Shown piece after piece: positions 1 through 27,615 of a stretch of 27,615 bases of DNA (positions are counted from its first letter, which is position 1; each line of letters opens with the position of its first letter). This stretch comes from a virus. Taxonomy: Duplodnaviria; Heunggongvirae; Uroviricota; Caudoviricetes. Position numbers and translations under genes: made by a program. The notes beneath the pieces are model-generated. The model did no database searches, had not been told where the DNA came from, and saw only the letters and a list, made by a program, of their open reading frames with translations. The stretch covers positions 69,551 through 97,165 of IMG/VR virus record IMGVR_UViG_3300045996_003062, one strand, 5' to 3'.

Positions 1-573
1 AGCCGGTACGCCAAGATATTCGAGCGGACGGAAAGGCTGCTCGTTTGGATGCTGGACCGCCTCGCCGAGGTGGCCCCGGTCCAGGGCGTTGTCGTGCCCG
101 GGAACCATGACCGCATCACTGCCTTCACGCTCGGAAGGGTGCTGAACGCGAGGTACCACCGCGACGCCCGCGTCGAGATCGACTGCACCCCAAAGCTGCG
201 GAAGTACATCCGCTACGGCTGCAACCTGATCGGCTACACGCACGGCAATGAAGAGAAGCACGCGGACCTTCCCCTCATCATGGCACAGGAGTGCCCGCAG
301 GACTGGGCCGCCACTCGTCATCGCGAGTTCCACGTAGGCCATCTGCACAAGGCCAAGGAGACGCGCTACACCGCGGGCGATTCCTTCAATGGGGTGCGGG
401 TGAAGATTATTCCATCATTGACAAGCAGCGATTTCTGGCACTATGCCAAGGGGTATGTCCACGAGCGAAAGGCCGCTGAAGCCTATGTGTGGTCTCACGA
501 TGCTGGCTACGTCGGCCACTTCTCGTCCTCGCCGCCAAGCGGTGCGGCGGAGCGGCTACGGCAGGCGGCGTGA
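1..573 (+). CDS. Calcineurin-like metallophosphoesterase, phage type (5' partial)
   Basis: Frame open from base 1 to TGA 573; motifs PGNHD, YTHG and HVGHLH are metallophosphoesterase motifs III-V. Confidence 0.85.
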   Translation, partial: SRYAKIFERTERLLVWMLDRLAEVAPVQGVVVPGNHDRITAFTLGRVLNARYHRDARVEIDCTPKLRKYIRYGCNLIGYTHGNEEKHADLPLIMAQECPQDWAATRHREFHVGHLHKAKETRYTAGDSFNGVRVKIIPSLTSSDFWHYAKGYVHERKAAEAYVWSHDAGYVGHFSSSPPSGAAERLRQAA

Positions 574-596
574 AGCGGCCGGGGCCGCCCTCCCTC

Positions 597-803
597 TCAG
601 GAGAACGGCCCCGGCTCGTGCAGGTCCAGCGTCTTCATGTGCTCCTGGACGTGCGGCCCTACGCGACGCGGCCCTCCGACCTTCATCCAGTCCTGTAGGC
701 GGGTGCGCCCGCATCCGAGGCGCCGCGCGCACGCCGTGACGCTGCCGCCGTGGCGCTCTACCCAAGCCCGGACGTCGGCGGCGGTCCAACGCGCGTCCGT
801 CAC
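597..803 (-). CDS. Small HTH DNA-binding protein (68 aa)
   Basis: GTG overlaps the TGA of the upstream gene (GTGA); HGGSVTACARRLGCGRTRLQDW is a Cro-like helix-turn-helix. Confidence 0.7.
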   Translation of the reverse strand: MTDARWTAADVRAWVERHGGSVTACARRLGCGRTRLQDWMKVGGPRRVGPHVQEHMKTLDLHEPGPFS

Positions 804-1243
804 GCGGCGTCCACCATGGCGGTGTAGAGCGCAGCCCGGTCCGGCGTCGTGTCGCCGCGGGCTGCCAGCCGTGCGAAGACGCCTGCCGCCAAGCGACGCT
901 GCGCCGCCCGGTTGGAGTCGGTCTGCGCCGACGGGAGCGCGACGGCGAGCGTAAGCGCCAGATCCTCCACCATCTCGGCGGGAAGCGCGGATGCGTGCGC
1001 GTTCAGCGCCCGGCCGACTGCCCCCGCCAGCTCCGTCAGGGCACGGCCATCGTCGTCGGGCCCGGCTGACATCCCGGCGTAGCGGAGGGCACCCGCGAGG
1101 GCCGCGGCGCTCCACTGGTCGAACGGTCCGTCCGCAAGGACGGCGGGCCACGCAGCGCGGTCCAGCAGCGTCGGGAGCAGCGTCCAGGCGATGAGCGTGG
1201 ACTGGCCCTCGGAAAGCTCGGCGAGCGTGTACCCGTCGCTCAT
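800..1243 (-). CDS. Hypothetical helical protein (147 aa)
   Basis: ORF track; Ala/Leu-rich; stop coupled to the next gene. Confidence 0.75.
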   Translation of the reverse strand: MSDGYTLAELSEGQSTLIAWTLLPTLLDRAAWPAVLADGPFDQWSAAALAGALRYAGMSAGPDDDGRALTELAGAVGRALNAHASALPAEMVEDLALTLAVALPSAQTDSNRAAQRRLAAGVFARLAARGDTTPDRAALYTAMVDAA

Positions 1244-1395
1244 CGTCGTTGCGCCCCTTCCGTGTGGCCCCTGTCTCGCCGGGTCCGCCCGCGCCGCGGA
1301 TCGTCGTCCGCGTGAGTCACAGTATGTGTCTCCATTGGAGACACGTCAAGGGTGACGTTCGGCGCCCACGGCCGTTCGCGGTTGCTGCACATATC

Positions 1396-1425
1396 GAGGG
1401 GGCTGACGACAGCGTCAGCCCCCTC
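1396..1425. terminator. Perfect 13-bp hairpin, possible terminator or processing site
   Basis: GAGGGGGCTGACG-ACAG-CGTCAGCCCCCTC lies 4 nt past the stop of 1429..1962. No U-tract on the - strand; CGTTT follows on the + strand. Confidence 0.55.
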
Positions 1426-1428
1426 CGT

Positions 1429-1962
1429 TTAGACCGCGGTCCGGCGGGCGATGCGGACGACAGGCACGGCACTCGGCGAGAACCACGCCGAGGTCGCGGA
1501 CGCTGGCCGCGGGAGCGCCCTGCTTTCCACCTCCGCCCACGCACCGGCGCCCATGACGAGAAACGAGGTGCGAGGCCGGTGGCGTTCCATCTCGGACTTG
1601 ATGGCTTCCGCCCGCGTGCCGAAGTAGATGTCCACCACCTCCGTCCACGGCCCGCCATCGCGTCCGCGCACCACCTCGATGCACTCCATCGCAGGGGCGT
1701 CTTCGTCCACGATCCAGACGGGCGGCGGCGAGAACCGCTTCGCAAGCGCAGACAGCTCGGCGAGCATGTCCGGAGCGGAGTCGGCCCACTGCTTACCCGA
1801 TGTGGCCGTGGCCGTCGCGAGCGGCGTCGCCGGCGCCCCGAGCGCGGCAGTGTGACGCCGGTCCATCGCGCACGCTACCTCTCTCATCAGGGCCCGCATC
1901 ACTTCGGGCGGCAGATCCGTGTGGGGAGGCGAGATCACCAGGCTGGAAGTCGTGATCTTCAT
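1429..1962 (-). CDS. Hypothetical protein (177 aa, MKITTSS...)
   Basis: 3' part of the listed 301-aa ORF; ATG 1962 overlaps TGA 1959 of the upstream gene (ATGA). Confidence 0.75.
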   Translation of the reverse strand: MKITTSSLVISPPHTDLPPEVMRALMREVACAMDRRHTAALGAPATPLATATATSGKQWADSAPDMLAELSALAKRFSPPPVWIVDEDAPAMECIEVVRGRDGGPWTEVVDIYFGTRAEAIKSEMERHRPRTSFLVMGAGAWAEVESRALPRPASATSAWFSPSAVPVVRIARRTAV

Positions 1963-2474
1963 GGCCGTCGGGTGAACGGAGTGAGCCACGGCGTGCCACG
2001 GATAACTGGTGCCGGGAACGCGTCGGGCGGGTTTGGAACGCCGCACGTGAGACAGCACCCCGCCAGGCGGTGCCAGTGATGGCCGTGTATCGCGCACTGG
2101 AGTTGGGCTTGGAAGGCCGCCTCGCGGAGATGGCGCACCGTGCTTGGCCCCAGCCCAGCGGCTCGGAGCGCAGCCATGGCCGCAGCCGCATCCCGTCCGT
2201 GTAGCCAGCAGGCCACCCACAGGACGCGCCAGTTGACACCGTAGCGCTTGCCGATCCGCTGTGCTTGGACGCGGGCCTTCCGCAGCCGCTTGCGGGTCTG
2301 GCGCCGCGGACGGGCCTCGTAGGTCGCCGTCCATCCGGCAGGCGTGGCGACGGGTGCGTCGGCCTCAGCCTCCTCGCGGAAAGGCGAGTCCGCAGGGAGG
2401 AGCGCCCCGAGTCCCGACCACACATCCTCGCCTCCCCCGATCTCCAGCAGAACGCCGCTATACACGCGGACCAT
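1959..2474 (-). CDS. Hypothetical protein with C-terminal His/Cys cluster (171 aa)
   Basis: GAGGGAGGG RBS before ATG; C-terminal CAIHGHHWH...CCLTC may bind metal. Confidence 0.7.
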   Translation of the reverse strand: MVRVYSGVLLEIGGGEDVWSGLGALLPADSPFREEAEADAPVATPAGWTATYEARPRRQTRKRLRKARVQAQRIGKRYGVNWRVLWVACWLHGRDAAAAMAALRAAGLGPSTVRHLREAAFQAQLQCAIHGHHWHRLAGCCLTCGVPNPPDAFPAPVIRGTPWLTPFTRRP

Positions 2475-2489
2475 GGCGCCCCTCCCTCG

Positions 2490-2573
2490 TTAGGCCGCGT
2501 AGCGCGCGGCGTCTCTCTCGTTGAGGTCGTACACCACCACGTCCACGCCCGCGTCGCAGAGGTGCCGGCGGCG
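2490..2573 (-). pseudogene. C-terminal remnant of the same macrodomain gene
   Basis: RRHLCDAGVDVVVYDL matches the L-x-x-x-G-[IV]-x-V-x-VYD end of that family; GC returns to flank level. Confidence 0.55.
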
Positions 2574-3623
2574 GTGCGCGGCCACGTCAAGGCACAGGGT
2601 CACGAAGTCTCGCATGGAGTATGTGAGGCGCATTGAGTTCAATTTCCCGTGCACCAGTTGAATGTTATCGGCGTGGTATCCCCGCTCGCCGTTGATGCGG
2701 TCGATAGAGGCTGTGGTTTTTCCGCCGCAACTGGCGAACTCGATCGGAAGGCCGGAGATCGCGCACCGCTTACCTTGCGTCAGGTACAATGCCCAGACGG
2801 ACTCAATTGACAAGTCGAACGCCAGTCCCCGCGCTGCGGCCTTCGCGACCTTGTGTGACCACCAACGACCGCGAATCTCCATGAAGCCGGTGAACTGCGG
2901 ACTCGCTGCCCCCGTCAGCCATCTGGAGGAGGCGCGCGGACGCATCGCTTGGTCGCCGGTGGGTTCGGTGGGTCTAAATCCGCTCTGGAAGCGTGCGACG
3001 TGGCGACACAGATCAACATACTCCGCTACTCCCAACCGTCCTTTGGTCAGGTTCACCATCCGGTCAACCCACGCCACGTTGCCGCGGACGTATCCTACGC
3101 CGCTATCTATCCGGTCGAGGGAGGCGTTGCCTTGGCGCGACAGATTGAGCGATCGCCCGGACAGCGGGCAAGTCCCTCCCTGCGCTTGAAAGAGAAGCCA
3201 AGCATCCTTTGGCGTTATCGTCAGTTCCAATCCTCGGTCCCGAGCCCCGGCGCGAATCCCCGTCCAACGCGTTCCGCTTAACCCGCCGTATCCGGTATAC
3301 GATGGGCTGCTAGACCCGGTCATCTTCGCGTACTGATCGCGACGACATCCGCACGACGTGGTCGCACCGCGGCGCAAACTAGCGACGTGGATCGCCTTCG
3401 CTCCGCCACAGTCGCACTCACACCTCGCGTACCACTTGTACAGCCCGCGCGGACCGCTGCGGCGTTCCATCGCGACAACGATCAACAGACCGAACCGCTG
3501 CCCCCTCATATCGGGGTCGGGTGGGCCGCCCTGCCTTTCGCGCTTCTTTGCCTTCACCGGACGTCCGTCCCTCTCTGGAGAGGTGGCGTCTCCGATACGG
3601 TAGGTGAGGGAGCCGGGAGTCAT
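2490..3623 (-). CDS. Tandem His-Me finger (HNH-like) endonuclease fused in frame to macrodomain N- and C-terminal remnants (377 aa)
   Basis: ATG 3623 overlaps upstream TGA 3620. N-terminal GQRFGLL...CECDCG...SCGC module plus two copies of Q-G-x-C-x-[LI]SG...AS[LI]DRI[DN]xxxGY..xN...N. Ends resemble a macrodomain (LTYRIGDATSP; LCDAGVDVVVYDL). Confidence 0.85.
   Translation of the reverse strand: MTPGSLTYRIGDATSPERDGRPVKAKKRERQGGPPDPDMRGQRFGLLIVVAMERRSGPRGLYKWYARCECDCGGAKAIHVASLRRGATTSCGCRRDQYAKMTGSSSPSYTGYGGLSGTRWTGIRAGARDRGLELTITPKDAWLLFQAQGGTCPLSGRSLNLSRQGNASLDRIDSGVGYVRGNVAWVDRMVNLTKGRLGVAEYVDLCRHVARFQSGFRPTEPTGDQAMRPRASSRWLTGAASPQFTGFMEIRGRWWSHKVAKAAARGLAFDLSIESVWALYLTQGKRCAISGLPIEFASCGGKTTASIDRINGERGYHADNIQLVHGKLNSMRLTYSMRDFVTLCLDVAAHRRRHLCDAGVDVVVYDLNERDAARYAA
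2574..3557 (-). mobile_element. Putative homing-endonuclease cassette (approximate boundaries)
   Basis: Lower GC than flanks (hand count 34/60 at 2641-2700 versus 46/60 at 2281-2340); has its own GTG at 3557 with GAGAGGGA 10 nt upstream. Confidence 0.65.
3558..3623 (-). pseudogene. N-terminal remnant of a macrodomain (ADP-ribose-binding) gene
   Basis: MTPGSLTYRIGDATSPERDGRP matches the I-x-Y-x-x-GDAT-x-P start of small bacterial and phage macro proteins (recalled pattern). Confidence 0.6.
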
Positions 3624-3793
3624 GCGGGCTGAACCTCCGTCCAGACGTAGGTGGCGTGGTCCGCAGAGAGGACGTAGGCGAAGGCGTCCCAGTCGCGGTG
3701 AGAGAGGGTGCGCTCCCATCCCCTCGCTCCGCTGTACGCCGGTCGCAACTCGCCGTCCAGCGGGCCTCCGATGCACTCAGCGTGTGGCGGCAT
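3620..3793 (-). CDS. Hypothetical protein (57 aa, MPPHAECIGGPLDG...)
   Basis: GAGGA RBS before ATG 3793; GGPLDG motif common in small phage proteins; stop coupled to ATG 3623. Confidence 0.7.
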   Translation of the reverse strand: MPPHAECIGGPLDGELRPAYSGARGWERTLSHRDWDAFAYVLSADHATYVWTEVQPA

Positions 3794-4124
3794 AATCCTC
3801 GTCCTCCGTGTGCTGGGATTGGGGGACGTCTCGCCCCTTGCGGGCGGACGGCGGCAGCAGGAACAGGTTGCCGTCCTTCGCCACGAGATGATACCAATGC
3901 ATGCCCCTGACGTCGTAGTGCCAGTGACCGCCCCACTTCCGCCACCACTCCCGGTGAACGACCTCGTCCCCGTCCACGATGGCCCGGACATGAACCACAT
4001 GGTTGTTGGGGTTGTCCTCGCCCCACCACCAATGGAAGGAGGCGCCTGGGACGACGACGCTCTCCACCTCTTCAGGGAGCACGAGCCGCCCGCGTGGTGC
4101 ACTCGCGGTTCGCCGGGGTTTCAC
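3777..4124 (-). CDS. Trp/His-rich hypothetical protein (115 aa)
   Basis: GTG 4124 overlaps TGA 4121; NPNNHVVHVRAIVD...WWRKW..W.Y pattern. Confidence 0.75.
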   Translation of the reverse strand: MKPRRTASAPRGRLVLPEEVESVVVPGASFHWWWGEDNPNNHVVHVRAIVDGDEVVHREWWRKWGGHWHYDVRGMHWYHLVAKDGNLFLLPPSARKGRDVPQSQHTEDEDYAATR

Positions 4125-4399
4125 GCGCCCACCTTCAGCGCAGCGCGTCCCGCAGGGGAGATGCGAAGCCGGGGCATGTCGCCGGGGACGGCCCATGGGT
4201 ACAGGAGCCCAGCCGCAACGAGCCTCGCTTCAGCCGCTACGAGCTCGTGCCGGTAGTGCAGTGGGTCGGCGGCGTAGATCGGGCCGCAGGCCGCGTAGGT
4301 TCGGAGCACGGCCATCTCGTCAGGCGACACGAGGGCGGCCACACACCCGGCCTGCCGCTTCAGGCGCGCCACCTCGTCGGCGTGCGTTTCGTCGCTCAT
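4121..4399 (-). CDS. Hypothetical protein, possible winged-HTH (92 aa)
   Basis: ATGA coupling at 4396-4399 with GAGGGG RBS; LVAAGLL...RISPAGRAAL is wHTH-like. Confidence 0.75.
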   Translation of the reverse strand: MSDETHADEVARLKRQAGCVAALVSPDEMAVLRTYAACGPIYAADPLHYRHELVAAEARLVAAGLLYPWAVPGDMPRLRISPAGRAALKVGA

Positions 4400-4833
4400 C
4401 CGCCCCTCCCGCTGCGACCGGCTTCTCGCTCGCGCATGATGCGGGCGCGTAGTCCCTCGGGGACCGTAGGCTCTGACGCGCCAGTACGGTCGCACGTGTA
4501 GGAGTCCGCGACGCCTGAGCTGGTGCCCCGCACCCACGTCCAGACGCCGGACTCCGCGACGACGCGCCACCCAGCATCCTCCGCCCACGCGGTCCACAGG
4601 CGGTTGGAGGGCTCCACCTCGAACCGCGTCGGCCCGTCCGTGTACGTTACGACGTCCCAGTCGGGATGGACGCGGCGGCCGTTGAGGTAGTGGACCCTGT
4701 CGGGCTGCGGCATCCCCGCCCGTAACTGCGCCTCCGTCCGCCTCGGCGTCTCGTCCACGAACGTGCGGTCGGCGAGGTCGGGGCGGAAGTCGGCTGCGAC
4801 CTCCCAGGGCTCCACCTCTCTGTGCTCGCTCAC
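4396..4833 (-). CDS. Hypothetical protein (145 aa)
   Basis: GTGA coupling at 4830-4833 with GAGGAGG RBS. Confidence 0.75.
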   Translation of the reverse strand: MSEHREVEPWEVAADFRPDLADRTFVDETPRRTEAQLRAGMPQPDRVHYLNGRRVHPDWDVVTYTDGPTRFEVEPSNRLWTAWAEDAGWRVVAESGVWTWVRGTSSGVADSYTCDRTGASEPTVPEGLRARIMREREAGRSGRGG

Positions 4834-5096
4834 GTCGCCTCCTCGTGGATGACCGTCACGCCAGCCGCGGCGGCCCGGTCCAGAGCATCGCCGACGTCGT
4901 CGCACTGGCGGTGCGTTTTCCCCGTGCTCCACCCCGGGAGCACCAGCACCTCGACGCCGCGGCCGACGCCCCGGAGCTCGTCCGGGCGTGTGAGGTATGT
5001 CGGCGGGTTGGCGAACGTCCGCCCCGCTTCCTCTTGCTGGATGAGCCAGCCGTTGAAGTGGTTCCGGTTCGCCGCCAGGACGTACGTTGTGCTCAT
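4830..5096 (-). CDS. Hypothetical protein (88 aa)
   Basis: ATGA coupling at 5093-5096 with AAGGAGG RBS. Confidence 0.75.
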   Translation of the reverse strand: MSTTYVLAANRNHFNGWLIQQEEAGRTFANPPTYLTRPDELRGVGRGVEVLVLPGWSTGKTHRQCDDVGDALDRAAAAGVTVIHEEAT

Positions 5097-5809
5097 GTCG
5101 CCTCCTTCCGGCGGGCATCCCGCTCGACCTGTAGGCGCTCCCTCAACTCTGGAGTGAGGGTGGGGATGTCGGGCGACGAAGGAGAGGCTGGAGACGCGTA
5201 CTCCAGCATCGGCCCGTACGCAGGGGCGTGGTGTTCGGTCGTGCGCCACTCCCAGCCGCCTGGCGCGGGGTGGACGGTCCACTCGTTCATCAGCGCCCAC
5301 ACCATCAGCTCCGCGTCCTCTTCCCGACGCTTCGCAAGCTTCGCCTGAGCCTTGCGCGTGAGAAGCGACTCCACAAGCCAGAGGATTGCCCGTCCCGGCG
5401 TAATCGGCCGACGCATCCCCTCAAACGCCCAGAGGTTCGAGCGGACCACTCCCTCCGGCAAGCCCCCGTCCCCCTGCTCCTCCGCAACGGAGAACACGCC
5501 ATCGTCCCGCGCGGCCTCCGGGCCAACTCTCGCGGCGCTCATCCCCCGCTCGACGTCCGGAGCGACCGGCGCGGTGCACAGGCGGAGATTCGCGTAGTCG
5601 CCGGCCCGCTCGACCACCTCCACCGTTCGCGTCCACCACCACTCGTCGGCCCCTTCGCCCACCAAGAGGCTTACCACATCGCCAGGTCGCGGGGCGAGGA
5701 ACGCGGCCACGGTGTAGACGGAACGAGCGTCCCGGTTCTGCATCGCCTTCACCACCTCGCCACTCGACAGGCGAAGCCTTACAGCGCGTGGCTCTGCGCG
5801 GGTCTCCAT
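5093..5809 (-). CDS. Hypothetical protein (238 aa)
   Basis: ATG 5809 with GAGGAG upstream; C-terminus resembles that of 4396..4833. Confidence 0.75.
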   Translation of the reverse strand: METRAEPRAVRLRLSSGEVVKAMQNRDARSVYTVAAFLAPRPGDVVSLLVGEGADEWWWTRTVEVVERAGDYANLRLCTAPVAPDVERGMSAARVGPEAARDDGVFSVAEEQGDGGLPEGVVRSNLWAFEGMRRPITPGRAILWLVESLLTRKAQAKLAKRREEDAELMVWALMNEWTVHPAPGGWEWRTTEHHAPAYGPMLEYASPASPSSPDIPTLTPELRERLQVERDARRKEAT

Positions 5810-5813
5810 CTCC

Positions 5814-6005
5814 TCACTCCTCGTTCGTCGTGGTGGCGTTCTCCAGGATGGAGAGGATGGCCCGCAGGTCGCTACCACCTACGTACGGGAGAGCGTTCGC
5901 GATCCGATGGCGGAGGACCGCGTCGTTCAGCCTGTCCAACTCCAGGACGGACAGGAGGCGATAGTTTCGCCCCGGCAGCACGTTCAGCGTCGCGGTCACT
6001 TCCAT
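5814..6005 (-). CDS. Hypothetical protein (63 aa), resembles the C-terminal half of the 6430-7178 paralogs
   Basis: AAGGAGG 10 nt before ATG 6005; DLRAILSILENA versus DLESIVSILDNA. Confidence 0.65.
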   Translation of the reverse strand: MEVTATLNVLPGRNYRLLSVLELDRLNDAVLRHRIANALPYVGGSDLRAILSILENATTTNEE

Positions 6006-6010
6006 CGCTC

Positions 6011-6433
6011 TCACGCCTCCTTGCTGGGGCGTTCCTCCACCGGCGGATAGACCTGTACGAAGGGGGAGCCATAGCCGTACGCGGCTTCCACCAGGTCGGG
6101 GAAAACCCACATCAGCGTCTTTAGCGGGGCCACCTCGGCATCTAGCCCCGCCACCTCCATCGCTCCGCCGAGGATGCCGTCCGGGTGGTAGTCCGTGCCG
6201 AAGCACACGCCGTGCGTCAGGCCCATCCCCATCAGGCGCTCGGCGAGCGCGGCTTCAAAGACGCGGATCACTTCCTCCGTGGGGCGTTGCTTGGCGGAGC
6301 GGGAGACGATGTTCAGCACATCCCCGAACCCATCGCCCATCCGGCCCGGCGCGCCCTCACGAAACCGGTCGCCCCACCACTTCGCCGCGGCGGTGAACGC
6401 CGCGCTGCGGTCCGCCACGGTGCCGGTGCTCAC
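6011..6433 (-). CDS. Conserved phage protein (140 aa)
   Basis: GTGA coupling; AAKWW...GTDYHPD...KTLMW...AYGYG pattern recalled from phage hypotheticals. Confidence 0.85.
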   Translation of the reverse strand: MSTGTVADRSAAFTAAAKWWGDRFREGAPGRMGDGFGDVLNIVSRSAKQRPTEEVIRVFEAALAERLMGMGLTHGVCFGTDYHPDGILGGAMEVAGLDAEVAPLKTLMWVFPDLVEAAYGYGSPFVQVYPPVEERPSKEA

Positions 6434-6798
6434 GGCTGGCCTCCCTTCGCTCGTTCGATGATGGCGGCGATCTCCTCCAGAGCTTCAGTAGACAGAGAGC
6501 GCCAGGCCGCGCGATCCATCGCACACACCACGTCTAGCGCTTCGGCAACCCGGGCGCCATCGCGGATGGCATCGGTCATCGGAACGAGCCGCGGACGGTC
6601 AGGGAAGGACCGATTCGCAGAGCCGATCACGGTCCCGTCGTCTCGCTTGAACCGGATTCGTCGCGCGATGATCTGCGTCGGGAGAATCCGCTCGACCGTC
6701 CCCCGCTCGAAGATGAAGCGCCCGAGTTGCCAACGCTTGATCGCCACCTCGTCGCCGACCTCCAGGTCGGCCAGCCACGCCGTCAGGTTTTCGCTCAC
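6430..6798 (-). CDS. SH3/KOW-like phage protein, paralog A (122 aa)
   Basis: GTGA coupling at 6795-6798; WLADLEVGDEV...PTQII...RFKRDDG. Confidence 0.85.
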   Translation of the reverse strand: MSENLTAWLADLEVGDEVAIKRWQLGRFIFERGTVERILPTQIIARRIRFKRDDGTVIGSANRSFPDRPRLVPMTDAIRDGARVAEALDVVCAMDRAAWRSLSTEALEEIAAIIERAKGGQP

Positions 6799-7178
6799 GT
6801 CCTCTGCCTCGCGTTGTCCAGGATGGAGACGATGGACTCCAGATCGTCGGTCGGGAGCCATCCCCAACTGCTGCCGCGGTCGGTAGCCCGGGCAATGCGC
6901 TCCACCAAGTTGCGGCGCTTCGCGGCCTCGCGAATCAGAGCGGCGGCCCTTGGCGTGGCGGGATGGATTCTTCGGTACGTAAAGGTGTCGGCACCAACAT
7001 CCTCCCCATCTCGCTTTCGGAAGCGGGCGCCGCCCTTCAACACGACCTGGGTCGCGGTCAGCCGCGTCACCTCGACCAGCGCGTCCGTCGTGGAGCCACG
7101 CATGGCGGAGGACGTCTTCAGCACTACCTCGTCTCCCACCTTCAGGGAGTCCAGCCACTCGCGCGTCGTCTCAGCCAT
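6795..7178 (-). CDS. SH3/KOW-like phage protein, paralog B (127 aa)
   Basis: GAGG RBS before ATG 7178; WLDSLKVGDEV...ATQVV...RFRKRDG. Confidence 0.85.
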   Translation of the reverse strand: MAETTREWLDSLKVGDEVVLKTSSAMRGSTTDALVEVTRLTATQVVLKGGARFRKRDGEDVGADTFTYRRIHPATPRAAALIREAAKRRNLVERIARATDRGSSWGWLPTDDLESIVSILDNARQRT

Positions 7179-7386
7179 CCTGCACCTCACACGTCTTACA
7201 GATGCGCTTCCGTCCGTAGGTGTACCACGAGCGGATGCGGGAACACGAGGGCGACGTGCAGACGCGGAGGCCGCAGGCGAAGCACTCCGCTCGGGCGGCG
7301 ACGGGCGACTCCACATGCGGAGGTGACTTACACCAGTCGCTACCCACGACGCTGCACGTCTCAACCTGGCTCCATGCGCTACCCAT
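7171..7386 (-). CDS. Cys-rich zinc-binding protein (71 aa)
   Basis: GGAGG RBS; CxxC pairs CFAC and CKTC plus CTSPSC. Confidence 0.7.
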   Translation of the reverse strand: MGSAWSQVETCSVVGSDWCKSPPHVESPVAARAECFACGLRVCTSPSCSRIRSWYTYGRKRICKTCEVQDG

Positions 7387-7594
7387 CGCGTCCTCCGTTC
7401 GCCTGCCGGAACCAGCACATCGGGCAGAGAGTGCGCCGTACGGTGAATGGGGCGAGCGGCGTTCGGGCGAGGCCGCCACCATCCTGCCGCGGCTCGTCGT
7501 TCCTGTCGCACCACGCATCCAGCAGCTCGTCCCGCTTCCCTCGCCAGCCGCATCCGGTGCACGTCAGCGTCTCGGGCTCAGCCGTCGGACGCAT
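7379..7594 (-). CDS. Zinc-ribbon protein (71 aa)
   Basis: GGAGG RBS before ATG 7594; CTGC...CPMC. Confidence 0.7.
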   Translation of the reverse strand: MRPTAEPETLTCTGCGWRGKRDELLDAWCDRNDEPRQDGGGLARTPLAPFTVRRTLCPMCWFRQANGGRDG

Positions 7595-7847
7595 CGCGCC
7601 CTCCCTTCCTGCGGGAAGCTCCGCCGCGCCCCACCGCGGCATCCTCCGCTCTCGCCTTCACGCACCCCGGGCGCATACATGGGATGCCGACGCGCACGTC
7701 GTCGGTCCACTCGCCGATAGCGTCGATCCGGCTTCCGCACGCAGTGACAGCACCACGCACGAACTCGCCAGGCTCGCGAAGCACGTGGACGCCGTAGCTC
7801 CAGAGCGACATCACAAGCTTCGGTCGAACGCCGGACACCTCAGCCAT
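7578..7847 (-). CDS. Hypothetical protein (89 aa)
   Basis: GGAGGG RBS; H..TACG...CMRPGC; overlaps both neighbours in operon style. Confidence 0.6.
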   Translation of the reverse strand: MAEVSGVRPKLVMSLWSYGVHVLREPGEFVRGAVTACGSRIDAIGEWTDDVRVGIPCMRPGCVKARAEDAAVGRGGASRRKGGRDASDG

Positions 7848-8382
7848 CGGTCCCTCCCTTGCTCCCGCCGCGCTTCGAGGCAGGCTTCGGTACGGGAGGA
7901 CGTGAAGGCGCCGCGAGCGGAGGCGCCTCGCCTGTTCCTCCTACGGGTGCCGGGCGCGCTGCCTCGCGGCGGCCGTCAGGCACCCGTTGCACCTCTCGCC
8001 CCGCTTCTCCATCCCCAGCAGCCGGTTCCCGCAGGCCGTGCAGGTCGGCGAAGTTTCGGTCTTCATGGTCGTCTCCATCGGATATGGTGTCGTCGCGCAG
8101 CTCCGCGGCTTGGGCCTCTAGGGCGTCGGCCTCTTCCCGCGCCCGCTTCAACCTCGCGGCTGCGGCTCGCTCACACAGGTCCGCCAGCACCTCGCGCCAG
8201 TTGTCGGGCGGGCCGTAGCCGATGGCTTCGGGTGCGTACCACCGCTGGATGAGGTTGTCCGACCGCTGGAAGGCGGCGGAGACTTCGCGCAAGGTGATCC
8301 TGTTGTCGTAGGCGCGGCGAGCGGCAAGCCCGAAGGCCGCCTTCTGCTTCTCGCGCTCCACTGGGTCGACTCGTTTGGGCAT
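7840..8382 (-). CDS. HTH transcriptional regulator with coiled coil (180 aa as read; C-terminal 80 aa low complexity)
   Basis: ITLREVSAAFQRSDNLIQRW helix-turn-helix followed by LADLCERAAAARLKRAREEADAL; lies in the operon left of the 8720-8806 promoter pair. Confidence 0.75.
   Translation of the reverse strand: MPKRVDPVEREKQKAAFGLAARRAYDNRITLREVSAAFQRSDNLIQRWYAPEAIGYGPPDNWREVLADLCERAAAARLKRAREEADALEAQAAELRDDTISDGDDHEDRNFADLHGLREPAAGDGEAGREVQRVPDGRREAARPAPVGGTGEAPPLAAPSRPPVPKPASKRGGSKGGTDG
7941..8066 (-). CDS. Nested 41-aa zinc-finger ORF (not in ORF track)
   Basis: Hand translation MKTETSPTCTACGNRLLGMEKRGERCNGCLTAAARQRARHP*; GGAG 6 nt before ATG; two CxxC; different frame inside 7840..8382. 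Confidence 0.5.
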   Translation of the reverse strand: MKTETSPTCTACGNRLLGMEKRGERCNGCLTAAARQRARHP

Positions 8383-8414
8383 CCCTTCAGGATGCCGCTC
8401 CGCCGCTGCTGGTG

Positions 8415-8501
8415 TCAAGCGATCCTCCCGGTCTCCCCCGTGGCCCGCTCTTCGAGATCGAGCCGCATCAGCATGTCGTCGGTAAGGAGGACGGCGCTCA
8501 T
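8415..8501 (-). CDS. 28-aa peptide MSAVLLTDDMLMRLDLEERATGETGRIA
   Basis: ATGA overlap with stop of 8498..8680; fills the gap to the HTH gene. Confidence 0.45.
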   Translation of the reverse strand: MSAVLLTDDMLMRLDLEERATGETGRIA

Positions 8502-8680
8502 GCTGGGAACACACGGTGGCCGACTTCCGAAACGAGCCCGGCGGCGGTCAGCTCAGCAAGCGCCGGATGCTTGGAACTGTGGATCACCTGCCACTCGATT
8601 CCGCCGTGGTAGCGGATAGTGTCCAACAGTTCGCGGGCTGCACCGCTCAGGGCCACCGCCGTTGCCGTCGTCGCACTCAT
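8498..8680 (-). CDS. Small possible winged-HTH protein (60 aa), first gene of the leftward operon
   Basis: GAGGA RBS; ALAELTAAGLV motif; directly downstream of the leftward promoter. Confidence 0.7.
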   Translation of the reverse strand: MSATTATAVALSGAARELLDTIRYHGGIEWQVIHSSKHPALAELTAAGLVSEVGHRVFPA

Positions 8681-8731
8681 CGTGACCCGTCCTCGTGTCA
8701 GAGAGCCCCGCCACTTACCCTCACGCCCTCC

Positions 8732-8760
8732 AACCTAATCGGATTAGTTGTGGTGGTCAA
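8732..8760 (-). promoter_or_regulatory. Leftward sigma70-type promoter PL1
   Basis: Minus strand TTGACC-N17-TAGGTT; spacer and -10 overlap the palindrome CTAATC-G-GATTAG (8735-8747). Confidence 0.8.
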
Positions 8761-8765
8761 CCCCC

Positions 8766-8794
8766 TTGACATATACTTTCGGAGCGAGTAGGTT
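8766..8794 (+). promoter_or_regulatory. Rightward sigma70-type promoter PR1
   Basis: TTGACA (8766-8771)-N17-TAGGTT (8789-8794). Confidence 0.85.
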
Positions 8795-8843
8795 CTCCAT
8801 CGTGAGTGATGCGGGCGGTGGTTCCCCAGCACGGAGACGAACG

Positions 8844-9392
8844 ATGACAGGCAAGTCCTCTCTCACGCACCTGCACCCCGGCCAGCGCGGTACCACGTCG
8901 GGGTTTCCGGCCACGGTGATTCGTCACTACAGCGATGGCATGTACGAGGTCCGCGTTCCCGGCGGCGTGACGTGCATCCCCGCCTCCGACTTCATCCCCG
9001 AGACTCCCTCGCCGGAGGTGCTGGCGGCGAAGGACGAGCTTCTGGAGGCGCTAGGTCAGGCCGCTGCGGGTGATCCGGCGGGTGAGTTCGTACGCGGGTA
9101 TGGCCGCGAGGATGTCACCTACGAGACGTGGTACTCCCCGTGGATGAAGCAGTTGGCGCAGAACTACACGAGGGCCGAGTTGCACCGGATGCTGGCGACC
9201 GCGATGGGGGAAGGGGCCCGCGCGGCGCGCTCCCATCTCCGGACGATCCAGCGCACCCACTCCATGACAAGCAACTCGATGGCTCGCGCCCACGCCGGGA
9301 ATGTCACGGCAGCGGCGGGTGAGAAGCAGATCGCCATGCGCGGTGCCCTGGAGATCCACGACCTGTTCCCGGAGCACGCCCGAGCCGCCTGA
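8844..9392 (+). CDS. Hypothetical protein (182 aa), first gene of rightward operon 1
   Basis: GGAG 7 nt before ATG 8844; N-terminal small beta domain then helical region. Confidence 0.8.
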   Translation: MTGKSSLTHLHPGQRGTTSGFPATVIRHYSDGMYEVRVPGGVTCIPASDFIPETPSPEVLAAKDELLEALGQAAAGDPAGEFVRGYGREDVTYETWYSPWMKQLAQNYTRAELHRMLATAMGEGARAARSHLRTIQRTHSMTSNSMARAHAGNVTAAAGEKQIAMRGALEIHDLFPEHARAA

Positions 9393-9400
9393 TGCCTTCT

Positions 9401-9428
9401 CCCGCCCCTCATCTCCCGGAGGGGCGGG
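9401..9428 (+). terminator. 10-bp GC hairpin after the first rightward gene
   Basis: CCCGCCCCTC-N8-GAGGGGCGGG; no U-tract, so it may be a pause or stability element. Confidence 0.45.
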
Positions 9429-9450
9429 GCACCTGAACCTGAGCGAGCGG

Positions 9451-9639
9451 ATGATGAGCCTCTGGGCCGATTCGATGGTGGGGCGCGCCACAGTAGCGCG
9501 GCTGGTCGCGCGCGCGACGCGCGAGGGGAGGACTCTGTCGGAGTTCGGGCGCCGATACCGCGAGGAGCGCGGCTGGGGTTGCGTGCACACGCAGGCGCTA
9601 CTCGCGTCGTGGGCAGATGCTTCCGTAGTGGCAGGCTGA
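9451..9639 (+). CDS. Hypothetical protein (62 aa)
   Basis: Stop TGA overlaps next ATG (TGATG); weak RBS. Confidence 0.5.
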   Translation: MMSLWADSMVGRATVARLVARATREGRTLSEFGRRYREERGWGCVHTQALLASWADASVVAG

Positions 9640-10115
9640 TGGAACCGCTCGTCGGGGTGTTCGCCAAGGACTGCGGCTGCGCGACCCACGATGGGCCCCA
9701 CTGGCTGCACATCGACGCGTGGGAGCGTGGGGTCAACCGCGCGGAGTTGGAGGCGGCCATGGCCGCCCTCTCAGGGGCCTGCGACGTCCACGTAGCGACT
9801 AGTGCCGAAGCGCGCCTGCTCGCCGTGGCCGGGGCGGAGGCCCGGCGGCTGTCGGCGAAGGCGACGGAGATGGAACGCCGGGGGATCACCGATATCCCGG
9901 ACGAGGTGATACGCGCGATCGCAGCGAGTGAGGACGCGTATCTACGGCGACTAGCGGACAAGCGGGACGGCGAGAAGCGCCGCGCCGTGGTGAGGGCGGA
10001 GGAGCGGTTGCGAGAGGCAGCGACGGAGTGGGAGGTGGTCGGGCCGGAAGAACGGCGTCGTCTTCAAGTCGAGATGGCGACGCTCCAACAGGACCTTGCG
10101 AGGACCGATCAGTGA
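9639..10115 (+). CDS. Hypothetical protein with N-terminal CGC..H..HW motif and coiled coil (158 aa)
   Basis: TGATG coupling; DCGCATHDGPHWLH. Confidence 0.75.
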   Translation: MEPLVGVFAKDCGCATHDGPHWLHIDAWERGVNRAELEAAMAALSGACDVHVATSAEARLLAVAGAEARRLSAKATEMERRGITDIPDEVIRAIAASEDAYLRRLADKRDGEKRRAVVRAEERLREAATEWEVVGPEERRRLQVEMATLQQDLARTDQ

Positions 10116-10495
10116 CCCGGGATGGAGCACGAGCGATGGTGACGGAGCTTTACGAGCGGCGGGGCAGCGAGATCAAGCCGGGCCACGTCAGATGCCGAGC
10201 GTGCCTCCGCCAGATGCGCCGCCACGCTCTCGCCATGGCGGCGCACGGCAAGAAGCACGTCGCAGCGGGCGAGGCGACCACCGAACTGGACCTGTCGAGC
10301 GACCACGGCCCGCGCACCGTCTACATGCTGGCCCCGCTTCGCTCCGGCGCCGACGTCTCGGCCGAGGCCGTCGCCGCTCAGCACGCCGCGGCCGACGCCG
10401 CTTGCGGACGGGACTGGATCACTGGCGGCTGCACCTGCGGGGCCTGCGTCGTCGTGCGTGAGGCCAAGCACGGCGTGCCCAACCCGCGGCGCTGA
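10112..10495 (+). CDS. C2H2-like zinc-finger protein (127 aa; alternative start ATG 10136)
   Basis: CRAC-x13-HGKKH and C-terminal CTCGAC; GTGA coupling. Confidence 0.75.
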   Translation: MTRDGARAMVTELYERRGSEIKPGHVRCRACLRQMRRHALAMAAHGKKHVAAGEATTELDLSSDHGPRTVYMLAPLRSGADVSAEAVAAQHAAADAACGRDWITGGCTCGACVVVREAKHGVPNPRR

Positions 10496-10554
10496 CCACA
10501 GCACATCGCGTCCCTCTCCGGGGGCGCTCCCCACCCATGGAAGACGAGGGCGAG

Positions 10555-10758
10555 ATGGCGACCTGCACGACCTGCGGGAACGACCGCTGGATCTACAGCG
10601 AACGCACGCCGGTGCGGGCCCCGTGCCCCACCTGCACGAACGGGTGGCCTCGGGAGCGCGGCGAGCCGATCACGCTGCGAGCGCCCTACGGCAGCGGACC
10701 GGCGGAGGCCGTTGGCGGCAACGTGCCGCGGCTCCACGACCACAAGGAGGATCAGTGA
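10555..10758 (+). CDS. Zinc-ribbon protein (67 aa; alternative start 10537)
   Basis: CTTC...CPTC; GAGG upstream; stop coupled to next gene. Confidence 0.7.
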   Translation: MATCTTCGNDRWIYSERTPVRAPCPTCTNGWPRERGEPITLRAPYGSGPAEAVGGNVPRLHDHKEDQ

Positions 10759-10949
10759 CCACGACGCAGCGGAGCGAGGCGTACACGCTGACGGGCGAGG
10801 CGCGGGACCGTGCGGCCGCCGCGGCGCGCCGGTGCTTCCGAGGCCGCTTCGACCACGACGCCGAGCCCGTGGTTCACACCACCGTCAGCGGTGACGGCGT
10901 GTGGGTCGAGGGCCTGGTGTTCGTCTCTGCTGAGGAGATGGCTTCGTGA
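10755..10949 (+). CDS. Hypothetical protein (64 aa)
   Basis: AAGGAGG RBS; GTGA coupling; DGVWVEGLVFV motif. Confidence 0.75.
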   Translation: MTTTQRSEAYTLTGEARDRAAAAARRCFRGRFDHDAEPVVHTTVSGDGVWVEGLVFVSAEEMAS

Positions 10950-11476
10950 GCGTTCTGGACGAGATGAGGGCAGAACTCGCCGACGTGGAAGCGCGGATCG
11001 CGCGGCTGGAGGGACGTCGCCCCGCCGACGACGGGATGACCGCAGCGTTCCACCTCGGGCGCGTCGGCGGGAGCGGGAACCGGCGCGCGATCGGCCGGCT
11101 GAATGCGCGCCACGCGGCGGCTGTCGAGCGGTTGGTGGACCTCAGTGTGGCGCTGGTGCCGCTCTACCAGGAGCGCGACGGGCTGCGGCGGCAGCTAACC
11201 GACGAGGAGAGCGGGAAGGCGGGGCGGCGGCGGACAGCAGAGGACGAGCGCGACCGACTGTTGGTCGCGGCCTTCATGGACGCGGGGGTCGGCGACACGA
11301 TCCGCGTGGCGACGTTCGGCTGGAGCGGGACCGTCACGCGGAAGAACCGGCTGTCGCTCTCGATCGACGGCGGCTCGCTCTGGCCCATCGCCGATGTCAC
11401 CGGCCTCACGTCCAAGCGGGCCCGCGCCATCCTGGAGGAGCTGGAAGCGGAACGGCGAGAGGGGTGCGCCGCATGA
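10946..11476 (+). CDS. Coiled-coil protein with C-terminal SH3/KOW-like domain (176 aa)
   Basis: GAGGAG RBS; GTGA coupling; VGDTIRV...GTVTRKNRLSL. Confidence 0.8.
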   Translation: MSVLDEMRAELADVEARIARLEGRRPADDGMTAAFHLGRVGGSGNRRAIGRLNARHAAAVERLVDLSVALVPLYQERDGLRRQLTDEESGKAGRRRTAEDERDRLLVAAFMDAGVGDTIRVATFGWSGTVTRKNRLSLSIDGGSLWPIADVTGLTSKRARAILEELEAERREGCAA

Positions 11477-12000
11477 AACGCCTGCATCGTGGCACCACGT
11501 TCAACGTCCAGTACCGCGGCCCCGTGGTCGACGCCGGCCGTATGACGTACGAAGAGACGGAGAAGGCGGCGGGCGGTGCCGTTAGAGCGGCGGTCAGAGG
11601 ATGCGAGGTGCTGTTCGGGTCGGCGGTCGTGTGCGAGGCGTCGGCCGTCTTCATCCCCCGGGAAGGTCGGATCGCCGTCTCGGTGACCTGCACGGAGGAC
11701 GGACGCCGAGCGCTCGCGAAGGAGCGCGCCTTGGTCGAGGCGCTGACCGGCGCGATACAGCTGGCGGTTGCCAGCGTCGTATCCGAGCGCGACGGCCGAG
11801 CCAGGCGCCACCGCGTCGTGCGGACCGTCAGCGTCGGGATCATCCTCGGCGCTTCCGCCCTCGCGGTTCTGGCGGGCTACGCCTACCTGCACGGGATGGA
11901 GTACATGCCCCAGCGCCTCGCCCCTGTCGCCCTGTTCTACCTGGTGGTGGGCGTGGCCCTCTACCCCGAGAAGCGCGAGAGCGCGAAGGAGACGACGTGA
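11473..12000 (+). CDS. Membrane protein with two C-terminal TM helices (175 aa)
   Basis: ATGA coupling; hydrophobic VSVGIILGASALAVLAGYAYL and LAPVALFYLVVGVALY. Confidence 0.75.
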   Translation: MKRLHRGTTFNVQYRGPVVDAGRMTYEETEKAAGGAVRAAVRGCEVLFGSAVVCEASAVFIPREGRIAVSVTCTEDGRRALAKERALVEALTGAIQLAVASVVSERDGRARRHRVVRTVSVGIILGASALAVLAGYAYLHGMEYMPQRLAPVALFYLVVGVALYPEKRESAKETT

Positions 12001-12722
12001 CGAACGACGCGTACACGGCGCGAGTTCTGGAGAAGGTTGAGACACGTCCGGGATGCTGGCGCGGGCTGCGCGTCGGGGTCTTCCGCGGGGAGGAACAGGT
12101 CGGCGAGTACCAGCGTGGCTACGATGAGCTGTACAGGACGTTCTTCCCATTCGTACGAGGGGGAGTCTGGTACGCCCTCTACTCGGCGGCGTATACGAAG
12201 ACAAGCGTGATGCGGCTCCCGGAATGCGAGCCGGTCGGTGGCGAGACCGATGGACCGGGTGGGTTCTGCCCCGTGGACTACTACGTCCCCTCGTGGCGAT
12301 GGGTGCGCGATGGGAAGCTCTCTGGGTGCGGGCATGTCACGTACGTGGAGCACGACCACGAGCACGCCGACCTTCATGACGAGGCTGCGGTGAGGGCGGT
12401 GTCGGAGATCGGCGCCGAGGCGGACGTCGGGCCGGTGGAGTTCGCCCCGTTCGGCTTCGTCGCCGGCTGCGTTTGGGGAGACGATTCGTCGTGGAAGGTC
12501 CAGGTTCTCGACCTGCGCGATGCGTCCAACCCGGTGCGAACTGACGCTCTCGGCTACTTCGTTCTGCCGGATGGGATGGCGCTACGTGATGCCGTCCGGT
12601 TCGATGCGGGCACACGCACGTTCGCGATTGCGGAGGCCCGTCGCTACTCATACGCCACCGACGTGGCGCTCCTGCCACGTAGCGAAGAGCGTCCGACCCC
12701 AGCACCATGGAGCACCGGATGA
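11997..12722 (+). CDS. Conserved phage protein (241 aa)
   Basis: AAGGAG RBS; GTGA coupling; GGFCPVDYYVP...FGFVAGCVWGDDSSWK..LDL pattern recalled from soil-phage hypotheticals. Confidence 0.85.
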   Translation: MTNDAYTARVLEKVETRPGCWRGLRVGVFRGEEQVGEYQRGYDELYRTFFPFVRGGVWYALYSAAYTKTSVMRLPECEPVGGETDGPGGFCPVDYYVPSWRWVRDGKLSGCGHVTYVEHDHEHADLHDEAAVRAVSEIGAEADVGPVEFAPFGFVAGCVWGDDSSWKVQVLDLRDASNPVRTDALGYFVLPDGMALRDAVRFDAGTRTFAIAEARRYSYATDVALLPRSEERPTPAPWSTG

Positions 12723-12928
12723 GCAACGCAGCAGAGGGCGCGGCCCGGAGTCCGGAGCGGATCGCGGAGTTCCGCTACAACGCGCAGACCGCAGTGGACG
12801 ACCACGACTGGCGCAGCCTCGGCCACTGGATGCCCGAAGCGCTCGACGAGATCGAGCGTCTACAGGCCGAGGTGGCGCGGCTGGAGGCCGTCGTACGGGG
12901 CGAGGCGCCGCGGGCAGGCGACGGCTGA
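12719..12928 (+). CDS. Hypothetical protein with Ead/Ea22-like C-terminal heptad (69 aa)
   Basis: ATGA coupling; ALDEIERLQAEVARL. Confidence 0.75.
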   Translation: MSNAAEGAARSPERIAEFRYNAQTAVDDHDWRSLGHWMPEALDEIERLQAEVARLEAVVRGEAPRAGDG

Positions 12929-13010
12929 CCTCCACCGAGACGCGCACCGCGGTTCCGCCTGACGGCGGGGGCTGCCGCCCCGTGGACCTACACGAAGGAG
13001 AGGAGACCGC

Positions 13011-13277
13011 GTGAAGATCACGACAGGGGACATCGTTGAGGCCATCCAGCGGGACGCGGCCGAAGCGTCGGCGCTGGCCGAGATGGTGGACGAGCTCGCG
13101 GCGTACATGGTGACGCTGGCGGACGTGGTCGCGAACGTATCCGGCCCCGGTCGCTCGCTCGGCGAGGGAGGGCGCACCCGCGTAGACAAGGCGGTCGCGC
13201 TGCTGGGTCAACTTGGCTACGACCCGCGGCGGGCCACACACGCGCTCGCTCTCCGGGCGGAGGCGGTGAAGGCATGA
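13011..13277 (+). CDS. Helical hypothetical protein (88 aa)
   Basis: GAGGAG RBS before GTG. Confidence 0.75.
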   Translation: MKITTGDIVEAIQRDAAEASALAEMVDELAAYMVTLADVVANVSGPGRSLGEGGRTRVDKAVALLGQLGYDPRRATHALALRAEAVKA

Positions 13278-13495
13278 CCACGCGACGCATCCCCGACGGA
13301 ACTACGGTGTGCGTGGTCCGAGGAGGGGTCGTGGTCGAGGCCGTGGTGCTGGCCCGGCACGGCGCGACGCGTGTGTGGCCTGCGCACTCCCTCTACAGCG
13401 TCCGCCCGCTACGACCTGGCGCCTTCCCCATCTGGATACGTGCTGACCGGCTGGAGGCGGAGAACCCCGACAAGGTGACGGAGGTGGAGACGTGA
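13274..13495 (+). CDS. Small SH3-like protein, paralog A (73 aa)
   Basis: ATGA coupling; ends RLEAENPDKVTEVET. Confidence 0.75.
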   Translation: MTTRRIPDGTTVCVVRGGVVVEAVVLARHGATRVWPAHSLYSVRPLRPGAFPIWIRADRLEAENPDKVTEVET

Positions 13496-13704
13496 AGCGC
13501 GTTACGATGGGCCACGAGGTACGGGTGCAACTCGAAGGCGCGTGGGTCGACGGCACGGCGGTCGGCTGGTACTCGGACCGTCCGGACGCGCCGCCGTACT
13601 ACCGCGTCGTGGTCCGCTTCACCGACCGGTGGCAGGGAGTCGAGTGCATCGCGGCATCGGACCTTGAGTCGTGGAACCCCGACGAGGTGGTGGAGACCCC
13701 ATGA
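13492..13704 (+). CDS. Small SH3-like protein, paralog B (70 aa)
   Basis: GGAGG RBS; GTGA coupling; ends DLESWNPDEVVETP. Confidence 0.8.
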   Translation: MKRVTMGHEVRVQLEGAWVDGTAVGWYSDRPDAPPYYRVVVRFTDRWQGVECIAASDLESWNPDEVVETP

Positions 13705-13961
13705 AGCGTACGCCCCGTGAGCACCCCGACGACTACGTGGACGACGAGGGCGTCGTGCGCCGGCCGCTCCGTCGTCGCTCCGCCTCCCTCAGCCTGGACG
13801 ACGTGGCGAGGATCGCTGCCCGGCAGGGACCGGACTCGCCTGCGGCATGGGCCGCACGCACTGCCGCTGAGCTGGGCGACGGGTGTAGCTTTGAGGTAGA
13901 CGAGCAAGATGCGTGGATCGTGGAGCGAGGCGGGAACGAGCGAACCGAGGGGGAGTCGTGA
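13701..13961 (+). CDS. Hypothetical protein (86 aa), paralog of 14568..14783
   Basis: ATGA coupling; LDDVARIAARQGPDSPAAWA motif. Confidence 0.75.
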   Translation: MKRTPREHPDDYVDDEGVVRRPLRRRSASLSLDDVARIAARQGPDSPAAWAARTAAELGDGCSFEVDEQDAWIVERGGNERTEGES

Positions 13962-14575
13962 AGGACGACATGGAAGTTCATCTGGAGGTGGAACGCCTCC
14001 GGGCGAGGGTCGCCGCACTGGAGACCGAGAGGGCGGCGACCTATCGCGCCATCCGTCGCAAGGCGCCTGTGCTCGACGAGGCGGGGGCCCTGCCGACACT
14101 GGTGCGGTTCGCCATCTGGAGCGAGAGCGGTCTGGCGAACAAACGGGTGAGCGAACGCCCCTACGTCCGACTGGTCGAGAACGAGTTACTAGACGCTTCG
14201 GGCAAGCTCCGGAAGCTGCGGCTCCACTACGCGCGGCTGAAGGTCGCCCGCGACCGCTGCCTCAGTCGCGCGATCAAGGCCGAGGCGGCACTCCTCCGGG
14301 CTCAGGAAGGGGCGGCCGTCCGCGACCCGGACGAGGTCGCCGCCCACGGGGACGCACGGGCTTCGGGATTGGCGGCGAACCGGGCCAGGATGGAGCGCCG
14401 TCGCCGCGGAGCCAACCACCCGGATCGGGTCGCGCGCCGTGCCGAGATGCGCGCGTCAATGGAGGAAGCCGCCGCCGATCCCGAGTACGTGGCCGAGATG
14501 GAGCGGGAGAACGCGGTGTGGGACTGCACCGCAGGGGATGGACTCACCGAGTACGAGGTGCGAGGCGATGAGTGA
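13958..14575 (+). CDS. Coiled-coil protein with MazE9-like C-terminal tail (205 aa)
   Basis: GTGA coupling; ends MEEAAADPEYVAEMERENAVWDCTAGDGL. Confidence 0.8.
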   Translation: MKDDMEVHLEVERLRARVAALETERAATYRAIRRKAPVLDEAGALPTLVRFAIWSESGLANKRVSERPYVRLVENELLDASGKLRKLRLHYARLKVARDRCLSRAIKAEAALLRAQEGAAVRDPDEVAAHGDARASGLAANRARMERRRRGANHPDRVARRAEMRASMEEAAADPEYVAEMERENAVWDCTAGDGLTEYEVRGDE

Positions 14576-14783
14576 GCGGCGACCGAAGGCGCGGGTGGTG
14601 GAGCGGGCGACGCTGGAGCGCGTTGCGCGCGTCATGGGCCGAGGCAGCGGAGCCGCGCAGGCCATCGCGCACGCGGACCGGCAGGCGGAGCCCCAGGTCT
14701 TCCTCGACGTCGGTGGGACGTGGCTGGTGGTCCCCGCTTCCCATGTGGATGACGGACGCCTGAACGCGGTGCTCGGCGGATGA
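14568..14783 (+). CDS. Hypothetical protein (71 aa), paralog of 13701..13961
   Basis: GAGG RBS; LERVARVMGRGSGAAQA. Confidence 0.75.
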   Translation: MSERRPKARVVERATLERVARVMGRGSGAAQAIAHADRQAEPQVFLDVGGTWLVVPASHVDDGRLNAVLGG

Positions 14784-15172
14784 GCGAGGACACGACGCAG
14801 GTTCCCGAGCGGTGGACGGCGGACGAGATCAGGGTCGTACGCGCGGAGCTGGACGCCGCCCTGTCCGGCAAGGCGCACGACACCTGGGGCCTCTCCCACG
14901 CCGCCCTGTCGGCCGCCCTCGCCCGTCTCGCGCACCTGGAGGAGGAGAACGCCCGACTGCGGAAGGAGTACCGCCCGACGGAGATACGTCGCAGGAAGCG
15001 CAAGAACGGTAGTGAGCCGATAGACGAGGTGGTGGCGCACGGCTTCGTCCACCTGGAGGACATGGGGGTAGGCTGGTGGTACCTCGGCGTCTACACGACG
15101 GATGGGGAGCACATGCAGTTCCGGATCGAGAGTAAGCGGTGCATCCGGTACGACGGCGGCGGACCTGAGTGA
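14780..15172 (+). CDS. Phage hypothetical protein (130 aa)
   Basis: ATGA coupling; IDEVVAHGFVHLEDM..GWWYLG motif. Confidence 0.8.
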   Translation: MSEDTTQVPERWTADEIRVVRAELDAALSGKAHDTWGLSHAALSAALARLAHLEEENARLRKEYRPTEIRRRKRKNGSEPIDEVVAHGFVHLEDMGVGWWYLGVYTTDGEHMQFRIESKRCIRYDGGGPE

Positions 15173-15558
15173 GCACGACCGCCCGCTGCACGATCCTGTG
15201 CTGTGGCTCCCGTGACTGGACGGACGCCGAGGCCATCGGGGCCACGCTGGCCCGCCTCACGTCGACGGCGTACGAGCGTCGGCCCGTGACGGTGTACGTC
15301 GGCACCCGACCGGGAGCGGACGATCTGGTGCGGTCCGTCGTCGCGGAGCGGCTACCGGGCGTGACGCTGGCGGACACCCCGGAGCGGATGGACGTCGCCT
15401 CGCTCGACTACCTGCTGGCGTTCCACGCGGACTTCGCCGGCAGCGGCACAACCCGCCAGCTCGCGTCACGCGCTGTAGCGGCCAGGGTCACGGCGTACGT
15501 CCACGATGGGAAGGAGATGGTGCCGGCGGGACGGGTGCTGAACGTAGGGCGGTACTGA
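15169..15558 (+). CDS. SLOG-superfamily (YspA/DUF2493-like) protein (129 aa)
   Basis: ILCCGSRDWTD...GTRPGAD...LLAF...GSGTT pattern; the glycine loop is degenerate. Confidence 0.75.
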   Translation: MSTTARCTILCCGSRDWTDAEAIGATLARLTSTAYERRPVTVYVGTRPGADDLVRSVVAERLPGVTLADTPERMDVASLDYLLAFHADFAGSGTTRQLASRAVAARVTAYVHDGKEMVPAGRVLNVGRY

Positions 15559-15691
15559 CGACGGCGGCACTTGGCCACCCAACCCCGGGATGCGCGGGTG
15601 AAATTAAAGCCAACCACGCGCGCCGCAACGGATTAGCCCTGGCCATCCGAATGGATCACGCGAGCGCGCGCCGCGGGGGAGGGGATCGATC

Positions 15692-15979
15692 CTACGGGGT
15701 TCCCCCGCTCTGCTTCTTGGGGCGCCCACCGCGCGTCCGCCGCTTCTCGGGTGACTCGGCCGCCAGCGCCCTCGCTTCCTGGGCCAGCTCGCGCAACCGC
15801 TCGGCGTGACGCTCCAACGCCGCGGCCAGCTTGTCCACGCTGGCGCGGTCGGGCACGGGTGGGTTCCGCTCCATCCATGCGGTGACGGTCCGCCGGGAGA
15901 GACGGGTGAGGGACGCCAGCACGGTAACCGGCAGATGCGAGCGGCGGATGATGCTCCGGAGACGGCTGGTAGGTGACAT
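15692..15979 (-). CDS. XRE-like HTH regulator (95 aa), probably leaderless
   Basis: LPVTVLASLTRLSRRTVTAW helix-turn-helix; ATG exactly 6 nt after a -10 box; no RBS. Confidence 0.75.
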   Translation of the reverse strand: MSPTSRLRSIIRRSHLPVTVLASLTRLSRRTVTAWMERNPPVPDRASVDKLAAALERHAERLRELAQEARALAAESPEKRRTRGGRPKKQSGGTP

Positions 15980-15985
15980 GGGCGG

Positions 15986-16014
15986 AAGATACCCGGCCGG
16001 CGAAGCCGATTCAA
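15986..16014 (-). promoter_or_regulatory. Leftward promoter PL2
   Basis: Minus strand TTGAAT-N17-TATCTT-N6-ATG. Confidence 0.75.
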
Positions 16015-16018
16015 GCGG

Positions 16019-16047
16019 TTGAATCGCGGCGCTTGCGCGGTTATATT
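16019..16047 (+). promoter_or_regulatory. Rightward promoter PR2
   Basis: TTGAAT (16019-16024)-N17-TATATT (16042-16047); the two -35 boxes form CGATTCAA-GCGG-TTGAATCG. Confidence 0.8.
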
Positions 16048-16092
16048 TGATGCTCGAATGTGCGCAGCGAATACAGACGAGGGAGGCGGTGG

Positions 16093-16548
16093 ATGGACGC
16101 GACCGAATCGGTGAAGTCGGTGCTCTGGGATCTCGGCCAGTTTGAGGAGGCGGTGGGGTTGGACAACGGCCCGGGCGAGGACGTGCTACCCATTCGCGTG
16201 GAGCGCCTGCGGTGGCTTGCCGCGCTGGTCCGCCGCTTCGCTGGCGGCGACGCCCCGGCTGCGGAATGTGAGCCGAAGCCCACGCGCTATGCGCTCGGGG
16301 GCTTACTCGCGGAGACGCGGGGCCCGCGGTCGTGGGCAGAAGCCGAAGCGGGGGGTGCGGCCGAGACGTGGGCCGTTGTTGACTCTGTCCGCAACGTGTG
16401 GAACGAACGGGACGGCCTGTGGGAGTGGGAGCCTCAACCGTCCGACCGAACGGACGAGTTCCTGGCCCGCACGCGCTATCCGAAATCTGTGGCGGTGGCG
16501 ATCCTTCGGCGGCTCGCCACCGCCACGGCGGGGGTGCAGGATGGGTGA
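16093..16548 (+). CDS. Phage protein with WEWEPQPS-R-DEFL motif (151 aa)
   Basis: GGAGG RBS; WAV...DGLWEWEPQPSDRTDEFLARTRY is a recurrent phage motif (recalled). Confidence 0.8.
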   Translation: MDATESVKSVLWDLGQFEEAVGLDNGPGEDVLPIRVERLRWLAALVRRFAGGDAPAAECEPKPTRYALGGLLAETRGPRSWAEAEAGGAAETWAVVDSVRNVWNERDGLWEWEPQPSDRTDEFLARTRYPKSVAVAILRRLATATAGVQDG

Positions 16549-16759
16549 CGCGAGACCGGTGCCGGACTTCGACGCCGACGCGTTCATGGATGCATGGGAC
16601 GCGCGCAAGCGGCTGGAGATCAAGGCGGATAGCGCAGTTGCAAGAGCGGACGCGCTGTGCCGCAACGCCGCCGAGGAGATGCAGCGCGACTTCGACTGCC
16701 CGCTCGTCTTCGAGTGGCGCCTGGCCACGCCCCGCGCCGCAGAGGTGCCCCGTGGCTGA
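16541..16759 (+). CDS. Hypothetical protein (72 aa)
   Basis: 8-nt overlap with upstream stop; helical acidic sequence. Confidence 0.7.
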   Translation: MGDARPVPDFDADAFMDAWDARKRLEIKADSAVARADALCRNAAEEMQRDFDCPLVFEWRLATPRAAEVPRG

Positions 16760-17006
16760 GACGTCCACCCCGATCCCGGATCGCTACGTCGCATTTGGGA
16801 AGGCGGTTGCACGCCTGTGCCGCGACTTCGGCATGCAGGACTTCACGGGAACCGTCCGTCCTGGGTGGGACGACGACGAGTGGCGCGACCCCGTAACGTT
16901 CAACTGGAAGCAGGGCCGCCACGGCGAGGACAGCGACCAGCTACACATCGCCTCCACCCTGAACGTACGGACGACCATCGGGCCGAAGGAGGCGAACCAT
17001 GGCTGA
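16752..17006 (+). CDS. Hypothetical protein (84 aa)
   Basis: GAGG RBS; GTG overlaps upstream gene end; NWKQGRHGED motif. Confidence 0.75.
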   Translation: MAETSTPIPDRYVAFGKAVARLCRDFGMQDFTGTVRPGWDDDEWRDPVTFNWKQGRHGEDSDQLHIASTLNVRTTIGPKEANHG

Positions 17007-17463
17007 GACGCGCGCGACGACAGCGGCCCGACCCGCGGACGAGTGGAGCGACGACGACGGGCCCGTTCTCTGGTGGACGTTCCCGGTGGAGGAGCCCCCG
17101 TACGTGGGGACGCCCGGGGATAGCGGGTGGCCGGGTGACGGGGTGTTCACGCACTGGACACCGATCCCCGTGCCCGACGATCCCGAGGACGGACTCCGAC
17201 GGCTCACACGGTTCACCGACCGCGAGCGGGAAGCGCTTCGCGAATGGGTCTGGATCGGCATGCATGACCACGCGGGCGACCTCCGGCGGTGCATCGAGAT
17301 GACACGCTCTGGAATGCACCCGTCCCCGCAGGACTTGGACTTCTGGCTTGGCCGGGTGGAGACGCTGCTGAATGACATCCAGACCATCGGCGGGTTCGTA
17401 ACGCGGGCGTACGAGGCGAACGTGGACGTGCCCCTGCCGGGGGAGGTGACGACCGATGGCTGA
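16999..17463 (+). CDS. Phage protein with DDGPVLWW..P..EPPYVG...THWTP domain (154 aa)
   Basis: AAGGAGG RBS; recurrent phage domain recalled as DUF551-like. Confidence 0.8.
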   Translation: MAETRATTAARPADEWSDDDGPVLWWTFPVEEPPYVGTPGDSGWPGDGVFTHWTPIPVPDDPEDGLRRLTRFTDREREALREWVWIGMHDHAGDLRRCIEMTRSGMHPSPQDLDFWLGRVETLLNDIQTIGGFVTRAYEANVDVPLPGEVTTDG

Positions 17464-18085
17464 CTCCTCTACACCCCAGGGCGGGGAGACGCCCGCGGCG
17501 ATGGAGCCGCTGTCACCGAACCGCTGCACCGCGTGCTGCAAGATTCCGACGGTGCAGGCCGCGCGTGCGGCAGCGGACCGCGGATCGTGGGTGGCGTGGT
17601 GTGAACATGGGACGGCGGCGTCCGTCTCCGGCCCGACCCGCAAGGAATGTGTTGCCGCATGGAACGCGCTGAACCCCAAGGAGCGGAAGGGGTTCGGTGT
17701 CTACGTGGCGAGCCGGACGAAGCACGCCGCCGAGTGGCGCGGCCTTCGGGCGAACGGCGTCCCCATCGTCTCTACCTGGATAGACGAGGCCGGTCCCGGG
17801 GAGAGCCCCGACCTTGTGGACCTGTGGCGTCGGTGTGAGCGAGAGGTGCGCAACGCCGCGTGCGTGGTCCTCCTGTACGACGAGGGGATGGAAGGCGCGT
17901 TAGTGGAGGCGGGGATCGCCATTGCCAGCGGCGTGCCGGTCTTCGTGGTGGGCGAGCCGAAGCGGACCGGGTTCAAGAACCATCCAGGCGTCCTTCACGC
18001 CGACACGCTGGACGACGCCTTCGGCTTCGCGTACGACGTGTGCGGCGGATGGCGCGACGACACGCCCGCGGAGCCCGCCCCGTGA
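17456..18085 (+). CDS. Lar-like zinc finger fused to a nucleoside 2-deoxyribosyltransferase-like domain (209 aa)
   Basis: N-terminal CTAC...WC...ECVAAWN; C-terminal VYVAS...WID...C.REV..A..VVL...GALVEAGIAIA.G.PVFVVG. Confidence 0.8.
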   Translation: MADSSTPQGGETPAAMEPLSPNRCTACCKIPTVQAARAAADRGSWVAWCEHGTAASVSGPTRKECVAAWNALNPKERKGFGVYVASRTKHAAEWRGLRANGVPIVSTWIDEAGPGESPDLVDLWRRCEREVRNAACVVLLYDEGMEGALVEAGIAIASGVPVFVVGEPKRTGFKNHPGVLHADTLDDAFGFAYDVCGGWRDDTPAEPAP

Positions 18086-18390
18086 AGGTCCGCGACCCCG
18101 CCTCCCTCGCCGCAGACTCCCGCCTCTCCCGCATGGAGAGGATCGAGCGGGCGTTGACCCTGACGGTGGAGCCGGGGCTGAACGGCGGCTTCCTCGTCTC
18201 AGGTGGAGCGGAGCCCCACTGGGTGAACCTCCGTGACCACTCCGTCCCAGCCTGCGACTGCGGAGACTACGTGTGGAGAGGGGGAGTCTGTGCCCACATC
18301 GCAGCAGCGATGATGCGAGAGGGAGCGACGGTGAAGCAGGTGGTGGAGGCGATGAAGCGCGAGTCCACAGCAGAGAGGAGGGCGGGGTGA
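18082..18390 (+). CDS. SWIM zinc-finger protein (102 aa)
   Basis: CDC-x9-CAH preceded by beta strands FLVSG..HWVNL; GTGA coupling. Confidence 0.85.
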   Translation: MKVRDPASLAADSRLSRMERIERALTLTVEPGLNGGFLVSGGAEPHWVNLRDHSVPACDCGDYVWRGGVCAHIAAAMMREGATVKQVVEAMKRESTAERRAG

Positions 18391-18773
18391 ACGAGGACGA
18401 GGCCGAGCGGGAGATCAACCGTCTCGCGGCGCTGGAGTACGACTGGGATGGCGATGGTGCGGAACCTCCGGACGAACGCGCGCTGGTGTACACGCGACAG
18501 GCCGTGCGCTACGCCTTTCGCATCGGCTTCGCTCCATCCGGGATGATGAGCGCCTATAGCGAGGGCGGAGTGAGCGTGTCGTTCGCACGGCCGGGTATCA
18601 CGGCGCGGCTGGGAATCCTGAACGAGGGTGCTGTCCACACCACGGCGGCCGCGGGTCGGGGAAAGGCTGACATACGCGAGCACCCGCTGACGCCTTCCGC
18701 GATAAAGGATGCGGTGGCGCTTCTCCAGGCGTTTGCCGTGGCAGCATCCCCCCTCGCGGCGGACGCGCGATGA
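18387..18773 (+). CDS. Hypothetical protein, L..L..DWDGxGA.PP family (128 aa)
   Basis: GAGGAGG RBS; LAALEYDWDGDGAEPP...EGGVSVSF. Confidence 0.8.
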   Translation: MNEDEAEREINRLAALEYDWDGDGAEPPDERALVYTRQAVRYAFRIGFAPSGMMSAYSEGGVSVSFARPGITARLGILNEGAVHTTAAAGRGKADIREHPLTPSAIKDAVALLQAFAVAASPLAADAR

Positions 18774-18922
18774 GCATCTGGGACGACTGGGTTCTCATCG
18801 TGGGAGCGGCGACGGCGTGTGGCGCTGGCGTCGCGTCCGTCCTGGAGATCGCGAGGATCATCCGGGCATCACGCTGGTGGAGGCGGAGGAAGCGCAGGAC
18901 GGATCGCGGCCCGATGGTGTAG
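18770..18922 (+). CDS. 50-aa single-TM peptide with basic tail (not in ORF track)
   Basis: ATGA coupling; MSIWDDWVLIVGAATACGAGVASVLEIARIIRASRWWRRRKRRTDRGPMV*. Confidence 0.6.
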   Translation: MSIWDDWVLIVGAATACGAGVASVLEIARIIRASRWWRRRKRRTDRGPMV

Positions 18923-18995
18923 CGTGGGCACACCCGCAAAGCGGCGGGAGGGGCCGGTTCGTCCGGCACGGGCAACCTACTGGAGGGAGAGGGCG

Positions 18996-19460
18996 ATGCC
19001 ATCTGAGATCAAGCCTGCGCTTACCCCTGAGCAGTGGAAGCAGGGCGTCGGACACTATGACGACGAGCCGTTTCCGAAGGGTGTGGTGCTGGACACCACA
19101 CCGGTCCGGGTGACGGCATGCCCCGCGCTGGGAGAGGTTCACGTCTCCATTGAGTGGGTAGACGAACCCGCAGCGCACGCGCACCTAGACCGCGACGACG
19201 GCCACCCGATGGCCGCCCTCTGCCTGTGGAATCGACGCTTCGGCTTCCAGTGGCCGGACGTGGACATGCTTCTCTCGCTCGCGGGAGAGCGCGATGCCAC
19301 CGCAGACGAGCGGACGCGCCTGAGAAGTCTGGCGGACCGGATCGCTGCGCTGCTTCCGCCGCGGGAGTACGGGCGCTTCGGCGGGTGGCTGGTGGATACG
19401 CCGGAACTGTGGGCTGGTTTGCAGGCGGAGCGCGCCGCGCGTGGGCTGCCGCCCCTATGA
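18996..19460 (+). CDS. Hypothetical protein (154 aa)
   Basis: GGAGGGAGAGG RBS; HPMAALCL...FGF...LADRIAALLPP. Confidence 0.8.
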   Translation: MPSEIKPALTPEQWKQGVGHYDDEPFPKGVVLDTTPVRVTACPALGEVHVSIEWVDEPAAHAHLDRDDGHPMAALCLWNRRFGFQWPDVDMLLSLAGERDATADERTRLRSLADRIAALLPPREYGRFGGWLVDTPELWAGLQAERAARGLPPL

Positions 19461-20041
19461 GTGCTTGCTCTAGGGCGCTTCCACCGCTCCCCGTCCTCCC
19501 TCCCGGTCTCGTCCTGGGAGGCACAGGCCACCGTCCCCACCGGATCATCGGACCCGATGGAGCGAACGGCTACCACGCCGCGACGAAGGCCCTGCTCTAC
19601 CGGTTCGCGGTGGACGTGGTGCGCCACTACCAGCCACGCCGGGGGAAGGTCGGGATGGCGCAGGGATGGGACATGGCGCTCGGATGGGCGTGCGTCGAGC
19701 TGGGCGTGCCGTTCGACGCGCTGGTCCCCTTCCCCGGTCAGGAGTCGCGCTGGCCCAAGCCCGCCCAAGAGGAGTATCGCTCGCTCCTCTCGTACGCCGA
19801 AGAGGTTGTCGTCGTGTACCGCGGGCGGATCTCGGACGCCGCCATCCGCCGGGCCCTGCTCCTCCGCAACGAGCGGATCAACGACGACTCGGAAGGGCTG
19901 CTGGCGCTGTACGACGGAGGAGAGGACGGAGGGACGGCGCTCTGCGTACGGGACGGAGAGGCGAAGCACGGGAGGATCGCCAACGTGTGGGACCGGTGGG
20001 TCGCGAGGGTGGAGCGGGAACAGCTACGGAGGGCAGCGTGA
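19457..20041 (+). CDS. YspA/YpsA (DUF1273) SLOG-family protein (194 aa)
   Basis: GGTGHRP, GMAQGWD, VPFPGQESRWP..AQEEY..LL, RNE, LALYDG...GGT are diagnostic motifs. Confidence 0.9.
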   Translation: MSACSRALPPLPVLPPGLVLGGTGHRPHRIIGPDGANGYHAATKALLYRFAVDVVRHYQPRRGKVGMAQGWDMALGWACVELGVPFDALVPFPGQESRWPKPAQEEYRSLLSYAEEVVVVYRGRISDAAIRRALLLRNERINDDSEGLLALYDGGEDGGTALCVRDGEAKHGRIANVWDRWVARVEREQLRRAA

Positions 20042-20226
20042 ACCGAGAGGCGGCGTTGATTCTGGCGAACTGGCGGCGGACCGAGACGCCCCACGGGGCG
20101 ATGCTGGACGAGATGCTGGCGCGCCTGAACCGGCAGGCGGAGGAGACGGTTGGCGCACTGTGGCCGCGGGCGCGTGCCATCCGTCCCGGTCTTTTGCTCC
20201 ACCGCCGCGGGAAGGATGACGCGTGA
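20038..20226 (+). CDS. Hypothetical protein (62 aa)
   Basis: GTGA coupling on both sides; GGAGGG RBS. Confidence 0.65.
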   Translation: MNREAALILANWRRTETPHGAMLDEMLARLNRQAEETVGALWPRARAIRPGLLLHRRGKDDA

Positions 20227-21725
20227 CAACACGATCCGTCGGGAAGGCGACGACGCTACACCTCGGGGACTGCCGCGACGTCCTCCGCTCCATGCCAGAC
20301 AACAGCGTGGACGCGGTGGTGACGGATCCGCCCTACGGCCTCAACTCCGAACTTTCCCCCAAGGAGCTGGCGGGGATGCTCGCCGCGTGGTCTGCGGGGG
20401 AGCCCTGGCAGCGAAAGGGCGGCGGGTTCATGGGACGGGAGTGGGATTCGAGCGTCCCCGGCCCCGACGTCTGGCGCGAGGTGTTCCGGGTGTTGAAGCC
20501 CGGCGGCCACGCCCTCGTCTTCGCGGGGACGCGGACCTACGACTTGATGGTGCTGGCGCTACGGCTGGCGGGGTTTGAATGTCGCGACTGCCTGGCCTAC
20601 CACTTCGCTTCGGGATTCCCGAAATCGCTGGACGTGAGCGCCGCGCTGGACCGGAGGGCAGGTGCGAAGCGGGAGGTCGTTGGGCCGAATCCTACATGGC
20701 GGGATGCGAAGCGCGACAACCGCATCATGCGCCCCGTTTCCGGTGATGGGGCGAAATGGATCACGGCGCCCGCATCCGAGTCCGCCCGCCAGTGGGAAGG
20801 ATTTGGGACGTCTCTCAAGCCCGCCTTTGAGCCCATCGCCCTCGTACGGAAGCCACTGGCGGGAACGGTTGCTGAGAACGTCCTGTCCTACGGAACAGGA
20901 GCGCTGAACATCGGAGGATGCAGGATCGGAACTACGAAGGATGTGCCTGCGTCGCCAGCCAAGGCGCGCATCAACATCGCCAAGGGGGCCGAGCGCGACC
21001 GTGCGGCGGACACCTCCGGTTACAACCCGGACGTCGGCCGCTGGCCTGCCAATGTCCTGCTGGGAGACTCTGAGGTAGCGGAGATGCTGGATGCGCAGGC
21101 GGGGGAACGGCCTGGGGTGGGCAAGCCTCGCGTGCTACGCCGCGGACACAGTACCTCCAGCGGAATCGGCTACGGCTCCACTGCGGAGGGCGGCGCGGCA
21201 CCCGTAGGATTTCAAGACTCAAGCACGAACGCATCCCGGTTCTTCTTCACGGCGAAGCCCGCGAAGCGGGAGCGTCACCTCGGATGCCGTGACCTGTACT
21301 GGCGCCGAGATAAGTCGTCACCGACGGGCGTGGTCCGCGTATCCCGCGAGGAGTGGGAAGCTCTGCCGGAAGCGGAGCAGGCGCACGGGAATATCCACCC
21401 CACCGTGAAGCCGCTGTCCGCGATGCGGTGGCTGGTCCGCCTCGTCACCCCACCGGGCGGGACGGTGCTGGACCCGTTCGTGGGAAGCGGCACGACGGCG
21501 ATGGCGTGCGAGGCGGAAGGGTTCGAGTGCGTGGCCGTGGACCTGTACGCCGACCACCTGGACGTGGCGGCCTGCCGGATCGGTTCGGTGCACGAGCTGG
21601 GGGAGAAGCGACCCCCGATTGCGAAGGCCAAGCGCGAGGTCGCGCCGCCGCCCACACCAACCGTGCCGCGGCCGGACGTGGCCCCTCGCGTGCTCGACCT
21701 GTTCAGTATGGACGAAGCGGCGTGA
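20223..21725 (+). CDS. DNA N6-adenine/N4-cytosine methyltransferase, beta group (500 aa)
   Basis: GDC..VL, VTDPPY (motif IV) N-terminal; HPTVKP and LDPFVGSGTT (motif I) C-terminal. Confidence 0.95.
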   Translation: MTTRSVGKATTLHLGDCRDVLRSMPDNSVDAVVTDPPYGLNSELSPKELAGMLAAWSAGEPWQRKGGGFMGREWDSSVPGPDVWREVFRVLKPGGHALVFAGTRTYDLMVLALRLAGFECRDCLAYHFASGFPKSLDVSAALDRRAGAKREVVGPNPTWRDAKRDNRIMRPVSGDGAKWITAPASESARQWEGFGTSLKPAFEPIALVRKPLAGTVAENVLSYGTGALNIGGCRIGTTKDVPASPAKARINIAKGAERDRAADTSGYNPDVGRWPANVLLGDSEVAEMLDAQAGERPGVGKPRVLRRGHSTSSGIGYGSTAEGGAAPVGFQDSSTNASRFFFTAKPAKRERHLGCRDLYWRRDKSSPTGVVRVSREEWEALPEAEQAHGNIHPTVKPLSAMRWLVRLVTPPGGTVLDPFVGSGTTAMACEAEGFECVAVDLYADHLDVAACRIGSVHELGEKRPPIAKAKREVAPPPTPTVPRPDVAPRVLDLFSMDEAA

Positions 21726-21741
21726 CTGGCAGGTCGCCCCC

Positions 21742-21770
21742 TTCCTCCGCACCTGTGTTCGGCTTATCTT
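21742..21770 (+). promoter_or_regulatory. Candidate promoter for the ncRNA
   Basis: TTCCTC-N17-TATCTT; the -10 is identical to that of PL2, the -35 is weak; predicted +1 near 21777 coincides with the first base of a long hairpin. Confidence 0.4.
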
Positions 21771-21776
21771 TGGTGC

Positions 21777-22500
21777 GCGGGACTCGCACCGGCATCAGCG
21801 CCGGAGAGCGCGGTCCTGCTTGGCTGGACTGGTGCCGCCGGTCTCCGAACTCCGCAACGTGCTTGCGGGTGCCGTCTCTCAGGAGACGGATAGGAACCGG
21901 GGCGCTTCCGGGTCTGAGGCCGGCCCCTGCCGGATAGGACTCACGTCGCCCCTTCGGGGGGCTTTCGCTGGGTGGGGGGATCGCGAGCGCGTGCGCAAGC
22001 GAGACGAGGACGGAAAGGGCCTGTGCACGCTCAGGTTCCCACCTGGGCGGCGGGGGATGGCGGACGCGCTTCAGCGCTGCCGCTGGCTACGGGGCCGGGC
22101 CGGGGACCGATTCGGCAAGCCCAAGGTGATACCGGCGCAGGGTTGCCGGAGAGAGGGTGCGAATCCCTCCCCCGTACCTGAGTCTGAGACGGCGCCAGTC
22201 GCCGGGGTAGGACTCACCCGGGCACGCTTCGGCGGAGCCCTCTGTGGCAGGAACGGCGGTTCAGGACTGGGCTTACCCGGTCGCCGCTGAAGGTGTGGGC
22301 GGGACGCCGCCCGTGCCGACCTCTCGCTGGTGGTGGAATGGGGATTCCCGTTCGCGGCGAGAGCGGCCACGTCGTGAGGACGTCGCCAGTACCCGGATGG
22401 AGCTCCGCGCCGTTTACAGGGCTGGGGCGCCATCCCACGCGGAACGGCCACGCGCCGGCCGCTGATCCTACGGCCGTCTCCTCACGGGGGCGGCCGTAGT
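21777..22500 (+). ncRNA. Putative giant structured ncRNA (~725 nt), unassigned
   Basis: No coupled or RBS-bearing ORF; more than 12 hairpins with UUCG and GNRA loops; long-range helix 21822-21845/22186-22203; G-T wobbles favour the + strand; ends in a 14-bp hairpin. Confidence 0.65.
22088..22177 (+). other. tRNA-like cloverleaf inside the putative ncRNA
   Basis: 7-bp acceptor-like stem TACGGGG/CCCCGTA, T-arm GAGGG-TGCGAAT-CCCTC, GGGC/GCCC arm, CCGGC/GCCGG arm with 8-nt loop; no CCA and no canonical anticodon loop. Confidence 0.5.
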
Positions 22501-22507
22501 TGCGTTA
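22468..22507 (+). terminator. Terminal hairpin, probable intrinsic terminator
   Basis: CTACGGCCGTCTCC-TCAC-GGGGGCGGCCGTAG (14 bp, two G-T pairs) followed by TTGCGTT; sits at a convergent junction. Confidence 0.6.
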
Positions 22508-22614
22508 CAGAGTAAGCGCTTGAGACATAGCAGGTTGCGCGTCGCGAATCACATGCCCGTCACATTAGCAAGCGCCCCCGGTTCCATCGTGGACCCGCAG
22601 ACGTGTTGCTACGC

Positions 22615-22950
22615 TCATTCCCACCACCCCATCTCGCGTCCGTACGAGACCACGTCGGCATCCTCCTGCTGCCTCACCGCCTCTACCCTCGCCCACTCTT
22701 CTCGCTCGCGCTCATCGCGCGCCGGGTCGTAGCGCCAGTCGGCGGAGTTCATCAGTCGAGACAAACGACTGCCCGGCGACCAGTCGTGGGAGAGGTGCGC
22801 GGGGAGCGCCCGTATCTGCGCCTCGATTGCCTCCTCGCGGCGCGGTCTGGGTGGCCGCGACAGGTCCGGATCTCCCCAGTACGGGTCCACGGCGTCCCAG
22901 CCGATGGGGTCGTGCGTCGATGACGATACGACCTTTTCTTGTGGAGACAT
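22615..22950 (-). CDS. Hypothetical protein (111 aa)
   Basis: Purine-rich RBS before ATG 22950; last gene of the leftward unit. Confidence 0.65.
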   Translation of the reverse strand: MSPQEKVVSSSTHDPIGWDAVDPYWGDPDLSRPPRPRREEAIEAQIRALPAHLSHDWSPGSRLSRLMNSADWRYDPARDEREREEWARVEAVRQQEDADVVSYGREMGWWE

Positions 22951-23011
22951 GTTCCCTGCCCTTCTGGAGGAGAAGGACGCGCACGCGCGTCTAGGTGGAT
23001 GTCGTCCCCGC

Positions 23012-23212
23012 TCACTTGTCCATGAACGCCAGGAGGATTCGAGCGGTCCGCCCCAGCTCCCGCCGACCCGCTTCGGCATTCCGCCAGAGTCCGGCGTCTA
23101 CGCCCGTAGCCGCCGCCGCGTCGCGCGAGCTCCACCCGCGCCGCTCCCGCCACTCGCGGAGGGCTTCCCCGCTCCCCGGACCCTCCGCAGGATCGGGGCG
23201 GACCTTCCTCAC
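23012..23212 (-). CDS. XRE/Cro-like HTH protein (66 aa; alternative start 23221)
   Basis: GEALREWRERRGWSSRDAAAATGVDAGLWRNAEAGRR; GTGA overlap with the ibrB stop. Confidence 0.75.
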   Translation of the reverse strand: MRKVRPDPAEGPGSGEALREWRERRGWSSRDAAAATGVDAGLWRNAEAGRRELGRTARILLAFMDK

Positions 23213-23883
23213 TTGCCCCACATCTCCTCCCGCGCCGTCTGATCGATCTCCCATGCCTCTGAGAACTCCCGGTCGGCGAACATCTCCGCGAGGCCGGTGA
23301 TCTGCTTCAGCCGCAGCACCTCGTCGCGGTCCATGCCCAGCTCCTTGGCGATCCGCTCCTCCGACCACATGCGGCGAGTGAGTTCGCGCACGATGTCGGA
23401 CATCGCGTCGACGCCGTGCTTCCCGCGCGCCCGGTTGTGCCGGATCGTCGCGGCGATCCGGTCCGCGCGGTCCGTCCGCCCCGCCTGGATCGTCGTGACC
23501 GGCAGGTATCCGTGGACCCGCTCGCGCACCGCCGGCACCTCGCGGCCCACGCGGTTGCGGTGGAAGCCGTCGACCACCTCCCGACCGCCTTCCACCGCGT
23601 GTGTCACGATCGGCTGGGTGTAGCCGTCCGCCTCGATGGAGTGCGCGAGTAGCCGCATCTCCGGGGGCGCCACCGTGTTCGGGTTGTAGTCGTTCGCCAC
23701 CACCTCTTCGGCCGCAACCCAGAGCACGCAGTCCACGGGTTCGGCGCGGAACGGGCTCGTCTCGTGGAGCGAAAGACGGATGGCATTCAGCGCCTCCACG
23801 CGGGCGGCGAGCGGGAGCGTTGCGAGGTCAGCGGCGAGGGCGCGTCCGCGCTCCACCATCTCGACTGCGAGTAGGTCAAGCAC
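23209..23883 (-). CDS. ibrB: IbrB/YbdM-like ParB-Srx domain protein (224 aa)
   Basis: EPVDCVLWV, ANDYNPN.VAPPEM.LL..SI..DGYTQPIV, VDGFHR, ATIRHNRARGKH. Confidence 0.92.
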   Translation of the reverse strand: MLDLLAVEMVERGRALAADLATLPLAARVEALNAIRLSLHETSPFRAEPVDCVLWVAAEEVVANDYNPNTVAPPEMRLLAHSIEADGYTQPIVTHAVEGGREVVDGFHRNRVGREVPAVRERVHGYLPVTTIQAGRTDRADRIAATIRHNRARGKHGVDAMSDIVRELTRRMWSEERIAKELGMDRDEVLRLKQITGLAEMFADREFSEAWEIDQTAREEMWGK

Positions 23884-24343
23884 GGTCTGCGATCTCCTTC
23901 CGGTAGTAGGTCCACGATCCGCGCTCCTGCGACGGTGCGAAACCGTGGCGCAGGAACACGGTGCGGATGAAGTCGGTGCGGGTGGCGCCTCGCACCTCCC
24001 GCGGTCGAAGCTCCAGCGCGAGCGCGAGCCGCAGATCGAACATCCGCGCGTAGATACCGCGGCGACGGTGGGCGGGGACGACGTACATGAAGTCCAGCGT
24101 CACGACGCCGGCCGTCGCGACGCGGCCGGCATGAAAGGAGCCCAGCCCGACGACCCGGCCCTCGCTCCGCACGACGACCCATATCGTGTCGGCGCTGTCG
24201 AACCACGGCCCGCCGAGCTCCGTTGCCACATCGCGGCTCGCGAAGAACGGGCCGGTGTCCGCCCAGAACTCGCGTCCCCTCTCCGCCGAGGACTCGCGGG
24301 TGTACGTGTAGCCGCCCTCGACCGCGAGTACCCGCGGACTCAC
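23876..24343 (-). CDS. GNAT-family acetyltransferase (155 aa)
   Basis: MYVVPAHRRRGIY acetyl-CoA motif A and F.RHGF motif B; GTGA coupled to the ibrA stop. Confidence 0.85.
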   Translation of the reverse strand: MSPRVLAVEGGYTYTRESSAERGREFWADTGPFFASRDVATELGGPWFDSADTIWVVVRSEGRVVGLGSFHAGRVATAGVVTLDFMYVVPAHRRRGIYARMFDLRLALALELRPREVRGATRTDFIRTVFLRHGFAPSQERGSWTYYRKEIADRA

Positions 24344-25557
24344 ACGATCCCCCACGCCGCCCTCCGCTTCTTCATCAGCTTCTTGTAGGCGTCGTACGCC
24401 GCCGTCTTCGTCGGACTGAACGAGAGCGCCTTGCACCAGTAGTCGTTCCGAAGGAGCACCTTGCAGATCCGTCTCCAGCTCGGCACGTCCTTGCTGCCCG
24501 TGTCCCCGTCCTGTGCGTCCGGGATGCCGCGCGCGTACAGGTGGCCGTAGTGCGTGGTGCAGTAGCGGACGTAGACGGCGATCTTGTTCCGGTAGTGCTC
24601 CGCCGTCGGGGGTGGCATCGTAGCCAGGAGCAGTTCCGCGAACGATCGGTACGTGTGCCCCTCCGGCAGGGTGATCTGCTGGTTGCCCAGGATGTTGCCC
24701 GCCTCCTTCGCGTACAGCGCCGCCGAGTTGGCGCCCGCCACGCGCGCCACCACCCGCCCCCACGTCTCCGGCTCCACGAGGTGGAACAGCCACAGGCCCC
24801 GGCGTTGCTCGTCCCCGTAGGGCTCACAGATCCGCATCGTGTGGAGTGGCACGCCCGCCTGGTGCATCCGGTCGTAGAGGCGGTTGTACGGCAGGCGCTC
24901 GCGCCCCAGGTACGTCCAGATGTCCTCGGTGCGCCAGTCGTAGATGGGATACGCGTTGTAGGTGGAGCCGCCCGGAATCCACGTCGTCCATCCCAGCCCC
25001 TCGTGCGTGCGCTTGGTTTCGTGGGCGATGGTCCGGAACCGATGCAGGGACTCGTCGCTCCGAATCCCGATCATCGCTGCGGTGAGCGCCGTTCCTCCGT
25101 ACCACGCGGCGAACGCCGGGACGAACTCCTCGAAGGTCATTGCAGGGCGGTAGAACGGGAACGCCCGCTCGTCCGTGATCGCGTCCGGCGGCGGCTGTCG
25201 CACCCATTCCTTACCCGGTTCCCAGCACGTCCACTCCGGTTCGTGCATGCTGCACGCGTTCGTCGTCCGCAGGGGGAGAGCGACCCAGTAAGGATCCGCC
25301 ACGTCGGCGTGCAGCGTCAGGCACTCGCGCACGTGCTCGATCGTGAGGGTGAACTGCGCCTCCCAGTCGATGAACAGCACGCCGATCCGGCGACCGCGGC
25401 GCCGTGCCTCGTCCGCGGTCAGATGGAATAGGACCGTGCTGTCCTTCCCACCGCTGAACGACACGTACACCAGCTCGAACTCATCGAACACCCGCGCGAT
25501 CCGATCCCTCGCGGCTGCGAGCACGTCGACGCCGATCCCGCGCTTCAGCCGAGACAC
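24340..25557 (-). CDS. ibrA: IbrA/YbdN-like PAPS-reductase-family protein (DUF3440 type, 405 aa)
   Basis: PP-loop SFSGGKDS, FIDWEAQ, GIRSDESL.R, YPIYDW, MRICEPYG, WRRICK.LL.NDYWCK.LSF. Confidence 0.93.
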   Translation of the reverse strand: MSRLKRGIGVDVLAAARDRIARVFDEFELVYVSFSGGKDSTVLFHLTADEARRRGRRIGVLFIDWEAQFTLTIEHVRECLTLHADVADPYWVALPLRTTNACSMHEPEWTCWEPGKEWVRQPPPDAITDERAFPFYRPAMTFEEFVPAFAAWYGGTALTAAMIGIRSDESLHRFRTIAHETKRTHEGLGWTTWIPGGSTYNAYPIYDWRTEDIWTYLGRERLPYNRLYDRMHQAGVPLHTMRICEPYGDEQRRGLWLFHLVEPETWGRVVARVAGANSAALYAKEAGNILGNQQITLPEGHTYRSFAELLLATMPPPTAEHYRNKIAVYVRYCTTHYGHLYARGIPDAQDGDTGSKDVPSWRRICKVLLRNDYWCKALSFSPTKTAAYDAYKKLMKKRRAAWGIV

Positions 25558-25973
25558 GCCGTCACCTCCGCCTCGGTGATCTCCTCGATCCGGCCATCCG
25601 CGACCCGGCAGAAGTAGCGCCGCTCGCGGCCGTGGCTGATAAGGTCGTTCACCTCGTACAGCTTCCCGGCGCGGAGCGTGTAGATCATGTACACCCCGCG
25701 GGCCCCGAGGCCCCGCACGCCCGTCGTGTCGCGCTGTCCGTGGACGGGCGTGCGGGTCGGCCGCCCATCCACGACGGGGGCTCCGACCTCCGCCACCCAC
25801 GGATGCCGGAGCGGACGGTAGAGGTTCTTCGCGACGCGGGGAGGCGGTCGCTGGTCCCGGTGCTTCCGGAAATGCGGCACAGCCACCCGCAGGTCGTCGC
25901 CGATCGCCTCCAGGCGAATCGTGGCCGTCTGCGTCGCCCGCGGCGGAGTCAGGCGAACCCCGGGCGTCGTCAC
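25545..25973 (-). CDS. Conserved phage protein of the type found beside ibrAB (142 aa)
   Basis: GTGA coupling; WVAE...G.RGVY..Y.L..G..YEV...RYFC.V pattern (recalled). Confidence 0.8.
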   Translation of the reverse strand: MTTPGVRLTPPRATQTATIRLEAIGDDLRVAVPHFRKHRDQRPPPRVAKNLYRPLRHPWVAEVGAPVVDGRPTRTPVHGQRDTTGVRGLGARGVYMIYTLRAGKLYEVNDLISHGRERRYFCRVADGRIEEITEAEVTACLG

Positions 25974-26413
25974 CCCGCGGCGACCCAGCCGAGGTTCGTC
26001 TCCGCGCCCTGAATCTCCGGGTGGCGCTCGGCCAGCAGGCGCCGGGCGATGTTGACGGTCCCTTCCTTCGTCGCCGCCTGGACCGTCCGGACCTCCGCCA
26101 CCAGCCACTCCCAGTCGAGCATCAGCGACAGGTAGGCCGGGTGGTCGCCGTTGGTGCCGTACCGCAGATGAGCCCTGCGACCTTCGGGCAGCGTCCGTCC
26201 CCCCGCGGTCACGGGAAGTGGACGGCCGGTGCTCCAGTCGCAGGGCTCTCCGTCGGGGCCGTACAGCGCGGCGTACGCATACGGCTCCTCCTGGTCCGTC
26301 AGATGAGCCGCCGCGGCCTCCGCCGTCTCGTGGAAGGACTGACGCAGCTTACCGGCCGGGGCCCCGGTCATCGCCGGCCACGTGTAGATGTGGAGATTGA
26401 ATCGGCCGCCCAT
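25970..26413 (-). CDS. Hypothetical protein (147 aa)
   Basis: GGAGGAG RBS; first gene after a candidate promoter. Confidence 0.75.
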   Translation of the reverse strand: MGGRFNLHIYTWPAMTGAPAGKLRQSFHETAEAAAAHLTDQEEPYAYAALYGPDGEPCDWSTGRPLPVTAGGRTLPEGRRAHLRYGTNGDHPAYLSLMLDWEWLVAEVRTVQAATKEGTVNIARRLLAERHPEIQGAETNLGWVAAG

Positions 26414-26473
26414 GGTGCTCCTCCGAAGAAGGAAGGGGTGCGGATCGCGCTCTCAGTCCAAGACCTCGCCGGT

Positions 26474-26503
26474 AATATGGTGACAGTGTCGCCGGATGCG
26501 CAA
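26474..26503 (-). promoter_or_regulatory. Candidate promoter for the ibr operon
   Basis: Minus strand TTGCGC-N18-CATATT in an AT-richer intergenic gap. Confidence 0.4.
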
Positions 26504-26518
26504 GGGTGTCCGTGCGCC

Positions 26519-27079
26519 CTACTCCGCCAGCCAGTCGGGGAGCGGCACGCCGTCCCTGACGTACTGCCGGCGGATGCGCTCCAGCAGGTCCACCCTCGCC
26601 GCCGCTCGCTCCGCCGGGGCGAGGTCGCGTAGAAGCACGTCGATCGCCAGCCCTGCGTCCCCCGCAGACACGCTTCCCGCGTCGTCGCGGTGCGCCAGCC
26701 ACCAGCGTTGCAGGCGTGCGCGGTTGGGTGCGTACGGCTTCGCCCCGTCTAAGAACTTGCGGAGGCCGGTCGGACTGATGCGCCCCACCTCGGCAGCCAC
26801 CGGCCGAAGGCCGCGGGCGTCCACCTCGCGCGTGAGCCGGGCGCGGATGCGGGAGATGGGCACGAAGTCCAGGACGGGGGTCGGCGCCGGCATGGATGGG
26901 CGAGGGGCTGGCGACGCGGGCGGGGCGTCGGGCTCCGGCTCCAGCGGCAGGCCCATCTCGCGGCGGAGACGGCGCACCTCGTCCAAGAGCTCCAGCGCAA
27001 CCGGCCGGAATCGCGACCTCGTGGACGCGCCCTGCTCCAGGAGCGCGCGTATCTCGGCCAGGCGGTGCAGGTCCATCAT
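26519..27079 (-). CDS. HTH protein with SPTGLRKFLDG motif (186 aa)
   Basis: GLRPVAAEVGRISPTGLRKFLDGAKPY helix-turn-helix; Pro-rich linker. Confidence 0.8.
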   Translation of the reverse strand: MMDLHRLAEIRALLEQGASTRSRFRPVALELLDEVRRLRREMGLPLEPEPDAPPASPAPRPSMPAPTPVLDFVPISRIRARLTREVDARGLRPVAAEVGRISPTGLRKFLDGAKPYAPNRARLQRWWLAHRDDAGSVSAGDAGLAIDVLLRDLAPAERAAARVDLLERIRRQYVRDGVPLPDWLAE

Positions 27080-27081
27080 CG

Positions 27082-27615
27082 TCAGGCGTCGCCCTCGTCC
27101 CGCACCTCTCCGCGCCGGTCCGGCGCCACGGCCCCGACGGTGAGAAAGTCGCCGCGCTCCATCGCGATCAGGAGAACGCGCGCATCCACATTCTCCTTCA
27201 TCGTGTCCAGCATCTCCTCCGTGAAGGACCCGCGCCGCTCCCCCGCCTGGCCGACGATGTCGCGGAGGACGAACGTGAGGCGGTCAACGTCGATCTCCCC
27301 GATGCGGCCGGACAGGACGACCGCCGCCTCCGTCGTTTCGCGCTTCAGCGCCGCGCTCACACGACGTCGCGAGTCGCTGTTGAGCCGGACGCCGCGACCA
27401 GGCGCCCAGGCCCCGCCAAGTTGGACTTCTGTTATCGGGCTGCCCGCTGGTGGGGTGAGGTTGAGGACGGCGCCCAGGATCGCAGCTCGCTCTTCCGGCG
27501 AGTCACCCGGAGGCGGAGCGCCGTCCGGCCCGGCCGCCCACGCGAGCCCCGCACGCAGGCGGTCAACCACGCGCGGGATGTCCGGGTCCGGAAGCAACCC
27601 CTCAGCAGGCGCGCC
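27082..27615 (-). CDS. Hypothetical protein, 5' partial, possible C-terminal OB-like domain
   Basis: Frame stays open to the window edge; LSGRIGEIDVDRLTFVLR. Confidence 0.7.
   Translation of the reverse strand, partial: GAPAEGLLPDPDIPRVVDRLRAGLAWAAGPDGAPPPGDSPEERAAILGAVLNLTPPAGSPITEVQLGGAWAPGRGVRLNSDSRRRVSAALKRETTEAAVVLSGRIGEIDVDRLTFVLRDIVGQAGERRGSFTEEMLDTMKENVDARVLLIAMERGDFLTVGAVAPDRRGEVRDEGDA

Follow-up and report, generated by a model that had tools for sequence, protein, structure and literature searches.

How does a phage gene come to begin and end like a macrodomain gene and to read as an endonuclease in between? The question is raised by an open reading frame (ORF) of an uncultivated high-GC phage (genome GC 69.1%), which we examined in a window comprising the last 27.6 kb (27,615 nt) of a 97,165-bp virus record, a metagenome assembly that carries direct terminal repeats and is rated 100% complete. 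The ORF occupies positions 2490-3623 on the minus strand (P0001, 377 aa) and runs unbroken from an ATG at 3623 to a TAA at 2490-2492, although the database gene call (P0002) begins at an internal TTG, codon 132 of the same frame. None of the genes surrounding it was assigned a PHROG family. The features used below are these, in the direction of reading:

3620..3793, minus strand: upstream gene, 57 aa, translationally coupled to the fusion ORF; GC3 0.82; without PHROG family
3634..3638, minus strand: GGAGG Shine-Dalgarno sequence, 10 nt 5' of the ATG, read from the sequence
3558..3623, minus strand: putative macro N-terminal remnant, codons 1-22, including T-Y-R-I-G-D-A-T-S-P and the native ATG (3621-3623); from macro HMM and pairwise BLAST
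3537..3557, minus strand: junction zone, codons 23-29, V-K-A-K-K-R-E, assignable to neither parent, which contains a GTG at 3555-3557
3510..3536, minus strand: endonuclease linker, codons 30-38, R-Q-G-G-P-P-D-P-D; from homolog HMM position 58 onward and BLASTP to P0006, P0010 and P0012
3324..3509, minus strand: Cys-rich module, codons 39-100, G-Q-R-F-G...C-E-C-D-C-G...S-C-G-C; from homolog alignments, and an AlphaFold2 beta-sheet with pLDDT ~90
2985..3311, minus strand: nuclease module 1, codons ~105-213, S-L-D-R-I-D...G-N-V-A-W-V-D-R-M-V-N; from phrog_3322, phrog_1035, module HMM, AlphaFold2 and Foldseek
2574..2909, minus strand: nuclease module 2, codons ~239-350, S-I-D-R-I-N...N-I-Q-L-V-H-G-K-L-N; from phrog_3118, alignment and tree
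2493..2567, minus strand: putative macro C-terminal remnant, codons 353-377, L-C-D-A-G-V-D-V-V-V-Y-D-L-N-E-R-D-A-A-R-Y-A-A; from macro HMM; followed by TAA 2490-2492
1959..2474, minus strand: downstream gene, 171 aa, an ORFan; the 15 nt between the TAA and this gene contain its own ribosome site, GGGAGGGG

A first-pass annotation had proposed that the ends of this ORF resemble the termini of a small macrodomain protein whose core is absent. For comparison we used a reference set of phage macro genes, obtained by scanning IMG/VR with back-translated C-N-D-x-G-x-W-G-x-G-F (112 loci), and built a macro HMM from 90 non-redundant phage macro genes of that collection. The reference ORFs are about 155 aa long, begin with x-I-x-Y-x-x-G-D-A-T-x-P, end with V-x-V-Y-D-L and have the core motifs visible between these ends. 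One of the proteins matches SCO6735 (5e3b) with an E-value of 1.6e-61 and also matches BT1257 (2fg1) and the macro domain of CHD1L, while three belong to phrog_335. Pfam reported no family for the whole fusion protein or for its two ends, and Macro_2 (PF14519), searched on the genome, had no match. Pfam is the wrong tool for the question of the ends, because ALC1-like phage macros themselves score below the Pfam Macro cut-off: four of five reference macros fell under it, and the fifth had no Pfam match of any kind.

The macro HMM (173 positions) aligns with P0001 at both ends, its positions 6-22 with residues 5-21 and its positions 146-167 with residues 353-374; the match is collinear, pairs like termini and scores 10.4 bits (P 2e-5 for one sequence). 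The best score among 20,000 end-shuffled P0001 controls was 2.3 bits, and of 3,213 background ORFs a single one scored between 8 and 40 bits (8.4, for L067, a macro ORF cut to 65 aa). Short BLAST comparisons place the N end against positions 3-19 of macro proteins (for example L090, T-Y-R-I-G-D-A-T-A-P) and the C end against the last ~15-20 residues of macro proteins L045, L084, L059, L110 and L108 (L-C-A-R-G-V-D-V-T-V-Y-D-L in L045 and V-Y-D-L-R-A-T-D-A-E-R-Y in L108). The N-terminal strand and G-D-A-T-x-P loop of an ALC1/SCO6735-like macrodomain are present at the very start of the protein, and the C-terminal strand V-x-V-Y-D-L at its very end. These alignments support the view that the two ends are likely remnants of an ALC1/SCO6735-like phage macrodomain gene, in agreement with the earlier proposal.

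Could the ends instead be ordinary variable tails of an endonuclease family that resemble macro termini by chance? The tails of the family are indeed variable, the motifs are short, the case was picked from very many windows, and the 9-mer YRIGDATSP recurs elsewhere: its back-translation, searched in metagenome contigs, turns up in unrelated proteins alone. Back-translated GVDVVVYD(L/F) found two loci in viral contigs, and the exact 9-mer GVDVVVYDL is absent from both. We regard a chance resemblance as very improbable all the same, given that two independent matches stand in collinear order, each pairing a terminus of the protein with the corresponding terminus of the profile, at a total score that no shuffled sequence approached. 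No macro-like ends above 4.1 bits were found with the macro HMM among 72 endonuclease homologs or 133 family ORFs, so that no other family member scores near the fusion ORF, and none of the 133 related endonuclease ORFs carries the same termini. With the ends aligning to macro proteins and absent from endonuclease homologs, neither outcome that the first-pass annotation had named as refuting it was observed. Composition and genomic neighbourhood, described below, also speak against chance: the C-terminal tail is host-like in GC3 where the core is not, and the family is independently linked to macro genes. Searches with the ends alone returned nothing further; tblastn gave no match at E up to 10 when the two ends, 28 and 34 residues long, were compared with 50,697 phage records, and a 53-residue chimera of both ends, a query too short for a database of 5.8 billion proteins, recovered there the window's own protein alone.

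Like SCO6735, BT1257 and the phrog_335 macros, the fusion ORF has a first strand with the GDAT-x-P loop and a last strand V-x-V-Y-D-L. Unlike them, it has none of the core motifs H-x-C-N-D, G-x-W-G-x-G-F and P-x-I/F-G-x-G-L-A-G-G, which are missing from the six-frame translation of the genome as well. Nothing in the fusion ORF corresponds to macro profile positions 23-145, which make up about 70% of the gene. A six-frame scan of the phage's own 97-kb genome with the macro HMM matched the fusion ORF and nothing else, and thus detected neither a second macro gene nor a hidden macro core; about 47 of the ~155 macro codons are left. The predicted protein therefore should be unable to fold or act as a macrodomain. 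In an AlphaFold2 model both ends have pLDDT below 50 (at the C end from residue 357 on) and are predicted to be disordered; they would be mere passengers.

The same count bears on a further explanation, that an intron or intein lies in the macro gene and is spliced out to give a functional macro protein. Such elements are frequent carriers of homing endonucleases. The genome, however, contains only ~47 of the ~155 macro codons, whatever the frame, which leaves no macro 'exons' to join and would make the macro exteins incomplete, and the frame is continuous with the endonuclease homology. Rfam gave no intron match and no ribozyme core within 1500-4600, and no Pfam family was found in the protein. 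We rejected this explanation, to which we assign a negligible probability.

The interior, residues ~30-352, reads as a phage HNH-fold endonuclease made of one CxCxCG...SCGC module, its CxCDCG...SCGC signature spanning residues 68-93, and two nuclease modules, for which a module HMM gives bounds of residues 107-211 and 242-349. PHROG families annotated as endonuclease, HNH endonuclease and endonuclease VII match the two repeats. Seventy-two homologs were found in a large protein collection, the best of them 43-47% identical, in single and tandem forms, in which one or two nuclease modules come after one to three G-x-x-F-G...C-x-C-x-C-G...S-C-G-C modules. Tandem homologs of 319-414 aa exist, and the two-module build must therefore be old. 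Module 2 of the fusion protein has the same D-to-N and W-to-L substitutions as its counterpart, module 2, in the tandem homolog P0008 (S-I-D-R-I-N, N-I-Q-L-V-H), and in a module tree it groups with that counterpart and with L160 (SH-aLRT 90).

The AlphaFold2 model, built on 20 homologs, has a core pLDDT of ~90 and one beta-beta-alpha element per module, the first formed by strands 167-171 and 183-187 with helix 188-194 and the second by strands 305-309 and 321-325 with helix 326-331. The best Foldseek matches of this model are the HNH nucleases PacI, the Cas9 HNH domain and Gme HNH (probability 0.95-1.0, E ~0.01). At the level of the model, then, the HNH beta-beta-alpha fold of both modules is shown, and we assume that the fusion protein has nuclease activity. 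The foreign endonuclease with two HNH (His-Me) fold modules and a Cys-rich module that had been read from the letters is accordingly upheld by PHROG, AlphaFold2 and Foldseek. As in PacI (3ldy), the Cas9 HNH domain, Gme HNH (4h9d) and T4 endonuclease VII-like phage proteins, each module has a beta-beta-alpha core and the Asn residues of the motif are conserved. The family motif, S-x-D-R-x-D...Y...N...W...N, differs from those of PacI, Cas9 HNH and Gme HNH in having an invariant Arg at the general-base His (S-x-D-R-x-D); additionally, the subfamily lacks CX2C zinc pairs and its modules occur in tandem, each deviating at a different conserved residue in the fusion protein. No general-base His (D-H) is present at the end of the first strand, where D-R stands in its place. 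The Arg of this D-R is invariant in the 20 aligned homologs and in all modules shown; in the same 20 homologs N182 is invariant and N191 is kept in at least 90% of sequences. That the Arg occupies the usual position of the HNH general-base His is presumed from a comparison of motifs, not of superposed structures.

Members of this family occur at unrelated loci in diverse phages, between thyX fragments and near ribonucleotide reductase (RNR), DNA polymerase I and macro genes. One lies between two thyX fragments in the crAss-like cr111_1, and another just 3' of two ribonucleotide reductase CDSs in PhiCrAssBcn18. Such conduct fits a free-standing homing endonuclease.

The composition of the ORF follows the same division. 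The endonuclease core has a GC content of 62.3%, against 69.1% for the genome, and a GC3 of 0.72, close to the lower limit of the genome's genes (likely genes average 0.82 +/- 0.06), whereas the C-terminal macro remnant has a GC3 of 0.96, like resident genes. The lower GC noted for the interior is thus real, though modest.

For mapping the junctions we built an endonuclease HMM from the eight nearest homologs. On the N-terminal side the macro-like stretch stops at about codon 22-25, with the macro HMM envelope ending at residue 25, and the alignment to the homolog HMM begins at residue 30 (R-Q-G-G-P-P-D-P-D-M-R-G-Q-R-F-G against r-a-r-k-P-p-l-l-d-l-v-G-q-r-f-G). Codons 30-38 correspond to a linker, R-A-R-K-P-P-x-x-D, that in the nearest homologs is internal and leads into the G-Q-R-F-G module; ahead of it those homologs have a further 55-70 residue N-terminal domain. 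Because the homology starts within this linker, at residue ~30, and the homologs possess the extra domain, the endonuclease looks N-terminally truncated and is probably not a complete insert. On the C-terminal side endonuclease homology extends to residue ~352 and macro homology begins at 353, with no endonuclease stop codon between them. The N-terminal truncation and the missing stop together imply at least two junction events, both in frame, and the clean cassette replacement pictured in the first-pass annotation is not supported.

The ends of the macro gene appear to have contributed signals as well as codons. The TGA (3620-3622) of the 57-codon upstream gene shares bases with the ATG (3621-3623) of the fusion ORF in an ATGA overlap, and the native macro ATG, its GGAGG, this coupling, the TAA stop and the ribosome site of the next gene are all retained. 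That next gene, searched with HMMER against 1.84 billion representative proteins, has itself as its sole full-length match. The suggested reuse of the macro start, Shine-Dalgarno sequence, upstream coupling and stop thus agrees with a continuous ORF and with signals read from the sequence, and the nuclease would now be made from the macro gene's ATG and GGAGG.

An alternative with the same origin is that the nuclease is translated from an internal start, either Met39 (3507-3509) or the GTG of codon 23, which would make the 5' remnant a leader or decoy ORF, in frame by accident. Both codons exist in frame, the single-module homologs P0003 and P0004 begin about six residues before the Met39 equivalent, and a frame kept without selection would be expected in one case out of three. 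We nevertheless consider an internal start unlikely. No Shine-Dalgarno sequence lies within 20 nt 5' of Met39, whereas the ATG at 3623 has both GGAGG at 10 nt and the ATGA coupling. The nearest homologs have Leu, Met or Ile at the Met39 position, which is hence not their start, and homology reaches past it up to residue 30. The GTG at 3557, to which the earlier reading had assigned the insert's own ribosome-binding site, is codon 23, in or beside the macro-like stretch; the purine run ahead of it is macro-type coding sequence, encoding the macro-aligned E-R-D-G, and that assignment is not supported.

Searches of INPHARED, IMG/VR and the protein collections, made with an 8-kb megablast and, for related loci, with the fusion ORF, its downstream neighbour and a nearby exonuclease, recovered no related phage whose allele is intact or free of the endonuclease. 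Since no such relative was found, no junction can be mapped against a parent sequence. A tblastx comparison of all high-GC loci with the genome gave noise alone. One look-alike, G001, was set aside: its 51%-identical exonuclease lies on a 3.6-kb segment that scaffolding has joined, over an N gap, to unrelated DNA. The present record is likewise a virus assembled from metagenome reads, and a chimeric join of reads from two phage variants might be suspected in it, the more so with G001 as an instance of a scaffold joined across a gap. We judge such an artefact extremely unlikely: it would need two separate in-frame false junctions 1 kb apart, both flanks are alike in composition and gene organisation, and the record has direct terminal repeats and its rating of completeness.

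A new observation here is that, in other phages, members of the endonuclease family are found physically linked with intact macro genes at a rate far above chance. Viewed from the macro side, a family member is held by 3/112 macro loci; in L055 it lies directly 3' of the macro gene, and in L097 the macro gene is flanked on one side by a nuclease-module fragment that lacks a start and on the other by a Cys-type HNH gene. Viewed from the endonuclease side, IMG/VR contains at least 556 relatives, and when the best 80 of these loci (each +/- 4 kb) were inspected for macro genes, 8 of them (7 distinct) contained one. The macro gene and the family member are immediate neighbours in L227, where they converge, in L162, where they diverge, and in L160, where the endonuclease is upstream. 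In L159 the macro gene comes straight after another HNH gene, of the Cys type, ~0.9 kb downstream of the family member. As large phages commonly carry macro domains of every class (PMC9503650), we dropped a first enrichment estimate from INPHARED densities and used a within-record null instead. Of 76 whole endonuclease-holding records, 17 hold one macro gene; the two genes directly adjoin, with a gap of at most 100 nt, in 4 of the 17 (0.26 expected, P 3.5e-5) and are at most 6 kb apart in 9 (2.3 expected, P 4e-6). With both genes confined to one third of the genome, P rises to about 2.4e-3 for the shorter gap and 1e-2 for the longer. The macro-adjacent members do not form one clade in the module tree, which has too few columns and is poorly resolved. 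The idea that the macro gene is the home or target of the nuclease gains indirect support from this recurrent adjacency to intact macro genes; as to the target itself, it is still a presumption.

The ORF is a mosaic that has lost the macro core and kept the macro translation signals, its endonuclease core is foreign in composition, and the endonuclease family tends to adjoin macro genes. In our view this is best explained by a homing-type endonuclease that entered a stand-alone macro gene, after which deletions left an in-frame remnant fusion expressed from macro signals. We consider this account likely; under it, events would have run as follows. The ancestor phage would have carried a stand-alone ALC1/SCO6735-like macrodomain gene of ~155 codons that lay in a series of minus-strand accessory genes, its translation coupled to that of the gene upstream. 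Into this gene a free-standing endonuclease gene of the homing type would then have inserted, encoding an HNH-fold protein with a Cys-rich DNA-binding module and two nuclease modules. About 110 central macro codons would have been deleted, including every ADP-ribose-binding and catalytic motif, and the endonuclease's own N-terminal domain, start and stop would have been lost as well. The outcome would be one open frame consisting of macro codons 1-22, a short junction, endonuclease residues ~30-352 and the macro gene's last 25 codons.

In Aeromonas phage Aeh1, mobE in nrdA is a free-standing HNH homing endonuclease gene that splits a phage gene. The present locus resembles mobE/nrdA and the thyX case of cr111_1 in that an endonuclease gene of lower GC than the genome lies within a phage gene, in that no intron or intein is involved and in that the endonuclease depends on the expression context of the host gene. 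In those cases, however, the host gene survives as two working pieces or intact, whereas here ~70% of the macro gene has disappeared and the endonuclease, joined in frame to the two stumps, uses the start and stop that they supply.

Intact macro alleles may be the natural landing site of the element. A further extension of this account is possible, though we hold it to be doubtful: the lineage would home into anti-DarT-type macro genes, and the copy here would be a replacement allele whose cleavage site lay in the deleted macro core, leaving its own genome immune. The macro stumps and neighbour genes would then act as homology arms, and mixed infections would convert intact macro genes into endonuclease genes. 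If true, this would describe a selfish element spreading by knockout of a phage counter-defence gene.

Stand-alone phage macrodomains are known counter-defences against DarT DNA ADP-ribosylation (PMC13716836; for the chemistry, PMC9411070). SCO6735 reverses the thymidine-linked DNA ADP-ribosylation of DarT (PMC9411070), and the T4 stand-alone macro AdfM (Tk.4) protects against DarTG2 (PMC13716836). Because intact relatives have these activities, it is a fair inference that the phage has lost a DNA de-ADP-ribosylating, anti-DarT-type function. The locus by itself is a gene remnant and not a new mechanism: a stand-alone macro gene that appears to have been destroyed by a selfish endonuclease, which took over its expression signals. 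Since the endonuclease family adjoins intact macro genes in several unrelated phages, the finding suggests a role for homing endonucleases in the shuffling, spread or erasure of macro anti-defence genes.

The fusion ORF, in which macrodomain remnants enclose an HNH-fold endonuclease core, is represented in the public annotation by a truncated call.

Window 2493-3230, minus strand: public gene call P0002, 246 aa, starting at an internal TTG (codon 132).

This start codon falls within the conserved first nuclease module and, because P0002 begins there, the record's own protein set shows neither the fusion nor the Cys module. The two nuclease modules (window 2574-3311, minus strand) belong to a family of phage endonucleases that carry Arg throughout in the motif S-x-D-R-x-D, a residue that, from motif comparison, we take to occupy the place of the general-base His in HNH enzymes. 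In module 1 of the fusion protein the conserved W-V-H-K reads W-V-D-R, so that the conserved His is also absent, while in module 2 the second Asp is replaced by Asn and Trp by Leu. Since the substitutions differ, roles may be divided between the modules, judging from sequence.

The 9-mer Y-R-I-G-D-A-T-S-P of the N-terminal remnant was also found in unrelated proteins of 600-680 aa, close to their C-terminal end (metagenome contigs L137, L138 and L144). Therefore such a short motif is, by itself, no evidence of macro ancestry.

Other genes in the window include:

Window 1-573, plus strand: Mre11/SbcD-like DNA repair exonuclease, C-terminal part (phrog_704).
Window 1959-2474, minus strand: ORFan directly downstream of the fusion ORF.
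Window 20223-21725, plus strand: DNA methyltransferase (phrog_67).
Window 24340-25800, minus strand: PAPS-reductase-family protein (phrog_2302).

At its C-terminal end the ORFan is rich in Cys and His (C-A-I-H-G-H-H-W-H...C-C-L-T-C-G), and its sole match besides itself among 1.84 billion proteins searched was P0075 (527 aa), in eight separate stretches, the best covering ORFan residues 133-168. An exonuclease homolog occurs in G001 (IMGVR_UViG_3300037067_006117), a 96-kb 'virus record' that is a scaffold: the homolog sits on a 3.6-kb high-GC piece, joined through a 10-N run (bases 3602-3611) to remaining DNA in which tblastx found no further match to the window's phage.

Nuclease genes flank or appear to interrupt other genes at two further loci.

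L097:3281-4657: intact macro gene (3586-4104), one nuclease-type gene on each side.
L151:2114-4011 (NC_055880.1, crAss-like phage cr111_1): gp038, a member of the fusion ORF's endonuclease family, between two thymidylate synthase CDSs.

Upstream of the L097 macro gene lies a 96-codon nuclease-module fragment that has neither a start nor the Cys module and is probably an endonuclease gene in decay. On the downstream side follows an HNH gene of a different kind, which contains Cys, and the locus looks like an endonuclease hot spot. In cr111_1, both CDSs flanking gp038 are annotated as flavin-dependent thymidylate synthase, and thus thyX appears to be split by gp038.

What the first reader, a model, noticed from the sequence alone, without database searches (positions are those of the whole stretch)
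21777..22500. Candidate giant structured phage ncRNA (~725 nt) with its own promoter and terminator
Seen: in a region otherwise tiled by coupled genes, about 880 nt between the methyltransferase stop and the next convergent gene carry no credible gene. The stretch is packed with helices: 21777-21819 (GCGGGAC/GTCCTGC enclosing CCGGC/GCCGG), CCGCAA/TTGCGG (21852-68), CCGTCTC/GAGACGG (21872-89), CCGGC/GCCGG (21920-33), CCCC-TTCG-GGGG (21949-60), GACTGGG/CCCGGTC (about 22265-82), GGGCGG/CCGCCC (22297-312), CTCTCGCTG/CGGCGAGAG enclosing GAATGGG/CCCGTTC (22321-63) and a 14-bp terminal stem. A long-range helix GACTGGTGCC (21827-36)/GGCGCCAGTC (22191-200), extended by GTCTC/GAGAC and GGC/GCC, closes a ~340-nt domain. 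G-T wobbles favour the + strand. Established: GOLLD and ROOL are phage-associated ncRNAs of roughly 600-800 nt that form RNA-only multimers. Inference: this is a member of such a class or an undescribed one.
Basis: partly seen in the sequence, partly recalled or inferred. Interest (0 to 1): 0.92.

Follow-up and report, generated by a model that had tools for sequence, protein, structure and literature searches.

The report
Modular non-coding RNA spacer in phage
An 890-base protein-free stretch between two converging gene blocks of an uncultivated high-GC phage is real, but it reads as a chain of small reusable RNA hairpin modules ending in a terminator-like hairpin, not as one giant folded RNA of the GOLLD/ROOL kind.

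Summary
The gap 21726-22614 is real and is the longest stretch of the 97-kb phage without codon periodicity. None of its ORFs matches a protein family.

Evidence for one giant fold is weak:
- Whole-region folding gives z about -2.1 to -2.6 on both strands, and one of 11 coding control windows does as well.
- The + strand ensemble is no better defined than shuffles.
- Long-range 10-bp helices occur at chance rate (19 against 19.2).
- Rfam finds no GOLLD, ROOL, OLE, HEARO, raiA, intron, tRNA or tmRNA. The only hit is a sub-threshold DUF3800-IX match.
- The phage is a singleton, so covariation of the whole region cannot be tested.

What does hold is + strand-specific. Local hairpins are in excess (31 against 20 expected), the 14-bp 3' hairpin has z -5.9, and two small motif families recur:
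- A bulged hairpin "X" occurs three times. It is frequent in non-coding parts of unrelated viral contigs, often at terminators or just after tRNAs, and its outer stem covaries.
- A stem/UGAG/hairpin/RUAG/stem module occurs twice and is seen in a few other contigs after stop codons.

Best reading: a modular non-coding 3' RNA region, not a GOLLD/ROOL-like RNA. First readers noted similar GACCGGG/CCCGGTC stems in two other genomes of this scan (unchecked).

The parts
21726..22614 (.). Protein-free spacer between two convergent operons
   Evidence: No codon-position GC bias. ORFs inside it have no Pfam, PHROG or tblastn match.
20223..21725 (+). Upstream flank: DNA methyltransferase gene, last gene of the + strand block
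   Evidence: Pfam N6_N4_Mtase, E 1.7e-22. Best relative 49% identical.
21742..21770 (+).
   Evidence: Read directly from the sequence. It matches 6 of 12 consensus positions and is not reported by the consensus scan.
21777..21819 (+). Hairpin H1, followed by UUGG: either the 5' hairpin of the RNA or the terminator of the methyltransferase operon
   Evidence: Pairs verified. MFE -26.6 kcal/mol, z -3.8, 1/200 shuffles as stable.
21820..21851 (+). X0: weak third copy of the bulged X hairpin (stem GACUGG/CCGGUC).
   Evidence: Model R2 scores 12.9 bits, E 0.008 in 2.2 kb. The local fold is the MFE.
21834..21907 (+). Module A: three-way junction resembling the DUF3800-IX motif. Its closing stem competes with X0
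   Evidence: Rfam RF02968 scores 24.5 bits against a gathering score of 36.8. Fold z -2.7.
21910..21944 (+). Module B: GGGUC / UGAG / 5-bp hairpin / AUAG / GACUC-AC
   Evidence: Direct repeat with module C. Model R1. The closest relative, L202, has the same inner hairpin.
21948..21969 (+). GC hairpin with UUCG loop plus a UUUCGCU tail: possible internal terminator
   Evidence: Sequence. The tail resembles the TTTCGCGTTTC tails of this phage's three repeated terminator hairpins.
22088..22176 (+). Degenerate tRNA-like element: 7-bp acceptor-like stem plus a T-arm with loop UGCGAAU
   Evidence: Sequence. Not called by ARAGORN or by the Rfam tRNA/tmRNA models. The cloverleaf is not the MFE, z -0.6. 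The same T-arm occurs in tRNA-like elements of other viral contigs.
22180..22217 (+). Module C: GAGUC / UGAGA / 5-bp hairpin / GGGUAG / GACUC-AC
   Evidence: It is 79% identical over 39 nt to the copy in L211. L090/L093 share the flanks.
22220..22243 (+). GC hairpin with UUCG loop following module C
   Evidence: Fold.
22254..22291 (+). X1: bulged hairpin with a 7-bp outer stem, a 4-nt bulge and an inner stem GACUGGG/CCCGGUC carrying a U-G pair
   Evidence: R2 was built without window sequences. It scores 27 bits on the + strand only. Fold z -3.1.
22297..22312 (+). Hairpin GGGCGG/CCGCCC
   Evidence: Pairs verified.
22321..22363 (+). X2: second full copy of X (inner stem GAAUGGG/CCCGUUC). Relative to X1 it has a C-G to A-U compensatory change, and the U-G pair is kept
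   Evidence: R2 scores 25.5 bits on the + strand only. Pairs verified.
22468..22510 (+). 14-bp hairpin plus UUGCGUUAC tail: probable + strand intrinsic terminator and 3' end of the RNA
   Evidence: z -5.9, 0/200 shuffles as stable. Its two G-U pairs would be A-C mismatches on the minus strand. The tail resembles the phage's other terminators. The cumulative GC skew peaks here. The consensus scan does not report it because the T-run is weak.
22615..22950 (-). Downstream flank: convergent 111-aa gene with no relative anywhere
   Evidence: Translation. Only a self-hit among 5.8 billion proteins. No hit in the viral contigs.

Best explanation
The 890-bp gap is a true non-coding spacer whose + strand is the functional strand.

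Proposed working:
- It is most likely transcribed as the run-on 3' region of the methyltransferase operon, or from a weak promoter near 21742-21770.
- The transcript ends at the strong hairpin 22468-22499.
- The RNA is a string of autonomous local modules rather than one globally folded giant RNA.

The modules, in order:
- hairpin H1;
- three copies of a bulged hairpin X (X0, X1, X2);
- a DUF3800-IX-like three-way junction (A);
- two copies of a stem/UGAG/hairpin/RUAG/stem module (B, C), each followed by a UUCG-capped GC hairpin;
- a degenerate tRNA-like element in the middle.

X and B/C also occur singly in unrelated viral contigs, where they sit right after stop codons or tRNAs and at, inside or beside intrinsic terminators.

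Shown: the region is non-coding, the signals favour the + strand, the modules recur elsewhere, and the stems of X covary.

Inferred: the modules are 3'-end elements, meaning termination, 3'-end protection, processing or protein-binding sites. The region would then stop and insulate the two converging operons, and it may be cut into several small stable RNAs, perhaps at the tRNA-like element.
For: Non-coding:
-.

+ strand:
- Hairpin excess on + only.
- R2 hits on + only.
- G-U pairs in the 3' hairpin.
- The cumulative GC skew keeps the + operon sign until about 22500.

Strong local elements:
- H1 z -3.8, A z -2.7, X1 z -3.1, 3' hairpin z -5.9.

No global fold:
-.

X family:
- At least 118 pattern hits in viral contigs.
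- In contexts without codon periodicity, the variable inner pair is complementary in 23 of 26 distinct hits. In periodic (coding-like) contexts it is complementary in 18 of 39. Fisher p 6e-4.
- The outer stem covaries, score 0.248 against 0.109 in shuffles, 0/500 shuffles as high.
- Terminator and tRNA contexts.
- Not in Rfam.

B/C family:
- L090/L093, L127, L202 and L211 keep the outer stem and junctions, while the inner hairpin changes sequence but stays a hairpin.
- It lies after stop codons and before terminator hairpins.

Independence of the modules:
- X and B/C do not co-occur elsewhere.

Terminator style:
- The tails match the phage's other terminators.
Against: - No transcript data exist for this phage.
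- No promoter is recognised.
- B, C and the tRNA-like element fold no better than shuffles.
- The B/C family is small, 5-6 distinct members. It was found with a pattern that fixed most of its sequence, so only the inner hairpin is independent evidence.
- The R2 scores of X1 and X2 (25-27 bits) overlap those of coding look-alikes picked up by the same pattern.
- The 16 sequences used for the covariation count were chosen partly because they had an outer stem.
- X0 and module A overlap and cannot both form.
- What any of these modules does is unknown, so the 3'-end role rests on context only.
- About 40% of the region (21970-22087 and 22395-22467) is not assigned to any module.
Confidence: 0.45

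Rival explanations
1. One giant structured ncRNA of about 725 nt and of an undescribed class, comparable to GOLLD or ROOL. The recurrent modules would be its building blocks and the whole would fold, and perhaps multimerise, as a unit.
For: - Its length is in the GOLLD/ROOL range.
- It is the longest non-coding stretch of the genome.
- There is a + strand hairpin excess.
- Whole-region z is about -2.1 to -2.6.
- It has a strong 5' hairpin and 3' hairpin.
- L211 also carries a C-like module about 480 nt into a non-coding stretch of at least 650 nt.
Against: - No Rfam large-RNA family matches, even at E up to 10.
- Ensemble diversity is not below that of shuffles on +.
- Long-range helices occur at chance level.
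- The z score is equalled by a coding control window and by the minus strand.
- The modules occur singly and separately in other phages.
- There is no tRNA neighbourhood.
- L211 shares nothing with the region beyond the module.
Confidence: 0.17
2. A functionless spacer: a junkyard between convergent operons that has collected terminator hairpins and small palindromic or mobile mini-elements. The structure signal would be a by-product of 70% GC.
For: - Most thermodynamic tests are at or near background.
- Internal sequence repeats are not above shuffles by blastn.
- The modules are found scattered in unrelated phages, as mobile mini-elements would be.
- In L090 versus L093, homology breaks right after the module.
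Against: - Phage genomes rarely keep about 0.9 kb of useless DNA, and this is the largest gap in 97 kb.
- The GC content of the gap (0.70-0.71) is as high as that of the coding DNA.
- The hairpin excess and motif hits are strand-specific.
- The U-G pair is conserved and X shows compensatory changes, which points to selection at the RNA level.
- The exact X pattern occurs in only 3 of 401 Actinomycetota genomes, one copy each, so it is not a high-copy REP-like repeat there.
Confidence: 0.2
3. A DNA-level element, such as a replication origin, a partition or recombination site, or a protein-binding palindrome array. This could be linked to the adjacent ParB-like/IbrB gene or to the methyltransferase. 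The B/C stems contain GANTC sites.
For: - There are many imperfect palindromes.
- A ParB-N-like gene lies 600 bp away.
- GAGTC/GACTC arms flank modules B and C.
Against: - There are no iterons and no AT-rich unwinding region.
- T-G mismatches are conserved exactly where an RNA or single-strand hairpin would wobble-pair.
- The inner spacer of B/C is always self-complementary, which a duplex binding site does not need.
- The signals are asymmetric between strands.
Confidence: 0.07
4. A missed protein-coding gene or a recently decayed pseudogene.
For: Open frames of 223 aa (+) and 126 aa (-) cross the region.
Against: - Codon-position GC is flat.
- There are no Pfam, PHROG or tblastn hits.
- Long open frames are common by chance at 70% GC.
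Confidence: 0.03

Closest known systems
GOLLD (RF02032) and ROOL (RF03087) large phage-associated ncRNAs
   Same: Phage-borne, non-coding, in the 600-800 nt size range, and rich in local helices.
   Different: No covariance-model match even at E up to 10. Not next to tRNA genes. No support for a defined global fold or for long-range helices. No homologues of the whole region.
DUF3800-IX RNA motif (Rfam RF02968; Weinberg et al. 2017, PMC5737381)
   Same: Module A (21834-21907) aligns end to end with the 67-position three-way-junction consensus, including the CCGAAC and UAGG junction strands.
   Different: The score is 24.5 bits against a gathering score of 36.8. Weak hits of this model also occur in 8 of 14 control genomes. 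The phage has no DUF3800 gene. It is a resemblance, not a member.
tRNA-like processing signals (t-elements; tRNA-like punctuation in phage operons)
   Same: An acceptor-like 7-bp stem is stacked on a T-arm (22088-22176). The same UGCGAAU T-arm is found in tRNA-like ends of other viral contigs, some ending in CCACCA.
   Different: Not recognised by ARAGORN or the Rfam tRNA models. The cloverleaf is not the predicted MFE. Cleavage is untested.
Intrinsic terminators and terminator-linked 3' elements of phage operons
   Same: The GC-rich 14-bp hairpin at the point where the two operons converge has a tail like this phage's three repeated terminators. The X and B/C modules lie at or beside terminators in other phages.
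   Different: The U-tract is weak and is not called by the consensus scan. About 700 nt of extra structured sequence precede it, far more than a terminator needs.
VIPR vrRNA arrays (bioRxiv 10.64898/2026.04.26.720920), present elsewhere in this genome
   Same: A non-coding RNA locus in the same phage.
   Different: The gap has no runs of period-5 GGYNN repeats. The only such runs are at genome 51173-51281 on the minus strand (repeat rule).

Membership tests
GOLLD / ROOL / OLE / HEARO / raiA / group I and II introns (Rfam) | Match to the family covariance model at or above the gathering score | tested here: not met
   0 matches at gathering over the whole window. None of these families is listed even at E up to 10 in 21650-22700.
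GOLLD / ROOL | Typical location beside tRNA genes in phage or prophage DNA (from the literature, PMC12286853 and own knowledge) | tested here: not met
   No tRNA in the window. The phage's six tRNAs lie at genome 6.4-31.5 kb, at least 60 kb away.
GOLLD / ROOL | Conserved multi-domain fold supported by covariation, and RNA-only multimers | not testable with these tools
   No homologue of the whole region was found. Thermodynamic proxies do not support a defined global fold.
DUF3800-IX (RF02968) | Score of at least 36.8 bits | tested here: not met
   24.5 bits at 21834-21907.
DUF3800-IX (RF02968) | Association with a DUF3800 (PF12686) gene | tested here: not met
   No PF12686 match in the 97-kb genome.
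tRNA / tmRNA | Recognised by ARAGORN or by the Rfam tRNA or tmRNA models | tested here: not met
VIPR vrRNA | 9-16 tandem YNNGG units followed by a conserved tail | tested here: not met
   No run of 5 or more units in the gap.
Intrinsic (Rho-independent) terminator | GC-rich hairpin followed by a U-tract | tested here: inconclusive
   The hairpin is very strong, z -5.9. The tail UUGCGUUAC is U-poor and not called by the scan. It resembles the phage's other terminator tails.
   X1 and X2. Elsewhere the third pair is complementary in 23 of 26 non-coding contexts against 18 of 39 coding ones.
   X1 has a 7-bp outer stem, X2 has 8-9 bp, and X0 has a weak 4 bp. Outer-stem covariation is seen in 16 other loci.
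   B and C in the window, and L202, L211, L127 and L090/L093 elsewhere.

The most novel reading that the evidence does not exclude
The region encodes a new class of large modular phage RNA of about 725-775 nt. The X hairpins, the B/C junction modules and a tRNA-like core would be the conserved bricks of a higher-order, possibly multimeric, architecture. The class would be invisible to Rfam, and this phage lineage has no sequenced relatives.
Probability: 0.15. Interest if true: 0.85.

Novelty: new variant of a known kind. Interest (0 to 1): 0.48.

Why it matters
If the modular reading holds, the locus is a compact catalogue of small phage RNA elements that no database names. The X hairpin is the most notable. 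It is frequent in non-coding DNA of phages with GC contents from about 0.4 to 0.7, keeps a U-G pair, and covaries. That suggests a conserved protein or RNase partner acting at transcript 3' ends or at tRNA-array boundaries. Finding that partner would explain a recurrent, unannotated feature of phage genomes.

For the original claim the lesson is methodological. At 70% GC, a list of helices read by eye, including a 10-bp long-range helix, is what chance delivers. Only the strand-specific hairpin excess and the recurrence of modules elsewhere rise above background.

Tried and rejected
Searches for homologues of the whole region found nothing:
- blastn against 50,697 phage records.
- blastn and nhmmer against 37 loci with related methyltransferases.
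- blastn and nhmmer against 80 loci with related IbrA genes.
- 401 Actinomycetota genomes gave only short chance-level matches.
- Plasmids gave chance-level matches only.

The phage itself is a singleton:
- Methyltransferase relatives are at most 49% identical.
- Terminase relatives are at most about 40% identical.
- The 111-aa neighbouring gene has no relative.

Sequencing runs:
- None was listed for the stretch, and no RNA holder was listed.

Ideas rejected:
- Ro60/Y-RNA: no TROVE gene in the genome.
- VIPR guide array: no GGYNN repeats in the gap.
- Cobalamin riboswitch resemblance of the UGCGAAU hairpin: not supported by Rfam.
- Internal duplication of large units: blastn self-hits are no better than shuffles.

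Noise and failed attempts:
- Most matches in the genome-wide pattern scan for the B/C module were coding or random.
- Separating coding from non-coding X hits by open-frame length failed at high GC. Codon periodicity was used instead.
- A literature search for the X stem as a sequence string gave only unrelated papers.

Full report
**Setting.** The window is the last 27.6 kb of a complete 97,165-bp IMG/VR phage record with direct terminal repeats and about 69% GC. A + strand gene block ends with a 500-aa DNA methyltransferase at 20223-21725 (Pfam N6_N4_Mtase). A minus-strand block (IbrA-like, GNAT, ParB-like and an ORFan of 111 aa) ends at 22615. The finding lies in the 890 bp between them.

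**Is it non-coding?** Yes.
- Codon-position GC is strongly periodic through the methyltransferase, flat from about 21740 to 22520, and periodic again in the opposite phase from 22520.
- It is the only flat run in the window and the longest in the whole genome.
- The six ORFs of 68-223 aa that cross it match nothing in Pfam, PHROGs or translated phage records.

**Are the helices there, and are they more than chance?**
The terminal stem is 22468-22481/22486-22499.
- At 70% GC this alone means little, and the global tests are weak:
  - Whole-region MFE z is -2.6 (+) and -2.0 (-) with 20 shuffles, and -2.1 and -2.5 with 120 shuffles. It is modest and not strand-specific.
  - Among 11 coding control windows of the same length, one reaches -2.4.
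  - Six tiled 150-nt windows inside the gap average -0.2.
  - The + strand ensemble is no better defined than shuffles, with mean base-pair distance 217 against 190.
  - Uninterrupted long-range helices of 10 bp or more number 19, against 19.2 +/- 5.1 in shuffles. The helix said to close a 340-nt domain is therefore not evidence.
- What does exceed chance is local and strand-specific:
  - Hairpins with stems of 6 bp or more number 31, against 20.4 expected (13/300 shuffles as high). Stems of 7 bp or more number 17, against 8.6 (8/300).
  - This holds on the + strand only, and the region tops all windows.
  - Individually, H1 (z -3.8), module A (-2.7), X1 (-3.1) and the 3' hairpin (-5.9) stand out. 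Modules B and C and the tRNA-like element do not.

**Known families.**
- Rfam 15 gives no match at gathering thresholds.
- With permissive filters and E up to 10 it lists no GOLLD, ROOL, OLE, HEARO, raiA, intron, tRNA, tmRNA or riboswitch.
- The only hit is a sub-threshold DUF3800-IX match at 21834-21907, 24.5 bits against 36.8.
- That model also gives weak hits in 8 of 14 control genomes, and the phage has no DUF3800 gene.
- ARAGORN finds nothing in the window.
- The period-5 repeats of the VIPR guide RNAs that this phage carries elsewhere are absent from the gap.

**Promoter and terminator.**
- The consensus scan finds neither.
- The 3' hairpin is real and oriented. Its two G-U pairs become A-C mismatches on the other strand.
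- Its UUGCGUU tail resembles the UUUCGCGUUUC tails of three repeated terminator hairpins elsewhere in the genome.
- The cumulative GC skew keeps the sign of the + operon until about 22500.
- The + strand transcription unit therefore probably runs to 22500. Whether it starts at its own promoter or is read-through is open.

**Relatives.**
- The phage is a singleton. Methyltransferase relatives are at most 49% identical, terminase relatives at most about 40%, and the 111-aa neighbour has none.
- No homologue of the region was found in phage records, in loci around related methyltransferase or IbrA genes, or in 401 Actinomycetota genomes.
- Covariation of the whole region and expression therefore cannot be tested here.

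**Recurrent module B/C.**
- The unit is GRGUC / UGAG / hairpin / RUAG / GACUC-AC. It occurs at 21910-21944 and 22180-22217, each time followed by a UUCG-capped GC hairpin.
- Pattern scans recovered the same unit in two related viral contigs (L090/L093), an Actinomycetota MAG (L127) and two metagenome contigs (L202, L211).
- In these copies the outer stem and junction strands are kept. The inner hairpin differs in sequence but stays a 4-7-bp hairpin.
- The unit lies 0-14 nt after a stop codon and before a terminator hairpin in L093 and L202. In L127 it lies after a tRNA-Ala and a partial copy of that tRNA.
- The family is small, and the search fixed most of its sequence.

**Recurrent module X.**
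- The unit has a variable outer stem closed by G-C and U-G pairs, a 3-4-nt bulge ending in G, an inner stem GACUGGG/CCCGGUC (or GAAUGGG/CCCGUUC) with a U-G pair, and a free tetraloop.
- It occurs at 22254-22291 and 22321-22363. The two copies differ by a C-G to A-U compensatory change.
- A pattern for the inner stem hit at least 118 viral contigs. Many of these hits are coding look-alikes.
- In contexts without codon periodicity the variable pair is complementary in 23 of 26 distinct hits, against 18 of 39 in periodic contexts (p 6e-4).
- In 16 such loci the outer stem covaries, with score 0.248 against 0.109 in shuffles (0/500 as high) and at most 0.097 in the slid controls. Caveat: these loci were chosen partly for having a stem.
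- Model R2 was built without the window. In the 97-kb genome at E up to 10 it gives three hits: X1 (27 bits) and X2 (24.5-25.5 bits), both in the gap on the + strand, and a weak 11.5-bit hit (E 0.9) at window 1186-1249, outside the gap.
- With filters off over 21000-23200, R2 adds a weak third copy, X0, at 21814-21855.
- In other contigs X sits just after, inside or just before intrinsic terminators, and directly 3' of a tRNA in L355 and L417.
- X is not in Rfam.
- The exact X pattern is rare in Actinomycetota genomes, 3 of 401 with one copy each.
- X and B/C never co-occur in the other loci.

**The tRNA-like element.**
- The element at 22088-22176 is not recognised by any tRNA tool.
- Its T-arm with loop UGCGAAU recurs in tRNA-like elements of other viral contigs. 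Some of these end in CCACCA, and one resembles a tRNA-Tyr.

**Interpretation.**
- The evidence supports a + strand non-coding RNA region built from autonomous modules that other phages use one at a time at transcript ends.
- It does not support a single globally folded giant RNA, although that reading cannot be excluded without relatives or transcripts.
- Most likely the region ends and insulates the two convergent operons, and may yield several small stable RNAs. This mechanism is inferred from context, not shown.
- First readers of this scan noted GACCGGG/CCCGGTC stems in ORF-free, hairpin-dense regions of two other genomes. I did not check those notes.

Noticed in passing
L402:4662-4705, L327:619-662, L335:227-270 (-), L312:2290-2333, L404:39-82, L401:3473-3516, L355:4095-4139 (-), L417:781-824 (-) and others: A bulged hairpin motif 'X' is frequent in non-coding parts of viral contigs with GC 0.40-0.70. 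It has a conserved inner stem with a U-G pair, a variable loop and a covarying outer stem. It is not in Rfam. It often lies at terminators, and twice it lies directly 3' of a tRNA.
   Followed up: partly
L093:10722-10763, L090:2611-2652 (-), L127:1031-1072 (-), L202:2070-2109, L211:139-179 (-): A small stem/UGAG/hairpin/RUAG/stem module like modules B and C of the window. It sits just after stop codons and before terminator hairpins.
   Followed up: partly
L127:1080-1280 (-): In an Actinomycetota MAG, a tRNA-Ala(CGC) gene and its terminator are followed within about 50 nt by a second copy of the tRNA's 3' half. This looks like the scar of an integrated element. The B/C-like module follows directly.
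   Followed up: no
L211:1-655 (-): A metagenome contig has at least 650 nt without coding signal after a 91-aa gene. It begins at a near-consensus promoter (TTGACA, 17 nt, TATACT) and carries a C-like module about 480 nt in. There are no Rfam hits. It may be another long non-coding RNA locus.
   Followed up: partly
L420, L425, L427, L428, L426 (pattern hits); L424:3732-3840: tRNA-like 3' ends with the T-loop UGCGAAU followed by an acceptor strand and CCACCA occur in low-GC viral contigs. L424 looks like a tRNA-Tyr with this odd T-loop. ARAGORN calls none of them.
   Followed up: no
genome 5851-6780 (outside the window): This is the second longest stretch of the phage without codon periodicity, about 930 nt. 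It contains tRNA-Thr at genome 6477-6549.
   Followed up: no
genome 42086-42176, 54830-54920, 58603-58670 (outside the window): A three-copy element ends in a strong GC hairpin plus a TTTCGCGTTTC tail. It was used here as the phage's own terminator style.
   Followed up: partly
window 14000-14723: A coding stretch that folds as far below shuffles (z -2.4 on +, -1.8 on -) as the candidate region does.
   Followed up: no
window 8748-18085 and 25970-27597: Ten further predicted proteins of 147-220 aa have no Pfam family at E 0.001. The phage is largely made of ORFans.
   Followed up: no

Follow-up and report, generated by a model that had tools for sequence, protein, structure and literature searches.

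Phage RNAs that resemble tRNAs, and whose function is unknown, have been on record for a long time (T5 RNA1, RNA2 and RNAX), mostly without a clear ancestor. In the T5 record (AY543070), where such RNAs are labelled 'stable RNAs with unknown functions', RNA1, RNA2, RNA3 and RNAX are tRNA-shaped and lack a normal anticodon arm, and RNAX, with 719 nt, holds an internal acceptor/T module. The GOLLD RNAs are large phage RNAs with a tRNA-like part mid-way, and tRNAs lie inside the linker of some of them (bioRxiv 10.1101/2024.12.08.627333; PMC12990946). In YrlA, a T-arm and an acceptor-like stem of 7 bp belong to a tRNA mimic that RNase P can cleave in M. smegmatis (PMC4201824), and the eukaryotic mascRNA and menRNA are uncharged tRNA-shaped units at the 3' end of an RNA, which is processed by their excision. 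Theta ribozymes (PMC10879173) are small motifs that sit right at the 3' end of phage tRNAs and have the double-pseudoknot order of the HDV ribozyme.

Here we compare these systems with a tRNA mimic inside a non-coding phage RNA of about 725 nt (Table 1). The stretch of DNA analysed, called the window below, has 27,615 nt and is the final 27.6 kb of a complete, GC-rich 97,165-bp phage record with direct terminal repeats. Like T5 RNAX, the RNA has an internal acceptor/T module; the T5 RNAs are found within a tRNA cluster, whereas this one stands behind a DNA methyltransferase gene, far from the tRNA genes of the phage. With GOLLD it shares its large size, the mid-way position of the tRNA-like part and one small junction motif of the 5' domain, whereas the internal tRNAs of our GOLLD controls are near-normal. 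The resemblance to YrlA lies in the T-arm and the acceptor-like stem, and that to mascRNA and menRNA, which are unrelated in sequence, would be one of processing by excision if our best reading is right, as an analogy only. The tRNA-fMet genes of Caulobacter phage CcrSC and Xanthomonas phage DoCa5 are similar in sequence, whereas the mimic is embedded in a longer RNA and has A2-U71, G55 and no CCA. A motif that we call module A is placed behind the mimic much as theta ribozymes are behind tRNAs, without their double pseudoknot. The mimic is one of the phage tRNA-like stable RNAs, a known if loose kind, and is neither a mascRNA nor a YrlA. New are an origin traceable to tRNA-fMet, with compensation in the stems, the surrounding RNA, which is unclassified, and module A; in a literature search that covered few subscription journals, nothing was found on the three in combination.

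Table 1. Features of the non-coding RNA and its tRNA mimic (window positions)
Feature	Position	Strand	Remarks
Possible promoter	21742..21770	+	TATCTT -10 box, poor -35 box
Non-coding RNA, about 725 nt	21777..22499	+	No Rfam family; ends inferred
Three-way-junction motif	21845..21894	+	Resembles DUF3800-IX and part of one GOLLD 5' domain
Second, weaker module A copy, no tRNA ahead	21910..21944	+	Model score by construction
tRNA mimic, positions 1-73, most likely from initiator tRNA-fMet	22088..22177	+	Stems, alignment
Acceptor stem, 5' strand	22088..22094	+	U1-A72; A2-U71 replaces initiator G2-C71
D-arm, 4-bp stem	22097..22122	+	G11-C24 replaces A11-U24; GG at 22114-15
Link from D-arm to anticodon arm, lengthened, 9 nt	22123..22131	+	tRNA has position 26 and pair 27-43
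Anticodon-arm equivalent	22132..22149	+	Stem kept; C29-G41 altered on both sides; alignment to three tRNA-fMet
T-arm	22153..22169	+	Stem matches two phage tRNA-fMet throughout; G55 in the loop
Acceptor 3' strand, C73, then CTG in place of CCA	22170..22180	+	Sequence
Module A, uncatalogued phage RNA motif	22180..22221	+	Outer stem, internal loop, hairpin, tail
Terminator-like hairpin, 14 bp, weak U tail	22468..22499	+	Read from sequence

The phage has a lambda-type portal and a capsid fused to a protease, and a weak lead points to Gemmatimonadota as its host. It carries six tRNA genes (Thr, Ser, Ser, Glu, Leu and Gln), none of them a CAU tRNA, and encodes an RNA ligase of the T4 Rnl1 type. The ligase and a metallophosphoesterase, likewise encoded by the phage (L006:12136-13389 and L005:17444-18217; L numbers denote fetched loci), are possibly a tRNA repair set. 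The mimic lies in a gap between the DNA methyltransferase gene (20223-21725, + strand) and convergent genes. Frames across this gap have a flat GC content by codon position, without the third-position bias of true phage genes (GC3 0.81-0.90), and the gap is therefore non-coding. Beyond it, ParB-like, acetyltransferase-like and PAPS-reductase-like genes (23209-25800, - strand) form a cassette convergent on the RNA.

That the RNA is read from the + strand is suggested by G-U pairs in the terminal hairpin and by UUCG loops. Its -10 box also occurs at another promoter-like site of the phage; a scan for promoters and terminators called neither at the ends of the RNA. No Rfam family reached threshold in the window or in its sub-regions. 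The three-way-junction motif scores 24.5 bits with DUF3800-IX, below the cut-off of 36.8, and is listed together with L004:192-281 (- strand). When other phage RNA strings were compared for further modules in common, matching words on the same strand did not outnumber those on the opposite strand.

The initial annotation had described a 7-bp acceptor stem stacked on a T-arm with a 5-bp stem and a 7-nt loop, two further arms completing a cloverleaf, and no CCA. All four stems are present on the + strand: the acceptor (22088-94/22170-76) and the T-arm (22153-69) have the tRNA geometry described, the GGGC/GCCC arm (22097-100/22119-22) has an 18-nt loop, and the CCGGC/GCCGG arm (22132-36/22145-49) has an 8-nt loop and could form a sixth, G-U pair. 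CTG is found at 22178-80, where a tRNA would have CCA. Chance does not explain the acceptor/T geometry. A search for a perfect 7-bp stem stacked on a perfect 5-bp T-arm whose loop differs from TTCGAAT by at most one base gave one match in the window and none in 200 dinucleotide shuffles; in the rest of the 97-kb genome, the only match was a true tRNA-Ser. tRNA-like structures are defined by full or partial tRNA shape and by being substrates of RNase P, RNase Z, the CCA enzyme or a synthetase (PMC10424219); the mimic is predicted to be able to adopt such a shape. It scores below the thresholds of tRNA models, its Rfam matches being sub-threshold only (tRNA-Sec, 17.7 bits against a cut-off of 47). 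Relaxed ARAGORN, proposed earlier as a check, does call the mimic, only at a threshold of 80, where the window yields 65 calls.

Most likely, judging from alignments, the mimic is a remodelled initiator tRNA. When its 3' half was used to BLAST-search cultured phages, only weak matches were returned (E 0.6-8), two of them to tRNA-fMet. Over a comparison set of 39 acceptor, D-stem and T-arm positions, the mimic is identical to the tRNA-fMet of phage CcrSC (MH588547.2:149056-149132) at 33 and to that of phage DoCa5 (ON932079.1) at 31, scores that are inflated because both tRNAs were found with the mimic's 3' half. (The DoCa5 tRNA-fMet, at L258:853-928, is without annotation in its record.) A chromosomal initiator tRNA, found with a tRNA query and not with the mimic, is therefore a fairer test, and it agrees at 29 of 39; the other 158 tRNAs of the fetched loci reach at most 26, and the mean of all 159 is 17.7 (sd 3.6). 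The CcrSC likeness is spread over the acceptor (12/14), D-stem (6/8) and T-arm (15/17), and in the MAFFT alignment the third hairpin of the mimic falls on the anticodon arm, with 7 of 10 stem positions identical. U1-A72 and C73 are shared with the CcrSC tRNA, and the run from C3-G70 to G7-C66 and a purine 11-pyrimidine 24 pair are as in tRNA-fMet. A class II ancestry, raised by a Leu call from ARAGORN, was set aside; global alignment scores for Leu and fMet are about equal and alone cannot separate them, and stem identity position by position favours fMet.

In the stems, compared with tRNA-fMet, G2-C71 has become A2-U71, A11-U24 has become G11-C24 and U29-A41 has become C29-G41, with one unpaired change at position 27, so that six of the seven stem substitutions relative to CcrSC make up three compensating pairs. 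Since G2-C71 and A11-U24 occur in 3/3 of the tRNA-fMet compared, their replacements go beyond ordinary initiator variation in this sample. The proposal of a tRNA mimic within a larger non-coding RNA accordingly holds, each of its stems mapping onto an initiator tRNA stem with compensating changes. The unpaired parts have been rebuilt: positions 8-9 differ, the D-loop has 18 nt instead of 8-9 (nine extra bases), about 8 extra nt precede the anticodon arm, the variable region has 3 nt, and CTG replaces CCA. The anticodon loop is longer than the 7 nt of a tRNA, and U33 and CAU are gone. An initiator is identified by an unpaired 1-72, G2-C71, A11-U24 and three G-C pairs in the anticodon stem; the mimic has a paired U1-A72, A2-U71, G11-C24 and C29-G41. 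Features for decoding and charging (anticodon loop, U33, G2-C71, CCA) have thus been lost while the helices are still paired, and by established tRNA biology the mimic would escape methionylation, formylation and use in initiation.

The T-loop of the mimic has G55, which is also present in real phage tRNAs and in two-piece tmRNAs and is therefore no defect as such. Among the tRNAs in loci L001-L257, a set enriched for G55 by the search pattern, AG at D-loop positions 18-19 occurs in 19 of 26 G55 phage tRNAs vs 0 of 120 with U55; by eye, the acceptor pieces of two-piece tmRNAs show the same covariation. The mimic combines G55 with the GG of its ancestor, without the usual A18, and G19-C56 pairing is possible. 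Its elbow may therefore be weak, loose or otherwise arranged.

The cloverleaf is not the thermodynamic optimum (-33.4 vs -41.5 kcal/mol, z-score -0.7); with the acceptor and T-arm enforced, the best fold (-40.3) combines a D-like arm of 3 bp with a long arm of 8 bp. Folding programs thus favour another lower half than that of the cloverleaf, and energies leave this half ambiguous. Another register, which would place an anticodon remnant at 22125-33, is possible, although it folds worse (-29.3). When the whole RNA is folded, pair probabilities are low (acceptor 0.09, T stem 0.36); enforcing the acceptor and T-arm costs only 1.2 kcal/mol.

Module A begins two bases past position 73 of the mimic. 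Its parts are an outer stem of 6 bp, an internal loop (UGA/UAG), a hairpin that varies and an ANCCG tail that is conserved. A relaxed pattern of a T-loop and a downstream stem led to L035 and L038, in which a true tRNA-Arg is followed by the window's motif. The motif starts after N73 and CT in the window and behind the tRNA-Arg of L035, and after N73 and CCT behind a tRNA-Tyr in L055. Genuine tRNAs thus precede module A in two other phage lineages with a spacing that is the same or one base longer, and the mimic accordingly stands where the tRNA would be in a unit of tRNA and trailer. In wider scans the motif turned up in about 13 independent contexts, and there is no tRNA ahead of most copies (about 11/13 other independent contexts).

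Judged by sequence comparison, module A is a real motif. The outer stem was forced by the search pattern, so its pairing gives no evidence; the inner hairpin covaries (0/500 shuffles as strong), and the ANCCG tail, absent from the first search pattern, is present in 7 of 83 unforced matches vs about 0.3 expected. It has no match in Rfam, and 401 genomes of one phylum yielded no copy. A theta- or HDV-like ribozyme is not indicated: by inspection, the alignment shows no nested double pseudoknot with a catalytic C, and there is no match to an Rfam ribozyme. The loci (L035:4587, L055:2134, L077:8964, L111, L050, L129, L132-L135, L139, L143, L145, L146 and L017/L018) place it behind tRNAs, within RNA strings and in 3' regions of genes, and nearly all of its hairpin loops start with C. 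At L077:8400-9100 and L111:8100-8700 (- strand), promoter-led structured RNAs stand directly behind a methyltransferase-like gene, in the gene order of the window; that the methyltransferase is of the same kind was judged by eye. At L145:300-890 (- strand), module A heads an RNA string with another anticodon-less tRNA-shaped element and then real tRNAs, and a shortened tmRNA-like gene (L035:5837-5962, 36.5 bits) lies near the unit of tRNA-Arg and module A.

No homolog of the mimic itself was returned by BLAST on phages and plasmids, by pattern searches of viral, metagenome and genome contigs, or by a shape descriptor of the long-arm fold run over 2.19 Mb of loci. The RNA is absent from phage relatives identified by their portal (26-40% identity), and the proteins next to it either are singletons or reach no more than about 50% identity over their length. 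The analogies first drawn with YrlA, tmRNA and mascRNA do not amount to membership: neither the YrlA nor the tmRNA model matches, and the order of the arms is that of an ordinary tRNA. The complete phage genome, to which this search was confined, has no Ro60/TROVE gene of the kind expected with a YrlA Y RNA, and against tmRNA there are also C3-G70 instead of G3-U70 and the missing CCA. T5 RNAX was rejected for want of alignable sequence and of a 5'-proximal tRNA arm (one pairwise alignment), and a profile of eight phage mimics of the tRNA-Leu upper half matches only the T-arm and not the Leu-type D-arm (E 1.1). Other elements were seen along the way: a family of phage RNAs shaped like tRNA-Leu, in which the T-loop has G55 and the anticodon is missing (L129:1542-1648, L158, L161, L199, L224, L239, L242), the L129 member about 420 nt upstream of module A; a promoter-led RNA with two T-arm-like modules with UGCGAAU loops (L030:4350-4680); and an unannotated acceptor/T-arm-like element in the right-end non-coding region of the cluster A mycobacteriophage Alma (L259:760-830).

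For the role of the mimic, the reading we prefer, at a probability of about 50%, is a tRNA-shaped processing signal at which RNase P and a 3' nuclease would split the transcript. A phage initiator-tRNA gene and its trailer motif would have been built into a promoter-to-terminator string of RNA modules, an origin that appears well supported, and would have dropped decoding and charging features while the helices stayed paired. Host tRNA-maturation enzymes would read the 12-bp acceptor/T helix, with a cut by RNase P between 22087 and 22088 and one by RNase Z or another endonuclease just past 22177. Three products are predicted, with about 310 nt for the 5' RNA, 90 nt for the mimic and about 320 nt for the 3' RNA, which module A would head, so that the mimic would be punctuation for an RNA cassette and not a tRNA. 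A 7-bp acceptor stem is a major determinant for RNase P (PMC4201824), and precursors without CCA are cleaved by RNase Z behind the discriminator, N73 (PMC10424219). We infer transcription, folding in vivo and cleavage of this RNA; the 3' trailer motif lends the processing signal indirect support. The missing CCA and the C at position 74 would lower the efficiency of RNase P and RNase Z. The low pair probabilities in the whole RNA, the possibly weak elbow, the lack of a mimic homolog in our searches and the absence of a tRNA ahead of most module A copies may also be held against this reading.

It is unlikely, in our estimate, that the mimic stays uncut and serves a single 725-nt RNA as a domain for folding or docking, its T-loop making tertiary or intermolecular contacts. 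GOLLD carries internal tRNAs, and the three-way-junction pattern from the 5' part matched a GOLLD (L014, which has an internal tRNA-Cys) in its 5' domain; CCA is absent and G55 is without its usual partner, and long-range complementarity spans the mimic (21827-37 with 22190-200; 22050-62 with 22428-40). Two ACTGG and two CCAGT words (21827-21837, 22190-22200, 22266-22271, 22385-22390) also allow alternative or pseudoknot pairings across it. However, the conserved 3' domain of GOLLD (RF02032) is lacking, and three known GOLLD controls score 165-216 bits where the window gives no match; the Rfam model of ROOL does not match either. As a whole, the RNA has only a modest folding advantage over shuffles (z -2.0), and the presence of free module A copies in many unrelated settings speaks for a series of independent parts.

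Improbable, too, is a decoy, released or embedded, that would bind host defence proteins directed at tRNA and so shield the real tRNAs during infection. Six tRNA genes and a T4 Rnl1-type ligase would fit a conflict over tRNA, the acceptor and T helices are contact sites of shape-reading proteins, and such a role is compatible with processing. The suggestion of a decoy for anticodon nucleases is nevertheless weakened, since the anticodon loop that they read is the most altered and least tRNA-like part; toxins directed at the tail would find no CCA. Least credible of all is a tRNA-fMet pseudogene in decay, passed on with its trailer and now without function: the mimic is a singleton with several insertions in a phage without an intact CAU tRNA, but all its pairs are Watson-Crick (acceptor 7/7, T 5/5, D 4/4) and its changes are paired, and seven random substitutions over 21 pairs would give three complete pairs with a probability of about 0.002, a figure calculated by hand that precedes any requirement for restored pairing and is only indicative, CcrSC being a relative and not the ancestor.

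With the processing signal as the preferred reading, it is possible, if doubtful, that the 725-nt RNA is one of a group of undescribed modular phage RNA cassettes, in which retired tRNA genes would serve as cut sites that free small structured RNAs, such as module A, to act against host defences or regulators. For the phage tRNA-like RNAs as a whole, the value of this example is that its ancestor is identifiable and each change can be assigned to a position. What is kept of a tRNA once a phage drops decoding is, in this case, the helices, and not the anticodon or the CCA. In addition, the search has exposed a conserved phage RNA motif outside Rfam, module A, and the locus, although it is one genome, offers a cheap test for 'tRNA punctuation' in phage non-coding RNA cassettes.
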